IMG/VR virus record: IMGVR_UViG_3300006217_000013 | Span: 33,555 to 97,554 of that record | Source: a virus | Taxonomy: Duplodnaviria; Caudoviricetes | Reading direction: 5' to 3' (one strand) | Length of the DNA stretch: 64,000 nucleotides | In this document: one piece after another, positions 1-64,000 of the stretch | Layout: every line of letters starts with the position of its first letter | How positions within the stretch are numbered: the stretch's first letter is position 1 | The notes under the pieces: generated by a model | What the model was told of the DNA's origin: nothing | Seen by the model: the letters and a program-made list of their open reading frames with translations, nothing else | The model's database searches: none | Translations under genes and position numbers: made by a program

Positions 1-7
1 AAAGCAA

Positions 8-232
8 ATGAACCTGTGTCCATTCCATAGTATATATGAAGATGGTGTTTATAAAGGTGACACACAAGCTATAAGGTACAAGCAATTTATCAACGGTATC
101 TTGAAAGCAATGCGTTCTGGTGAAGTGGATTATGCCTTTTACATATTTCAGATTTCTGATTTATTGCGGTATGAGCCAAATTTGAAAGCACAATGGTTGC
201 CAAATTCGGAATGTTTTAAAGTAAGTTTATAA
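8..232 (+). CDS. hypothetical phage protein (probably 5'-truncated by the window edge)
   Basis: ORF track; runs from the window start. Confidence 0.5.
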   Translation: MNLCPFHSIYEDGVYKGDTQAIRYKQFINGILKAMRSGEVDYAFYIFQISDLLRYEPNLKAQWLPNSECFKVSL

Positions 233-250
233 AGAAAGAAGTGATACATA

Positions 251-409
251 TTGAAATTTATTGGAAATGAATATGACAACTACTCTCTCTGTAAAGTGGA
301 TTATTCAGACGAAATCACGGAAGATGATGAATTTTCACAGTTTTTCGTAGTAACCGATAATGAAGGCAATGTTATTGGCGAAGATATTGATCAACTTTGT
401 GAAGATTAA
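251..409 (+). CDS. small acidic hypothetical protein (52 aa, TTG start)
   Basis: Manual translation MKFIGNEYDNYSLCKVDY...; SD-like AAGAAGTGA upstream; stop overlaps next ATG. Confidence 0.55.
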   Translation: MKFIGNEYDNYSLCKVDYSDEITEDDEFSQFFVVTDNEGNVIGEDIDQLCED

Positions 410-651
410 TGACGAATATTAATGTAGAGGATAACATAAAGGAGGCTTTTATGAGAAATAAAGAATATATGAAAGATTTGATAATGGATTATCTTCCAGA
501 ATGCCCTTATGGTGATGACTTTAATTGCTGTAATTGTGATAGCATTGAAGAATGTTATCTTAATGCAAACATAAGATGCAATGATGCGTGGGCAGAAAGC
601 ATTAATTATGGCGGATACAGCAATGCTGAAGAATTTTGGGACAATCTATAA
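409..651 (+). CDS. small Cys-rich hypothetical protein
   Basis: ORF track; AAGGAGG SD before ATG at 451 suggests that start. Confidence 0.6.
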   Translation: MTNINVEDNIKEAFMRNKEYMKDLIMDYLPECPYGDDFNCCNCDSIEECYLNANIRCNDAWAESINYGGYSNAEEFWDNL

Positions 652-665
652 GGAGCGTGATTTAG

Positions 666-3266
666 ATTAAGACACAATTATATACAATGCTTAAGTTTCC
701 CTTCTCTGTTATTTTAGACACTAACTATAACGTATTTTTAAGCAAAGATGAGGAATATGATTATCTTATTCAGCAAAGCGATTCTCCCCTAATAAATCAA
801 ATAGAACAGATTAGAGGAAAATTTTCTGAACATATATCTGAAATGATATTGGTAGTAGCAAAGAAAAACCCCAAAAAAGAGGGTAAATTAAAAGAGTTGC
901 TTAGTAATGGATTTACATATAATAACATTCATTATAGTCGTTTTGGCAAATCTGCTTCTCAAGGTAAAACAGGAATAACAGCATTTGTATCAGATAATAT
1001 ATATAATAAATTATATGCCGCAACTCAAATGGATGTTAAAGTTGATGAATGTGTTATTTCCAAATATGAAGCCCAAAGATGCTTGCCTTTTAGTTCTTGT
1101 ACCCTTATTAAAGATTATCTTCCTAATATTGTTATAGTGGATGAATACGAAAAAGTGCTTAAAAATCAATACATTCGCTATGTGGTTAATAGAAAAAAAG
1201 AAATTATAGACAAGGACACTGGCGAAAAGAAAAATGTTTCTGTACGGGAAATTGAAGAAGGATATCATGACATTAAACTATCCCCCTTTGATGGTTGTGG
1301 TTGCCATGAAATCGAATTTGCGAAGAAAATCAGTAATGAATTAGAGTTGGACTATATTGCAGTTGGCAATCAAATTAGACTTCCATTCGTTAAAGGCTAT
1401 TCTGTGTATGTGCCCTTTAGAGAAATATTAAAAGAAATGGGAGTTACTGAAATCCTTGATGTATATGGCGAACTCCATCCTGTGGATACGATTGATTGTA
1501 TCTGGAATACAAGCATGTTTAAGGGTCACAAAATATTTAAAGAAAAATATGGTGATGATGCATGGAAAGCCTATCTTGAAACTTTAAATAAGTATCATTT
1601 TCAACTCGGAATAAGCAAATACAGTCACCATATGAAAGATTTGAATCTGAAATCTCGTATGAACTTTCAATATTTACAATGCCTTGATTTGTGGAATTCA
1701 AAATATATTGATAGTTTCTATGGAGATACAAAGCATGAGAAATATGACATTCTTTCTAAGCATAATCAGGACGTAGTGATTAAAGTCGCACAATATACTA
1801 CAGATTTATTTGAAAGAATTATCAAGGGGGATAAATTTTACACATACAAATTCATGGGCATGAATGATACACAAAATTATTCTGCTGAAAGTAAGTATCT
1901 TGAAGCTGTTTTAATCAATGATGTAATGTTAAAAGATGTTGCAGTTAAGCAATTCATACATAGAAAACTCAAAAAATATATTGCAGAAAGTAAGGTTGGC
2001 AAAATATATGCAGATGGATTTTACCACACTGTTGTTGGAGATATGATAGGTTATTTGGAATATGTTGCAGGGCGAGAGCCTGTGGGGTGTCTTAAAGAAC
2101 ATGAATTTTTTGCTGACACATTGGATAAGGGGCGAGTGTTGTCATTTCGTTCTCCTCTTGTAGACCCTTCAGAGGTCAATTCTGTTGAAATTGTATCAAA
2201 CGATATTACTGACAAATGGTTTTCTCATTTTAAAGACCAAGATGTTTGTATGATAAATATGTATGACCTTTCAGCACCCCAACAAGGCGGAATGGACGAA
2301 GACGGAGATGCTGTGTTTCTATGTAACGACCCTAATATCATTAACACAAAAATAGATAAACCTATAATTATTGATATTGAGGATAAAGCGACAGCAAAAA
2401 CCAAGCCCTATACTAAGGAAAACCTTATTAACTATGAACTCACCACCAGAGATAGTAGGATTGGTGAGATTACAAACTGCGCAACAAGTATACTAAACAA
2501 ATACACAACAAACGAGGACGTTAAAAGGGTTTATGATGATTTAGCTTCTTTATTGAGATTATTTCAAGGTAAAGAAATTGATTCTATTAAAACAGGCATT
2601 AGGTGGCAAATGAACGCTGGATTACGCAAACATTTAAAACAGCTTCCTTGGTTTTTGCTATATAACTATCCAAGCAAACTATCAACATATGAGAAACTGC
2701 GCCGGAAAAATAGAACTATTGAAGACCCTTCCGCAAAAATCAAACTCAACGCATATCGCTCTCCTTCTCCGATGAATGAGTTATGCGATTATATTAACAC
2801 TTGGGAGCGAAAAAAGATTATATGGGATAAATCAGTGGTTAATACCAGTTGTATTATTTTAAATAATGATTTAGAGTTAAATGATAAATCAATTATCAAG
2901 CAGGTGCGTCATATAATAAATGATTTTAGTAAAGAGTTTAAAGATGCTCTTAAAGCCAAGGAAGAACACGAGCAAAGTTTCAATGAGCCTGACATTGTCA
3001 TACAGAAATACAAAAATAAATTAGTTAAATTAATAACAGACGAAGAATTGCTTGCTAATTATGTAATTAAAGCGTCATATTTGAATAATTCAATCAATAA
3101 ACAATTGGCTTGGCTTGGATACGGAGATTATATTATCAAAAACCTGTGTAATAACTCACCAAAAAACAAAATCGTATCAATTACTGAAACACCATACAAA
3201 ACAGACAATGCTTATGAGTATTTAGGAAAATACTATTTATTTGAGGAGCGTGATATCAATATATAA
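666..3266 (+). CDS. yonO: YonO-like single-subunit DNA-dependent RNA polymerase (double-psi beta-barrel, RdRP-related)
   Basis: Catalytic motif GGMDEDGD, upstream RSP motif (LSFRSPL), DGCG motif, ~860 aa, located upstream of an SPbeta-like late cluster; SD AGGAGCGTGA fits an in-frame ATT at 666 (first ATG at 687). Confidence 0.88.
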   Translation: MKTQLYTMLKFPFSVILDTNYNVFLSKDEEYDYLIQQSDSPLINQIEQIRGKFSEHISEMILVVAKKNPKKEGKLKELLSNGFTYNNIHYSRFGKSASQGKTGITAFVSDNIYNKLYAATQMDVKVDECVISKYEAQRCLPFSSCTLIKDYLPNIVIVDEYEKVLKNQYIRYVVNRKKEIIDKDTGEKKNVSVREIEEGYHDIKLSPFDGCGCHEIEFAKKISNELELDYIAVGNQIRLPFVKGYSVYVPFREILKEMGVTEILDVYGELHPVDTIDCIWNTSMFKGHKIFKEKYGDDAWKAYLETLNKYHFQLGISKYSHHMKDLNLKSRMNFQYLQCLDLWNSKYIDSFYGDTKHEKYDILSKHNQDVVIKVAQYTTDLFERIIKGDKFYTYKFMGMNDTQNYSAESKYLEAVLINDVMLKDVAVKQFIHRKLKKYIAESKVGKIYADGFYHTVVGDMIGYLEYVAGREPVGCLKEHEFFADTLDKGRVLSFRSPLVDPSEVNSVEIVSNDITDKWFSHFKDQDVCMINMYDLSAPQQGGMDEDGDAVFLCNDPNIINTKIDKPIIIDIEDKATAKTKPYTKENLINYELTTRDSRIGEITNCATSILNKYTTNEDVKRVYDDLASLLRLFQGKEIDSIKTGIRWQMNAGLRKHLKQLPWFLLYNYPSKLSTYEKLRRKNRTIEDPSAKIKLNAYRSPSPMNELCDYINTWERKKIIWDKSVVNTSCIILNNDLELNDKSIIKQVRHIINDFSKEFKDALKAKEEHEQSFNEPDIVIQKYKNKLVKLITDEELLANYVIKASYLNNSINKQLAWLGYGDYIIKNLCNNSPKNKIVSITETPYKTDNAYEYLGKYYLFEERDINI

Positions 3267-4149
3267 CGTAGATGATAAATATATGTACGAGATACTTGAT
3301 GATTATCAACAAGCGACAGACGACATAATGAAGGATGACATATTTAAAGCTTTTTGCTTTAACATCTGGTCGAGTAAAAATAAACGTAAAATAATAACAA
3401 AATCAATTAAGTTTAACGTTAGAAAGGATTTGTTACAAACAGACTTGGGAAAAGTTTTTGATGTATGGTCTAACGTTGAATATCTCTCATATCGGTCTAT
3501 GAGCAAAGAAAAAGGCTATATAAGCCTAATTAGACAAAAGGTTAATAATATATATACCAATCTTTTTGATGCTCGTATATGTTCAAATAAAGAGTATATG
3601 GACTTAATCAGAATGCCAAAAACATTATATTATCGTTGGATAGATGGTGAATATATGGAAGCCGATGATGTAACTATGCTTATTGATAATGCAATATTCA
3701 AAGCGGAAGAAATCAAGAAAATCTATTCTAAACAAAAAATGCAGCTATCTTGGATGAAGTATAAAAAAGAATGCGAAAAATATTTTAGACGCATGTTTGA
3801 TAATTATATATCCATTGATGATTATGAGGATAAAAGTATAATACATAATCATAGTGACTGTTGGAACGAAGACCATTTCTGTATTTCATATTTTTGTAAA
3901 GGCTTGGATGGGTATTTTAAAAACTACCAAAAGGAATATTACGGTATCAAACATAATGGGAAGAAGTCAGCATCACAATATCTGACGCGATGCAAGGACT
4001 GCGAGGCATTAATCAAAAAGACTGGAAACAAAAAAATGTATTGTGATGCATGCGCAGATAAGAGGCGTAAAAATAGTTGGAAAAAAGCTTCAAAAAAATA
4101 CAAAATGGGAAATCATAAAATAGAAAATGGCGACAAATCGCATAACTAA
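3241..4149 (+). CDS. hypothetical protein with C-terminal Zn finger (CKDC...YCDAC) and basic tail; possible RNAP partner
   Basis: Overlaps the RNAP stop; CxxC pairs. Confidence 0.6.
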   Translation: MRSVISIYNVDDKYMYEILDDYQQATDDIMKDDIFKAFCFNIWSSKNKRKIITKSIKFNVRKDLLQTDLGKVFDVWSNVEYLSYRSMSKEKGYISLIRQKVNNIYTNLFDARICSNKEYMDLIRMPKTLYYRWIDGEYMEADDVTMLIDNAIFKAEEIKKIYSKQKMQLSWMKYKKECEKYFRRMFDNYISIDDYEDKSIIHNHSDCWNEDHFCISYFCKGLDGYFKNYQKEYYGIKHNGKKSASQYLTRCKDCEALIKKTGNKKMYCDACADKRRKNSWKKASKKYKMGNHKIENGDKSHN

Positions 4150-4250
4150 GTCGTATATTAAGGTTTTTGGTGGGTTATCTATCCAGTATAGGAAAGAGAG
4201 AAACATCTTTTACAATAAAACTTTTATTCTATCTTATATTTCAATTCATA

Positions 4251-4470
4251 TCAGCACATCGGCTAAGGGTTCTCCTTGGTCGGTGTGCTGAACCTCACGA
4301 GAGCCAGTATAGCGCTGGCTCTTTTTCTTGTATTGCAAGCGGTAGGTCGGTATCTTCCTGTCCTCATAAGTCAGAGAAACCAAGGTCAGCACTTGGGCTT
4401 GCAACCAATTTCAGTGATATTTTTAAGAGCATTTTCACACTACAAAGAAAATGTACACCCATAGGGTGAA
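4251..4470 (+). ncRNA. candidate structured RNA or leader of the late region
   Basis: 18-bp hairpin 4251-4268/4274-4291 with 3 G.U pairs; 9-bp hairpin 4300-4322; 8-bp helix 4333-4340/4397-4404 enclosing further stems. Confidence 0.45.
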
Positions 4471-4497
4471 TATTCAATTAGAAAGAAGGTTATTTCA

Positions 4498-4695
4498 ATA
4501 AAACCAGTATCACAGAAAGAGCTAAAGGCTCTATTCAACAACAAGATTATAAAGAACACCTGTAACGGCTTTATATCACCTATAAACGGCGGTAAACCTG
4601 TCGGGCACTATCGTACATTAGGCGGGGCTAAAAGGGTGTATATCGAGGATAATTACGCTGATAAAGCAAAAGAATTAGTGGTAAGGGGTGAATAG
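4498..4695 (+). CDS. small basic hypothetical protein (65 aa, ATA start; missing from ORF track)
   Basis: Open frame IKPVSQKELKALF...YIEDNYADKAKELVVRGE*, with SD AGAAGGT upstream. Confidence 0.55.
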   Translation: MKPVSQKELKALFNNKIIKNTCNGFISPINGGKPVGHYRTLGGAKRVYIEDNYADKAKELVVRGE

Positions 4696-4697
4696 TT

Positions 4698-5900
4698 ATT
4701 ACTGAATTACATCGACTTGAAGGCGAAAATGAGGAACAAACCATATGGAGATTAGGACAAGCCAAGGATTCTGGCACATTGGACATGAATTGGGATGGAA
4801 TTGCAAATATTCTCAATAAAGAGTTTAGGGATGAAGATACTCCATATGAGCAATCTGCTTACCGCAAACCTTACCAGCAGGCTAAAAGATTCTACGAAGC
4901 GGGCGTATTTGGCAAATACAGCGACGAAAGTGACTATATACAGGAACTTTGTGAGCAAAAGCAAGAAATCCAAAAAGAAAAGCGTAAACTTTATGATGAA
5001 AGGATTGACTTAAACCGAAGGCTGCGCGAAACCGCACGAATGGAAACAACCGTTGAAAAAATAGAAGATATGCTTAGTCGTATATCCGATAAACGATATA
5101 TAGCCTACTCTCCTGTTTCAACTCAAAGTGGTAATGATATGATTGTTTGCTTATCTGATTTACACATCGGCTCGGAACATTATACATTTGATGGCTGCTA
5201 CAACTCTGAGATAGCAAAAAATAGATTAAATGAATATTTAGCTGAGATTATTGGAATTCAGAGCACTCATAATGCAGAAAATTGTGAAATAATCCTACTC
5301 GGAGATTTGATAAGTGGGTCAATTCATAAGACAATCTCTGTTACAAACAAAGAAAACGTAATAGAACAGGTCAAATTAGCCTGTGAATATATATCAGATT
5401 TTGTTTATACGTTAGGCAAATACTTCAATAAAGTCACGATACATTCTGTTGGAGGTAATCACTCTCGGATTGAAAAAAAAGAAGATGCTTTAATTTCAGA
5501 ACGTTTAGATTTGCTTATTCCATGGTTCATTAAATCTTTGCTCAAGAATTGTGAGAATATTGTGGTTGAGGATGACAATATTGATGATACCTTTACGGTG
5601 TTTTGGGTACGCGATAAACTCTACTTCGGGGTACACGGGGATTACGACCCTATGAATGACACATCTATAGCCAAATTGGCTTTATGGGCTAAAATGACTC
5701 CTTATTGCGTTTTGTGTGGACATAAACATTTCCCCGCGATGACTGATGTATCGGGAATCAAAGTTGTGCAGTCTGGTTCACTTTGCGGTAGTGGTGATGA
5801 GTTTACAAGGCAAAAGAGATTGACGGGGAAACCGTCACAGACCGTATTGGTCGTCGGAGACAAGGGCATTCGTGCTTGTTATCCAATAGAATTATCTTAA
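4698..5900 (+). CDS. calcineurin-like metallophosphoesterase with N-terminal coiled coil (SPbeta YonJ-like)
   Basis: Motifs SDLH, LGD, GNH, HG, GHKH; frame is open back to ATT 4698, preceded by SD AAGGGGTGA. Confidence 0.8.
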   Translation: MTELHRLEGENEEQTIWRLGQAKDSGTLDMNWDGIANILNKEFRDEDTPYEQSAYRKPYQQAKRFYEAGVFGKYSDESDYIQELCEQKQEIQKEKRKLYDERIDLNRRLRETARMETTVEKIEDMLSRISDKRYIAYSPVSTQSGNDMIVCLSDLHIGSEHYTFDGCYNSEIAKNRLNEYLAEIIGIQSTHNAENCEIILLGDLISGSIHKTISVTNKENVIEQVKLACEYISDFVYTLGKYFNKVTIHSVGGNHSRIEKKEDALISERLDLLIPWFIKSLLKNCENIVVEDDNIDDTFTVFWVRDKLYFGVHGDYDPMNDTSIAKLALWAKMTPYCVLCGHKHFPAMTDVSGIKVVQSGSLCGSGDEFTRQKRLTGKPSQTVLVVGDKGIRACYPIELS

Positions 5901-5923
5901 AAAAGGAGATTTTAACATAATTT

Positions 5924-6511
5924 ATGAATAATATAACGAAAATAAAGCCGTTCGCAAATAGCGGCACTTTAGTTGAATATACAACAGATTTGTTTGATGA
6001 GGATAAAATCACATCTGCTGCGTTTCTTGGTTATGGTAATACCATAGCTGAAATACTCGGCGTAATACTTGATAGATATACAACCGATATAGAATGTATC
6101 CAAATGGACGAATTTACATACAATGACCTTTATCGCTTGGTTATTGACGAAGATTTCATTATTTCTGTGGTTCCTATAAAGAAAGACAATGGAGAATATG
6201 TCATGACCAATGTAGATGTGCAGTTCGTCAGCGATGAGGTTCCTGCAAGATATGTACGCCTTGTTGATGATAAAGGATATAAATATCAAGTATTTACATT
6301 GGATAGTGATTTTGAAGAAGAAATAGACGACCTTGAAGATGACTTTGAAGCTGAAACAGAAACCGCAGGGAAAAATAGCGAAGACAACTCTTTTGTAGTC
6401 CCTGTTTCGGTAAATTTTGAGGCTTCTCTTAATGGCAGACCTTATAATAAACTGTCAGATGACGAGAAGCAGTTATTCGATATGATGATTGATTGGGGGT
6501 TCTTCTGGTAA
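5924..6511 (+). CDS. acidic hypothetical phage protein
   Basis: ORF track; SD AAGGAG. Confidence 0.7.
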   Translation: MNNITKIKPFANSGTLVEYTTDLFDEDKITSAAFLGYGNTIAEILGVILDRYTTDIECIQMDEFTYNDLYRLVIDEDFIISVVPIKKDNGEYVMTNVDVQFVSDEVPARYVRLVDDKGYKYQVFTLDSDFEEEIDDLEDDFEAETETAGKNSEDNSFVVPVSVNFEASLNGRPYNKLSDDEKQLFDMMIDWGFFW

Positions 6512-6540
6512 TTCGGTACGAATAATAGATATTTTTACAA

Positions 6541-6577
6541 AGAAAGAGGGTTTAAGCACCCTCTTTCTTCTGTTTTA
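6541..6577 (+). terminator. intrinsic terminator-like hairpin
   Basis: AGAAAGAGGG/CCCTCTTTCT stem followed by a T-rich tail. Confidence 0.6.
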
Positions 6578-6599
6578 TGCTTCTATATGACGAATAATA

Positions 6600-6732
6600 C
6601 AGTGTCCGATGTGTTTGGGAAACATTTATCAGGTCACACCTGACATTGGGCTGATAGAAAATAGAGAGGATAGCAAGGAAGTCATGAGCCTTGTAATAGT
6701 GGTACTCCGTATCCCACTGCCCTCTCCTATTT
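6600..6732 (+). promoter_or_regulatory. structured 5' leader (two multi-stem junctions) of the zinc-ribbon nuclease gene
   Basis: CAGTGTC/GACATTG encloses two stems; AAATAGAGAGG/CCTCTCCTATTT encloses CAAGG/CCTTG and TAGTGG/CCACTG stems. Confidence 0.45.
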
Positions 6733-6767
6733 ACACTTATTGATACGGAGAGAACGGAGATTATAAA

Positions 6768-8205
6768 ATGAAATACTCGAAAGAACAAATTGTTTCTGAT
6801 TTGAGATTTATTTATGATAAATACGGGGAACTAACTTCTCATTCTATCAATATTGCACATAAAGAATACAATACTGTTTCTTTAAGTGTATTTGACAGAA
6901 TAGGTACAAGAGATAAATTATATGAACTTATAGATGTTGAATATAAAGCCAAATCGTTTTATGATTGGTGTGTTGAGAATGAACAAATTGATTTTATTAA
7001 ATCATGGTCATATGATGATAACAGTGCGTCTCCTAAGGACATCTCATTTTCTGAACATAAAGAATATTGGTTCATTTGTGACAAATGTGGGACAAAACGC
7101 AAATATAATATCAATTCTATTACAAATATGAACATTAAATTAAAATGTCCATACTGCAACTCCTTCGAGAAATGGTGTATAGATAATAATCCTGCTTTGT
7201 TGGAACGATTTGATTACGCAAAGAATAGCTTTAAGCCAAGTGAAATATCTCGTGGCAGCAAAAAACTTGTGTATTTAATGTGTGAAAATCAACGACATGA
7301 ATCAACTGCTTATATGGTAAAAAGTATAACCAACGGGCTTATTAACTGCCATTGCTCGAAATGCCACTCTTTGGCACAGTGGGGAATTGATACTTTCGGA
7401 AATGACTTTTTTAGAGAAATATTGGGACTATGAAAAGAATGTCATAAATCCTTATGATCTTTCCTCTTCCAATCACACAAAATATATTTGGATTAAATGT
7501 CAAAACACCAATTATCATGGCTCGTACAAAACAAAGGCTGTTGATTTGACAAGGACAAGCGGGATAATTACTTGCCCATACTGCTACAATACAAGAGTTC
7601 ATAAACTTGATAGTTTAGGGCATTTATATCCAGACATTATTCATCTATGGTCTGATAAAAACACAAAATCGCCATATGAATACAAGCCAAAATCTGGTCA
7701 AAAGGCATGGTTTAAGTGTGGCTGTGGTAAGCATTCTGATACATATAGAACCATTTGCAATGCGCATCATAACGATTTTGAATGTCCAGATTGTGTAAAA
7801 GAAAGGAACGAATCCAAATTAGAAGAATGTGTAAGAAAATACATCAATAATGTATTAGGTTACAAAACCCTTCATGAACATAAATGTACAATCACTGCAA
7901 TAAATCCGAATACAAGAAGACCGTTACCTTATGATAATGAGATTACATCTCTCAAATTAATTATTGAGGTGCATGGCATTCAACATTATGTTATTACTAA
8001 TTTTGCTAATATGGCAGCCAAGTCTTTTGGGACAACCCCTGAATATGAGTTGTCATACTTACAATGGAAAGATTCGTATAAAAAAGATTTTGCTTTAAAA
8101 AGTGGGTACTATTATTTAGAAATTCCCTATTGGGCGGCAAAAAATGATTATTATAAAATAATGATTGATGATAAAATAAAAGAAATTTTAAAGGAAGCGG
8201 CTTGA
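6768..8205 (+). pseudogene. zinc-ribbon-repeat (DUF4379-like) protein with C-terminal Vsr/PD-(D/E)XK-like endonuclease, frameshifted
   Basis: Repeated W-x-Y-x-x-N...W-x-C...CPYC units and LPYDNEI..LIIEVHGIQHY; removing one T from T6 at 7407-7412 fuses ORFs 6768-7433 and 7387-8205 (…GNDFLEKYWDYEKN…). Confidence 0.7.
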
Positions 8206-8248
8206 TGGTCGTTTTCTTTTTTTTGTTTTGTGGGAAGGATGTGAGTAA

Positions 8249-9289
8249 ATGAACGGACAAAATGCAAAAAGGTCGGAAGATATAACAGATGAAATGTGGG
8301 AACAAGTAAACCCTTTTAATAGACAAATGGTAGAGGAATATCTCACCAATCAGACACATCTTGCGCAAAAGAGTTTGGTTGTTTACTCCTCTGCCCTACG
8401 CATATATTTTTGGTGGGTAAAAGAAAATCTCAACAATAAAAATTGTACTGAAATCAAAAAGAAAGAATTTATGCGCTATTTGAATTGGCTTACTAACCGT
8501 GGGATGTCCACATATGCTATTAAATTTAAAAAGTCATCTGTTAGTGCTTTTAACAAGTTTATCGAATCGTTTTACGAGGAAGAGTACCCTACTTTTAGGA
8601 ATTATGTAACGTCTGAGATGTTGGTGGTCGAGACAGGTGAGGTAAGAGAAAAGGTTCCGTTGACACCAGAAGAATATGAGAACTTGTGTGATGAATTAAG
8701 GAATCGTGAAGAATGGCAGAAGTTAGCCTATTTAATGTTTTCTTATAGTACAGGCTGTCGTAGAGCTGAAGCGCAGCAGTTGTTAAAAGAAGCAGTGAAT
8801 TATAAACCAAAACGTAAAATGGTTACTGTTATTGATAAAGATGGCTCAGAAAGACAGATTGAAGCTGTTACATACAAGACGCACGATATTCGTTGTAAAG
8901 GTCGGTCTAAGATAGGTAAGGTCAGAAAATTGCAGTTTGGTACAGATGTTATGGATGTCTTAAAGAAATGGCTTGAAGTCCGTGGAGAAGATGATTGTCC
9001 TTATATGTTTGTTACAAAAACAAAGAACAAACAAACTGGTGAGTATGCTGTACATCAAGTGTCAGACGGTACTTTTAATGACTGGTGTAAAGGGCTTTTT
9101 ACAAATATAGTTGGACGTCGTGTTCATCCACACCTGTTCCGAGAGTCAAGAGCTACAAACATCGTCGTATATGAGCATAAATCTCTTGAAACAGCTCAAA
9201 AATTATTAGGGCATCAAGACCCTACAACCACGGCAAAACATTATGTCATTCGCGAAGATGAAGATGATGCAGACGATGCTTTTGTATAA
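8249..9289 (+). CDS. tyrosine recombinase/integrase family protein
   Basis: TGCRRAE (R), K, HLFR (H-x-x-R), LGH and C-terminal Y (AKHY). Confidence 0.9.
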   Translation: MNGQNAKRSEDITDEMWEQVNPFNRQMVEEYLTNQTHLAQKSLVVYSSALRIYFWWVKENLNNKNCTEIKKKEFMRYLNWLTNRGMSTYAIKFKKSSVSAFNKFIESFYEEEYPTFRNYVTSEMLVVETGEVREKVPLTPEEYENLCDELRNREEWQKLAYLMFSYSTGCRRAEAQQLLKEAVNYKPKRKMVTVIDKDGSERQIEAVTYKTHDIRCKGRSKIGKVRKLQFGTDVMDVLKKWLEVRGEDDCPYMFVTKTKNKQTGEYAVHQVSDGTFNDWCKGLFTNIVGRRVHPHLFRESRATNIVVYEHKSLETAQKLLGHQDPTTTAKHYVIREDEDDADDAFV

Positions 9290-9345
9290 ATATTAATGCG
9301 TGGAGGGGTATTTAACATATATAAATCCAGCCACAATTCAATCTA

Positions 9346-9564
9346 ATGACCAATATAATTTTGAAGGAAGTGAAAAAACGAATGATTCCAAATACATTTT
9401 TAATGGATGAAATGAATCCTGAAAACAAAGGACAAGAAACCGTAGATACCATTGTAGACATCTTAGCATCAAGAAATTATACAATTGCCCAAGTAAGATG
9501 TCTATTCAATAATATCTTACGCCGTTTAGAAATGAATATGCCGATAAGCAATGGAGAAGTTTAA
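9346..9564 (+). CDS. small hypothetical protein
   Basis: ORF track; SD AAGGAAGTGA before ATG 9382. Confidence 0.45.
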   Translation: MTNIILKEVKKRMIPNTFLMDEMNPENKGQETVDTIVDILASRNYTIAQVRCLFNNILRRLEMNMPISNGEV

Positions 9565-9743
9565 AGGCATTCGTTAAATTTGCTGCGATGAACAGCTAAT
9601 GATTGAAAGAAAGCATTTTCGATTTCGGCAAACTGTTCTATGAATGCGTCAGAATCGGAAATTGAAATGCGTAACAGTTGATTTTGTTTTACATATTCCA
9701 TTGCCATTTCGTAAGCAATTTGTTTTCTTTGCTCTATACTCAT
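9561..9743 (-). CDS. small hypothetical protein (moron with its own promoter)
   Basis: SD GGGAGGTG; minus-strand TTGGAC-17-TATAAT at about 9768-9796. Confidence 0.6.
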   Translation of the reverse strand: MSIEQRKQIAYEMAMEYVKQNQLLRISISDSDAFIEQFAEIENAFFQSLAVHRSKFNECL

Positions 9744-9853
9744 ATTAATACACCTCCCTAAGTGTCATTATATCATATATTAGAGCAAAGTCCAAGAATA
9801 TTTAGGATAGAATCCAAATTTTAAGGGAAGGCAATGTTCTTCCCCATTTATAC

Positions 9854-9948
9854 GGAATGTTGGCAGAGTCCAGTTTAATGCGCCTGTTTGCTAAACAGGT
9901 AATCCGTTATATACGGATTCGTGGGAGCGAAGCCCACACATTCCCCCA
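9854..9948 (+). tRNA. tRNA-Ser(GCT) with atypical T-loop
   Basis: Acceptor GGAATGT/ACATTCC; anticodon stem CCTGT/ACAGG with loop TTGCTAA; long variable arm AATCCGT/ACGGATT; T-stem GTGGG/CCCAC; encoded CCA. Confidence 0.8.
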
Positions 9949-9978
9949 TTTATAATTTCAAAGAAAGAAGGTGGCAGT

Positions 9979-10992
9979 TTGCCTCGTGGAACAACAAGAG
10001 AAGACTTTATTGTTGAAAATCTAAATGCACAGCCAAATGTAGATGTTAACGTACAGATACATATACCGAGGTCGCCTGTCGCATTTGATGAAACTAAACA
10101 TAAATACAAATGTTCTTGTTGTGGTAAGCCATTTACCAAGCAGAACGGGAATTTTCAAAAGAGTAATGACGTATTATTTCAAGCCAATGATGGCTATTTG
10201 CCTTGGTGTAAGGAATGTACCGATAAATATGTTAATCAACTAACAGCTCTATTTTCTAACAATGAGGAACTTGCAATGAAGGATTTTTGTCAAAGGGCGG
10301 GTTGGAATTGTGATGTTAATGCATTAAAAGCATCTATGGAAACATATAGCGGTCACAGGGATAGATCGCGTATTAGCCACTACGCTGCCAAGAAAAACCT
10401 TAATTGTGGCGGTAGAAAGACATTTATTGATACAATTAAGTTCGATTTTTTGAATAGGCAGAAGGAAGTGATTTTATCTAAAGAACAAGCTAAAGCAGAT
10501 GATATTGCTGTAAAAGCTTCTGCGATAGACCGTTGGGGTGCTGGTCTTACAGAATTAGACTATAAAAACTTAGAAGAACACTATAAAATGCTCAAAAAGA
10601 ACAATCCAAATTGTGATAACAACCAAGAAATTTTTGTAAAGGCACTATGTAACCTTAATATGCTTGCTATGAAAGCATTGCAGAACGATGATTCAGATAA
10701 ATATATGAAATTAACTGACCAGTATGCTAAAACTTTTAAACAGGCAGGTTTGAGAACAATAGAAGAAAAAGATGCAAGTAATGACGAAACTTTCTGTATG
10801 ACTCTTGGGTTTATATCAGATTATACACCTGAAGAGTTCTATAAAGAGCAAACTCTGTATCAGGATTACGATAAATTTGGTGATTATATAGAAAGACATA
10901 TAACACGCCCAATGATGAATTTGAAAACAGGCGATGATGTGAGAGATAGTGAATTCTTTGTACCAGAGGTGGATGAATATGAAGAAGAATGA
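9979..10992 (+). CDS. Zn-finger protein upstream of terminase; putative terminase small subunit
   Basis: CSCCG...WCKEC; overlaps the terminase large subunit gene. Confidence 0.55.
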   Translation: MPRGTTREDFIVENLNAQPNVDVNVQIHIPRSPVAFDETKHKYKCSCCGKPFTKQNGNFQKSNDVLFQANDGYLPWCKECTDKYVNQLTALFSNNEELAMKDFCQRAGWNCDVNALKASMETYSGHRDRSRISHYAAKKNLNCGGRKTFIDTIKFDFLNRQKEVILSKEQAKADDIAVKASAIDRWGAGLTELDYKNLEEHYKMLKKNNPNCDNNQEIFVKALCNLNMLAMKALQNDDSDKYMKLTDQYAKTFKQAGLRTIEEKDASNDETFCMTLGFISDYTPEEFYKEQTLYQDYDKFGDYIERHITRPMMNLKTGDDVRDSEFFVPEVDEYEEE

Positions 10993-12808
10993 TTTATCTC
11001 ATTATGCAGACAGTAATCAGCTTGCAGTATATAAAAACTTTCCCTCTACACATTATTTGAGTAATCCAAACAATGTTCTCCATATTTTGGCATGGGGAAC
11101 TTTTTTTAGACGGAATATGCATCGCTTTGTAATTGATTACCTAAAAATTTCATTATATGAATATCAAGCACTGGCAATATATGCAATGGGGGTATCTAAC
11201 TTAATATGTATTATAGCAAGCCGAAATGATGCCAAATCATTTCTTGTTGCAATATATGCTGTTGCGAGATGTCTGTTATATAAGGGCACAAAATTTAGAA
11301 TCGGAGCTGCTACAGAAAAGCAAGCAAAACTTATAGTCTCTGAAAAGATTATAGATGAGCTATGCGATTGGTCTCCTGTCTTAAAAAAAGAAATTGAGTC
11401 TTATGGGGTGCGTAGCAACGATATATATGTAAAATTTCGTAATGGCTCAAAAATCACTGTTTTTGTTGCCAATGAAAACGCAAGAGGTCTTCGTAGCAAT
11501 GCCATTTGTAGAGAAGAAACTCGACAAATCAAAAAGAAGGTAGAAGATTCTGTAATATCGCCATTTCAGACGCCTAGAAAGCCTAAATATTTGTTCAAAG
11601 AAGAATATAAAAACAACAAACTGTTAAAAGAACAGCCTGTAGATATTTATATTAGTTCAAGTTGGTATGATGATGGACATTGGATGTGGGATATTGCTGA
11701 CCAAGCATTGGACGATATGGAAAAGCACAAAGGCGGCTTAATGCTTGCTTTTGACGAAAGTATTACTATCAAACACGAACTTAAAACGATGGAGCAACTA
11801 ATTAAGGAAAAGAAAAAACAAGACCCTATAACGTGGAAAATTGAATTTTTAAATCTTAAAGTAAGAGATTCCTTATCTTCGTTTTTTACCTATTCTATGC
11901 TCTTAAATCGACAGGTTTCTAAAAAAGTATTTTATCCTCGTACTACTATTGATGTGCGAAGCGGCAAAAAGAACAAACATATAATCCCAAAATTAGATAA
12001 TGAAATAAGAGTTGTTTCTAATGATATTGCTTTTGTAGCTGGAAGTCAGAATGATAATTCTGTATATTCTTGCATTAGAGCTATACCTGAATCTATTACG
12101 TATACAACCAAAGCAAACTCTACCGAGTCTAATTTTATTGAAATTAAACAGGGTTATCGCCGTGAATATCCGTATATTGAGTCAAATCAAATTGGTGATA
12201 CAACTTTGCAAGCTATTCGTATTCGGCAACTTTTTGAAGATTTTGAAAGTGATTATATTGTATTGGATACTCGAAATGGTGGTTTGCAAATTTTATATAC
12301 GTTACAGAAAGTGTTGTATGATGAGGAGCGTGGCATAGAGTATCCTCCGTTAAAGTGTATGAATAATGACGAATATGCTAAAGCTTGTTCAGACCCTCAC
12401 GCTAAGGCTTGCATTTATGTCATTAATGCTACTCAATCCTTAAATAGTGATATTGCTATGAACTTCAGAAAGAACTTAGTTGAAAACAAAATAGATTTTT
12501 TGGTTAATTATAATACAGCCAAAGAAGAAATACTCTCTAACAACAAAGACTATCTTGAAGAAATAGATATTGATAGACAAATTGATTTTGAGAGACCCTT
12601 TCTTGAGACTCAGGCGATGATTAGCGAATGTGCGGAATTGCAGTATGAGAAAATGCCCCAAACAGGACTTATTAAAATACAAGAAAGGGGAAAAAACAGA
12701 AAAGACCGATACACAAGTTGTTCGTATGGGTCTTATTTTATTGACCAATTGGAATTAGATATACTTGGTTCGAGTTCAGATTATGACTATGCTGTACTTA
12801 TAAACTAA
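10979..12808 (+). CDS. terminase large subunit (SPbeta YonF-like)
   Basis: Walker A-like ASRNDAKS, Walker B AICREE, YISSSW motif, nuclease SNDIAF...RKDRYTS; SD GAGGTGG before ATG 10979. Confidence 0.85.
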   Translation: MKKNDLSHYADSNQLAVYKNFPSTHYLSNPNNVLHILAWGTFFRRNMHRFVIDYLKISLYEYQALAIYAMGVSNLICIIASRNDAKSFLVAIYAVARCLLYKGTKFRIGAATEKQAKLIVSEKIIDELCDWSPVLKKEIESYGVRSNDIYVKFRNGSKITVFVANENARGLRSNAICREETRQIKKKVEDSVISPFQTPRKPKYLFKEEYKNNKLLKEQPVDIYISSSWYDDGHWMWDIADQALDDMEKHKGGLMLAFDESITIKHELKTMEQLIKEKKKQDPITWKIEFLNLKVRDSLSSFFTYSMLLNRQVSKKVFYPRTTIDVRSGKKNKHIIPKLDNEIRVVSNDIAFVAGSQNDNSVYSCIRAIPESITYTTKANSTESNFIEIKQGYRREYPYIESNQIGDTTLQAIRIRQLFEDFESDYIVLDTRNGGLQILYTLQKVLYDEERGIEYPPLKCMNNDEYAKACSDPHAKACIYVINATQSLNSDIAMNFRKNLVENKIDFLVNYNTAKEEILSNNKDYLEEIDIDRQIDFERPFLETQAMISECAELQYEKMPQTGLIKIQERGKNRKDRYTSCSYGSYFIDQLELDILGSSSDYDYAVLIN

Positions 12809-12823
12809 AGAAAGGATATATTT

Positions 12824-14413
12824 ATGTCAGATAATGAAATAAATAACAATCGTGGACATCCGTATGATGACGCGAGTAAAGAATACGAATTCAACAGCTA
12901 TGTTGGAAAATATGTTTGCGATTCAATTTTTAGTTGTGGTATCTTTGATTGTTTTTCTAAAGAAGAGATTGACAATATTCTAAAAGACCCCATTATATAT
13001 CATAAAGAAGCAATGGAACTTGCTAATTTTATTTATAATAAAAATGGTATTGTAGCTAACTCCATTGATTATATGGATGCTTTAATGTGTTTAGACCGCG
13101 TAATCACAAATAAGTCTAAAAAGCCAAACAAAAAGACACAGGCAAATAAAGAACTTATGCGGTCTACTTTAAGCACTATTGACGATAAAGCTTTTATTCG
13201 TGACGCACTACATACGGAAATGAATAATGGTATATGTTTTTACTATTTTGAGACTACTCAAAAGAATGCGGATATGTCTAAATTTATGCAAGATTGTGAA
13301 GTTGAAAACATATACGAAATCAATGAGATAGGCATAAATGCAAGTATTATAACCCTTCCCTATCAATATACAAAGATTGTAGGTAAAAAGAATGGAAGAT
13401 ATGTCTTAGCGTTTAATTTGCGATATTTTGATGATTTTACAGGTGAAAAACTCGACAGGAAACTTCGTAAATACCCACAAGAAATTTGCAAAGCGTACAT
13501 GTCTAAGTCTCATAAAGGTGATTGGGTAGTTTTAGATAACAATAAAACTATTTGCAGAAAAATCAAATGTAAAGACAGCGAGCCTTGGGGACGTCCTTTA
13601 GCTATATCTGCTCTGGATGATATTTTATACAAAGATTCATTTATAGATACTAAGCGAAAAGTTCTTGATGAAATTAACAATAAGGTTATTTATGAGACTT
13701 TCCCAGAAGGAAAAGATAAGGGTTCTTGTGCATTAACAAAGAAGCAACAGGAAGACCAACACAACGCAGTTAAACAGGCTGTTACTAACAAAAATTCTCG
13801 TGGTGGCATATCATTCTTTTCTGTTGCGGCTGGCACAAAATTGGATACTATTAATGTATCTACTGATATTTTTGATGAAAAGAATGAATCTGACCTAAAT
13901 AACCAAATTTCTTTGGATTTGGGTATATGCGCCACCTTGCTTGGAGCCACGAGTAATGGTGGTAATTATGCGGTTCAGCAAAGCAACTTGGAAATGATAA
14001 CTGCCCAATTATATCGTTGGGTATATGACTTACAGTGTGAACTCAATCATGTAATCAATAAAAATATTATTAAAGACGAAAGAAATAGGGTTGAAATTTA
14101 TTACTTCCCCACTTCATTTGTAAATAGAAAAGCGTTTTTTGACATGATGAAGACTCTTTACACTGAAGCCAGTGGGTCATTAACATTTCTCGTTGCTAGT
14201 GCGGGAGTAGATGTGGAAGCTTATTTCTCAGTAATGGATGAAGAACTTGAAAATGATATTTATAATAAGTACAAGCCTCATCCTACATCATATACCCTTT
14301 CAGGCAACTCAAGTGAGGGTGGGCGTCCCGAAAACACTATGCCTACAAATGAAAACACTATTCAAAGTAAAAGCAATAATAGTAACAAGCAACCTAAACC
14401 ATCAACCAAATAA
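12824..14413 (+). CDS. portal protein (YonE-like)
   Basis: Position after terminase; 529 aa; EPWGRP motif; low-complexity tail with GGRP. Confidence 0.75.
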   Translation: MSDNEINNNRGHPYDDASKEYEFNSYVGKYVCDSIFSCGIFDCFSKEEIDNILKDPIIYHKEAMELANFIYNKNGIVANSIDYMDALMCLDRVITNKSKKPNKKTQANKELMRSTLSTIDDKAFIRDALHTEMNNGICFYYFETTQKNADMSKFMQDCEVENIYEINEIGINASIITLPYQYTKIVGKKNGRYVLAFNLRYFDDFTGEKLDRKLRKYPQEICKAYMSKSHKGDWVVLDNNKTICRKIKCKDSEPWGRPLAISALDDILYKDSFIDTKRKVLDEINNKVIYETFPEGKDKGSCALTKKQQEDQHNAVKQAVTNKNSRGGISFFSVAAGTKLDTINVSTDIFDEKNESDLNNQISLDLGICATLLGATSNGGNYAVQQSNLEMITAQLYRWVYDLQCELNHVINKNIIKDERNRVEIYYFPTSFVNRKAFFDMMKTLYTEASGSLTFLVASAGVDVEAYFSVMDEELENDIYNKYKPHPTSYTLSGNSSEGGRPENTMPTNENTIQSKSNNSNKQPKPSTK

Positions 14414-14426
14414 AATTTAATCTTTA

Positions 14427-14447
14427 AGAGCTACTGGCTCTTTTTTT
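14427..14447 (+). terminator. intrinsic terminator-like hairpin
   Basis: AAGAGC/GCTCTT followed by a T run. Confidence 0.5.
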
Positions 14448-14468
14448 ATTATGTGAAAGGAGGTACTT

Positions 14469-15620
14469 ATGGGCGTTTTAGAGTTGTCATCAAAGAAATA
14501 CAAAAACGGAAGGCGACCTTTTACTGCTATTCTTTATGAATTACAGCCTCCTGAATGTGTTGTAGACGACATAGGAACTAAATTTAATAAAAACGGCATT
14601 ACCTTTTTAGAGGAATATTGTGCCCCACGGTTAGACAGTGTCAAGGATATGAGTGTTACCGTGTCATTTATTGACGATGAACGTACTATGATTTGTGACC
14701 ATGGGGATACGGCAATTGCAGATGATTTGCCCATATTTGATAACGCTGTTACAATAGGTCATTTCACCGAAGGATATATAACCGATATCGAGAAAGATGG
14801 AGAAATAAAACGTGTTGTCTGTGGTAAAGGTTTTCTTGATGAAATGAGATACCATGCGTTCATTGCAACCCTTGAAACAGAGTTACAAAACGGAAATGAT
14901 GTAAGTGGCAGTATTGAGATTTATAAATCGGAAGGCAATGACGCTATTCTTTATAAAAAAGGTTGGCTTCCGCAAGGACGCATACCTATAGATTTTATTC
15001 ATTCAGGATGGGCAATGGTATTAAGTCCATCTGATTCCACTTCAACATTGTTGGAACTAAATTCACAAAAACAAGAAAATAAGGAGGAAAAACACATGAC
15101 AGAACAGGAAGTTATGGCGGCTGTTCAGAAAGCCATTTCTGAAACAAATTCCGTCAAGGCTGAGTCTGAAACTACTATTTCAGAGCTTAATGCTCAGTTG
15201 GAAGAAAAAGATAACAAAATTTCAGAGCTTAATGCTACAGTTGAACAGGTTCAAAAGGCTCTTGATGACTTAAAGAAAGAACAGGAATCATATTGGGATG
15301 AAAGGGCTGCTCTCGAAAAAGAACTCGGGGAATTAAAGGCAGAAAAACGTTTATCTGAGCTTAACGCTGCTATATCTGGATACTCGGAGGATGAACAGAA
15401 ATATGCGGAAATCGAGATAAATTCCTTTAAGGAAAATCCGCTTGAGGGTGATATCAACGCTATAACATCTAAGATTTGCGTTGGTATTGTCGCAAAGCAG
15501 AAAGAAAATGCGAAAGTTTCCGAAATAAATTCACAGAAAAAGACTGATATCGTAGATATATTCGGAGATATCGGTGTCGATAACACACAGACTTCGGCTG
15601 AAGATACAAATATTTTTTAA
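14469..15620 (+). CDS. prohead protease/scaffold protein (YonD-like)
   Basis: Between portal and capsid; GSIEI motif; C-terminal coiled coil with ELN repeats. Confidence 0.7.
   Translation: MGVLELSSKKYKNGRRPFTAILYELQPPECVVDDIGTKFNKNGITFLEEYCAPRLDSVKDMSVTVSFIDDERTMICDHGDTAIADDLPIFDNAVTIGHFTEGYITDIEKDGEIKRVVCGKGFLDEMRYHAFIATLETELQNGNDVSGSIEIYKSEGNDAILYKKGWLPQGRIPIDFIHSGWAMVLSPSDSTSTLLELNSQKQENKEEKHMTEQEVMAAVQKAISETNSVKAESETTISELNAQLEEKDNKISELNATVEQVQKALDDLKKEQESYWDERAALEKELGELKAEKRLSELNAAISGYSEDEQKYAEIEINSFKENPLEGDINAITSKICVGIVAKQKENAKVSEINSQKKTDIVDIFGDIGVDNTQTSAEDTNIF
15096..15620 (+). CDS. nested in-frame scaffolding protein (internal start)
   Basis: AAGGAGG at 15081-15087 followed by in-frame ATG 15096 at the start of the coiled coil. 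Confidence 0.55.
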   Translation: MTEQEVMAAVQKAISETNSVKAESETTISELNAQLEEKDNKISELNATVEQVQKALDDLKKEQESYWDERAALEKELGELKAEKRLSELNAAISGYSEDEQKYAEIEINSFKENPLEGDINAITSKICVGIVAKQKENAKVSEINSQKKTDIVDIFGDIGVDNTQTSAEDTNIF

Positions 15621-15635
15621 GGAGGACAAGCAATT

Positions 15636-16067
15636 ATGATTAGATTTGAAAAACTTGCAGCTACTGAAAAGAATTATCCTTTTATAGATGCTGTGGCTGT
15701 TGCGGATTATGCAAATGGTACATTTGGAACTATTTCTGATGGAAAGTTTACGGCTGGTGCATCATTTATGGCAATTATGCAGATTGAGCGCGGCGACGAT
15801 ATGAAGACAGATAAGTTTGTTGTAAAAAAAGATGAACATATAAGAGTTGCCGATTTCTCAAAGGTAGACGGTCATATTGTGAACATTACATCTGACCAGC
15901 TACCTAAAACCTACAAGGCAAAGGACAAACTTATAGCGGACTCTACTGGCAAATTTGTCGTTAGTACGAGCGCTACAAACAATTATTTTGAGGTAATTGA
16001 ACCAACTCGATATGGTGTCAGGGCTACCGTTGTAGTGGGAACGCCCGCGCCGACAGGTACAAAATAA
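15636..16067 (+). CDS. head decoration/capsid-associated protein (YonC-like position)
   Basis: Synteny; 143 aa; strong SD. Confidence 0.55.
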   Translation: MIRFEKLAATEKNYPFIDAVAVADYANGTFGTISDGKFTAGASFMAIMQIERGDDMKTDKFVVKKDEHIRVADFSKVDGHIVNITSDQLPKTYKAKDKLIADSTGKFVVSTSATNNYFEVIEPTRYGVRATVVVGTPAPTGTK

Positions 16068-16086
16068 TATAAAGGAGGGTAATTAA

Positions 16087-17193
16087 ATGAATTATACTTT
16101 TGAACTAAATAACGCAAAAAGAGATGAAACTCTTGCATCGGGCAAGATAACTGCAAAGTCTCCAGTTGTAGAAATTTTCTCAGCAATGGCAAATGGCGAA
16201 GAACTTTCAAAGTTTGGAGCAAAAGCTGACAAGGCTGCTACATATATTACAACTCTTGGAACAAAGGCTGCTGAAGGAAGTCAGAGTGCTATTTCTGAGC
16301 TTAACGAAATCAGAAAATTCGCTATTCAGCCCAAACTTTTGCAGGAAATCAAACTCCTGAGCACATTTGGCTCGTACAAACCACTCGCATGGGGTGATAC
16401 TGCGTATCTTGAAAAGATTAACTATGAGAATGTACGTGCAGATATTCAGGCTGAGGGACAGGATGTTTCTACTGCATTTGTACGCAAGACAAAGACCCCT
16501 CTTGCTCCTATTACAATTTCGGCAGGTCACAAAGTAAACTACAGAGAAATTGCACTTGGCGATTTACAGACAGAAAACACTCTTATGAACGAAGTTCGTA
16601 CAGAGATGCGAAATAAAGCGGCTCTTTATGTTATCGAAACTATCTATAAAGCTATTGAACAGGCGAATGGTGTTAAGTATTTTTATGAGAACTCAGGTCT
16701 TGTAAAGAGCAATGTAGATGAGCTTCTTACAAAGATAAGACGCTATGGCAAGCCTAATGTAAATGGTGATTATGCCGTTCTTGCTCAGTTCTTGCCATGG
16801 ATTGGATATTCTGGTACTGTTGGTAGCAACGATATTGTAGGTGTTTCACAGAAACTCCTTGATGAAATTGCTGACACGGGAATTGTAGGCAAGTATAACG
16901 GAGCCATCCTTAATGAAATTCCGAATAGCTACAACTTTAATAAACTTACTGATGATGGAAGCAACTATGAAACACTATTGCCTGCAGGGTTAGCATTTGT
17001 TACACCTACGGCTCCTGCTGGTGGCGTTGCCCCTGTTCAGACATTCTCAATAGGTGGTCTTACATCATTTAGCGGTAATTCCGTATCAACAGGAGAAATT
17101 ATGACAAGATTTGACCTTAGCATAGCGGCTGGCGTTGCAGCTACTGATGCTATTGGCATAATTCATGACACAAGCCTTGATACGCTTGCGTAA
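16087..17193 (+). CDS. major capsid protein
   Basis: Synteny; 368 aa; strong SD; followed by a hairpin. Confidence 0.8.
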   Translation: MNYTFELNNAKRDETLASGKITAKSPVVEIFSAMANGEELSKFGAKADKAATYITTLGTKAAEGSQSAISELNEIRKFAIQPKLLQEIKLLSTFGSYKPLAWGDTAYLEKINYENVRADIQAEGQDVSTAFVRKTKTPLAPITISAGHKVNYREIALGDLQTENTLMNEVRTEMRNKAALYVIETIYKAIEQANGVKYFYENSGLVKSNVDELLTKIRRYGKPNVNGDYAVLAQFLPWIGYSGTVGSNDIVGVSQKLLDEIADTGIVGKYNGAILNEIPNSYNFNKLTDDGSNYETLLPAGLAFVTPTAPAGGVAPVQTFSIGGLTSFSGNSVSTGEIMTRFDLSIAAGVAATDAIGIIHDTSLDTLA

Positions 17194-17200
17194 TAGATTT

Positions 17201-17229
17201 CGAGGGGGCGGGATAGTTCTGCTCCCTCG
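17201..17229 (+). terminator. GC-rich hairpin after capsid gene
   Basis: CGAGGGGGCGGG/TCTGCTCCCTCG. Confidence 0.5.
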
Positions 17230-17244
17230 TCTATAAGGAGTTTT

Positions 17245-17433
17245 ATGTTCAACAATCAATTTTATTGTTATTCTAATAGGTTACACTCATTTCTAAATGC
17301 ATTGCGTTTTAGATATATCTCTATTGGGACTAACAAAAACACAAATAAGAATTATTGGGTCTATGAGAAATCCGAGAGCTTAAACTCCGCAATTTCTCTC
17401 TACAACTCTCTCAAATACAAATATAATTGTTAA
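17245..17433 (+). CDS. small hypothetical protein (DUF5659-like)
   Basis: FYCYS..L..FL...YWVYEKSE pattern; SD AAGGAG. Confidence 0.55.
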   Translation: MFNNQFYCYSNRLHSFLNALRFRYISIGTNKNTNKNYWVYEKSESLNSAISLYNSLKYKYNC

Positions 17434-17443
17434 GTTAAGATAA

Positions 17444-17926
17444 TTGAAAGGAAAATGTATGGAAAATATCAATATGGACACTAAAGTTACGGTCGTGAAT
17501 CTTGCTCCATGGAATGTTGCCTTTTCTTATTCTACGATACGTGGGGACGCTAAATTTGCCCCCGGAGCAAAAATCAGAATGAAAAGAGATGAAATTATTG
17601 AGCAAGTCGGCGCAGGAAATAAGCTTTTAGCGGGTATAGATGAGTATGGCTCCCACGCCACCCTTTTTATTGACGATGCGGAAACTCGTAAATATTTAGA
17701 GTTTGATTCGGAAGATGGAAAGCGTACTCAAACAATTATTTCAGATGAGAAGGTACAAAAGTGGTTTGAATTAAAAACGCAGTCTGTTTTTGAAAAGAAA
17801 ATCAAGGCAAATGTTGTAACAAGAGCCGAAAAGGCATTTTTGCTTAATGCAATTAAGCGTCTAAAACTTGATTCGCACGAAAAGATTGCGTTTTGTGTAG
17901 AATATTGCAAGTTCAAACTCAGATAA
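17444..17926 (+). CDS. virion morphogenesis protein (YonA-like position)
   Basis: Synteny. Confidence 0.55.
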   Translation: MKGKCMENINMDTKVTVVNLAPWNVAFSYSTIRGDAKFAPGAKIRMKRDEIIEQVGAGNKLLAGIDEYGSHATLFIDDAETRKYLEFDSEDGKRTQTIISDEKVQKWFELKTQSVFEKKIKANVVTRAEKAFLLNAIKRLKLDSHEKIAFCVEYCKFKLR

Positions 17927-17939
17927 GCGAGGTGGTTTT

Positions 17940-18332
17940 ATGAAAAAAACACAAGCCTCAGAAGTTATAGACAGTTTTGAATCTTCATTTGCTGATAAAC
18001 AAGTAATACCATTTGAACTTGAAATAGTATGGTTAAAAAAAGCTGTAGGAAGATATTCTGCGGAATTAGACACCATCTCATTCGACTCTGAAACATTATG
18101 CTTTGATACAGAACTTGACAGATATGTGGTTGACACTCTTGCTCAGTTTATGTATCAGTTATATCAAGAGCGTCAGGTTTCTTTAGTGAATAAGCGTGTT
18201 AGCATAGTGGGCAAAGATTTAAGCGTTGACGGTAGCGGAAATAGCAAGACTGCCGAAAAAGCACATCTTGCATATGTAGATGAAAAGGCAAGAGATATGG
18301 TTGAAAACCAGAAACCAACCGCTTACATATAG
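17940..18332 (+). CDS. putative head-tail adaptor
   Basis: Synteny and size. Confidence 0.5.
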   Translation: MKKTQASEVIDSFESSFADKQVIPFELEIVWLKKAVGRYSAELDTISFDSETLCFDTELDRYVVDTLAQFMYQLYQERQVSLVNKRVSIVGKDLSVDGSGNSKTAEKAHLAYVDEKARDMVENQKPTAYI

Positions 18333-18341
18333 GAGGGCACG

Positions 18342-19364
18342 ATGAAAGAATGGTATCTCATAGGTTCTCAAACAAAGCCTAATATGATTGGTGGATATGA
18401 AAATCAAGCCTTTTTAGATTATAAAGATGATGCTTTTATGGAAGCACTGACAACAGATATAGCAGACACTGTTACTATCTATAACTATGACTTATCTGAG
18501 TCTTTTGAAGTTAGGTGTATTACTCAAGGGAATCTTGCAGATACACAACTTAAATCACTTGAAAGAACTGTTTTGTTTCCTACAGGAACCGTCAAGGCTG
18601 GTCAGTATATTTATTTTAATAATAATTATTGGCTAATCATAGGTTATCCAGGAAGTAATAAAGTTTACTCAAAGGTCGTAGTGTCTTTGTGTCAGTATTT
18701 ATTACGGTGGCAAAACAATGAGGGGCAAATCATAGAGCGATGGATGGCACATTCTTCTGCTTCTAAATACAGTATGGGAGAAAAAGAAGGCGCAGTACAG
18801 ACACTTGTTTCTGATGATTTTGCAATTCTAATCCCTAACGATGAAGAAAGCCTTAATATTGATGGAAAACGAGTATTTATAGACACCAACAAGAAAAATC
18901 CCAGAAAGACTTTTCAGATTACACGAAATAATGATGCTTTATATGATTATGGAGCAAACGGAGGAGTTCTGTACTTGATTGCTGACAGAGATGAATTTAA
19001 TCCAAAAACAGATAATCAAGAGTTAATGATTTGCGATTACATATCTCCCGATGAGACTACGACTCCCCCATTCCCTGATAAAAGTGATATTTTATCCAAG
19101 ATTAAGGGCAATACAAATCTTAAAATAGGCTTTCCACGCTCTTATACAGTATCATTTACCGATTCTAATGAAAACCCAATAGCAATGCCATCTTTTCAGT
19201 GGAATATTCAAAGTGATTTTGATATAGAGCAATCTGTTAATGGCGATAAAATTTCTTTAAAAATTGATGATGAAGACCTTATTGGATCTTCTTTTATTTT
19301 GCAGGTATTAATTGATAGTATTGTGTCTTCTGAAATTAAGATAAATGTAGTAGAATTGATGTAG
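18342..19364 (+). CDS. putative head closure/neck protein with C-terminal Ig-like domain
   Basis: Synteny; beta-rich C-terminus after a Pro-rich linker. Confidence 0.5.
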   Translation: MKEWYLIGSQTKPNMIGGYENQAFLDYKDDAFMEALTTDIADTVTIYNYDLSESFEVRCITQGNLADTQLKSLERTVLFPTGTVKAGQYIYFNNNYWLIIGYPGSNKVYSKVVVSLCQYLLRWQNNEGQIIERWMAHSSASKYSMGEKEGAVQTLVSDDFAILIPNDEESLNIDGKRVFIDTNKKNPRKTFQITRNNDALYDYGANGGVLYLIADRDEFNPKTDNQELMICDYISPDETTTPPFPDKSDILSKIKGNTNLKIGFPRSYTVSFTDSNENPIAMPSFQWNIQSDFDIEQSVNGDKISLKIDDEDLIGSSFILQVLIDSIVSSEIKINVVELM

Positions 19365-19376
19365 TGAGGTGAGAAT

Positions 19377-19862
19377 ATGGCATATTTAGAAGAGATACCT
19401 AAATATAAAGATGAGTTGCTTCATGCATTCGTAGATAACAATGATATAGTTAAATATATTGACAGTAAAGATAATAATGTCACTGACCCCGTTGATTTGA
19501 TTGGAATTAACATATTTCCTACTCCCTATATTCCTAACACACAATCAGAAGTAAAAACATATATTTGCTTAGATATTTATGTCCCTCGTGTCAAAGATAT
19601 GATGTTCAAAGATGTTCAGATTGTTATCAATATCTTTTCTCATAAAGACACGTCTACATATAGAGGCAAAAGCAGAGTTGATTTGCTTAATATCGAGGTA
19701 GATAAAATTTTGAACGGTAACTATGGCTTTGGCATTGATAAAGTAGATTTGGTGTCCGTTATGCCCTATATTCCAAATAATAGATTTGCGGGCAAACAGA
19801 TTATTTATAATGTACCTAATTTTAATCAAAGGAGATGTAAACATAATGAGCATCCACTTTGA
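19377..19862 (+). CDS. putative tail completion/terminator protein
   Basis: Synteny; RVDLL..EVDKILNG pattern. Confidence 0.5.
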   Translation: MAYLEEIPKYKDELLHAFVDNNDIVKYIDSKDNNVTDPVDLIGINIFPTPYIPNTQSEVKTYICLDIYVPRVKDMMFKDVQIVINIFSHKDTSTYRGKSRVDLLNIEVDKILNGNYGFGIDKVDLVSVMPYIPNNRFAGKQIIYNVPNFNQRRCKHNEHPL

Positions 19863-20661
19863 TAGGGCGTTTCTAATGTCGGGAGAAGATTTTCGTTTAA
19901 CGGATAATATCACCTTATATCATCCTATCGTGGAGGACATAATAAAATTAAATGGTGGCATGAAGTGTGAACTTTTGTACTGGAATTATATCCAGACAGT
20001 GATGTGCAATCCATATACGAATATGGTTATGCTTGATGATATGGGGATAAATTTTTTGGATATTACGCCGTTTGAGGTGTTTATGTTACAATGGGAAAAA
20101 TCCGAAAAAGATTATATTGCCAATAAGTCGCAGTATAACCAAATGAATGTAATTCCCATTAATTATATAAATCAAGCACTCAATTTTTTTATGAAAGAAA
20201 AGCATACATTTGTTCATGGAAAATATCCAAACGGAGATGATTGTCTATACGATATAAATAATACTACATGTCAAATAAACAAAAATACTTTTGAGTATAT
20301 CTATGAATGGCTAAAGGCAATTCATAAAATAGATTATTCAAATCAGATAAAACCCGCTGATGAAAATGCGAGAAAAATTCTGATTGAAGATATACGTGAT
20401 GAAATAAAGAGGCAAAAGCGTCGTAAAGAAAAACCATCAGACAATATAGACTATATAGGAAATCTAATGTCTGCAATCGCCTTTGGCGGAAATGGTGCAA
20501 TTACACCGTTTAATATTAAAAAAAGTAAAATGTTTTGGCTCTTTGACGGATATAAAGTCGGAACAAAAAAAGACCATTCTACACATATATTAGATGGTTT
20601 TTATCACGGAACTATAGCAAAAAAAGACTTAAAAGACGTTGATCTTAACTGGTACGAATAA
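19846..20661 (+). CDS. conserved-type phage tail-region protein
   Basis: SD AAGGAG before ATG 19846; synteny. Confidence 0.55.
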   Translation: MSIHFDRAFLMSGEDFRLTDNITLYHPIVEDIIKLNGGMKCELLYWNYIQTVMCNPYTNMVMLDDMGINFLDITPFEVFMLQWEKSEKDYIANKSQYNQMNVIPINYINQALNFFMKEKHTFVHGKYPNGDDCLYDINNTTCQINKNTFEYIYEWLKAIHKIDYSNQIKPADENARKILIEDIRDEIKRQKRRKEKPSDNIDYIGNLMSAIAFGGNGAITPFNIKKSKMFWLFDGYKVGTKKDHSTHILDGFYHGTIAKKDLKDVDLNWYE

Positions 20662-20704
20662 CCAGTTATTTTTTTATACACAAATTTACAAGGAGGAATA
20701 CATA

Positions 20705-21520
20705 ATGAAATATGCATGGAAAAAGGTTAGACGAATTATTATTAATGACCTTGCCTCAAAGCAACATCGAGTTACTTTAAATGACTTAAAGAACTTCGCA
20801 ATTCAGGGTTCACAGGAGACAGTATACGCCGAGGGCGCTGATGGTGCTAAGCTTGCCGCTTTTGACGTTAATAAGGTTGCAAGTATTACTGCTGAAAATG
20901 GAGCTATTGATGAAGGTTATCTTGCATTACAGGTAGGCAGCGAGGTTGTAAAGGTTACAAATGGTTCAGCTATTCTCATTAGAGAAGAGTTTAGTGTCAA
21001 AGATGGAGATACCTCTGTAAATCTTACATATAAGAGTACAGGCGCAACAGGCAATGAAATTAGATTTATTTACAAGGCTGATGTTAACGGAAACCCCGGT
21101 GATACATATACCCAGAATTCGGCTGCTTCGGCTACAGAGTTTTCATATAACCCTGAGACTGGGGTTATTACACTTCCAACAAATGTTTTTAAAGCAGGCG
21201 ATACTGTAATTATTGACTATTATCCAAATTTCTCAGAGTATGAAGAAATTGTAAATGACGCTACCAAGTTTAGTATGTCAGGTGAAGTCATCGTTGACGC
21301 TTGGTTTACTGATTTGTGTACCCAAACGGATGTGCCGCTTCAGCTTTATTTACCAAAGGGTAAGATTTCTGGTGAAATAGACCTTTCTATGGGTGATCAA
21401 GCTGCTGTACAGAATGTATCTATTGAGGCAATGCAACAGTCATGCGGTACTGACAAGAATCTTTGGACTTTGAGAAAGTACGACATGGATAATGCAGAAA
21501 AATATACAACGGTAGAATAA
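20705..21520 (+). CDS. major tail (tube) protein
   Basis: SD AAGGAGG; beta-rich composition; synteny; followed by a terminator. Confidence 0.65.
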   Translation: MKYAWKKVRRIIINDLASKQHRVTLNDLKNFAIQGSQETVYAEGADGAKLAAFDVNKVASITAENGAIDEGYLALQVGSEVVKVTNGSAILIREEFSVKDGDTSVNLTYKSTGATGNEIRFIYKADVNGNPGDTYTQNSAASATEFSYNPETGVITLPTNVFKAGDTVIIDYYPNFSEYEEIVNDATKFSMSGEVIVDAWFTDLCTQTDVPLQLYLPKGKISGEIDLSMGDQAAVQNVSIEAMQQSCGTDKNLWTLRKYDMDNAEKYTTVE

Positions 21521-21543
21521 GTTTTATACGCACAGTAAAATTA

Positions 21544-21575
21544 GAGGAGCGGAGATTTGGTCTCTGCTCCTTTTT
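21544..21575 (+). terminator. intrinsic terminator
   Basis: GAGGAGCGGAGA/TCTCTGCTCCTT followed by a T run. Confidence 0.65.
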
Positions 21576-21589
21576 AATAAGGAGATTAT

Positions 21590-21868
21590 ATGAATAAACC
21601 AAATACCAAATGCAGAGTTTGTGGTAAAGAATATTTCTGTTGCGCAGATAGTCAAAGTATTGGCGGTTGGAAAAGTATGGCTTGTTCACAAGAATGTTTT
21701 AAAGAATATATGCGTCGTATAGAGGAAAGTCGTACAAAGAAAGAAACCACAAGCAAAGTAATACCATCTTCTAACAAGGGAGAAACCACAAATAAAACGG
21801 TTGATACTGCAACAAAGCAGACGTTTTCAAAACCACACACAAAAGAAACAGATAATTCAAAAGATTGA
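21590..21868 (+). CDS. small Cys-motif protein (CRVCG..YFCC..WK..ACS..C)
   Basis: ORF track; SD. Confidence 0.6.
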   Translation: MNKPNTKCRVCGKEYFCCADSQSIGGWKSMACSQECFKEYMRRIEESRTKKETTSKVIPSSNKGETTNKTVDTATKQTFSKPHTKETDNSKD

Positions 21869-21961
21869 TATATGAGTGAAACTATAAGGGATTATGAATT
21901 TACTCATATATTGTAAATTTATAATCCCATTTTTTTACGAAATAAGGAGTGAGTTTAGTAA

Positions 21962-22156
21962 TTGAAAATTATACAATTTGATAAAGAGTATTCAACTCAA
22001 TGGAGCACAGAATATGCGTTTCTAAAACAAAGAGGAATACCTTACACTTTCGTAAAAGTGGATGATAGAGGTATTACTACATGGAAGTATGCTAAAACAG
22101 CAGAATTATTCTCTGCTTTAAGCGATTTTTATGCACAAAGCAATGAGGCTAAATAA
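21962..22156 (+). CDS. small hypothetical protein
   Basis: ORF track; SD AAGGAGTGA. Confidence 0.6.
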   Translation: MKIIQFDKEYSTQWSTEYAFLKQRGIPYTFVKVDDRGITTWKYAKTAELFSALSDFYAQSNEAK

Positions 22157-22605
22157 TGAATAATAAATCAAAATTTAATGTAGATAAAGATATAAGCAAG
22201 CGCACATATAATGGCATAACCTTTGATTCTGTACTTGAAATGAAATACTATAGGGATGTTCTCTGCCCCAAAGTGGAAAGTGGCGATGTGGTTAATTATG
22301 AACTACAAAAACCATATGAGTTACAACCAAAGTTCATCCACGATGGAAAGAATGTTCAGCCTATTAAATATGTGGCTGATTTTTTTATTGTCTACAAAGA
22401 CGGACATGAAGAAGTGATAGATGCAAAAGGCTGTCCTGATAGCGTGGCTTTGATAAAGCGAAAATTATTTTGGTACCATTACCCTGATGTTGATTATAAG
22501 TGGGTAACTTATATCAAAAAATTTGGAGGATGGATAAATTATGATGAATATAAGCGTCTCAAGAGAGAAAAACAACGCAATAGAAAGAAAGGAAGCGATA
22601 AATAG
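22156..22605 (+). CDS. DUF1064-family PD-(D/E)XK endonuclease
   Basis: GITFDS..E..YY, LQPKF, YVADF, VIDAKG motifs. Confidence 0.8.
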   Translation: MNNKSKFNVDKDISKRTYNGITFDSVLEMKYYRDVLCPKVESGDVVNYELQKPYELQPKFIHDGKNVQPIKYVADFFIVYKDGHEEVIDAKGCPDSVALIKRKLFWYHYPDVDYKWVTYIKKFGGWINYDEYKRLKREKQRNRKKGSDK

Positions 22606-22919
22606 TGATAACTTTGCTCGAAAATAATCCCCAAACTGGATTTTGCAGATTTTTTATAGACAAAGAAGCTGATATTTTAGAACTCCCTACCCATTTGCAC
22701 GGAGGCATTAATAGCTATAAGAATGCTGTTTGTTCTTATGGCTCTATCGCCGAATGCCTCAGCGGAAAAACATATCGTTTGTCTGGCGAAGATGAATGGG
22801 TAGTTTATAAGGGATCATCAAGTTCAAGTGGTAGTGTTACTCCCCCATCAGGTGATTGTGAAGAAGATATTGAACCTATCACGGACGATGAAATCAATAG
22901 TTTATTTAAGAATAATTAG
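22605..22919 (+). CDS. hypothetical protein
   Basis: ORF track; C-terminal EPITDDEINSLF. Confidence 0.6.
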   Translation: MITLLENNPQTGFCRFFIDKEADILELPTHLHGGINSYKNAVCSYGSIAECLSGKTYRLSGEDEWVVYKGSSSSSGSVTPPSGDCEEDIEPITDDEINSLFKNN

Positions 22920-22933
22920 GAGGAATATAATTT

Positions 22934-23593
22934 ATGAACTTTACAAAAACAGGAAGTTATACATACAACGGAGAGACAAAAGAGTACCACTACTCCCCTA
23001 CCGCAACAATTTCTGAACAGATTGCATTTGTGGAAATGGTTTCTGATGGTGTTTTTATTGGAAACAGCTATTTACCCTTGCTGAAAAAGCCTGTTTTTGA
23101 CTACTGGCTTGTTGCGACTTTCACGGATATTGATATGAATGATTTTACTGATATTGACGCGTTTGACAAGTTCGATAAAGAAACGGGAATTGCAGCACAC
23201 GTTGAAGAGGAGTTTAGTCTTGAGTTATTCAAAAGTCTTACAGAGTCTGTAGATGCTAATATTGAGTACAAGAAAAGCATTGCACACGATAATATTTCAA
23301 CTGCTATAGTGGAACTTATAAATACTGTAAAAAACAAGTTAGAATCCTTTGGCGAGGGACTAGATTCTAATGCTGTAATGGAATTTATTCAGGAATTTAG
23401 CAAGTCAGGAATTGATGGTGAGAGCATAGTAAAGGCTTATCTTGATTCAGACCAATATAAAAAGAACGTAGCTGATGTTGTAGATGCCAAAAATGCTGAT
23501 ATAAGGGATTTGAAGCAAAAGTTGAATGATGTAACAGCGAAGAATGTTCTTGCTGACAAGGATGATAAGGTTGTTCCCATTAAGGGCGAGTAA
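22934..23593 (+). CDS. hypothetical protein (possible tail assembly chaperone)
   Basis: Helical and acidic; lies between tail tube and TMP genes. Confidence 0.45.
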   Translation: MNFTKTGSYTYNGETKEYHYSPTATISEQIAFVEMVSDGVFIGNSYLPLLKKPVFDYWLVATFTDIDMNDFTDIDAFDKFDKETGIAAHVEEEFSLELFKSLTESVDANIEYKKSIAHDNISTAIVELINTVKNKLESFGEGLDSNAVMEFIQEFSKSGIDGESIVKAYLDSDQYKKNVADVVDAKNADIRDLKQKLNDVTAKNVLADKDDKVVPIKGE

Positions 23594-23629
23594 TCTTTCA
23601 TAATAAATAAAAATTTTCATATAATATAG

Positions 23630-23658
23630 TTGATTTTGGAATTAAGGAGTGATATAAT
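23630..23658 (+). promoter_or_regulatory. sigma-A-type promoter of moron
   Basis: TTGATT-17-TATAAT with extended TG. Confidence 0.6.
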
Positions 23659-23705
23659 ATATGCGTAGCAAAGACAAGAATAATTCTTGGCATGGAGGTG
23701 TTAAT

Positions 23706-23873
23706 ATGAGTGAATTAACAATTAATCAATGTGTTAGCGATATGCAAATATATATTAAAAAACTCCGTAAAGAGGTAACAAAGAAAGATGCTATTGATAA
23801 TTTGATAAGAATTGGAGTTTTAGAAGAGGATGGAAAGACCATTACTGAACACCAAAGAATTGAGGAATCATAA
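23706..23873 (+). CDS. small protein, putative antitoxin
   Basis: SD GGAGGTG; stop overlaps start of next gene (TAATG). Confidence 0.5.
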   Translation: MSELTINQCVSDMQIYIKKLRKEVTKKDAIDNLIRIGVLEEDGKTITEHQRIEES

Positions 23874-24496
23874 TGTATTCAAAATTACCAAATCTAACAA
23901 TAGGCTTTCATGGATGTGATATCTCAACGTATGAACGTATTTTATATCAAAATAAGCCTTTAAGGGCAAGTACAAATCCATATGACTGGCTTGGACACGG
24001 TATTTATTTTTGGGAAAATAATTATCAAAGGGCTTTAAAATGGGCTGAAGAACAAGTAAAACGAGGTAAATACACTACACCTAAAGTAATTGGTGCTGTT
24101 ATTGATTTAGGGCATTGTTTAAATCTAACGGATAGCGCATTTATACCGCTTGTAAGACAAGCATATGAAATTACTCAGATTTATTTTGAAAGTGTTGGAG
24201 ACATACTTCCTAAAAATAAAGGTGGTTCTGATTTACTTGTGAGAGATTTGGATTGTGCTGTAATTGAGCAATTACATACATATATAGAAACGGTTAATTA
24301 TCTTAATAGAGCTGATGATAAGCCTATTATAAATCCTTTCGATTCTGTTCGTGGGGTTTTCATTGAAGGTAAAGAAGTGTATCCTACCTCTGGTTTTAGA
24401 GAAAAGACCCATGTCCAGATATGTGTTCGCAATCCAAATTGTATCAAAGGATATTTTAATCCTATTGAAGAAAATAAATGTTATCCAATGCCATAA
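23873..24496 (+). CDS. ADP-ribosyltransferase-fold protein (putative toxin)
   Basis: GFHG, WLGHGIYFWE and QICVRN motifs follow the H-Y-(E/Q) ART layout. Confidence 0.6.
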   Translation: MYSKLPNLTIGFHGCDISTYERILYQNKPLRASTNPYDWLGHGIYFWENNYQRALKWAEEQVKRGKYTTPKVIGAVIDLGHCLNLTDSAFIPLVRQAYEITQIYFESVGDILPKNKGGSDLLVRDLDCAVIEQLHTYIETVNYLNRADDKPIINPFDSVRGVFIEGKEVYPTSGFREKTHVQICVRNPNCIKGYFNPIEENKCYPMP

Positions 24497-24520
24497 TAAA
24501 TGATGGTATGATAATTTTAG

Positions 24521-24551
24521 AAGAACAGTTTTATGGCTGTTCTTTTTTTTT
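24521..24551 (+). terminator. intrinsic terminator
   Basis: AAGAACAG/CTGTTCTT followed by a T run. Confidence 0.65.
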
Positions 24552-25061
24552 GTGCAAAATTTGAAAGGAATAATTATGGTGACTGTAATCAAAAGCGCAA
24601 GTCAATTACAAAAAGTTCTTGAAACTAAGGCACATCAAGCTATTATGCTATCTCAGGCTGAGATATATGAGGTTATTCAGAAACACATGGAAAACTACTA
24701 TAATGAAGCAGTCTTTAAGAATGGTTCAGCAGAACCTTCTTTCTACTCTCGTACATATCGCTTCTTAAACAGCTTAATACAGACAAATATTATTGTTGAG
24801 AACGGATTGGTATCTTGTGGTGTTCAGATTGATGATAATTATTTGAAATACCAATACTCTGGGAATCCCTCTTGGGACGGTAATCAAACTGCTACTGGCG
24901 CAGATGTTATTAGCTGGGCAAATGAAGGTCTGCACGGTGGAACTATAGGAGGTGGCGAACCACTGTGGGATAACGCTATACAGGAACTCGGTGGTAAATC
25001 AGGTATTATGAGAATTATTGAAAAAAATTTAAAAAAAGTTGGATTACCGCTGGCTAAATAA
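24552..25061 (+). CDS. tail-region protein upstream of TMP
   Basis: Synteny; YSRTYRFLNS and NEGLHG motifs. Confidence 0.55.
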   Translation: MQNLKGIIMVTVIKSASQLQKVLETKAHQAIMLSQAEIYEVIQKHMENYYNEAVFKNGSAEPSFYSRTYRFLNSLIQTNIIVENGLVSCGVQIDDNYLKYQYSGNPSWDGNQTATGADVISWANEGLHGGTIGGGEPLWDNAIQELGGKSGIMRIIEKNLKKVGLPLAK

Positions 25062-25096
25062 AACAGCAATTTTAAACAATTAAATATATAAACACT

Positions 25097-25117
25097 GCTC
25101 CTTCGTGGAGCTTTTTT
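25097..25117 (+). terminator. terminator-like hairpin directly before TMP
   Basis: GCTCC-TTCGT-GGAGC followed by T6. Confidence 0.55.
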
Positions 25118-25138
25118 ATTACACGAAAGGAGGAATTT

Positions 25139-27013
25139 ATGAGTGATACTTCTGATGCGTTCAGAATAAGTTTAGGTGTTCAAATTGACACGAATAATAT
25201 AATAACCCAAATACAAAACATGAAACCGCCTAAGATTACGCTTGATATTGATGATAAAGATTTAAAAACAAAGATACAGAATGCTGTCAACGAGGCTTAT
25301 AAAGGTGCTGGTGGTAAAATACCCCTGCCCGTCATACCCGCCCCATCGGGCAGTGGCGGTTCTGCCAAACCGCCTAAAATAGAAGATTTCTACCCAAAAG
25401 GATATGCAGAAAAACTGGCTCGAATAGAAGCTGGTTTTCGGACTATGGGCAAAAGTGCTTCAGACGCAAGTAATGATTTCAAGCAGGCTCAAGCTACATA
25501 TAAAGCCTTTGAGGATGCTGTTAATAGTGGTAATATCGAAAAAGCAGCAAACTTACAGACTTTATTACAAAAGCAAGTACGAGGTGCAAGTTCTGACTTA
25601 TCTATTGCCAGAAATGAGGCAAGGGGATATGAAAAGGAATTAGACGCTATTGGTCGCCGAAAATTGGGTAATTATCTTCAAAAGTGGTTAGATACTAATA
25701 CTGCTGCCACCAAAGAAGCTCGTATGGAAGTCCAAGGGTATATCAATGATATTAACAATGGGCTTATAACTACTCAATCGCAAGAAAAGTCTATTAGGTC
25801 TCAAATGGGTACCATTGAGAATACTCAAAGAGCTATGGGCAGATTAGGCAGTTCTCCATTGGTGGCTCTGAAAGCAGGAATGTCTAAATTTACAAGTTGG
25901 ATAAGTGCTTCTGGGGCAGTAATGCAAGCTATAAACGAAGTTAGAAATGGCATTAACACTATCAAAGAACTTGATGACGGACTGACGAATATTAATTATA
26001 CAATGGAAGTTAGTTCTAAGCAACTTAAAGACATTGGAAATTCAGCGGTCAAAGCATCGAAAGATTTACATACTTCTGTATCTACTGTAATGGACGCAGT
26101 AAAAACCTATGCTAATGCTAATGAAACAGCAGAAACTATTATTGAAAAATCAAAGCCTACCATTATGATGAGTAATGTATCAGGCATGGGTGTCGAAAAT
26201 ACTGTTGATATCTTACAAGGTACAATGGAACAATTTGACCTTGCAGAAGATAAATTAATGCATATATCTGATGTAATGCAGACCGTAAGTGCTTCTATGC
26301 CCTATGACTTTGCAAAAGGTATAAGAGAGTTGTCAGAGGGCATTCAAGCATCGGGTAGCGTTGCAAAAGATTCTGGATATGATTTAGAGAATTATACTGC
26401 CTTACTTGGCACTCTCATCTCTAAAACCCGTCAAAGCGGCTCTGAACTCGGTCGTTCATTAAGAACGATGTTTGTCAGAACCACAAAAGCTTCATCATCC
26501 GCTTTAGCTAGTGGTGAAGTTACCGAGGATGATTTGTCCAATGCTGAGGCAGCTCTTGGCAGAGTCGGCATTCAGGTACGCTCTGATTTAGAGACCTTCC
26601 GCAGTTTTGATGAAATAATGGGCGACCTTTACGACAAGGTTGATTCATTATCAGAAGTAGACCTAAGCAACATCGCATATGAGGTTGCCAGCACAAGACA
26701 AACAAATGTCTTTAAGATGATGATCAAGGCGTATGGCGAATATCAAGGCATGGCTGAAAAGGCTACTAAGGCCGATGGTATTACCTTAGCTAATCAAGAA
26801 AAGTATGCCAAAAGCGTAAAAGGACATTTAGGTGAACTAAAAGCCACGGGTGAATCAATTTGGAACAATGTCCTTAATTCAAGTGAATTAAAAGCAGGGG
26901 TAGATACCCTTACTGTTATTCTTAAGTTGTTAGACGGAATAACAGGTAAACTTCATGGATTGGGCACCGTAGGTCTTGGACTGGGTGCAATTCTTGGGGC
27001 AAAAAACGCTGGT
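25139..27013 (+). CDS. tape measure protein, exon 1 (625 codons; TP901-type tape-measure domain)
   Basis: IKELDD..TRQSGSELGRSLRTMF..GIQVR..FRSFDEIM..RQTNVF pattern; ends at GAKNAG at the predicted U.G splice site; unspliced ORF stops at 27133. Confidence 0.85.
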
Positions 27014-27550
27014 GGAGCAAAAATGTCAGCTCCCAATAATAATTGTTTTAAAATGCCAGCAACAATATGTGTTCTCTGGGACACCAGAGTTTTCATATTG
27101 TCAGACGTGAAATACACGTTGGTAAATAAATAACAGGGACAATATGCGGGAATGAAGTACAACGATTGCGTAATGGCAATGTATCACTACTCTCCTACTT
27201 ATGGTGACATTTGTAGGTTCGTAACAACGTGACGCTCGACAAATCCGCAGGGATAGATCTTATTTATAAGATAAGCCCTCACTGTAGCGACAACTCCCAC
27301 AGCAAATTATATGAAACGATGTTTGCTGAATATGCGCTCGGGACTCCTGATATAACAGGGTATCTGTGAAAGGATACGTAAATATACAAATCTTATCTTG
27401 CATATTGTGAAACTCTCATTGCCGGAGTTTATGATAAGAAGATAATAACTTTGCGGCCATTTATTATACAGTGAGAGATATAATAAGTGGCTTTCAACAA
27501 GAAAATTGAATAACATACGGTTGTCTACTTGCCGTATTGTGAAAAGTAGA
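27014..27550 (+). ncRNA. group I intron ribozyme core
   Basis: P2 27062-27101 with GACA tetraloop; P4 UGCGGG(27145-50)/UCCGCA(27244-49) within P/Q motifs AUGCGGGAA and AAUCCGCAG; P5abc-like stems; P6 hairpin; P7 candidate GACAAC(27289-94)/GUUGUC(27520-25) with bulged C27288; P3 not resolved by eye. Confidence 0.78.
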
Positions 27551-27558
27551 AAAATATT

Positions 27559-28397
27559 TTACACATATAGAACAATACCTGTATTGCTATCCTTAATGTA
27601 TAGTCCCCTTAAAACAAATATATTAAGAAGCAATTTACCAAAGTGAATATATGTATTTTCTGTGTATTGAGGCGAATTATAATAATTATTTGCAAATTCA
27701 GATATTGGTGAAATATATTGCTTATATAGGTCATTATTGTATAATTGTTTTACAATATCGCATTCTAAAGGCTCATTTTCATGTAATAAGGCACACAGAG
27801 CCATAAAATCATAAATAGTGCTTTGTAAACTTTTAAATATATCATGAAAACCATTTGTTATGGTGTTTTGGTCTTTTAGTAATACCATTTGTCTTCTAAT
27901 AGAGATTGTTTCTGATAGAAGTCTAAGCATCTCAATGATTATATCACTACCATTTTCTCATTGATTAATTGGTATTTGTGATACTTATGTGCATTTCTAA
28001 AAGCCATATATTCATCTATCATTGAAAAGCCAAAAGCATATGTATAATCAGCTATCGTTTGGGGATTATGAGCAAGTTGGTTGATATGGTTTTAATCAAT
28101 TTGCTGAGATACTGTCTCAAAGTGCTGTATATGATATATTTCATGGGCGATTGTATTGATTTGATTATCTTTTGTCGTACCTATAAGCCTATCTGTAATA
28201 GAGATTTGAGATATTGGTTGATTATTTACACAAGAACAATCAACCCACGCATATTCTTTAGTTTCTCTTGACTCAAAATTTAGGCTATTAATTGAGATGA
28301 TGCCAATATCTGTAATAATGTTTTTAATTATGTTAATGAACTCATCAGGAATAGTCTGATTTGTCTTATTTATGATTTTCATATGTTTATACCTCAC
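27559..28397 (-). pseudogene. HEXXH metallopeptidase-like gene, disrupted
   Basis: IAHEIYHIQH; after the in-frame TAA at 28092 the frame continues DYTYAFGFSMIDEYMAF (cf. DLYFSFGLTYLDEYLAF in 33988-34851); a frameshift then links to ORF 27559-27930. Confidence 0.6.
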
Positions 28398-28409
28398 TTT
28401 TAGAAAGGA

Positions 28410-28682
28410 TTGATGATTCTGAATAATCTAAATACTTCATTACGAGAACAGAAAGATTTTATATTAAGTCATATATTATACGATTTATATTGTTGCCGCA
28501 ACCATATTATTACACTTAGACGTCATCCTCTACATATGGAGTTCTTTAGAGTATTTCCGGATGATTGTGAGTGTTCTGAGTTTGTACAAATTTTTAATTT
28601 ACATATGCTTGAACTAATGCAAAAATATGATTATGAAAATGCTGTTGGTATTCTTATAGAAGAATTAGAGAATATTGGTTAA
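28410..28682 (+). CDS. hypothetical protein
   Basis: ORF track; SD AGAAAGGA. Confidence 0.4.
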   Translation: MMILNNLNTSLREQKDFILSHILYDLYCCRNHIITLRRHPLHMEFFRVFPDDCECSEFVQIFNLHMLELMQKYDYENAVGILIEELENIG

Positions 28683-28732
28683 GTATATTATAACAGATTG
28701 AATAAAGTTTGACAAGAAAGTGAATATTTATA

Positions 28733-28963
28733 TTGTATAGTACAGCAGGAAAATGCAATGCTAAACAAACATATACAACTTATGGAATTGGATTAATCCG
28801 TTTCACTGAAGACAATTACATCTATATATCGAATGCTCTTTCCGATATTAGTGTTGACAAACTACAAATTGCAAATCTTACAAATTTATTAAATGAAAAT
28901 AATGTATCTCCTATTCATTTAAAAGATATAGTTGAAGATTTTTTAATAACAGAAAAGCAATAA
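28733..28963 (+). CDS. DUF6514-like small protein (start uncertain)
   Basis: YGI...DISVD...L..N.VSPIHLKDIVEDFL pattern. Confidence 0.55.
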   Translation: MYSTAGKCNAKQTYTTYGIGLIRFTEDNYIYISNALSDISVDKLQIANLTNLLNENNVSPIHLKDIVEDFLITEKQ

Positions 28964-28978
28964 GATAATATTTGGCTA

Positions 28979-29005
28979 TCTACTTACCATATTATGAAAA
29001 GTAGA
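28979..29005 (+). repeat. second copy of the 27-nt element at the 3' edge of the ribozyme core (27524-27550)
   Basis: TCTACTTACCATATTATGAAAAGTAGA vs TCTACTTGCCGTATTGTGAAAAGTAGA; 24/27 identical. Confidence 0.75.
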
Positions 29006-29239
29006 CTTTTAATATTTCCGTAATAAAATTGTTAGAGAAATTTAATGTAAAAAGTATTGTATTGTGGTATAGTAAATATATAAAGGAATATTGATGGTAT
29101 GTATGAAAATTACTAAACATTCTTTTCCTCTGCAATCATCTCATAACTATCGTATATTTTTTTGTATGCTATGAAGTGAGATATGCACTAAAACCACAAA
29201 TTATTCATATTATATAAGCAAAAATAGGAGGCGGTAGTT

Positions 29240-29671
29240 GTGTGTAAAATAGTTCATGTTGCGGTACAAATTGTGAACGATTGTATTGATAGAAATATTC
29301 CTATTAACTATTTAAAAGTTCAAAAATTAGCTTATCTTTGTCAATCATTTCATTTACAGAAATATGGTGTTCCCCTTGCTCCTGAAGATACTTTAAACTG
29401 GTCTTGCGGGGCAAGTTATAAGGAAATATATGCATTTTTTAAATTAAATGATTTATTAGAAGATAGTTTAACAGAACATATTGATAAAAATGTTGATTTA
29501 TTATCGTTCGAGAGAGAAACCATTAATTACATTATTAATACCTATGCTTTACGATCATTTGAAGAATTACGAGATTTTACAAAGATAGATACGCTATTTT
29601 CTTCTGACAATATAGGTGAAATAATATCTACATCATCAATTAAAGAACATTTTCAAAATCATCCATTATAA
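29240..29671 (+). CDS. Panacea (DUF4065/SocA-like) antitoxin-domain protein
   Basis: INYLKVQKLAYLCQ...LAPE...WSCG pattern. Confidence 0.7.
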   Translation: MCKIVHVAVQIVNDCIDRNIPINYLKVQKLAYLCQSFHLQKYGVPLAPEDTLNWSCGASYKEIYAFFKLNDLLEDSLTEHIDKNVDLLSFERETINYIINTYALRSFEELRDFTKIDTLFSSDNIGEIISTSSIKEHFQNHPL

Positions 29672-29680
29672 ATTTAGGAT

Positions 29681-30799
29681 ATGACAACAATGAATACAAA
29701 AGAAATTTTTGAGAGATTATATAATATAGAATTTAAATCAGATTTAACTCCGTCTATCATTAGAAATTATATTTCTCATCTTAATGGGAATGATATAAAA
29801 CAACTTCTTTCTGTAGTTTCTAATGATGGGGACAAACAATATGTTTTGGAAGATAATATGCGTAGAGCATTATCTTCCAAAAATATCAAACCGGACACTA
29901 AACATAAAATTGTGAATATATTGTCGTATTTAGATAATATATCGCAAATAGTGCCTGAAGAGGAATTTGATACAGGCATCCAAAATAAAAAGGCTATTGA
30001 AGATTGGGATTCTAGATTTGCAGTTATGGGAGCAATGATAGAAGATAATATAAAGATAACTGAAGAAATGCACAACAATCTTGAAGCTAAATATAACAAT
30101 ATAGATAAAAAGTTTCTCTTTACTGAAAATCAATATAAATCTATTGACAAAAAAGTATTTGATGTCCAAAATTCATTAAACGATGCAAAAAAAGATTTAC
30201 AAAAAGCAGCCAATCAGACTGGAAATGTTATAAATCAATCTATTACTATTTTAGGTATATTTGTTGCAATTATCGCTGTTTTCTTAGGCGGATTTGCTGG
30301 TATCACGATGTTAGACAAAATTAGCACCTTTAATACATATAAATTTTATCTAAGCATTGTGGTTGTCGGACATATAATGATTAATTTGATTTTTATGTTC
30401 ATTTATATGTTGTCGCGAATAATAGACAAAAGTGTGTCTGTTAATTGTAATAATTATGTCAAAGGTAAAATCTCCATTAATAATGACCTTGCAAAAGACA
30501 CTTGCCAAACGTGTTGTTTAAATAACTCTGTCTCGTGTCGGGCATATAATAAGCACTATCAAACGAATTATTCCACCTGTTCACTATTCAAGCGGTTGAA
30601 ATATAAATATCCATATATGTATTTTATAAATATAGTTGGATTTTTAGCAGAAATAGGATTATGCATTGGTTGGTTATTCGACGATATAATTATGTGCATC
30701 AAAAACGCAATGACACAGAATATTCAAGGGACGATATTTGTTAGTGCTTTAATTTCTTTATTCATAATTACCCTTGTTTTAGGATATAAGGATAGATGA
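29681..30799 (+). CDS. coiled-coil plus multi-pass membrane protein, cotranscribed with Panacea gene
   Basis: ITILGIFVAIIAVF helix and further hydrophobic segments. Confidence 0.65.
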   Translation: MTTMNTKEIFERLYNIEFKSDLTPSIIRNYISHLNGNDIKQLLSVVSNDGDKQYVLEDNMRRALSSKNIKPDTKHKIVNILSYLDNISQIVPEEEFDTGIQNKKAIEDWDSRFAVMGAMIEDNIKITEEMHNNLEAKYNNIDKKFLFTENQYKSIDKKVFDVQNSLNDAKKDLQKAANQTGNVINQSITILGIFVAIIAVFLGGFAGITMLDKISTFNTYKFYLSIVVVGHIMINLIFMFIYMLSRIIDKSVSVNCNNYVKGKISINNDLAKDTCQTCCLNNSVSCRAYNKHYQTNYSTCSLFKRLKYKYPYMYFINIVGFLAEIGLCIGWLFDDIIMCIKNAMTQNIQGTIFVSALISLFIITLVLGYKDR

Positions 30800-30861
30800 A
30801 TAAGTATTTTTATATAAAACAGATAGAAAACATTGTGGTAAAATAAAATAACTAAAGAGAC

Positions 30862-31170
30862 TTAGGAAAGTCTCTTTTTTATATGCGATAATACAGAAAG
30901 GATATGATTTTTTTGAATGAAACTATATTTGATAGGATAACATTGGAACAACTTGAAAAAATGGATACGAAAAGTACAATGATAACCACTAATAATGTTG
31001 CCCACGCTAACGTAATTGGACTGTTTTGGCTTGCAGTTTAATGTGTGCCTTTTCCGTTTCACTTGTATAAAAAATATAGTCGCGCCTATACCTGATATTA
31101 TTGTGATAATTCCACTTATTATAGAAATTATATCTTGATTGTCACATATAAATTGTATGATTCCTTGCAT
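30862..31170 (-). CDS. small membrane protein (possibly truncated)
   Basis: N-terminal TM segment; SD AAGGTGG. Confidence 0.4.
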   Translation of the reverse strand: MQGIIQFICDNQDIISIISGIITIISGIGATIFFIQVKRKRHTLNCKPKQSNYVSVGNIISGYHCTFRIHFFKLFQCYPIKYSFIQKNHILSVLSHIKKRLS

Positions 31171-31319
31171 GAAACCACCTTACCTTTAGTAATACTTTAT
31201 CTTATTATACCACATCTCCCCTATCTCGTCAATTATTGACTTGAGAACAGACAAAAAGAGCCATTCCATATAGGAACAGTTCTTCCCTGTTCTACGCTAC
31301 CCTATCTTCATTCAACAAA

Positions 31320-31497
31320 TCATATAAAAAGCTAATCCTTTAGGCGTTACTTTAGTAACACCACAGGCAAAGCCATTATGTCCTGTCGAATACTTAACAA
31401 CGAAATAACCTCGTTCACAATAGATCTGATAGGCTATATTGGATAGTCCATCACGGAACAATATACCTTTATCACGCAATAACTTCATTAAACGGTT
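31320..31497 (-). pseudogene. remnant of antirepressor KilA-C (ANT) domain
   Basis: Minus strand reads NRLMKLLRDKGIL..N.AYQ.YCERGYF.VK....TKVTPKGL with no start codon. Confidence 0.65.
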
Positions 31498-31624
31498 TAG
31501 AAAGGAATTGTTATTATGAATATAACTAATGCAAAAACCACACTTCCAAAGGATGATTTGACTTGGACAATAGATACAGATATTGAATTTAAATATAACT
31601 GTCCGCCTCTTGATTTTAGCAAGG

Positions 31625-32431
31625 CTACCGCTCTTGACGAAACTGAAATTCGTAAAATTTTAGTACATCTTTCATTACTGAATTTATAGAACTGAACTTA
31701 GGTGAAGCTATTCGATATGTTTGCATATCCTTTAAATAAGTATACAATTTTTCTATATTAGGGAAATAATATAAGACATGCTTGTCTACCAGTTCTTGCA
31801 ACGGAATGTCATGATTATTGTATAGGTTACACACATACAACCTTCCACAATAATCAAAAAGATGTCTATAAACAAATGTATCATTTTTAATATGAGTGAT
31901 TAATTCTTTGTTATATCTGGGTAAATGCCAATCTATCATCTCAACTTTAAGTTTGTTTATGTCATATGGATATGTTTTATTTACCTTTGATGTTATGATG
32001 TGCATATGAACAATTTCTATGATACGCGCATGATATTCGCTCCAATAATACATAGATTCAAAAAGTGGGTGCTCGATGATGTCTTTCCATGTTCCGCCAC
32101 AACATTCTGTATTAAAAATATTATAGTCAGCAAAATGTGTTAATTCATGTAGAATTGTGGCTACTGATGAACTTCTATCAAGTTTATACATTTGATGATT
32201 GATTAGTATTGTATGTTGCTCTGATGAGTTATTGGGATATATGTATGTACCATTTGGTTTGTTATCAAAATCATTTCGTTTATGAAGAGAAAATTTATTA
32301 TAATCAGCAATGATATCATTCGAGAAATATATATTTATTTCTTTTGTTTCAATATGAAATACTAATTGATAATATGCCTTGCAATACTCTATCATATTAT
32401 TTATGTTCTCATCATTTGTTATTAAGCTCAT
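31625..32431 (-). CDS. HEXXH zinc metallopeptidase-like protein
   Basis: ILHELTHFADY...WSEYHA. Confidence 0.65.
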   Translation of the reverse strand: MSLITNDENINNMIEYCKAYYQLVFHIETKEINIYFSNDIIADYNKFSLHKRNDFDNKPNGTYIYPNNSSEQHTILINHQMYKLDRSSSVATILHELTHFADYNIFNTECCGGTWKDIIEHPLFESMYYWSEYHARIIEIVHMHIITSKVNKTYPYDINKLKVEMIDWHLPRYNKELITHIKNDTFVYRHLFDYCGRLYVCNLYNNHDIPLQELVDKHVLYYFPNIEKLYTYLKDMQTYRIASPKFSSINSVMKDVLKFYEFQFRQER

Positions 32432-32493
32432 ATTGCATAAATACCCTTTCTAAGATCTTATTTTTCATTATATCACATCTTTGGTTTTTGATT

Positions 32494-32567
32494 ATTACAT
32501 TTGTGTTACAAATAGTGAAAACGGGTTGACTTCAGTGTTACCAAATGTTATTATATTTGTGTTACCA
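32494..32567 (+). promoter_or_regulatory. promoter of RHH module 1 with upstream TGTAAH-N5-TGTAAH box and GTGTTACCA direct-repeat operators
   Basis: Box 32494-32510; TTGACT -35; repeats at 32535-43 and 32559-67. Confidence 0.6.
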
Positions 32568-32583
32568 GAAGTGAGGTGATGAA

Positions 32584-32760
32584 ATGTCTGGTAAAAAAAT
32601 GGGTAGACCAACAGACAATCCTCGCACTAATAACACTCGCATTAGAATGACAGATGAAGAAGTCGAAAAACTTAACTACTGTTGTCAAAAAACAGGTATG
32701 ACTAAAGCTGATGTTATTAGGTTGGGAATACAGATGGTCTATGACGGTATAAAAAAATAA
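32584..32760 (+). CDS. ribbon-helix-helix (Arc/CopG-like) regulator, 58 aa (missing from ORF track)
   Basis: MSGKKMGRPTDNPRTNNTRIRMTDEE..L..CC...GMTKADVIR. Confidence 0.8.
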   Translation: MSGKKMGRPTDNPRTNNTRIRMTDEEVEKLNYCCQKTGMTKADVIRLGIQMVYDGIKK

Positions 32761-32829
32761 CAGTTACTCCCCTACCAAAGATTGTAACTGTTATTTAAAC
32801 ACCACTCCATAAGGAGATGTAATAAATAT

Positions 32830-32858
32830 ATTATATTACGTTTCCTTTGGAATGTCAA
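32830..32858 (-). promoter_or_regulatory. antisense sigma-A promoter between RHH gene and downstream genes
   Basis: Perfect TTGACA-17-TATAAT on the minus strand. Confidence 0.7.
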
Positions 32859-32883
32859 GTTTTATTTAAAGGAGATGTATTAA

Positions 32884-33189
32884 ATGAAAGAAAATGTAAA
32901 AACAACAACATTAACAGAGCAGGAGAAACACCACTTATTCTTGCTCCATGAACACGCAGACAATTTAGAACGTACAGTATCCAAGTGCGATGCGGTAACA
33001 GACATATTTGAGGAAGCTCTTGAAAGCATGAATGACAAAGGAATAAGACCGTCAGATGACACCACAATTATTGACATTGTAAAGGTCATTCATGATTACA
33101 GTAATCAAGCTAAACAAGGCATAAGAGAACTTGAAAGTGATTTATCTAAGTTTCATATTAATAGTAGAGGCGGTGAGTGTCATGAATGA
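32884..33189 (+). CDS. hypothetical helical protein
   Basis: ORF track; SD AAGGAG. Confidence 0.65.
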   Translation: MKENVKTTTLTEQEKHHLFLLHEHADNLERTVSKCDAVTDIFEEALESMNDKGIRPSDDTTIIDIVKVIHDYSNQAKQGIRELESDLSKFHINSRGGECHE

Positions 33190-33931
33190 ACTACAGATAT
33201 TCACCAATGATATGTTTGGTCAGATTAGAACTGTACAGGCTGATGATAAAGTGCTGTTTTGTGGCAATGATGTAGCACAAGCACTTGGATATTCCCGTCC
33301 TTGAGACGCAATCCGTACTCACTGTAAGGGGGCGTCAAAACACCGCACCCCTACTATAAGCGGTTATCAAGATATGACCTTTATCACAGAGGGCGACTTA
33401 TACCGCCTTATAATACGCTCTAAGCTTCCATCGGCAGAAAAATTTGAGGCTTGGGTTTTTGATGAAATACTCCCCACTATCCGTAAACACGGTATGTATG
33501 CCACGGATGAATTACTTGCTAATCCCGATTTGGCTATTGCAACGTTTCAGGCATTGAAAGACGAGCGGGAAAAGAATAAGGTATTAGAAGCACAGATACA
33601 TAAACAACGACCGCTTGTAGACTTTGCTAATACAGTGCAATCAACTGAGGATAATATTCTTGTAAGGGAGTGTTCAAAGTTAGCAAGTAATTATATAGGC
33701 ATTGATATTGGCGAGAAAGGCTTATATCAAAAGTTGCGTGATTGGAAAATGTTATTAAAAAGACGGAATGAGCCTTCTAAATTGGCATATAAGCAAGGTA
33801 TTCTTGAATATGTGGAAAGAATAATATATAAAGGTGGTATGCCCTGCCTTGCTCATACAACTAAGGTTACTCCGAAAGGACAGGTTTATATTATCAATAA
33901 GTTAATTAAGGAATATAATAATGTAGCATAA
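33182..33931 (+). pseudogene. BRO-N plus KilA-C phage antirepressor with premature stop
   Basis: MNELQIFTNDMFGQIRTV...DVAQALGYSRP*DAIRTHCK; in-frame TGA at 33302-33304; continues into ORF 33374-33931. Confidence 0.85.
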
Positions 33932-33940
33932 TTATATAGA

Positions 33941-33973
33941 AAAATAAACCGTAGCCTAATACGGTTTATTTTT
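33941..33973. terminator. bidirectional intrinsic terminator inside the intron
   Basis: AAAATAAACCGTA/TACGGTTTATTTT between convergent genes. Confidence 0.7.
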
Positions 33974-33987
33974 GTACAATTTATTAT

Positions 33988-34851
33988 TTAGAGTGTAGTA
34001 AAATCAAATTTCCCATTAATATCACAAATCTTAATATTTGCAATCTTAAATATGCTAAACAATACTTCTCCACATTCTACAATCATTTCCTTTGAAAGAT
34101 TTTGAGGATATTCTGCCATATTATCATCTATCCATAGTTGGATATTGTTAATATATTTCAGCAGCAAGGGATTTTTAGATAACCTTCCAATAATCTCATT
34201 GGCATATTCTTTAACTTTGCTGTTTTTATATGCCATTGTCTGTAGTATAGTATATATAAATAACTCAAAAGATTTTTGATGTGTATCAAATATATTATAC
34301 GCAGGATACTGCCATTTAGAAATATCTTCTACCATTTTTAATACCTTATCAGAATAGTTATAAATATTATTCCCATCTAAATCCTTGCCTAATAGATTCA
34401 CCAAAGCAGGTGAAAATTTATTTCCTGTACAAAATGCTAAATATTCGTCTAAATATGTAAGTCCAAATGAAAAATATAAATCATTAGTGGTTACAATATG
34501 TTGCTTAACTTTTAAGTATTCAGAATAGTTCAAAACATCTGAAAACATTTCAAAGTTTTTAGCATGTCCTACTTCATGTGCCAAATATGTTAAGTATAAT
34601 TCATTTGCAGTATCATGCATACTTAATAATTTTGATGTCAAAAACATATCAACACATTTTTTATTTTTTATGATATTTCCTTGTGTTAGTCCCATATAAT
34701 CATCATTATCCGAAACGATACTGATTCGATTTATTGATGATACATTAAAGTGTTTAGCTATAGTATCTAAATCTTGTTCTAAAAACGAAGGAAATTGTTT
34801 CCCGTTATTTATTGACACTTTTACTGTTTTATTATTTATATTAAAATACAT
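33988..34851 (-). CDS. HEXXH zinc metallopeptidase-like protein
   Basis: LAHEVGHAKN...LDEYLAF. Confidence 0.65.
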   Translation of the reverse strand: MYFNINNKTVKVSINNGKQFPSFLEQDLDTIAKHFNVSSINRISIVSDNDDYMGLTQGNIIKNKKCVDMFLTSKLLSMHDTANELYLTYLAHEVGHAKNFEMFSDVLNYSEYLKVKQHIVTTNDLYFSFGLTYLDEYLAFCTGNKFSPALVNLLGKDLDGNNIYNYSDKVLKMVEDISKWQYPAYNIFDTHQKSFELFIYTILQTMAYKNSKVKEYANEIIGRLSKNPLLLKYINNIQLWIDDNMAEYPQNLSKEMIVECGEVLFSIFKIANIKICDINGKFDFTTL

Positions 34852-35071
34852 TTTAAGCCTCCATAGAAAGGAATTTAATTGCTATGCAATCTCTTACAAA
34901 TTATGATAATTACATTGATTCTCATAGACGAAATGCTCACATTATCCTAAAAGGTGAGCCTGTTATTGTTGATGCAGATAAATTATATAAAGAACAATTA
35001 CCTACTGCAAACAAGTCGCGATAGTAATTTTCTACCACTTATACCCACAATTTTCGCAGTGCCATTGATGA

Positions 35072-35887
35072 TTATTTTAGGTATTTTTCTAAATTATCAC
35101 TACTTAATATTTCTGCAAAGTCCTGTAAGTAACGTAAATTTATTAAAGCTGCTTCTGTATTTAACATCGACCTACTCACGTTTTCTGTTATTTTATTCAA
35201 ATTAACAGAAAGCAATTGGTAATGTATTTGTGCTAAATCAATACAGTCCTCAAAGTCTTTTGTTAATTCTTTTATCGAATAGACTGTTTTTAAATTATTT
35301 TGTAAATAATTATATAATTCTTGTATTGCACTATTATAAACTTCCTTGTTATATAGTTCTTTGATATTTTCAATATTCTCATTCAGTTTAGAAAAAGATG
35401 AAATAAATGCATTTATTTCTAAAATAACTTTGGGTATTTTTGAATTTATAATATTTATAATATTATCCACACTTTCAATGTTATAATCTATATTATAATA
35501 AAACTCATTTATTTTTTTAACCCTATCATCTAAGTTGACCGTCAGTTCTTTAAGATCATCTACTATTATATTAGGTAATAGTAATTTGTGACATATTATA
35601 TATATACCACTTATTTTATTGCAACATTGATTATATGCTTGTATTTTGTTTCTTTTAAGAGGCACATATATTATGACCCATGAAATAAATGCACTAGCAC
35701 TTATTCCCAGCATTATATTGATTAAAAATTCACTCCACTTTAAACATATTTTGTACTCAAAAATTTTTAGAGTTATTGCAGCAACAATGCATATAATAGC
35801 AATTCCCATTAAAATAATGAGTATATTTTTTTCATTATACGATGCTGTCTTTTTTCTTATTGTTATTTTCCCTCTTTTCATTTGCAC
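35072..35887 (-). CDS. hypothetical membrane protein (2 N-terminal TM helices)
   Basis: ORF track; hydrophobic segments. Confidence 0.6.
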   Translation of the reverse strand: MQMKRGKITIRKKTASYNEKNILIILMGIAIICIVAAITLKIFEYKICLKWSEFLINIMLGISASAFISWVIIYVPLKRNKIQAYNQCCNKISGIYIICHKLLLPNIIVDDLKELTVNLDDRVKKINEFYYNIDYNIESVDNIINIINSKIPKVILEINAFISSFSKLNENIENIKELYNKEVYNSAIQELYNYLQNNLKTVYSIKELTKDFEDCIDLAQIHYQLLSVNLNKITENVSRSMLNTEAALINLRYLQDFAEILSSDNLEKYLK

Positions 35888-36009
35888 ATCACCTCTTAGT
35901 CCAACTATATCACATTTTAGTAGTTATTTCAAGATGTTTTAATTACTGCACTATTACACGAAATAGTACACTGAACATATAGATACTTTCAAATGATTAT
36001 CGGGCTTTT

Positions 36010-36050
36010 ATTACATTTGTGTTACAAATCTCTTTGAGGGGTTGACTTTT
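36010..36050 (+). promoter_or_regulatory. orphan copy of RHH-module promoter head
   Basis: ATTACATTTGTGTTACAAAT identical to 32494-32513, then GGGTTGACT, with no RHH gene following. Confidence 0.55.
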
Positions 36051-36111
36051 GTGGATATAAAAAGAAGAGGAAATATAACTATATCTCCTCTTCCCTATCA
36101 AGCTTATATCC

Positions 36112-36639
36112 TTAACTTATCATTTTTAACATACACATAATAATGCGTTGTCTAATACCCTTCTTGCGGATATTCTTAAAGTTATGTTTAAATATAGTAA
36201 CTATTTTATCCATAAAATCTTCGGGTAAAATGCTTTGTTTAAACTCGTTACATTCTTTACAGGTGCATTGAAAATTTTCTATTGCATTTTCACCACCTTT
36301 AGACAAAGGAATAATATGGTCTATTGTCATCTCTGTGTAAACGAGAGGTCTTCCACATAAAGCACACTTACCATCTGCTTGTTTATAGATATATTTTCGC
36401 ACCATATCACTAATGGCACAGCGTTTAGTTTTACTTTTAGATGGTTTCTTGTTAGCTGAGGCATAGTCAGACACATAGAAAGTTTTCTTGTATTTTTGAG
36501 GTATTATCTCATAGAACGCTTTTGCTTCTGATTCGGATGGAAAGGTTTGAATTGTCTTTTTATAGTTAGCGCCCTTAATTTCATTATTAGGGTATCTGCG
36601 TAGATATGTTCCACAGCCATTTGTTATTACATACTGCAT
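36112..36639 (-). CDS. HNH endonuclease
   Basis: CALCG...TIDHIIPLSKGG.N...N....CKECN..K. Confidence 0.9.
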   Translation of the reverse strand: MQYVITNGCGTYLRRYPNNEIKGANYKKTIQTFPSESEAKAFYEIIPQKYKKTFYVSDYASANKKPSKSKTKRCAISDMVRKYIYKQADGKCALCGRPLVYTEMTIDHIIPLSKGGENAIENFQCTCKECNEFKQSILPEDFMDKIVTIFKHNFKNIRKKGIRQRIIMCMLKMIS

Positions 36640-36653
36640 ATTAGACCCCCTAC

Positions 36654-37577
36654 TTAAATCCAGTCTTTAACATCAACCATTTTATAAAACTGTGATACCT
36701 CAACGCTAAAGTCAAAAGACATGAGCATCAATGTTTCCAAATAAGGAACAAATTTTTTAATAGGTGTGTCAGCTTTGCCAACCAAATCAAGCATGGTTTC
36801 TAATGCGGTCGCCATATCCTTTAATTCACCTAACTTAGCATAAGCAACAGGGTCGCGGCTTACTGTAACATAATTTGTTTTATTATCTGGTTTCTTTTCA
36901 GGCAAAGTCTTATCCATATAAGGCACATACTTGAAACATTCTGCATTGCTAATATCACATTTAAGTAGTTCAGCTAATTTAAGACAACCTTTGTAGGTAA
37001 GCAATATTAGATGAGAAACCTGTCTATGGTGTTTTGTATTGAGATATTTAAACTGCTGTAATTCAGCGCCTTCTAATAAGTAGTATTCTGTTCCTTTGCT
37101 TAGTGAACTGCTTACATAGTAGTTTATCATTCCCTGATTAGCTCCTGTGAAGTATTCAAAGTCTTTTATGGTAATTACCTTTTCGCCGTTCCAAAACTTA
37201 TCAAAGTAGACTGATTCGTTTTGAATAGATGGCTTTTGTCTGAAATATGAATTAACAAGTTCACGCTGTACCGTCCACGCTAAATCGTCTGTAAAGGATT
37301 TTACAAGCATTAGGTAGCCCGTTTCTGTTATGAGAATTAAACCATTTGGAGCCTTAATTCCGAACTCTTTTTGGGCTTCGTCCGTTTTTCGGACGAAGTA
37401 ATCTACACTTTCAATAAAGTGTGTTCTGTTGTCATTGAAGCGTTTTCTTGCCGTGCCGTTTGGTCTGTTATGTACTGTATCAATGTCTTTGAGTGTAACT
37501 ACACGCTGACCGTCATATTCCTTGATTTGTAATGGTTGGTTGTTTACCGTTAGTGTTAATTTGTTTAAATCTTTCAT
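36654..37577 (-). CDS. ORF6N-domain antirepressor-like protein
   Basis: IKEYDGQRVVTLKDIDTVH.RP.GTARKRFNDN...TETGYLMLVKSFTDDLAW.VQRELVN.YF. Confidence 0.85.
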   Translation of the reverse strand: MKDLNKLTLTVNNQPLQIKEYDGQRVVTLKDIDTVHNRPNGTARKRFNDNRTHFIESVDYFVRKTDEAQKEFGIKAPNGLILITETGYLMLVKSFTDDLAWTVQRELVNSYFRQKPSIQNESVYFDKFWNGEKVITIKDFEYFTGANQGMINYYVSSSLSKGTEYYLLEGAELQQFKYLNTKHHRQVSHLILLTYKGCLKLAELLKCDISNAECFKYVPYMDKTLPEKKPDNKTNYVTVSRDPVAYAKLGELKDMATALETMLDLVGKADTPIKKFVPYLETLMLMSFDFSVEVSQFYKMVDVKDWI

Positions 37578-37603
37578 TATACACATCTCCTTTTGATTTG
37601 ATA

Positions 37604-37632
37604 TTGACAAAAGAAGCTGTCCATAGTATAAT
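37604..37632 (+). promoter_or_regulatory. antisense sigma-A promoter between RHH and ORF6N genes
   Basis: Perfect TTGACA-17-TATAAT. Confidence 0.7.
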
Positions 37633-37697
37633 TAGATTTATAGACGAGTTCTCTTGTCTTGGTGTAGAAGGATAAACGTCACCGTCCAAAGTTGCGT

Positions 37698-37883
37698 TTA
37701 TTCTTCTTTTTGTATGCTATCCCTTAATCTATAAAAACCTTGTCGTAGAGCCTCTGCTTTGGTTACATTCGCTTTTTTGCAATACTCTTCTAAATCGGAA
37801 TATGTGGTGTTGTCAAAACGAACTGTAATCTTAATTCCTTTAGGATTTTCAGATAAAGGACGTCCGATTTTCTTTTCAGGCAC
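37698..37883 (-). CDS. ribbon-helix-helix regulator
   Basis: GRPLSENPK..KITVRFD...L..YC....TKAEALR. Confidence 0.8.
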   Translation of the reverse strand: MPEKKIGRPLSENPKGIKITVRFDNTTYSDLEEYCKKANVTKAEALRQGFYRLRDSIQKEE

Positions 37884-37904
37884 TTCTTCACCTCCAATAC
37901 TTTT

Positions 37905-37980
37905 TGCCTGTCAATAATTATTATAGTTTATGACTGTCAAAAAGTCAATGGATTGGATGGTTTTGTAACAAAAATGTAAT
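37905..37980 (-). promoter_or_regulatory. promoter of RHH module 2
   Basis: TTGACT-17-TATAAT; TTGACAG(T/G)CA repeats at 37905-14 and 37931-40; box TGTAAC-AAAAA-TGTAAT at 37964-80. Confidence 0.65.
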
Positions 37981-38067
37981 GTTTGTTTGTTTTTTGTAAT
38001 ACATAAAATGTTGAAATATTATGCTTATTGTAATAAAATAAATAATATATATTATTATTAAATTATA

Positions 38068-40122
38068 ATGGAGTTTAATATGGCAAAAAGAAAGCATGAG
38101 GCATTGACAGTCGTAAAATTAATAAACGAAATATTAGTAAATCAGTTAAAAATACCTTTCCAAAATATAGCAAATGACATTACAATTCCATCATATTTAG
38201 GGTCATATCGTCCTGATATTTTAATCTCGGCGACTGCTTATAGTATAACGAATGAAGAACAATATGTAAAGAATTTACTTGCATATGCTGAAGTAAAGGA
38301 TAATTGCACTGTCAACGATAAAGATTGGCAGAATGCAATTTCCCAAGGTAAGCTTAAAGCTTTAAAATTAAAGTTGCCTTATTTTATTGTTACAAATTAT
38401 GTTGTTACATATTTTTATAATACACAAACATTAGAACAACTTACTTTAGATGGCAATCCTATTCGTGAATTTCAAACAATGGATATTTATCGTCTTATTA
38501 AAAGTCAGTTGAGTAAAAAAAACACCTCTAATACAATAATTACTAACCCTGATTCAAAATCTGCTATTTCTGAAGCAATATTTAATAAAAAGCTTTGGGA
38601 ATTAGAGAGTGTCTACAGAGAAATTAATTTTAAAAACAATGTTCAAAAAATTGACTTTACAATAGGGCTTATTGCTCTTGAATATTTTGAGGAAAAACAA
38701 GAGATGGATGGAAATAAAGATGTAACGAAAGTTTATTGGTCGACATGTAATGATAATATAGCCGAAAAAGTAAAAAATAATTTGAGTGGATATATTAGTC
38801 GTTTAGAAAATGAAACAACATTCAATGAATTTAAAAAAGTTATGGAAGTTGTTCGTTTGTCAATAGAGGGGAATTCTAACACAAAGGCAATTATTGATGT
38901 AGATAATACGAAAAAAATTTATAATATCGTGGATTCAATGAAACCCTTGCATGGTACTGGTTTTGATTTATTTGGAGCGGTTTATGAGAAATTTGCATCT
39001 ACTAAAGAGAAGAGTGATTTTGGAGAATATTTTACACGAAGACACTATACTCATATTTTTGCCAAGTTATTATTGCAAGATGAAAAAGTATATAATATAG
39101 ACCGAGAGTTTTCTATCATCGACCCAGCCTGCGGAACAGGTGGCTTTCTGACTGAAAGTTTTAAAGTGCTATTGTCAAATTACCAAAAAAGTGGCACACT
39201 TTCTCCAGATGCAATTCACTTTTTGTCCAAGAAATGTTTTTATGGAGTTGATGTAAAAGAAGATAACATATCATATACAAAGTTAAACATGTTCCTTGTT
39301 GGCGATGGTCATACTCACATGTATGTTGAAAATACATTGAAACCGAGTAAAGAAACAAGTAAAAAAATATTATCACAAAGATTTCAATATGCCATAACTA
39401 ACCCGCCTTATGGTAGTGGAACAATTGCAGCTGATACAAACGCTATTTCATCTACCAGACGAGAAATTGCATTTATATGTGAAATCATTAAGTTGCTTAA
39501 AATAGGTGGAAAAGGATGTATTATAACTCCTGATGGAATTTTAGAAAATCCATCATATAAAGCATTTAGAAATGAAATTCTTGAAAAATGTGATATATAT
39601 GCTATTGTATCTTTGCCAAAATTTGCTTTTGCTCCCTACACCAAAGAAAAAACTTATGCTCTATTTATCAAAAAGCGTAGCGAGAAAATAACACAAAAAC
39701 AACACTCCCCTATTTGGATGTATATAATTGACAATGATGGATTTGCAAATTCTGATCAACGATTTCCAACTAGTCTTCGTGATGAGCACACTGGTTGGTT
39801 ACATAATGAAATTTTAGGTTGGATAGATAATAACGGTATTGAACAATTAAGTCTACTCGAAAAAAGATGGCTAACATTTGATGATGCAGATACTAATGGA
39901 ACAACATGGATAAATGAAAAAGGTATTCCAATAACAAAGAGAAAAGGCGGAAATATTTCTATTAATATGATTATACGCGATAAATACACTACATTATTAC
40001 CCGAATATTATTTGCGTCCATATATTCCAAAGTATGCTTATGAAAATGACTTTAACAACGAACTTAATATAATAAAAAAACAAATGGAGGATGTTCTTCA
40101 TGAATTTTCTGGAAATCTTTAA
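38068..40122 (+). CDS. fused restriction endonuclease / N6-adenine methyltransferase (type IIB/IIG-like RM subunit)
   Basis: N-terminal RPDI...AEVK nuclease motif; GEYFT, DPACGTGGFL and NPPY MTase motifs. Confidence 0.85.
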   Translation: MEFNMAKRKHEALTVVKLINEILVNQLKIPFQNIANDITIPSYLGSYRPDILISATAYSITNEEQYVKNLLAYAEVKDNCTVNDKDWQNAISQGKLKALKLKLPYFIVTNYVVTYFYNTQTLEQLTLDGNPIREFQTMDIYRLIKSQLSKKNTSNTIITNPDSKSAISEAIFNKKLWELESVYREINFKNNVQKIDFTIGLIALEYFEEKQEMDGNKDVTKVYWSTCNDNIAEKVKNNLSGYISRLENETTFNEFKKVMEVVRLSIEGNSNTKAIIDVDNTKKIYNIVDSMKPLHGTGFDLFGAVYEKFASTKEKSDFGEYFTRRHYTHIFAKLLLQDEKVYNIDREFSIIDPACGTGGFLTESFKVLLSNYQKSGTLSPDAIHFLSKKCFYGVDVKEDNISYTKLNMFLVGDGHTHMYVENTLKPSKETSKKILSQRFQYAITNPPYGSGTIAADTNAISSTRREIAFICEIIKLLKIGGKGCIITPDGILENPSYKAFRNEILEKCDIYAIVSLPKFAFAPYTKEKTYALFIKKRSEKITQKQHSPIWMYIIDNDGFANSDQRFPTSLRDEHTGWLHNEILGWIDNNGIEQLSLLEKRWLTFDDADTNGTTWINEKGIPITKRKGGNISINMIIRDKYTTLLPEYYLRPYIPKYAYENDFNNELNIIKKQMEDVLHEFSGNL

Positions 40123-40657
40123 TCCTATTGAAAAGGGGAACTATGCGCTAACAGATGAGGCGATATATATGTCTATTCTAAATCATGACCAAATGATTCC
40201 ATTATGGGGTGGAAATAAAGAGCACACGACAATTGATCGTATGGTTTCCAAGTCTGCAAAAACAAAGAAAGGAGTTCCAATTAAAGTATTTAGTGGTGAA
40301 GGTATTATTATTAGTTTGGACGGGAGTGCTGGAAATATGACATATAAAACAAATGAAGAATTCGCACTAAACCATCATGCCGGCTTTATTACCGTTCGTG
40401 AAGATATAAAAACGGATATAAATTTAAAATTTTTTTCTCTGTTTTATCAAAATAGATATAAACATCTTAGCGTTAGCGATGGCTCTAAAACATTGTCTTT
40501 AAAACAGATATATAATGAAGAAATACATCTTCCAACAATAGACATACAAAACAATATAATGAAGAAATTAAATACTTGTCTTAACGCAATCAATAAATTT
40601 CATAGTTTGGAGAATCAGTTATATGAATTAGTTTCAAGAGAAATAATTTGCCCCTGA
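40100..40657 (+). CDS. RM specificity subunit (single TRD, HsdS-like)
   Basis: IIISLDGSAG...LPTIDIQNNI pattern; overlaps the MTase gene. Confidence 0.7.
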   Translation: MNFLEIFNPIEKGNYALTDEAIYMSILNHDQMIPLWGGNKEHTTIDRMVSKSAKTKKGVPIKVFSGEGIIISLDGSAGNMTYKTNEEFALNHHAGFITVREDIKTDINLKFFSLFYQNRYKHLSVSDGSKTLSLKQIYNEEIHLPTIDIQNNIMKKLNTCLNAINKFHSLENQLYELVSREIICP

Positions 40658-40701
40658 TTTAAGAGACTATTTAAAAATAAATATCTACTTTATAATCCAT
40701 A

Positions 40702-41196
40702 TCAATTCCCCGGTTTCCACTTATGTCCGCACTTCTGGCAGACATTTCTTGGGCTACCGCTACCTATAAAACCTGTTACAATACTATATCCCCTATTTGT
40801 TGTAGCAACTGAAAAAGAACCACATTTAGGACATTGTACAGCATTAGGGTGAGCGTCTCTGTATGCTTGCTCTTTTTGAGCACGTTCAATACGTTCTTGT
40901 GCTAATCTCAACTCATATTCTGTTGGCGGCTTGTATGTATTGTCAGGTTTCCAATGTTCACCCATCACAACTTTAAATGCTAATTGCTCCTCATACTCTT
41001 TTTTATATTGAGCCATTTCTTCATCTGATGCATTATCTACACATTCAAGTTCAGCCTTGTAGATGCAGTTAGGACAATATTCAACATCATATTCTAAAAC
41101 AATCCAATGGCATTTTGGACATCTTTTCAATATTACCACTTCTTCCCTTAATAAGATAATATAAGTATATACTAAAACTGATAATTCGTCAACCAA
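40702..41196 (-). CDS. double zinc-ribbon protein (true start probably TTG near 41130)
   Basis: CPKC..CPNC and [14 protein letters not shown]; minus-strand TTGACG-17-TATACT promoter. Confidence 0.7.
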
Positions 41197-41198
41197 AA

Positions 41199-41271
41199 TT
41201 CATTAGTCTCACAATCTAATGAAATCTTATTTTATGCTTCGCAAACATGAAATACGTGTAATTTTAGTCCG
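41199..41271 (+). ncRNA. 3' terminal module of the intron (P9-like hairpins and omega-G)
   Basis: Hairpins 41199-41223 and 41228-41254; ACGUGUA(41254-60) complementary to 27113-19; AGUCC(41266-70) complementary to GGACU(27341-45); terminal G41271. Confidence 0.65.
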
Positions 41272-44200
41272 ATAGTTAAAACAATTAACGGCGATTTAAC
41301 TGCTTTTGGAAAAACTTTATTGTCTATTAATAAAGAAATTGATAATACGTCAAAAGTAGCCAATTTGCAAATTGCTAACTTTAGTGGGCTTGGTAATAGA
41401 ATTGATGCTTATAATAATGTCACAGCAAAAAGTGCAGAAAAACAAGAACAATTACGCAATACTATCCCCATAGATACATTTCAAGCTTATACCCAAACTT
41501 TAGGAGATAATCAGGCAACTCTTGAAGGTTATCAAAAATATCTTGGTCAAACAGCCACTGGATTTGCAGGTGTGCGTAATGCAATCGCAAACTTCAACAC
41601 CATGCAATCAAAAGGCGTTGAACAGCAAAATGCATACGCACAGGCTATAGGGACAGGCAACACTCATTTAGGTCAGTATCTTACTAACCTAAACGGTGCA
41701 CAAGCCACTATGGGCGGATATATCTCCTCCCTATTCAAAGCAAAAGTTGCTACAATCGGTTTACAAGCTGCAAGCATAGCCCTTAACATGGCTCTCACAA
41801 TGGGTATATCCTTTGCTATACAGACAGCTATTAAAGCTCTCTCACATCTGTATAACATACAGGATAAACTTTCAGAGAAGACTAAGGAATTAACAAGCAA
41901 TATCAAGTCTGCTAATGATGAAATTAAGTCCAACAATAGCGAAATTGAAGACCTCAACAAAAAGTTAGATGAAAACGCAAGCAGATACGATGAACTCATC
42001 CGGAAAAAGCAGGAATCTGAACTAACCACAGAAGAAAGCAAAGAACTTGAGCATATCCAAAATATTAATGCTGAATTGCTTAACCAAAAGAACATCTTAG
42101 AGGAAAACAACCGCCTAAAGAAAGAACAAGCAGCACAAGACGCTCAGGATTTAGCAGAACTGTTATTAAAGCAAGAGAGCGTTTCTGTTGCTATGGATAG
42201 TTCTCAAGGCAAAATGCTTGAATGGCTCACAAACTTTGAGACTAAATACCTATTCCCTATTGCTAAAGGAGTAGATGCTATTTCTCAAGCAATGCACGCA
42301 CTTGGCTTGATTAGTGATGAAACTTATGAAAAAATAACTAATTTAACCAGTGGTAAATCAATTATATCTGCTATTTGGGGTGCTGATATAACACAGGATT
42401 CTGGCGACAGTATTGTTAAAAACTTTGAAAAAGCACAGGCTGAAATTGATAAGATACGCCATAGATACGGTGGAAAGATTGATTCTTCAACCAACCTTAC
42501 AAGCAAAGACGCTGAAACACTTAAAGAACAAAAGGCACTTATTGCGGGTTATGTAGAAGATATTCAACCGTTGTATCAGCAGATTGATAATTCTATCAAT
42601 GCTATTGAGGCTGATGAAGAATTGGCTTCTGCTAATAAAGAACAATTAGCAGAATTAAAAGCTATGCGTGATAGATACGCAGAAATTTTAGGCTATACAA
42701 AAGATATTTCTGACACATCATCTTCTGATGGAATATCTGGAAGCATACAAAAGACCAATAAAGGACTTAGTGATACTCAAAAGAAGCTTAGAGATATCGA
42801 GCGTTCAGAAGCTTTAACCAAACTAAAGTACCAGCTTGACCAACTACGCCTTCCTATTACCAAGGTTGACAATGCATTATCCCTACTCAATAATACGCTT
42901 GACCTTACAGCAGAGAACGATTACGAGACAAAACTTTACACAACGTCTCGTATGCTTGAATTGGCACAGCAGAAATCAGCGTTATTACGTGATGAATTTG
43001 CTCAGTTAGACGCACAGGAATACAGCAGTGCAGACACAGCAAACGAAATAGCCACTCGTATGAAGTCTGTTGCTGACAGCATTGCAGAAACAAACAAGGA
43101 TATTATCAATTATGGCAAGAACATAGCTGAGTATTACACATCTGCTTTAACGTCCGTTAGTTCGCTTTCTAAGACCACAATTGACGAAGCAACCAACTTA
43201 CTTGACCGTAACATCAAATCACTTTCTGAGGGCGGTTTGACAGGCTTACAGTTTAATCTATCTCCTACTATTCCTAAGTCCGCACTTGACAAGCAGAAAG
43301 AGCAAAATCGCAGTATGGAAACAGAAATGCAGTCATACTATGACACTATTGCTCAAATGCAAAAAGTGGCTCTTGATTTAGAATATCAGGAACAAATGCA
43401 GTCTTATGCAGAACAGAGGGCTGAATTAGATAATACCCTTAATAAGTCAAAGACCGAGATACAAAAAGCATCTAAGGACATTCAAACTGAAACAAAAGAG
43501 TTTACCAATGCCGAACAGACAACTTTAAACAATCTGCATGATTGGATTAGGAATAATCCTCTTGCTCCACCTGCTCTTGACAGTTCATGGAACGATAGGG
43601 TTACAGAGATTGAAGATTGGGCAAAAAGAGTTCAGCAAGCATTAGGTGGTATTTCATCAAGCCCTTGGTCAGATAGTGTGACAGGCATAAGTCCTAAGCT
43701 AAACAGTCAGAAAGTTCTGAACACTGCTGCTGCATTTAATGGTACTCCTTATGTATGGGGTGGCTCAAACCTTACTGATAAAGGACTTGACTGCTCAGGA
43801 TATATTTATCAAGTATTAAAGAAATTAGGTTATACAGGCGAAAGAACGACTGCTGACGGTTTCAGAAAAGTCGGTACTAAGATTAATAAGTCTGAAATGC
43901 AGACGGGCGACTTACTGTTCTTTGATTACGGACATGATGGCGAAGCTGACCATATAGGTATTTATGCTGGTAATGGTCAAATGTGGCATAGTTCAGGTAA
44001 TTCAAGCAATACGGCTGATAATCCGGGCAAAGGTGTCCATTTAGCCGACATTACTTCGTATTACGAAAAAGCCTTAATGCAAGTAAATAGAAACCCATAT
44101 GTTAAAGCATATGCTAAAGGCACAAAGGATTATGGCAACTTTGATGGCATCGCAGGTGAAAATAACAAACCAGAACTGTTAATAAACAAAGAAACAGGAG

Positions 44201-47200
44201 AGATAACAAGAATAGACTCCCCTACTCCTATTGATACCAGTAAAGTTGATGTAATGGGAGAAGAAGATACCGCAAGAATTGAAAAACATAAATACGCTAA
44301 AGGTACTCTTGACCCAATGGAGGTTGCGAAATACATTCGTTCATCATATCCTGAAATAACAGACAACGCCATTGCTGCTATTTTAGGTAATATTTATGCG
44401 GAATCAGGATTTAACCCCTATGCAAAAACAATTGAGGCTTACGGTGGTGGTGACAGTACACCTATAGCACGTTGGGGCTTATTCCAACTTGATGACACAC
44501 GTATTGCTAATTGGAGTAATATTGTAAACAGTGGGAATTGGCAAAAGCAAATAGATACTGCTCTTGCTGAAGGACGTTACCAGAATTCAGGAATGGGTTC
44601 TAATTCCAAGTATAATATGTGGCAGTATATCACTGACCCTTCAAAGAGTGCGAGTGAAATTGCGTCATTATGGGATAGTCTGTATGAGCGTTCAAGCGGT
44701 GAAGCAAGAGATAAACGCATAGACAAAGCCAATGAATATCTAAAACAGATGGCTGACAGTGACCTTGCCAACAATGTTTCTTCCATTGCTTCAGACACTT
44801 CTAACATCAAGGCAGACGTAGGAACTCGTATTAAAACACTTATCGAAGGCAGAACAAGTACAACCTCAACGAATACTAATATTGAAGACGGTCTTATAGC
44901 TTTTGTTGAGGAAAACCTTGTAAAAACAGAAGGTATTAACGATAGACTTATTGATGCTTTCAGCGCTATGGCAACCGTAGATGAAGAATATAAGGATAAA
45001 ATCAGCAGTCTAATACAAGACTTAAAGGACAATGCGGAGACATCTAACTACACCAATATACGCACTGAAATGTCAACCCTTGCTAAAGACTACGCTAACG
45101 CTATTACAGGTGAGCAGGTTAAGTACGAAGCTATTGCTATAAAAGAGCAGTTTGACATAGCTAAACAGACTCAAGATCTTGCTTTACAGTATTTCAATCA
45201 AAAGAAAGCAGAGGGTGCCACTGCCGATGAGTTGGCTGTTATTTCAGAGGGTTATGCCGAAATAACCAATACAATGCAGGAGTACAGTGACAAGTATGTA
45301 TCCATAATGTCAAGTTATACCGATTATCTTGTATCGGGTGCTGACAGAGAAATGAGAGCATTTAATGATCGCATTTCTTGGATAGATGACGCAAATAATG
45401 ACTTACAAGATGTCGCTGATAATGCTTCGTCTGTTGCAGAGAAAACCGAAGTTTGGGGCAAGATGATTGACAACTGCAATGATAAACAGGCACTTCTTGC
45501 CGATAAGATGGACAAGGCACATCAAGAAGCTGAAAACATACGTCACAGTGCTGAGTTTGCTCCTATAATGGAAGCCTTTGACACATATGCTTGGTTTGAC
45601 GCTGACGGTAATGCTACTGCTCAATTTGAAGCTGACCAAATGGCATTGAGCGAGGTTAATCCTGAACTTGTTCCGTTGCTTAACAGAGCATTTGAACTAT
45701 TACAGAAATATACTCAGGAATGGCGATCTGCAAATGACGAAACAAAAGACAATGCTAAATTTATAAAGAATATACAGCTTGAGCAAGCGAATGACAAAAT
45801 TGAACTTCAAGCAAAGGTTTATGACCAAATAAATAAACGCCTCGACTTACGTTTGAATAAAGAAAAGGCTATTACAAATGCTTTGCAGTCACATAATTCT
45901 TTTGTCCAATCTCTCAGAGACGCTCAATTAGAGTATGAGAGCGAGTTAATTGCCAATAAACATCTTGAGACTTATCTTGACCCACAGGCTAAGGAATTGC
46001 TGTTCAATGATAATGATTATAGCAATATAATTGCTGAAATGGATAGTATTCAAGCAGAAGCAACAAAGGCGTATAAAAAGTATCAGGCTGAAATCTCTAA
46101 ACTTGGTGACGAAGATTACTATAAAGAACAAAAGCTAACAGAAGCATACAATCAGCAAGTAGAAAAGCTGAAAGAGCGTTTAGAGGTTTCTAAGAAAGAA
46201 CTTGAAGTTACTAAGAAACAGCTTGAATATAAAAATACACTAAAAGAACGTGATACTCGTGTTATTCTTAGTGGTCGTACTATCAATATTGCTGACCCTG
46301 ACAAGTTGTACAATGTCGAATTGGCAATAGCAAAATCTGAAAAAGAACGTGACAACATACTACAAGATAATGTAGAAAATCAGCAAGTACGCAATATGGA
46401 AATGGAAAGTGCTGTTACTCAGGAATTAATTTCAGCGAATAATAAGTATGTTGAAACACTGCAGGCTCTTGATGATGACGAGAAGATACGTCATGCTGAA
46501 CAAATGGCGAGCACAGATGAGTTGGTTGCCTCATTGCATGCTTTAAGCACAGATTATGTTCATTTTCTTAATGATTATGAGTATAATTTTAGAACTCAAA
46601 TGGCAAGTTTCAGTGATATTGAATGGGGCAATAGTTATGATTACAACTACGACCATGCAGAAGGCCAGAAAAGATTTTGGGATATGCTTCTTGAAGCTGG
46701 TGAAATCTCATATGACCACTATCTGAAAATGTCTAATCGTAACGAAGACCAGAGAAATTCTAAAGTTACTTCTGACCCAATCAACAGTAAATATGCACCT
46801 CAAACAACTGAATATGGTGGTAAAACCTATTCTCCGCACTTTGGCATAAATGGTGATAAAGTTGTTTCTGATTATATGAACGCAAAGATAGATCTTTCAG
46901 AAGATTATTCTGCCGCTATGGAAGAAATAATATCTAAGGTGAATAGTCAAGGGGGTAAATATACTCAGGCTGAAAAAGAAGAATTGCAACGCCTTGAAAG
47001 TCTGCGTAACCGTAAAATCTTTAATGAAGGATTAGAGTATGAGCAGACTAACGCTTGGGGCGGTGTAATCTTTGGTGAAACAGATAAGTATAATCTTATG
47101 TCTTCATCTCAGAAAATGCGTAAATTCTGCGAAGAAAACGCAGGCTTGACTGAACTTGAAGAAAGAACTCTTGACATAACCGAATATTACGGTGCTCAGG

Positions 47201-47772
47201 AAACTGAAATATTGAATAATCAGTCATTATCAGCAGAAGAAATTAGCGAAAAACTTGACAATCTTCATGACGACTTATTAGACGCATTAACCACAATAAG
47301 CAGACAAAGCATTGCCGATTCTAATTATGATATCAGTAACCTTCCACCCGTAGGTTCTATTGCTCCTCCCTCTTCTCAAACACCTCATTATGCTTCCGGC
47401 ACAAAACATGCCAAAGGAGGTCTTGCTGTTACTGATGAGGAAGGCTATGAGGCTAAACTGCGTGAGATACAGGCAGGTCGTTATACGCTGTTAAAAGAGG
47501 AAGATATGATATTCAGCGCAGCAGATACAAATAAACTATGGGAATTGGTGAACAATCCACGTACATTCTTATCTGAGCAAATGAAAAATATGACCTCTCC
47601 CACTCTTCCACAGATAAATAATATTCAGAACGACAATAGAAGCGTTGTAAATAACCGATTTGACTTTGGCGGTGTGGTTGTTGAACATGCTGTTGACGCT
47701 GACGACCTTGTTGGCTCTCTTGTTCAGAAAGCAAGCAGCAGAAGTGATATTACAAATAATATGAGAGTGTGA
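41272..47772 (+). CDS. tape measure protein, exon 2, with NlpC/P60 peptidase and phage tail lysozyme-like domains
   Basis: Long coiled coil; TPYVWGG..GLDCSG..HIGIY (NlpC/P60, about 43710-44100); AAILGNIYAESGFNP (about 44320-44750); frame open from 41272 (IVKTINGDL..); no convincing SD before TTG 41320. Confidence 0.88.
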   Translation: MVKTINGDLTAFGKTLLSINKEIDNTSKVANLQIANFSGLGNRIDAYNNVTAKSAEKQEQLRNTIPIDTFQAYTQTLGDNQATLEGYQKYLGQTATGFAGVRNAIANFNTMQSKGVEQQNAYAQAIGTGNTHLGQYLTNLNGAQATMGGYISSLFKAKVATIGLQAASIALNMALTMGISFAIQTAIKALSHLYNIQDKLSEKTKELTSNIKSANDEIKSNNSEIEDLNKKLDENASRYDELIRKKQESELTTEESKELEHIQNINAELLNQKNILEENNRLKKEQAAQDAQDLAELLLKQESVSVAMDSSQGKMLEWLTNFETKYLFPIAKGVDAISQAMHALGLISDETYEKITNLTSGKSIISAIWGADITQDSGDSIVKNFEKAQAEIDKIRHRYGGKIDSSTNLTSKDAETLKEQKALIAGYVEDIQPLYQQIDNSINAIEADEELASANKEQLAELKAMRDRYAEILGYTKDISDTSSSDGISGSIQKTNKGLSDTQKKLRDIERSEALTKLKYQLDQLRLPITKVDNALSLLNNTLDLTAENDYETKLYTTSRMLELAQQKSALLRDEFAQLDAQEYSSADTANEIATRMKSVADSIAETNKDIINYGKNIAEYYTSALTSVSSLSKTTIDEATNLLDRNIKSLSEGGLTGLQFNLSPTIPKSALDKQKEQNRSMETEMQSYYDTIAQMQKVALDLEYQEQMQSYAEQRAELDNTLNKSKTEIQKASKDIQTETKEFTNAEQTTLNNLHDWIRNNPLAPPALDSSWNDRVTEIEDWAKRVQQALGGISSSPWSDSVTGISPKLNSQKVLNTAAAFNGTPYVWGGSNLTDKGLDCSGYIYQVLKKLGYTGERTTADGFRKVGTKINKSEMQTGDLLFFDYGHDGEADHIGIYAGNGQMWHSSGNSSNTADNPGKGVHLADITSYYEKALMQVNRNPYVKAYAKGTKDYGNFDGIAGENNKPELLINKETGEITRIDSPTPIDTSKVDVMGEEDTARIEKHKYAKGTLDPMEVAKYIRSSYPEITDNAIAAILGNIYAESGFNPYAKTIEAYGGGDSTPIARWGLFQLDDTRIANWSNIVNSGNWQKQIDTALAEGRYQNSGMGSNSKYNMWQYITDPSKSASEIASLWDSLYERSSGEARDKRIDKANEYLKQMADSDLANNVSSIASDTSNIKADVGTRIKTLIEGRTSTTSTNTNIEDGLIAFVEENLVKTEGINDRLIDAFSAMATVDEEYKDKISSLIQDLKDNAETSNYTNIRTEMSTLAKDYANAITGEQVKYEAIAIKEQFDIAKQTQDLALQYFNQKKAEGATADELAVISEGYAEITNTMQEYSDKYVSIMSSYTDYLVSGADREMRAFNDRISWIDDANNDLQDVADNASSVAEKTEVWGKMIDNCNDKQALLADKMDKAHQEAENIRHSAEFAPIMEAFDTYAWFDADGNATAQFEADQMALSEVNPELVPLLNRAFELLQKYTQEWRSANDETKDNAKFIKNIQLEQANDKIELQAKVYDQINKRLDLRLNKEKAITNALQSHNSFVQSLRDAQLEYESELIANKHLETYLDPQAKELLFNDNDYSNIIAEMDSIQAEATKAYKKYQAEISKLGDEDYYKEQKLTEAYNQQVEKLKERLEVSKKELEVTKKQLEYKNTLKERDTRVILSGRTINIADPDKLYNVELAIAKSEKERDNILQDNVENQQVRNMEMESAVTQELISANNKYVETLQALDDDEKIRHAEQMASTDELVASLHALSTDYVHFLNDYEYNFRTQMASFSDIEWGNSYDYNYDHAEGQKRFWDMLLEAGEISYDHYLKMSNRNEDQRNSKVTSDPINSKYAPQTTEYGGKTYSPHFGINGDKVVSDYMNAKIDLSEDYSAAMEEIISKVNSQGGKYTQAEKEELQRLESLRNRKIFNEGLEYEQTNAWGGVIFGETDKYNLMSSSQKMRKFCEENAGLTELEERTLDITEYYGAQETEILNNQSLSAEEISEKLDNLHDDLLDALTTISRQSIADSNYDISNLPPVGSIAPPSSQTPHYASGTKHAKGGLAVTDEEGYEAKLREIQAGRYTLLKEEDMIFSAADTNKLWELVNNPRTFLSEQMKNMTSPTLPQINNIQNDNRSVVNNRFDFGGVVVEHAVDADDLVGSLVQKASSRSDITNNMRV

Positions 47773-47773
47773 T

Positions 47774-47811
47774 AAAATAGGACTGCTTATGTTTCTTAGC
47801 AGTCCTATTTT
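47774..47811. terminator. bidirectional terminator after TMP
   Basis: AAAATAGGACTGCT/AGCAGTCCTATTTT. Confidence 0.7.
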
Positions 47812-47856
47812 AACAAATAAAAGAAGGTGATAGTATGAATAATTCAAATATATTCT

Positions 47857-48267
47857 CTATTCCTCAACCTGCTCCCGAAATCCAATCTTACGTTTTGGCT
47901 CATTTGGAACAGGTTTTGGGGCAACTGTCAGTAGGAAATTCAACTGATGTATGTGCTGTATCAGCTCCAACGGCTTGCCATCTGTGCCCCTTCCGAAAAA
48001 GCAAATTAAATTGTTCCCAATGTAACCGATATTTGTAACAAGAATAGTTGTTGATTGGTGAAATTGAACTAACATTAAAGCGACATCATCTTTTTCAGGC
48101 AGATTTGATTGATATGTAATAATCTCATGATAGATGTGTTTTGCTATATGTTCTGCTGTGCTTAGTTGCTGAATTTCGGCAGCCTTAATAAGTTTTTGTT
48201 TATCACGAGCAACTTGGTCTAATTGTTGTTGCATTGATGGTGTTATTGGATTAAATTCTGAAAACAT
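47857..48267 (-). CDS. DUF6173-like protein
   Basis: ELIQHIHQLNFLL...PKRKIGF pattern. Confidence 0.7.
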   Translation of the reverse strand: MFSEFNPITPSMQQQLDQVARDKQKLIKAAEIQQLSTAEHIAKHIYHEIITYQSNLPEKDDVALMLVQFHQSTTILVTNIGYIGNNLICFFGRGTDGKPLELIQHIHQLNFLLTVAPKPVPNEPKRKIGFREQVEE

Positions 48268-48312
48268 ACTGCCTCTCCTTACAAATTTAAAGTCTTCATA
48301 CGGCTCATTCCT

Positions 48313-50523
48313 TTAAAACAATCCTTCTATACTACCGCATATCGGCTTCATACCACCAAGTTTATCCCATAAGAATACCTTATATGAACAAGCCTGAGTG
48401 TCACATGATACAGTTATTGTACCGTTTATTGCGTTGGCGTTCCCAATGCCAAGCAAACAGCCTTTATCATCATACACAGCGGCAATAAATTTATCGTTTG
48501 GTAACAAATCAATATTACATGACACAGCATTGAAGACATATGAGCCGTTTGAATATTGCGGAGTATTGTTTAGTTTGATATATTTACCACCCCTAACAAC
48601 CGTGACTGTATACGTTCCGTCTTCATAATCCGCAACATCTTTTACATCAAAAACGATTTCCGTTTGTTCTCCTGTCAATGAGAATTCCTGCGGAAAGCCT
48701 GATAGCATTAGATTATCGTTAGCATAAACAGTTCCAACAGGTGCGGATACTGTGAAAGAAACAGACTGGGCGGTTCCATCAACATAAACAGTATAATTTC
48801 TATTATTAGATGAAAATGTCTTATCCCAACTCCCTATATCAGATGTTATATTAGAAACAGTCGCATAAGCGTGAACTGTAATTTTTTTTCTATCAGACGC
48901 ATTTCCATCCGCTGATTTGGCAATTATGGTAACTGTACCCTTTCTCTTTGCAGTGAGCAATCCGCTTTGTGAAATTTCAGCGATGTCATTATCATCGACT
49001 GACCATATAACATTCTTGTTTGTTGCATATTCGGGTGTTATTATAGCTGAATACTGATATGAGCCGTATATCTCACTATCACCTTTTATTTGCAGGCTTG
49101 ACACAAGGCATGGACTAACTATGATAGGCTGTTCCTCCAAACGGTCAACAGCACAGCTTACACCCTCAGCAGTATTAAGCGTCGCATTTGATATGCTAAT
49201 TGTGCCGTTTACGGGAGAAATATTCCGAGATACGTCAAAAACCAAGTCAAATGGATTAACAAGAGTATTTGCGTCAGCGCTTTCATTGCTTGAATATTGG
49301 CACAGTACACGAACAGTTGTTATATTTCCACTTGTCTGTGGCTCACCGCTCTTTTGGACTATTGAAAAATCCTTTGCTAAGACGGATTTCAACTGCAAAT
49401 ACGATGGATATCGAATTTCAAAGACGGCAGAACGTATCTGTTTGTCTGACGTAAAATAAACACCCTCTATTATGTCTGTATCGCCTATAGAAACATACTT
49501 ATCCCCTATTATTTTTGTTGTATTAGGCATTGGCGTTGGTGTAGGTGTTGGTGTGGATATATCACCGTTGTAATGTATTGTTGCTCTTGTCAAATTATCA
49601 TTTCCAGACATTATATTAATAGTATTCCACTGTGTTTTTGTACCTCTGTAATATATATCCGTAAGATTGGTACACCATGAAAATGCCCAACTGCCGATAC
49701 TTGTTACACTATCAGGGATTGTTATGCTTGTTAAGCTACTGCAATATGAAAACGTCGCTTCTCCAATGCTTGTTACACTATCGGGGATTGTAATACTTGT
49801 TAAGCCTATGCAATCACTAAATGCATAGGCTCCTATGCTTGTTACACTATCGGGAATTGTTATATCTGTTAAGCTTGTACATTTTCTAAATGCCCCTTCA
49901 CCAATGCTTGTTACACTGTTAGGTATTGTTATACTTGTTACACTGCTACAACTCCAAAATGCATTATTGCCAATGCTTGTTACACTATCAGGAATTGTTA
50001 TATCTGTCGCTAATTCGTTATTTATATATAAATTTGCAAAACATGATGGGTTTGAATTAGCATCCTCAAAATCAATATTGCACCAAGCAGATAAATCCAA
50101 TATATATACATCTCTAAGCCTATCGCAACCATAAAACGCACTGAAACCAATGCTTGTTACACTATCGGGAATTGTAATACTTGTTAAGCCTATGCAATCA
50201 TAAAATGCCCTATAGCCAATACTTGTTATGCTATTAGGAATTGTTACATTGATTAAGTTTTCGCAGCCATAAAACGCAGCCTCACAAATGCTTGTTACTC
50301 CGTTCTCTATGACAACAGATTTTATTTTTTCACGTTCACTATACCAAGAACTGTCTTCCATATCTCCCGTACCGCTTATAGTAAGTGTCCCCTCAGAATC
50401 AAGCGTCCATGTTACATTGTCACCGCACATTCCTTCTCTTATAATTGTAGACGCGTTTGCACAAATAGTAGCAGAAAATAATACAGCCAGCACAAATCCT
50501 GTTATAATAATAAATCGTTTCAT
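48313..50523 (-). CDS. secreted BspA-type leucine-rich-repeat surface protein with Ig-like (Big_2) and other beta-sandwich domains
   Basis: Signal peptide; 23-aa [17 protein letters not shown] repeats; PT linker; NKNVIWS...G.LTA...G.V.I.A. Confidence 0.88.
49640..50310 (-). repeat. 69-bp tandem coding repeats (LRR_5)
   Basis: Recurrent ATGCTTGTTACACTATC..GAATTGT units. Confidence 0.85.
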
Positions 50524-50648
50524 TTTTTACTCCTTCTTTTTTGTTGTATATGAAAATCATACCATAAATATGTTAAAATTACAATAGGACAGTATCACGT
50601 AAAGGACAATAAAATATGCTGAAGTATTTAGCAACCCTTTTTCCCTAC

Positions 50649-51578
50649 TTAGATCCAATCCTTAACGTCAACCATCTTATAAAACTTTGTTACCTCAATA
50701 CCAAGGTCAAAAGTCATATACTGCAATGTTTCTAAATAAGGAACAAATTTCTTTATAGGCGTATCGGACTTACCAATCAAATCAAGCATAGAGCTTAAAG
50801 CTGTAGCCATATTTTTTAGTTCCGATAACTTATTGTACGCTGATAGGTCTTTGCTGACTGTGACATAGTATGGTTTGTTATCCTCTTTTTTCTCGGGCAA
50901 TGCCATACAAGATGCATTTTTAAAACATTCAATATTGTCTGCTTTGCAATTAAGTATCTGAGCAAGTTTAATGCAGCCTTTATAGTTTAATAGTATCAGA
51001 TGTGGCAGTTTCTTATTGCACCTTGTATTGAGATACTTGAACTGCTGTAATTCAGTGCCTTCTAATAGATAGTATTCATCATTCTTTTTTAATGAATTGT
51101 TTACATAGTAATTAACTGTCGCTTGGCTTATACCTGTGAAGTATTCAAAGTCTTTTATGGTAATGACCTTTTCACCGTTCCAGAACTTATCAAAGTAAGT
51201 TGGTTCGTTTTGTACGGTTGGCTTTTGTCTGAAATATGAGTTGACAAGTTCCCTTTGTACAGTCCAAGCCAAATCGTCTGTGAATGACTTTACCAGCATT
51301 AAATAGCCTGTTTCTGTTATGAGGACAACATCTTGATGTGTCTTTGGTGAAATACTCATAATTTTGTTTGTCCGAATTTCGGACGCACAAACTTTGTAAT
51401 AGTCTTCACCCTGTATAAAGTGTGTTCTGTTGTCATTGAAGCGTTTTCTTGCCGTGCCGTTTGGTCTGTTATGTACGGTATCAATATCTTTGAGTGTAAC
51501 TACACGCTGACCGTCATACTCCTTGATTTGTAATAGTTGGTTATTTACCATTAATGTTGCTTTGTTTAAATCTTTCAT
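50649..51578 (-). CDS. ORF6N-domain antirepressor-like protein (close paralogue of 36654-37577)
   Basis: Long identical peptide blocks; same C-terminus FYKMVDVKDWI. Confidence 0.85.
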   Translation of the reverse strand: MKDLNKATLMVNNQLLQIKEYDGQRVVTLKDIDTVHNRPNGTARKRFNDNRTHFIQGEDYYKVCASEIRTNKIMSISPKTHQDVVLITETGYLMLVKSFTDDLAWTVQRELVNSYFRQKPTVQNEPTYFDKFWNGEKVITIKDFEYFTGISQATVNYYVNNSLKKNDEYYLLEGTELQQFKYLNTRCNKKLPHLILLNYKGCIKLAQILNCKADNIECFKNASCMALPEKKEDNKPYYVTVSKDLSAYNKLSELKNMATALSSMLDLIGKSDTPIKKFVPYLETLQYMTFDLGIEVTKFYKMVDVKDWI

Positions 51579-51605
51579 TATACACATCTCCTTTGTCATT
51601 AAATC

Positions 51606-51635
51606 TTGACAAAAGACTGCTATCTGTGGTACAAT
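51606..51635 (+). promoter_or_regulatory. antisense sigma-A promoter between RHH and ORF6N genes
   Basis: TTGACA-18-TACAAT with extended TG. Confidence 0.6.
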
Positions 51636-51708
51636 AAATTTGATAGACAAGTCTCTTGTCTTGGTGTAAATAACGATGCTTGTTTCACTTCCTACGGTGC
51701 GAGTATCG

Positions 51709-51882
51709 TTATTTTCGTTTGTTCAATAATTCCATAATAGCTTCCCTAATAACCTCGGCTCTTTTCTTACCTACCGATTTACAATAGTCGTCAAGCCTTT
51801 GACCTGTTATATTGTCTAATCGTATTGTAAAGCGTTGTTCTTTAGGATTGTCTATCTTTGGTCGCCCTGTGCGTGGACTCAC
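51709..51882 (-). CDS. ribbon-helix-helix regulator
   Basis: SPRTGRPKIDNPK..RFTIRLD...L..YC....RAEVIR; SD GGAGGTG before GTG. Confidence 0.8.
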   Translation of the reverse strand: MSPRTGRPKIDNPKEQRFTIRLDNITGQRLDDYCKSVGKKRAEVIREAIMELLNKRK

Positions 51883-51903
51883 AATATCACCTCCAGACTT
51901 TTT

Positions 51904-51975
51904 AGCACGCATTTATTATATTTTACAGCACGCAAAAAGTCAATAGGCTGGATGGATTTGTAATGAAATTGTAAT
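51904..51975 (-). promoter_or_regulatory. promoter of RHH module 3
   Basis: TTGACT and TATAAT hexamers; TGCGTGCT repeats at 51904-11 and 51927-34; box TGTAAT-GAAAT-TGTAAT at 51959-75. Confidence 0.65.
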
Positions 51976-52047
51976 ATAAAGATTTGACTTATCTGTTCTT
52001 TTGTGATAAAATGTCATATAATAACATATGATTAAGCAGGTATCACA

Positions 52048-52654
52048 ATGGGAACAATAACTTTATATGGATATCATGTAACTGATACTAAAAATTGTGA
52101 AAACATTTTAAATAACGATTTTACTTATGAAGAGAACTTAAAACATTATTTAGGTCAAGGTGCCTATTTCTTTTCTGAATTAAATACTGCAAAACTAAAT
52201 ATGTCGAATAATAATATTAGTTATGGAGTTACAAAAAGTAAGTCTATTTTAAAATGTTGTATAATAACATGCGCCAATAATTTTCTTGATTTGGATAACT
52301 CATTAAATAATACCAAATTCAGAATATTTTGGAATATGACATATAATCAATTAAAAGCTAATAATATTCAATTAGTTTTTGAAGATGAAAAAGATTTTAC
52401 AGCAAATAAACATCTATATTATAAATGTTATATGATTGACTTATATGATTGACTTATATGCAGAAAAATATAAATATAAAGTAATAACCAAAACATTTTC
52501 TATAGATGTGCCATCATATGGCGAATCAATAGAAAATATTAAATTTTCTGGACTACCTTATATTGAAAAATACATATGTGTAAAAGATATATGTTGTATT
52601 AAAAAGAAAGAGGTTATTTATTCTAACAACAGAGAGGATGTGTTATTTATATGA
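52048..52654 (+). pseudogene. ADP-ribosyltransferase-fold toxin (CmdT-like), frameshifted by a 13-bp tandem duplication
   Basis: GYHVT, YLGQGAYFF and EKYICVKD motifs; TTATATGATTGAC duplicated at 52428-40 and 52441-53. Confidence 0.7.
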
Positions 52655-52886
52655 ACAAGGATTTTGTAGAATTAATGAAAACGGTAGCAAAATCTTATGG
52701 AGCAACAATTATTGAAGCAGAATCTAAAGGAGGCGTATTCTATAAAAACTCAAATGGTGAACTAATTGAACTAACCCCAGTCGAGCATTCTTTGATTGTG
52801 AATGATTTTTTACACCAGTTAATCTAAATTTAGATATGAATGACAATGATTATCCATTAGATTCTTTAAGAAACTTGGCGGCTTAG
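52651..52886 (+). pseudogene. putative antitoxin with chaperone-addiction-like tail, frameshifted
   Basis: MNKDFVELMK...VNDF; adding one T to T6 at 52806-11 extends it to ...NDNDYPLDSLRNLAA*. Confidence 0.55.
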
Positions 52887-52917
52887 TTCTGTAATTAAAC
52901 TTTAGGAAGTGATATAT

Positions 52918-53316
52918 ATGGAAATTAAAGAAGATAATATTAGCGTTCTAAAACTAAAAAACATATATGTGGACAATTTTGATTTTAAGCGTAAATCATT
53001 GTCATTAAAAGAAACAACTCCGTCTATATCCTTGTCAAAATCAATAGACGCTGTTGGATATGATTATGCCGTTACTCTAAGCATATCTATTACTGTGAAA
53101 GATATCTATACATTAAATTTGTCTATGGTTGGGATATTTAATATTGATGATACTGAACTTTCCAAAAGTTCACTTTTAGAGAAAAACGCAGTAGCCATCC
53201 TATTCCCATATCTGAGAAGTCAAATAACTTTATTAACTTCTCAACCTGCAATGTCACCAATTATACTTCCTACTATTAATATTAATACATTATTTGAGCA
53301 TAATAATGATCATTAA
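52918..53316 (+). CDS. SecB-like chaperone
   Basis: NAVAILFPYLRSQITLLT.......ILPTINI signature. Confidence 0.85.
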   Translation: MEIKEDNISVLKLKNIYVDNFDFKRKSLSLKETTPSISLSKSIDAVGYDYAVTLSISITVKDIYTLNLSMVGIFNIDDTELSKSSLLEKNAVAILFPYLRSQITLLTSQPAMSPIILPTININTLFEHNNDH

Positions 53317-53383
53317 ACTATATCTTTTTATAGAAAAACAAATTAATAAAAATCCAATGCATTTTAACACGTCAATTTATTTA

Positions 53384-53411
53384 AGAACCGTCATGAAGAT
53401 GGTTCTTTTTT
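53384..53411 (+). terminator. intrinsic terminator
   Basis: AAGAACCGTC/GATGGTTCTT followed by a T run. Confidence 0.6.
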
Positions 53412-53455
53412 GTTTATAATAATTAAATTTACTAAGAAAGTTGGTGATAAATAAT

Positions 53456-56400
53456 ATGTTATATAAACCAAGCAATCCTTCCCCTTATAATTCGGTTATT
53501 GAAGTAGATGATAACTTACGATTTACTGCCTCATGTACCAGTACAAGCGATGTTACGGGACTACGACTTTCAATTAAAGACAACACCTGCGACATATATC
53601 TTCCAATATCGTCAGTGTATGCAAATTCATGTCTTTCTCAGGCAGGTATAAGTATTCCCAGAGCAGGGCAGATTTTAGATGCAACGCTCAATTACAACAC
53701 TAGCTACAAAATACAGACAAGCGATTTTACACGCACTAACGGGCTTACAGATGTTACTTCCATAACAGACATCATTAAACCATTCAATGACTACCGCTGG
53801 CAGATACGCTTATATCAAAACATTCCGACTATGAATATCGGATACGGCTTTGTTCAGCAGGTAATCCCTACATATACTAACGCGGGAGTCAAACAAAACA
53901 GATATATTTTAAAGGCACGTCCCCATACAAATATGTTTTGGAAACCGTCAAGTAGTGACAGCAACAATAACAGCACCTACAATACAGGAGTGTCCAAGCA
54001 ATTCACTGAATATTATGATGATAAAGTAAAATACAAAATACAAATTAGCGGCAAGGAATACGAAATCAAAGAATATTACTATGCAAAAACTAAGGCGTAT
54101 TATAATTCATCAGGAAGTTTGCAGAATATTAATCTACAGAAACAGTACGAGGAACCTTTATATGCCTATATTGAAATAGACTTAGAAGAAAGTACTACAA
54201 TCAGCGTAGGTGACCAATATACTATTCTTACAAACTATCTTGACAGCAATGAATATTTTTTTGAATGTCGTCAATTGAGCAATGTAGAATTCAAGGACAG
54301 AAACAATAAAGTAATTGACACATTTGTTGATATCGCATCGTTAGACACTCAAGATGATGAAAACACATATAAGCCTGCGTTTTCTAATGTTCAAATTAAA
54401 GGCTCGTTCCCTAAAGATTCTGCATCATCTATAAATTTTTATCGTGTATGCTTGTATAGAGTAATATCTAGCAGCGAAGATATGCAGATTGCAGACAACG
54501 GATACGTAACTGGTTCTGAAATAGACTATAATTGTCGTGATTTACTTGACGGCTATTTATACAAATTGATTGTTACTATTACTGACACATACGGCAGCAC
54601 TACATCAAAGGGCACCTATATTCTCCCTTCATACGGCAGTATTATTAAGCCTAAAATCCTATCAGTGAAACCGTATCCAGAACACAACAGTATTATTTTA
54701 GACTTCAGCAATTTTATGTCTATGACAGGCGTTGAAAGCAATCCTTATGATGGAAGTTATACAATTAGCCCTATTAAAGCAGATTGGAATGGAGATTTAT
54801 CAAAATATACAAATGTTAAAGAGGAGCAAATTGCTCTTTTTGATGAAACTTCAAGCGTGAACATTAATGCCTGCTACATTGCTGACGACAATAGCGTATC
54901 TTTTTCCAAAATCGATGGAACTAACACTCGAATGGAATGTCAAAGACCGCTTATAAGCATGGTATTCAGGTGCAACAGCGGCGATACACAGACAATATTC
55001 TCAGTTAAAGCAGGCGATGCCGAGTATAAAGTAAGATGGGAGAAGGACATGTTTTGTTTTGAAGCATATGATCTTATTTCCTATACTCGTCCAACAATCA
55101 GTTATGATGAAAACGGCAACCCTGTTATGAGTACAATTACAACGACTCAAAGGGAACGTGTCTGTCAAGGTTTCTATACTCCTTATAAAGAGACAGGATC
55201 CGAATATACTCATAACGCAATGACAAATACAGATAAGGATTATTCCACTGCTTATTTAGCATATGAAAATATGCCTATGGGAGCTGACAGCAACGACACT
55301 GATGGCAGCAATATTTATATGCATACAGAAAGCGCTGCTCATGATTTCTGGTGGCATACTATGATTTACCCAAATTCATGGGAAATATGTTGCATAAATG
55401 CTCCCGAGAACCATCTATGGGCTTTTGGAAATGTTTCTTCAGGAACTTTTTCTTACTATGCGAATATGCCGAGAAAGGGCGGAGAAACAATTTTGACTTT
55501 ATTTGGAGGATGCGCATATACCAATATTCTTATTGACGAATACAACTCTGACAGCAGTTCTCAAAACCTCTCAAAATTAAGAGAAAATCCATTACGTGAT
55601 TTAATTTGGAATGACAATACTGTTTTTCAAGCAAATTTTGCAGGAGGAAAACTTGTAGGAGGTAACTTTGACGGCGGCTTTGCCGTAGACCAATATAACA
55701 ATGTTGACCATTACCGCATTTATAAGACATTTGGAAACCAACCTGAACTCCATAAAGTATTTGAAACTAATTCTGTTTATGAGACTATAATTGAAGATTT
55801 TACCATTGGTTCAGAATGCGAATACACTTATTATATAGTGCCTGTCTGTAAAGATAAAGACGGAGCCGAAACATCAGGTTCTATTATTAAAAGTGATCCT
55901 ATCACACTTCATAATGGCATCGTCAGGGTTATTGGTCTTATTCAGGATAATACCGAACTTGATACTTATTATGTTGATATGAATAACATATGGGACTTTT
56001 CACTGAATATCAGCAATACAGGTTTCGCAAATAATATGGCAAAAACATACAACGATACTCCACAACGGTTTCCTGTTGAAATAAAAAACAAAGGGTTCTA
56101 CCGCACATTTAATATAAACGGATTACTTGGCAGATATGATTGTACTTCCAATTCATATATTGATACCTATGATGACATTATAGAATGGGAGCGTTTTGTT
56201 GATAACGGCGAAATGAAACTTGTGATTGATCTAAGAGGAATTATGACTGTCGGCACAATGGAAAGTAATGGCGTAGACTACGACGAATATGGAGCGCAGA
56301 CAATATCCGCCAATTTCTCCATTAAACAGTTAGAGGACGTCAATAACATAACAATACTCAACCGTAGTTTATTATTCAATCCTTTTGATAAGAAGTTATT

Positions 56401-56479
56401 GCTTAAAGAAAATAATGAATTAGCTTTACAAGATAATGAAGATCAATATCTTATTGTAGAAGGAGATGTATTAATATGA
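53456..56479 (+). CDS. large baseplate/distal tail protein
   Basis: Synteny after TMP; MLYKPSNPSP start; beta-rich. Confidence 0.6.
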   Translation: MLYKPSNPSPYNSVIEVDDNLRFTASCTSTSDVTGLRLSIKDNTCDIYLPISSVYANSCLSQAGISIPRAGQILDATLNYNTSYKIQTSDFTRTNGLTDVTSITDIIKPFNDYRWQIRLYQNIPTMNIGYGFVQQVIPTYTNAGVKQNRYILKARPHTNMFWKPSSSDSNNNSTYNTGVSKQFTEYYDDKVKYKIQISGKEYEIKEYYYAKTKAYYNSSGSLQNINLQKQYEEPLYAYIEIDLEESTTISVGDQYTILTNYLDSNEYFFECRQLSNVEFKDRNNKVIDTFVDIASLDTQDDENTYKPAFSNVQIKGSFPKDSASSINFYRVCLYRVISSSEDMQIADNGYVTGSEIDYNCRDLLDGYLYKLIVTITDTYGSTTSKGTYILPSYGSIIKPKILSVKPYPEHNSIILDFSNFMSMTGVESNPYDGSYTISPIKADWNGDLSKYTNVKEEQIALFDETSSVNINACYIADDNSVSFSKIDGTNTRMECQRPLISMVFRCNSGDTQTIFSVKAGDAEYKVRWEKDMFCFEAYDLISYTRPTISYDENGNPVMSTITTTQRERVCQGFYTPYKETGSEYTHNAMTNTDKDYSTAYLAYENMPMGADSNDTDGSNIYMHTESAAHDFWWHTMIYPNSWEICCINAPENHLWAFGNVSSGTFSYYANMPRKGGETILTLFGGCAYTNILIDEYNSDSSSQNLSKLRENPLRDLIWNDNTVFQANFAGGKLVGGNFDGGFAVDQYNNVDHYRIYKTFGNQPELHKVFETNSVYETIIEDFTIGSECEYTYYIVPVCKDKDGAETSGSIIKSDPITLHNGIVRVIGLIQDNTELDTYYVDMNNIWDFSLNISNTGFANNMAKTYNDTPQRFPVEIKNKGFYRTFNINGLLGRYDCTSNSYIDTYDDIIEWERFVDNGEMKLVIDLRGIMTVGTMESNGVDYDEYGAQTISANFSIKQLEDVNNITILNRSLLFNPFDKKLLLKENNELALQDNEDQYLIVEGDVLI

Positions 56480-57690
56480 GTGTTAATGATTTATCTCCAA
56501 TCTATGAGGAGACTATTGCCGAGATGAACTTTGATGACGCGCATTTTGATTTGAACAAACTCCAAAAAATATTTGATGGACATATAATCAAACCTGTTTT
56601 TAGAGTGTTTTTATTGAACGAAAATGAAACGATAAAGAAAGATATTACTCAGGATGTTACAAGTTATGACTTATCCATTACATATCAGGCTGGACAGCGA
56701 CGCAGCCTAAATATTACAATGGCAAATAAAAACAATAAATGGTACCCTCAGTTTAATACCGGTTTAGTTGAAATCGGAAGTAAATTAAGGTTAGATTTAG
56801 GTTTTATTTTTAACAACACCACATACTGGAAACAAATGGGGATATTTTTATTAAAAGACCCAAATATGACAAGAAATAGTTCTAATCAGACTATTTCTTT
56901 TTCATTATGCGATAAATTTGGATTATTTGATGGTACATTGTCAGGCAAGACAGGCTTAAAAGATATTATTCCCGTTGGCGTTCCGATGTATCAGGCATTT
57001 GTAACCATTATAACCACAGACCGAGGTAACGGTATTCCGTTTGATATGAAACCTATACGTTTTAATGGCAAATATAGAAATCAAAATACATATTACACAA
57101 TTAAACAAGAAGCAGGAAACACACTAAGCACTATTTTAGTTGACATGGCGGCCACAATTTCCAGTGATGTTTATTACAACGAATACGGTAATATGTGCGT
57201 AGAATCAAATGTTGATGAATTTCTCAATGGAAACCTGCCTTTGGTATGGCATTTCACAGACGATATGAGGGACAGAATAGATTACTCTTTATCTGAATCA
57301 TCAAGTAACATACGAAATTCTGTTTTAGTAAAAGGCAATATAGTAAATGGATATCAATTCACTGGTACTGCAAAAAACACCAACCCCCTATCCCCTACCT
57401 GTATTCAGTATAGAGGTGAATTATTTAATGTTATATCTGATCAAGCACTATATTCAGATGAATTATGCCGTGATCGAGCACAATATGAGCTACTTGCTCA
57501 TACACGAGGTACATCTACTTTAAACATATCGTGCCCCTTTTTGCCTATTTTTGATGTTAATCAATCCGTTCTATGCGATTTTATTTCAGATAATATCAAA
57601 AACACTATATATTCTATTGACTCCTTGTCCTTTAATTCAATCGGGACAATGTCAATGACACTAAGCAATATAAATGAGGTGATATTTTAA
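56476..57690 (+). CDS. baseplate hub-like tail protein
   Basis: Synteny; GQRRSL, MGIFLL and C..RAQYEL patterns. Confidence 0.6.
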   Translation: MSVNDLSPIYEETIAEMNFDDAHFDLNKLQKIFDGHIIKPVFRVFLLNENETIKKDITQDVTSYDLSITYQAGQRRSLNITMANKNNKWYPQFNTGLVEIGSKLRLDLGFIFNNTTYWKQMGIFLLKDPNMTRNSSNQTISFSLCDKFGLFDGTLSGKTGLKDIIPVGVPMYQAFVTIITTDRGNGIPFDMKPIRFNGKYRNQNTYYTIKQEAGNTLSTILVDMAATISSDVYYNEYGNMCVESNVDEFLNGNLPLVWHFTDDMRDRIDYSLSESSSNIRNSVLVKGNIVNGYQFTGTAKNTNPLSPTCIQYRGELFNVISDQALYSDELCRDRAQYELLAHTRGTSTLNISCPFLPIFDVNQSVLCDFISDNIKNTIYSIDSLSFNSIGTMSMTLSNINEVIF

Positions 57691-58010
57691 TGTATATAAA
57701 CAATGAGACGGCAGATGGATTGGTCTCTTTAATACGCAAAATAGTAAGGGAGGAAATATTAAAGGCACAGAAAAACAGCAATATTGATGTAGAAACATTT
57801 CGCCATTGTATCGTAACAAAGGTTTCTACTGTAACAAACAATAATATTCCCATCGTTGTGTCAGCAGATGTCAAGGATTTAGGCACCGGCGAAACAATCA
57901 AATCAGTTCCAAACAAAAGCGGAGAAACACTTGCCGTAGACGATACAGTGCGTATATATGAAAGCGGCGGCAGTTACAACAATTGCTATATTGGATTAAA
58001 GTGTTCATAA
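57690..58010 (+). CDS. small tail tip/spike-like protein
   Basis: NKSGETLAVDDTV pattern; translationally coupled. Confidence 0.45.
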   Translation: MYINNETADGLVSLIRKIVREEILKAQKNSNIDVETFRHCIVTKVSTVTNNNIPIVVSADVKDLGTGETIKSVPNKSGETLAVDDTVRIYESGGSYNNCYIGLKCS

Positions 58011-58019
58011 GAAAGGAAA

Positions 58020-58637
58020 ATGTACATGGCATTAAGCAGTTTAAATACAAAAAATTACGAGCACAGCGCTGACAACGCCACAAATTTAATATCATCAATA
58101 AGCGTTGATGATATAGATACACAGTCCCCTCTTCGGGTTGGCTATGAGTATACAATAAAGAATGTGTTCAGCGGGCTTAATAAGATTATCAAGGCGATTT
58201 TAAACAGATTTAAAGAAATAGACAAAGATACAGAGGGGGTTAGTGGTTCGTTTGCGATACCTGAGCATTCAAGCAGCACGGACACTAGTTGGGATATATC
58301 CAAAGAATATACAATCACTAACTTAAAAAGGAAGTATACACGAGGTTATTTTGCCTTCTTTTGCAGAGATACAAATGATAACGATATAAATGCTTTTGGA
58401 ACACCGTCATTATGGGTGGAAAATATGGGCAAAGTAGCCTTTTTGAGTCCAACTCTATCCACAGCAGACAGTAGCTACCGTACTGAACCTTTTTTTGTTT
58501 CTACGAGTGGTAATTATTATATAAAGCTTACAAATTTTGAAGTAAAGAGAGTGGATAACGATATAAAAATAAACATAAACATCCACGGCGCCCGAAGTTC
58601 TTTTTCAGGCTATGAACTTCGATATTATTTATTTTAA
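58020..58637 (+). CDS. hypothetical tail-associated protein
   Basis: ORF track; synteny. Confidence 0.55.
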   Translation: MYMALSSLNTKNYEHSADNATNLISSISVDDIDTQSPLRVGYEYTIKNVFSGLNKIIKAILNRFKEIDKDTEGVSGSFAIPEHSSSTDTSWDISKEYTITNLKRKYTRGYFAFFCRDTNDNDINAFGTPSLWVENMGKVAFLSPTLSTADSSYRTEPFFVSTSGNYYIKLTNFEVKRVDNDIKININIHGARSSFSGYELRYYLF

Positions 58638-58652
58638 GAAGGCGGTGATATA

Positions 58653-60767
58653 ATGGCAAAAACAAACACAAGCATTAAAGGCTATAACCTACAAGAAAGC
58701 GGAGACGAAGTTGAAAAAATATTGCAGTCTGTTAAAGATAAGCTTGATATACAGCAACTCAACGAACACGTTAGGAAGCCTGTTATTGATCACCCCAATG
58801 GCAGTGTAACAAAAGACAAAATTGCGAATGGAGCAATAACGGGTAATAAAATTGCAAATGGAACAATAACAGGCAATAAAATTGCGGACAAAGCTGTCGG
58901 ACAGGGACAGATAGCGGATTATGCAGTCGGACAGACACAGTTGGCGCAATATTCCGTATCGTCAGCTAAAATATATCCCACAGCGGTACAGACTGCACAT
59001 ATTAAGGACGGCAATGTGACGCGAGAGAAGCTGTCAGAGGATATAATAACTGAGATGGATAAAATAACTCCCACTCAGCAGAAACTCAATGAAGAAATAG
59101 CCAAACTACAGGAAACGGACGCAATGCTTAATGAGTTGTCTGACAAGGTGGACACATTAGAAGACACATCAGCTGCCCAAAAAGATTTGTATGGTGACGC
59201 GGTGGAGCAGACGGCAAGTCTTGAAATTGTGATAATGCCCGAAGAATTATCACAACATATTACCAGAGTGACAACTAATTATTTGGAAACAGATATATTA
59301 GAGGTGTTGGGTGATATTCTTTTTGATATAGATGATCATAGTGTGTTTAACACCGCTAATACCCTTGATCTGAAAAGCTGGAATATCAATAGTAAATTTA
59401 AAATATATGAAACACCTGATTACCAGCCGATAGCAATTTGTTTCGACATAGACAAAAAAAAGGTATGGGTAGAGAAGACGGATGATAGCAGTTATGATAA
59501 CGGTGTTTTTAAATTTGATATAGCATCTATAGAGCACCCTCAATTCACTAAAAACAGCGATGGAAGATATACTGTTGATTATTCTTATTTATTTATAAAT
59601 AGCGCAGCAGGACATACAAAAACAACTATGACATTTAACGATATCCGCAGTCGGTGGCAGATCGAAATGGGAAGTAACTTCCTTGACGCAGTGAACAACA
59701 ACACGGCACGGCTGGACAGCAAGGTTGACAAGGTATCAGGTAAAGGCTTATCTACAAATGATTACACCAGTGCGGATAAGGCGAAATTGGATAGGTCTCC
59801 GGTGTGGAATCAGAATGAAGATTACCCCAACGAATATGATACAGATGCTGATATATATATTAAAACATTGCAAGTTGACCCACGTAACATGGTTTTTGCG
59901 TCACATGGTTTTTTTAGCTTATATGAAGTTACCGAAGCATTAGACACCAAAAAACGCTTTGCAACATTGGTAGTAGGCACGTCAGAGTCAGGACATTCCG
60001 CGGCAGATGTAGACTACTTGTGTGACGGCACAGATGATCAGGAGCAGATTAACGCAGCCATTGCGGCTCTGCCGTCAGACGGAGGTAAAATTATACTGCG
60101 GGAGGGTACGTATAATATCAGTGACAGAATTGTCATAAATAAACCTAATGTTACAATTGAGGGTATGGGGATTGGAGCAACAACAATTATGCGTTCATCT
60201 CAAGGAGGAGCGATAGATATAAATGCCGCGCACGGAAAAATATGCAGTATTAGTATAAAAGGAAATGATAAAGCCAATTGGTCAGGCGGAATATATGCAT
60301 CAGGCAGTCATAATATTGTTTGTGATATTGAGGTGAGCGGATTTATGTATGGAGTCAACACAACGAATATTTTTTCTGCACTATGTACGGTATTGCATAA
60401 TATATATGCTCATGATAATAAATACGGACTGCATGTTGGTACTAAAGAAGTAATTGTAAGTAATTGCCATCTTGCAAATAATGAAAGAGGAATCAACATA
60501 GAAGGCAGCAATAATATTTTTCATGATAATATATGTATGAATAATGATTCCGGAATTTATATTGATGGCAAGGATTATAATCAGATTTCAGGCTGCTATG
60601 TAATGCGCGGCAGCGGAGAAGCTTCTTCTTATGCGTCATCACAATATACGATTTATATTGCAGGGGGTTCGACGTATAATGATATATCTGATAATTATAT
60701 ACTGGGAAAGAATTACATAAATAACGGAGGTAGTACAAATACCTTTACAAACAACAGGTATCAATAA
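58653..60767 (+). CDS. tail fibre/spike with N-terminal 10-aa repeats and C-terminal right-handed beta-helix
   Basis: KIANGAITGN repeats; KVDKVSGKGLSTNDYT; DGTDDQEQINAAI..GGKI.L.EGTY; N/G-rich repeats. Confidence 0.8.
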   Translation: MAKTNTSIKGYNLQESGDEVEKILQSVKDKLDIQQLNEHVRKPVIDHPNGSVTKDKIANGAITGNKIANGTITGNKIADKAVGQGQIADYAVGQTQLAQYSVSSAKIYPTAVQTAHIKDGNVTREKLSEDIITEMDKITPTQQKLNEEIAKLQETDAMLNELSDKVDTLEDTSAAQKDLYGDAVEQTASLEIVIMPEELSQHITRVTTNYLETDILEVLGDILFDIDDHSVFNTANTLDLKSWNINSKFKIYETPDYQPIAICFDIDKKKVWVEKTDDSSYDNGVFKFDIASIEHPQFTKNSDGRYTVDYSYLFINSAAGHTKTTMTFNDIRSRWQIEMGSNFLDAVNNNTARLDSKVDKVSGKGLSTNDYTSADKAKLDRSPVWNQNEDYPNEYDTDADIYIKTLQVDPRNMVFASHGFFSLYEVTEALDTKKRFATLVVGTSESGHSAADVDYLCDGTDDQEQINAAIAALPSDGGKIILREGTYNISDRIVINKPNVTIEGMGIGATTIMRSSQGGAIDINAAHGKICSISIKGNDKANWSGGIYASGSHNIVCDIEVSGFMYGVNTTNIFSALCTVLHNIYAHDNKYGLHVGTKEVIVSNCHLANNERGINIEGSNNIFHDNICMNNDSGIYIDGKDYNQISGCYVMRGSGEASSYASSQYTIYIAGGSTYNDISDNYILGKNYINNGGSTNTFTNNRYQ

Positions 60768-60779
60768 GGCGGTGATGAT

Positions 60780-61133
60780 ATGAAATACAGATTTTACGGA
60801 GACGAATTACAGCTTGTAAAATACGAGCTGACAGTGCAGCGTGATTATGACGGGGAGCAGCGTACAGACATATTCACAGCAGCAACGGAAGCGGAGAAGG
60901 ACGGACTTTTGGCGAGATATCCTGGCGCGGCAGTCACGGAGATTGACAACACAGGGTATGAGTGGCTCAACGGTATGGTATTCACACAGGAGCAGATCAG
61001 GAACGGAGAAGTTGACAAAGCTGTCGCAATGGGACAGGAGGCCTATACCGCGAGCGCTATGTCACAGGACGAGATAAACGCTATGCTCATGCTCGAGATA
61101 GCGGAACTGAAAGCGGGTGTTAATAATGAATAA
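60780..61133 (+). CDS. tail fibre-associated protein (XkdW-like position)
   Basis: Synteny; QDEINAMLMLEIAELK tail. Confidence 0.55.
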   Translation: MKYRFYGDELQLVKYELTVQRDYDGEQRTDIFTAATEAEKDGLLARYPGAAVTEIDNTGYEWLNGMVFTQEQIRNGEVDKAVAMGQEAYTASAMSQDEINAMLMLEIAELKAGVNNE

Positions 61134-61248
61134 GGTTTTGATAAAAAAATATTATCAGCTCGGCATATATAAAGACGAGCACCTTGACGTATTTGTCAGA
61201 GCAGGATATATAACAGAAAAGGAAATGAAAGCGATACAGGAGGGATAA
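61126..61248 (+). CDS. XkdX-family small protein (40 aa; missing from ORF track)
   Basis: IKKYYQLGIY....LDVFVRAGYITEKE...I. Confidence 0.75.
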   Translation: MNKVLIKKYYQLGIYKDEHLDVFVRAGYITEKEMKAIQEG

Positions 61249-61556
61249 TGATACTCAACAACAAACATAACATTGAATTCAGCAAATTAATCATGGTGGG
61301 CGTAATGCTCACCTATTTTATTGCTCTCATTTTTATAATGATCGTCATATGGAGGATGTTAGGTGAAAACAATATGTATATTGGCACTGTTATAACATCG
61401 TTCTGCACATTCGTAAGTGCCCCTATAAGTGTAGCTATCGGATTCTACTCTTGGAAAGCCAAAAATGAAAATGTATCTAAAATTGAAAGTTCAATAACCA
61501 GCCAGCAAATCTCTAATAATAGCTATGTGCCAATTAACGGAAACAACAGAGATTAA
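61248..61556 (+). CDS. putative holin (2 TM helices)
   Basis: EFSKLI..GFYSWKAKNEN; upstream of endolysin. Confidence 0.6.
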   Translation: MILNNKHNIEFSKLIMVGVMLTYFIALIFIMIVIWRMLGENNMYIGTVITSFCTFVSAPISVAIGFYSWKAKNENVSKIESSITSQQISNNSYVPINGNNRD

Positions 61557-61668
61557 TACAAATGAATAAAATCATAGTTTTAAAAGAAAATAATGCTTCA
61601 AAAATGGCTTATCCATGTAATTTTTAGAAGTGATTTTTTATTAATTTTTTAGAAAGGAGCTGATTTTA

Positions 61669-62418
61669 GTGAAAATCGGAATTAATTGTGGGCATACCAT
61701 AGACGGACAGCCCGGGAGTGGTGCTATTGGCTACATAAGTGAGAGTGTTGAAACCCGTAATGTAGGAAAAAAACTTATAAATCTACTTAAACAGGCAGGA
61801 AACATTGTGTATGACTGCACAGACGACTATGCTATAAGTACCTCAGATAATCTTAACACCATAGTTTCTATGGTCAATAACCAGCCGCTTGACTTATTTG
61901 TGTCGATACACTTTAATTCAGGCGGTGGCAATGGTACAGAGGTCTTTACATATAGCGGACAGAAATATGCTGAAGCTATTAATGTGTGTAATTCTTTGAA
62001 TTCCCTTGGCTTTAAAAATCGTGGTATTAAAGATGGAAGCCATTTGGCGGTTATTCGTAAGAGTAATGTAAAATCTATGCTCATTGAAATATGTTTTGTA
62101 GACACTGACGATGCACAACTCTATAAAAGAATTGGCGCAGATGGCATCGCACAAGCAATATGTCAAGCAATCACAGGGATAAATATAAGAGAAAGCGAGG
62201 AACTAACTATGACACAGTATGAAGAATTAAAACAGACAAAACAGGATAAGCCAATGATTTATGACTATATGGACTCTAATATGCCCGATTGGGCAAAGCC
62301 AACTATTCAAAAACTTATGAACAGAGGTGCTCTTGTGGGTAACGATGGCAAACTTGGGCTAACTATGGATATGATAAAGACGTTTGTTGTCAATGACAGA
62401 ATGGGACTTTATGATTAA
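61669..62418 (+). CDS. endolysin, N-acetylmuramoyl-L-alanine amidase (Amidase_3)
   Basis: NCGH, E, SIHFN and LIEICFVD motifs; C-terminal PDWAKPTIQKL binding domain. Confidence 0.9.
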   Translation: MKIGINCGHTIDGQPGSGAIGYISESVETRNVGKKLINLLKQAGNIVYDCTDDYAISTSDNLNTIVSMVNNQPLDLFVSIHFNSGGGNGTEVFTYSGQKYAEAINVCNSLNSLGFKNRGIKDGSHLAVIRKSNVKSMLIEICFVDTDDAQLYKRIGADGIAQAICQAITGINIRESEELTMTQYEELKQTKQDKPMIYDYMDSNMPDWAKPTIQKLMNRGALVGNDGKLGLTMDMIKTFVVNDRMGLYD

Positions 62419-62435
62419 TACATGGAGGAAGTGCT

Positions 62436-62948
62436 ATGTATACAATACTTGTAACTAAGGATAATGAATTATTAGCAACTGATAAAACCGCTATAATGCA
62501 ACGAAGTACAATGGTTGACAAGCTGCGTTTCCTTGTTCCTCTTGATTATCATGGTGAGGATATGAGTACCTATGACACTGTTGTTATGGAGTATATTTCC
62601 CCCATCAGTCATAAATACGAAATAGAGGTGTTAAAGCTGTCTGATGACTTGTATAAGAAACATTTACAATATGTCTTACCTGTCGATACCCAAATAACGG
62701 CTGAATCAGGTGACGTTGAATTACAATTAAGTTTTATCAAACTTGAAATGGATGCTGATACAGGCAAACCAGTAGAACACGTCCGTAAAACTCAACCCTA
62801 TAAGTTAAATGTCATTCCAATAGCTAATTGGTCACAGTATATTGCAGATGAAAATTTAACTGCTATAGATAGTAGAATCCTACAAGTCATGGCTACTCAA
62901 AAGGAACTGACGGAAATATACAACCAAATAACAGAAAAACAACAATAG
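62436..62948 (+). CDS. BppU-like baseplate upper protein domain
   Basis: IMQRS..VDKL.FLVP...ITAESGDVELQLSF. Confidence 0.55.
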   Translation: MYTILVTKDNELLATDKTAIMQRSTMVDKLRFLVPLDYHGEDMSTYDTVVMEYISPISHKYEIEVLKLSDDLYKKHLQYVLPVDTQITAESGDVELQLSFIKLEMDADTGKPVEHVRKTQPYKLNVIPIANWSQYIADENLTAIDSRILQVMATQKELTEIYNQITEKQQ

Positions 62949-62963
62949 AAAGGAAGGATAAGC

Positions 62964-63710
62964 ATGGCAGAAAACGTAACAAATAGATTTTTAGACTTTG
63001 CAGGTCTTGGTATTGTAGTAAATAATGTAAAATCTGCTGACGCTAAGGTTAAGGCTGAAACTATTGATGCAAGTAAGATAACAATTGATACATCGACCAC
63101 TACAGAGGGTTATGCTAAATCTTATTCAATTAAACAGAATGGTATGTCAATAGCTACAATCGATATTCCTAAAGATATGTTTGTTTCTTCGGGTAAAGTT
63201 GTAACAAATCCAGAGGGACATACTGAGGGTACATATATTGAACTTACTCTTGCCAATGTTACAAATGATAAAATTTATATTAATGTAGGTGCACTTGTAG
63301 ATATTTATGTTCCCGAAGCAGACGCAACGCAGGTTCAGCTTGCTATCGATGCTTCTACAAGAGAAATTAGCGCAACTATAATAGCTGGCAGTATCGGTAA
63401 CAATGAACTTGCAGATAGAGCAGTAGACGCCTTTAAATTGGCGGAAAACGCTGTATTAACGAATAATATACACAATGGTGCAGTTTCAACCGATAAGCTT
63501 TTTGATAATTGCGTAACGACAGAAAAGATCGCTTTCATTGCCGTCACAGAAGATAAAATTGATAAAGGTGCGGTTACTGGGGTAAAAATAGCAGATGGAG
63601 CAATTAGCAAAACAAAACTTAATTCTGCGTTGTCTGCTTTGATTGATAAGATTTCTTCTATTGAGCCTATTACGGCGGATGAAATTAACAGTCTATTTAC
63701 AACAAAATAA
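62964..63710 (+). CDS. fibre-like protein with 10-aa repeats
   Basis: AV...KI.D.AV repeats; C-terminal EPITADEINSLF. Confidence 0.6.
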   Translation: MAENVTNRFLDFAGLGIVVNNVKSADAKVKAETIDASKITIDTSTTTEGYAKSYSIKQNGMSIATIDIPKDMFVSSGKVVTNPEGHTEGTYIELTLANVTNDKIYINVGALVDIYVPEADATQVQLAIDASTREISATIIAGSIGNNELADRAVDAFKLAENAVLTNNIHNGAVSTDKLFDNCVTTEKIAFIAVTEDKIDKGAVTGVKIADGAISKTKLNSALSALIDKISSIEPITADEINSLFTTK

Positions 63711-63730
63711 CTATAATACAAGGAGAAAAT

Positions 63731-64000
63731 ATGGAAAATGAAAATATTGAAGTCTTAACTTTTGAAGGGCTACAACAGTACCATCAAAAATCAAAAGAAG
63801 CAATTGATATTATAATAAAAAATACTGTTGACAATCTTATTTCACATGACGAAGAAATACTGTCAGAATTAGAGATTGAAATTCAAACAAGAAAAAATGC
63901 TAATGAAGAAATATGGAAAAGCATTGATGAAAAATTTTCTTTATCTATTTCAGGCGGTGGCTCTGGCACCGAGACTGATCCTTATGTTATTTTGTCTGAA
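63731..64000 (+). CDS. partial CDS (structural/adhesin-like, GSGTETDPYVI motif), truncated by window end
   Basis: SD AAGGAG, ATG 63731, open to the end of the window. Confidence 0.6.
   Translation, partial: MENENIEVLTFEGLQQYHQKSKEAIDIIIKNTVDNLISHDEEILSELEIEIQTRKNANEEIWKSIDEKFSLSISGGGSGTETDPYVILSE

Follow-up and report, generated by a model that had tools for sequence, protein, structure and literature searches.

Phage group I introns are generally regarded as compact, with lengths from a few hundred bases up to roughly 1 kb and at most one homing-endonuclease gene. In the sunY (nrdD) intron of phage T4, the distant 3' terminus is reportedly recognised through P9.0, P10 and a pairing between a 3'-terminal element and the core (Michel et al. 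1992, Genes Dev 6:1373). The IStrons CdISt1 and BcISt1 begin with a group I ribozyme at the 5' end; their passenger follows the P9.x subdomains, and beyond it, at the far end, comes the 3' splice site (PMC4227781). The hexacoral mitochondrial ND5-717 group I intron spans 18-19 kb with many genes inside (PMC6545197), and in the natural trans-spliced group I introns of Isoetes cox1 (PMC2731911) and Prasinoderma rnl (PMC3873408) the halves occupy separate or rearranged loci.

We analysed a 64,000-nt stretch of phage DNA, called the window here. Probably (with a probability of roughly 0.7), its tape-measure gene is interrupted by a group I intron of 14,258 nt (27014-41271), whose 3' acceptor module is the 89 bases 41199-41287, predicted to dock through three pairings on a ribozyme 14 kb upstream. 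The layout is a stretched version of the phage T4 type: a complete catalytic core, P7 included, occupies 27014 to about 27445, wholly at the 5' end, followed by coding DNA and, after the P9.x region, by a short 3' terminal element. The T4 sunY intron likewise has its core at the 5' end, with the coding sequence placed after the P9 region and ahead of the 3' splice site. In sunY, however, this amounts to about 0.8 kb with one sense-strand homing-endonuclease gene, whereas the window intron has about 13.7 kb of accessory genes (~18, on both strands) that have promoters and terminators of their own; its P9.0 has 5 bp, and a contact between a hairpin loop and an internal loop of P9.1 would act as the tether.

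The IStrons share with the window a 5' ribozyme, a passenger downstream of P9.x and a 3' splice site beyond it. Their passenger is of the IS200/IS605 type (TnpA/TnpB) and 1-2 kb long (PMC4227781), whereas Pfam scans covering 18 ORFs, the cargo ORFs of at least 90 aa among them, found no transposase and no integrase; their cores are IA2-like with P7.1 and P7.2 (PMC4227781), both of which the window core lacks. Like the window intron, ND5-717 is a group I intron that exceeds 10 kb and has many unrelated genes between its ribozyme parts, but it is mitochondrial, holds its cargo in P8, and has a split core, a permuted precursor and back-splicing (PMC6545197), whereas the phage core is whole. Like Isoetes cox1 and Prasinoderma rnl, an active intron in the window would need long-range RNA-RNA association; unlike their halves, its parts are collinear on one strand.

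The interrupted gene and its relatives

The exon junction 27013|41272 is in frame in all five introns compared, and in uninterrupted homologues the reading frame passes straight through the insertion site. The comparison set consists of the window and four independent IMG/VR introns (R1, R3, R4 and R7) at the same tape-measure codon (after K-x-x-G), which amounts to five complete introns from three or four lineages; the closest relatives, on the contigs encoding P0002, P0004 and P0119, were left out. The relatives' introns measure 1,191, 2,842, 3,455 and 10,571 nt and differ in cargo (1.2 to 10.6 kb). Their cores are 74-81% identical to that of the window, and they can be aligned to about 27445 and then only in the final 40-75 nt of the intron. 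Searches of both intron ends against the phage collection by megablast and blastn, and of an exact 20-mer of the core against IMG/VR, returned no match, and protein-based searches for the locus, started from either exon (IMG/VR, GTDB genomes, JGI metagenomes), returned only distant tape-measure genes or another intron family. We also considered the end repeats TGAAATAC and ATACGT as attachment sites or target-site duplications, a reading dropped because joining there would break the frame and because relatives lack these repeats.

A complete group I core at the 5' end

The local elements of the ribozyme are as follows.

27008-27013, plus strand: P1 5' strand GCUGGU, the last 6 nt of exon 1, pairing with GCCAGC at 27055-60
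27105-27119, plus strand: P2.1, local hairpin ACGUG-AAAUA-CACGU, covarying (AUGCG/CGCAU, UCGUG/CACGA and CUCAAUG/CAUUGAG in relatives)
27284-27289, plus strand: P7 5' strand G[U]AGCG, local, invariant in six introns, between P6 and P3' as group I topology demands
27335-27340, plus strand: P7 3' strand CGCUC and G27340, with the invariant J8/7 AAUAUG before it; its five pairs are all present in six of six sequences
27346-27359, plus strand: P9 hairpin CCUG/CAGG, covarying (for example CUCUG/CAGAG in R4)
27392-27438, plus strand: P9.1 domain, formed by CUUAUC/GAUAAG and enclosing the hairpin 27411-29; the receptor AUUGUGA (27404-10) lies in its internal loop

All helices of the order P3-P4-P6-P7-P3'-P8-P7', with the P3/P7 pseudoknot of group I, were found. 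In this local core 89.4% of cells are paired and 33 pairs have both sides changed, a result equalled by 0 of 500 shuffles, with slid controls reaching 36-47%. P3, P6a and P8 show such both-side changes, three of the four P3 pairs being compensatory; P7 and J8/7 are invariant. P1 has the group I wobble, U27013.G27055, at the 5' splice site, and its counterpart in relatives, GUCGGU/GCCGAC, contributes two compensatory pairs. Every invariant core position is intact in the window intron. The fold is an ordinary, complete group I core with a 3' extension, and not the atypical variant that the earlier note had described.

As one of two candidates, that note had drawn P7 across 14 kb, from GGACU and AGUCC, in a fold with no room for P9 and with ACGUGUA/UACACGU as an additional dock. 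GGACU/AGUCC does resemble the R/S consensus GACUA/UAGUC, and the core goes unrecognised by Rfam: RF00028 gave no match to the window, to the 5' module alone or to R7, even when E values up to 10 were allowed. Of 16 other loci with the same P/Q motif pair it recognised 3, at the place of that pair, and so has a low sensitivity for phage introns. AGUCC/GGACU cannot be P7, however, because both strands lie 3' of P8, whereas the P3-P7 pseudoknot topology demands that the 5' strand of P7 precede P3', and the positions of P3 and P8 are fixed by compensatory changes. P7 exists locally together with J8/7, and P9 comes next, with P9a and the P9.1 domain behind it, contradicting the view that no room was left for P9. 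A second proposed P7, GACAAC/GUUGUC, uses 27521-26, past the point where the alignment of the relatives ends. The ACGUGUA pairing is also at chance level (see below), and the earlier fold as a whole is extremely improbable.

Pairings between the core and the 3' module

The following elements lie in the 3' module, beside it, or opposite it in the core.

27040-27054, plus strand: P10 guide, the internal guide that would align exon 2; the P1 3' strand follows directly
27341-27345, plus strand: P9.0 5' strand GGACU, directly after P7
41164-41192, minus strand: promoter-like site TTGACG-17-TATACT of the antisense zinc-ribbon gene, a consensus match only, abutting the docking hairpin
41199-41223, plus strand: 3' docking hairpin predicted by folding, with an 8-bp stem and a 9-nt loop (41207-15)
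41228-41254, plus strand: second small hairpin in the spacer, window-specific, predicted by folding only
41254-41260, plus strand: ACGUGUA, proposed earlier as a docking element, rejected
41266-41270, plus strand: P9.0 3' strand AGUCC, directly before G41271
41271, plus strand: omega G, the last intron nucleotide
41272-41287, plus strand: exon 2 start and P10 target, with 12 bp at 41276-87 and possibly also 41272-73 with 27053-54

Three complementarities to the core had been claimed, and all are located as described (ACGTGTA 41254-60/TACACGT 27113-19, AGTCC 41266-70/GGACT 27341-45, and 27040-51/41276-87). Two of the three, P10 and AGUCC/GGACU, hold as pairings, and with them the idea of a small detached 3' splice-site module brought by base pairing to a ribozyme 14 kb away.

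AGUCC/GGACU is a real long-range pairing that occupies the position of P9.0 and not, as claimed, that of P7. Across the five introns, P9.0 is paired in 24 of 25 cells over the 5 nt before the terminal G, as against 3-15 of 25 in slid controls, and the terminal G itself is found at the same position in 5/5. The 3' strands of the relatives (AGUAC, AGUAU, AGUAU and AGUUC) face 5' strands GUACU, GUGCU, GCACU and GGACU; the second pair is G-C in the window, U-A in R1 and R3, G.U in R7 and a C/A mismatch in R4, so that the covariation of P9.0 consists of one position with both sides changed. A 5-bp complement is trivial alone, with 12 of 2412 G sites offering 5/5 pairs, and validation comes from the relatives. 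Within the intron, AGU[CU]CG occurs only at 41266.

For P10, TAATTGTTTTAA (27040-51) is the exact complement of TTAAAACAATTA (41276-87). The duplex energy of -9.9 kcal/mol was equalled by 2 of 2000 shuffles, and of the 12 G sites whose P9.0 is fully paired, 41271 stands far ahead in P10. In the window and one relative P10 is above chance (strong in two of five introns), but in R1, R3 and R7 it is weak and no better than in shuffles. P10 strength does not follow cargo size, and the idea of a longer P10 for bigger cargo was rejected. Scans for P9.0/P10 and for motifs found no alternative acceptors within the cargo.

The third complementarity, ACGUGUA/UACACGU, is at chance level: at least 7 Watson-Crick pairs with the 5' module were found in 1888 of 2000 shuffled 3' modules (94%). 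Its own pairing is no better than cross pairing, it does not covary among the relatives, and its 5' partner is one strand of the covarying local hairpin P2.1.

A pairing absent from the earlier note was found instead in the predicted hairpin at 41199-41223, where the loop sequence UCACAAU (41209-15) is complementary to the receptor AUUGUGA in the P9.1 domain. The pair covaries in all four introns having a P9.1 domain (the window, R1, R3 and R4), and R7 has neither the domain nor the hairpin. Each loop forms 7, 7, 6 and 7 bp with its own receptor, compared with 3-5 bp between lineages; between R1 and R4, three docking pairs are changed on both sides. The hairpin stems of R1, R3 and R4 are unrelated in sequence, and the loop is always 9 nt. 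Shuffling gave P = 0.016-0.046 per intron, values that are somewhat optimistic because the receptor segment was chosen after seeing the duplexes. UCACAAU stands in a hairpin loop only once in the window, at 41209. The spacer that follows the hairpin is 8-43 nt long and unconserved among relatives. In the window it includes GCAAACAU (41241-48), an 8-bp complement to the P8 3' strand (27319-26), which was rejected as window-specific and unconserved, the R1 spacer being only 8 nt long.

In a DNA-level reading of the same letters, ATTGTGA...TCACAAT, an inverted repeat, and the 41201-21 palindrome would be recombination or transposition ends for the cargo, or an operator for the adjacent antisense promoter. 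The cargo is indeed bracketed by this 7-bp repeat, and the palindrome sits immediately upstream of the -35 hexamer in the promoter on the minus strand (41192-64). We consider such a role very unlikely: the 5' copy is some 35 nt within the ribozyme's conserved domain and not at the cargo boundary, the cargo ORFs scanned encode no recombinase of the kinds named above, and an operator needs no 9-nt spacer complementary to the ribozyme across lineages with unrelated stems. The R4 docking also includes a G.U pair, which is functional in RNA only.

Acting on RNA, the three pairings would divide the work among them. The 9-nt loop of the hairpin would dock by 7 bp (27404-10/41209-15) in the internal loop of P9.1; the 5 bp of P9.0 (27341-45/41266-70) would stack beside P7 and place G41271 in the guanosine site; and P10 (27040-51/41276-87) would align exon 2 next to exon 1.

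Probable splicing across the cargo

The intron in this phage could instead be dead, its cargo too large or the provirus defective, with the pairings as relics and the tape measure absent or made as two polypeptides. The metagenomic assembly is incomplete (about 63% complete), and exon 1 has its own stop codon at 27133. Two polypeptides are hard to reconcile with an exon 2 frame that is open only from 41251 and has its first start codon, a TTG, at 41320, with no clear ribosome-binding site before it by eye. Decay would also sit poorly with the unbroken set of invariant core positions, with a P9.0 of 5/5 Watson-Crick pairs, a docking helix of 7/7 and a 12-bp P10 that fits the phage's own exon 2, or with the same features being kept in relatives with 10.6 kb of cargo. 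A dead intron is therefore quite unlikely.

A continuous precursor has two intrinsic terminators of the sense strand in its path.

30854-30877: second intrinsic terminator in the cargo
33941-33973, both strands: bidirectional intrinsic terminator in the cargo; its stem of 14 bp has an A-run on one side and a T-run on the other (z = -6.55)

The bidirectional terminator had been noted before and is confirmed. The many opposing promoters reported with it are a weaker case: 114 were found, several with perfect consensus, but the count is barely above that in shuffles (96.6 +/- 9.6).

These signals bear on how the exons would be joined. With effective internal terminators, a 5' RNA with exon 1 and the ribozyme could end in the cargo, and a second RNA, started from a cargo promoter, could supply exon 2 together with the 3' module; the docking loop, P9.0 and P10 would then serve as an intermolecular address, and the exons of two molecules would be joined. 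Besides the two terminators, a 13-bp hairpin stands just behind the ribozyme at 27455-92, and the small relatives, too, have terminator-like hairpins in the sense strand. Promoters in the sense direction are available within the cargo, for example at 38011-39 before methylase genes, with a weak candidate at 41133-60; about 24-26 bp of intermolecular pairing is on offer, and three-piece group I systems function in vitro (PMC2588497). However, the halves are collinear, in order and on the same strand in the window, R1, R3, R4 and R7, whereas natural cases show separated or rearranged halves (PMC2731911, PMC3873408). The plus strand of 40100-41271 has no promoter-like site of at least 10/12, counts there being at shuffle level, and in R1 the terminators are stronger antisense than sense. 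The same module is used by relatives whose cargo is only 1.2-3.5 kb, and a two-RNA explanation is therefore not needed. Trans-splicing thus appears unlikely, and we infer that the RNA is spliced in cis, from a late transcript that would read through the cargo.

Were trans-splicing true here, it would to our knowledge be the first natural case for a group I intron of a phage or a bacterium, and the cargo promoters could gate production of an essential tail protein. If the RNA is spliced, an essential structural gene would rely on a ribozyme that reaches over 14 kb of promoters, terminators and antisense genes to its acceptor, and the acceptor module would be the part that enables this reach. 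Since Rfam-type models miss this intron family, split tape-measure genes may be misread as broken. The covarying docking loop and the 5-bp P9.0 provide a concrete, mutable address, and with it the reach of a group I ribozyme, and the intron as a safe slot for swappable defence genes, become testable.

Related introns and the ribozyme core

Rfam detected no group I intron at the window intron (27014-41271) and does not support membership of the group I family, and neither similarity searches of phage records nor protein-seeded locus searches returned a close relative. We scanned IMG/VR for the P/Q-like motif pair TGCGGGAA ... AATCCGCAGG, and four of the 114 loci obtained resemble the 5' module (the ribozyme core, 27014 to about 27445), with 74-81% identity across about 400 nt; two tighter patterns added one independent member and two contigs identical to an existing one. 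Extension of the loci gave five complete introns, from three or four lineages only, and one (R2) that is cut by a contig end. All share one insertion point, the 3' side of a K-x-x-G codon in a tape-measure gene, with exon junctions in frame throughout, and intron-free homologues of 2,300-2,900 aa continue uninterrupted across the site.

Introns compared: length; P9.0 (5' strand/3' strand); candidate docking pair (P9.1 receptor/3' hairpin loop)
Window: 14,258 nt; GGACU/AGUCC; AUUGUGA (27404-10)/UCACAAU (41209-15)
R1: 2,842 nt; GUACU/AGUAC; UGUGGAA/UUCCACA
R3: 10,571 nt; GUGCU/AGUAU; UGUGGA/UCCACA
R4: 3,455 nt; GCACU/AGUAU; UGUUUGG/UCAAACA
R7: 1,191 nt; GGACU/AGUUC; no P9.1 domain and no docking hairpin
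R2: cut by contig end, no length

A group I structure drawn by hand was scored against an alignment of the six 5' modules. In this structure 89.4% of cells are paired, with both-side changes in 33 of 78 pairs; none of 500 shuffles matches these values, and controls slid out of register reach 36-47% of cells. By this comparison the core is complete and local, at the 5' end of the intron. P1, which has U.G at the junction, is GCUGGU/GCCAGC in the window and GUCGGU/GCCGAC in relatives; P3 (27136-39 with 27295-98) shows compensatory changes in three of four pairs, and P8 (27300-06 with 27322-28) covaries. P4, P6, the J8/7 sequence AAUAUG and P7 (G27284 and A27286-G27289 with C27335-C27339) are invariant. 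On the 3' side of P7 follow P9 (27346-59), P9a and a P9.1 domain ending near 27445, where the relatives' alignment stops. RNAalifold also proposes a pairing of GGUAA (27121-25, in the junction after P2.1) with UUAUC (27393-97, in the P9.1 5' strand), which is kept in five of six introns with no both-side change and competes with the local P9.1 stem.

Pairings of the remote 3' splice site

An earlier note on this DNA had claimed three complementarities between the core and the 3' module (41199-41287), and all are present exactly where it placed them:

27113-19, TACACGT, with 41254-60, ACGTGTA
27341-45, GGACT, with 41266-70, AGTCC, followed by G41271
27040-51, TAATTGTTTTAA, with 41276-87, TTAAAACAATTA (P10)

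The second pairing holds across the five complete introns, with 24 of 25 cells paired in register versus 3-15 when either strand is slid, but its reading as a long-range P7 is excluded. The P7 5' strand must fall between P6 and P3', and GGACU falls after P8, so it could not be a P7 strand pairing with the intron 3' end; the alternative P7 offered by the note, GACAAC/GUUGUC, uses 27521-26, within unconserved cargo. By definition, the strands of P9.0 adjoin the 3' strand of P7 on one side and the terminal G on the other. GGACU and AGUCC occupy these positions, immediately 3' of the P7 3' strand and immediately 5' of the terminal G, so the pairing is P9.0. Its second pair is G-C in the window, U-A in R1 and R3, G.U in R7 and a C/A mismatch in R4.

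The 12-bp P10 is above chance in the window, where 2 of 2000 shuffles attain its -9.9 kcal/mol; an equivalent 12-bp duplex in R4 has -11.9 kcal/mol, which no shuffle attains. P10 is weak in R1, R3 and R7, whose guides pair with shuffled sequence at least as well as with their own exon 2. A long P10 is therefore no general adaptation of the family; its strength does not follow cargo size. Full P9.0 complementarity occurs at 12 of 2412 G sites of the window, among which 41271 has by far the best P10 (-9.9 versus -5.7 for the next), and inside the intron AGU[CU]CG occurs at 41266 only.

As a docking pair, ACGUGUA/UACACGU is at chance level: in 94% of trials a shuffled 3' module attains at least seven Watson-Crick pairs at some place in the 5' module. 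UACACGU, the 5' partner, belongs as 3' strand to a local hairpin, P2.1 (ACGUG/CACGU), which covaries in relatives (AUGCG/CGCAU, UCGUG/CACGA, CUCAAUG/CAUUGAG), and in the other introns a foreign 3' module pairs with the corresponding segment at least as well as the own one.

When each intron's last 60 nt were screened against its own 5' module, the matches led to a single homologous segment within the internal loop of the P9.1 domain; this receptor forms a pairing, probably used for docking, that the note missed. In the window, R1, R3 and R4 its partner sits in a 9-nt hairpin loop, on stems unrelated in sequence (CAUUAG/CUAAUG in the window; AUACUA/UAGUGU, UUGGUA/UACCAA and UUUUUCAUAA/UUAUGAAAAA in relatives). 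Own loop and receptor pair over 7, 7, 6 and 7 bp versus 3-5 bp between the three lineages, and R1 and R4 differ on both sides of three pairs. A shuffled loop pairs over as great a length in 1.6-4.6% of trials, depending on the intron; these values are somewhat generous since the receptor was picked after the duplexes were seen. Within the window, UCACAAU lies in a hairpin loop at 41209 only. The docking, P9.0 and P10 pairings and the exon junction are demonstrated at the level of sequence comparison. The spacer of the 3' module also holds a perfect, window-specific 8-bp complement (41241-48, GCAAACAU) to the P8 3' strand (27319-26, AUGUUUGC), which could mis-pair with the core.

Splicing route and known systems

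We infer that the window intron is catalytic. In its most likely mode of working, the ribozyme would fold from about the first 430 nt, the 3' hairpin would dock onto the P9.1 internal loop, P9.0 would form beside P7 and present G41271 to the guanosine site, and P10 would align exon 2 beside exon 1, held in P1, for the second step.

Cis-splicing, from a late transcript that reads through the cargo, is our preferred route. A two-RNA route is conceivable given two sense-strand intrinsic terminators inside the intron (30854-77; 33941-73, z = -6.55), a 13-bp hairpin directly behind the ribozyme and predicted sense-direction cargo promoters (e.g. 38011-39). However, the small relatives use the same 3' module and hold terminator-like hairpins too, the intron parts are collinear on one strand, and no good plus-strand promoter lies near the 3' module, promoter counts being at shuffle level; we consider trans-splicing unlikely.

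The layout is shared with the T4 sunY (nrdD) intron, which Michel et al. reportedly described in 1992 with a remote 3' junction (cited in PMC10136302). It is also shared with IStrons, whose passenger lies behind P9.2 (PMC4227781), as here behind P9.1; the cargo ORFs scanned yielded no transposase, and for this reason the window intron is not classed as an IStron. It is unlike the giant coral ND5-717 intron, in which cargo splits the core at P8 and back-splicing removes the intron (PMC6545197). As far as can be told, three things are new relative to published cases: the scale of the cargo, 13.7 kb with many genes on both strands; a P9.0 of 5 bp; and the covarying tether formed by a hairpin loop.

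Cargo and spread

The window DNA is a portion of a 97.5-kb IMG/VR contig. The tape-measure 5' portion ends in a 664-aa ORF (25139-27133, PhageMin_Tail), and its long 3' portion, open from 41251 with TTG at 41320 as first start codon, flanks the 3' module opposite a minus-strand zinc-ribbon gene. About 13.7-14 kb of accessory genes on both strands separate the two parts, including a Panacea-domain protein, Bro-N/KilAC, ORF6N, an HNH nuclease and an N6 methylase with specificity subunit. Within the cargo, a ctRNA_pT181-like antisense RNA match (32743-32836 (-); 45.6 bits, under the gathering score of 56, E = 7e-4) adjoins a perfect-consensus promoter at 32858-30.

Cargo varies among the relatives and is defence-like in three: R1 and R3 carry GmrSD-like genes, whose products have the GmrSD N-terminal domain, and R4 carries a gene for ToxN, the toxin of a type III toxin-antitoxin pair. 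R7 carries only the antisense zinc-ribbon gene, whose small product has a conserved zinc ribbon at its C terminus (CPxC ... CxxCG[HY]xW; only weak zinc-ribbon matches in Pfam). This gene comes last before the 3' splice site in the window and R7, and it is present also in a different intron family of tape-measure genes; the cargo of R1, R3 and R4 likewise closes with an antisense gene, but an unrelated one.

Cargo genes and second intron family (L, loci)
Window 40702-41196 (-), L160 3160-3624 (-), L015 11649-12137 (-): antisense zinc-ribbon gene
L152 3175-4164, L154 15815-16822 (-), L040 6666-7268 (-): defence-like cargo genes of R1, R3, R4
L015 11150-12070; also L011, L014, L020, L023: second intron family

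The second intron family, of about 900 nt, is inserted in related tape-measure genes only a few nucleotides away from the site used here (...KNF), with recognisable P, Q, R, S-like motifs (AAUUGCUGGAA, AAUCAGCAGC, GUUCAUCGACUAC, AAGGUAUAGUG) and a 3' splice site about 500 nt downstream of the core; an Rfam search did not detect it. A third, G+C-richer intervening sequence (L016 9400-9800, on a short contig) follows an exon-1-like tape-measure end (...GRGRSNDFAL*).

Many further exon-1-like proteins in a large protein collection stop at the same residue. Three of them (P0002, P0004, P0119) carry the window intron's 40-aa read-through peptide, the product of its first 120 nt, yet are merely 40-73% identical to the window exon-1 protein. 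The intron is therefore better conserved than the gene that hosts it, a pattern that suggests horizontal spread (homing) in recent times.
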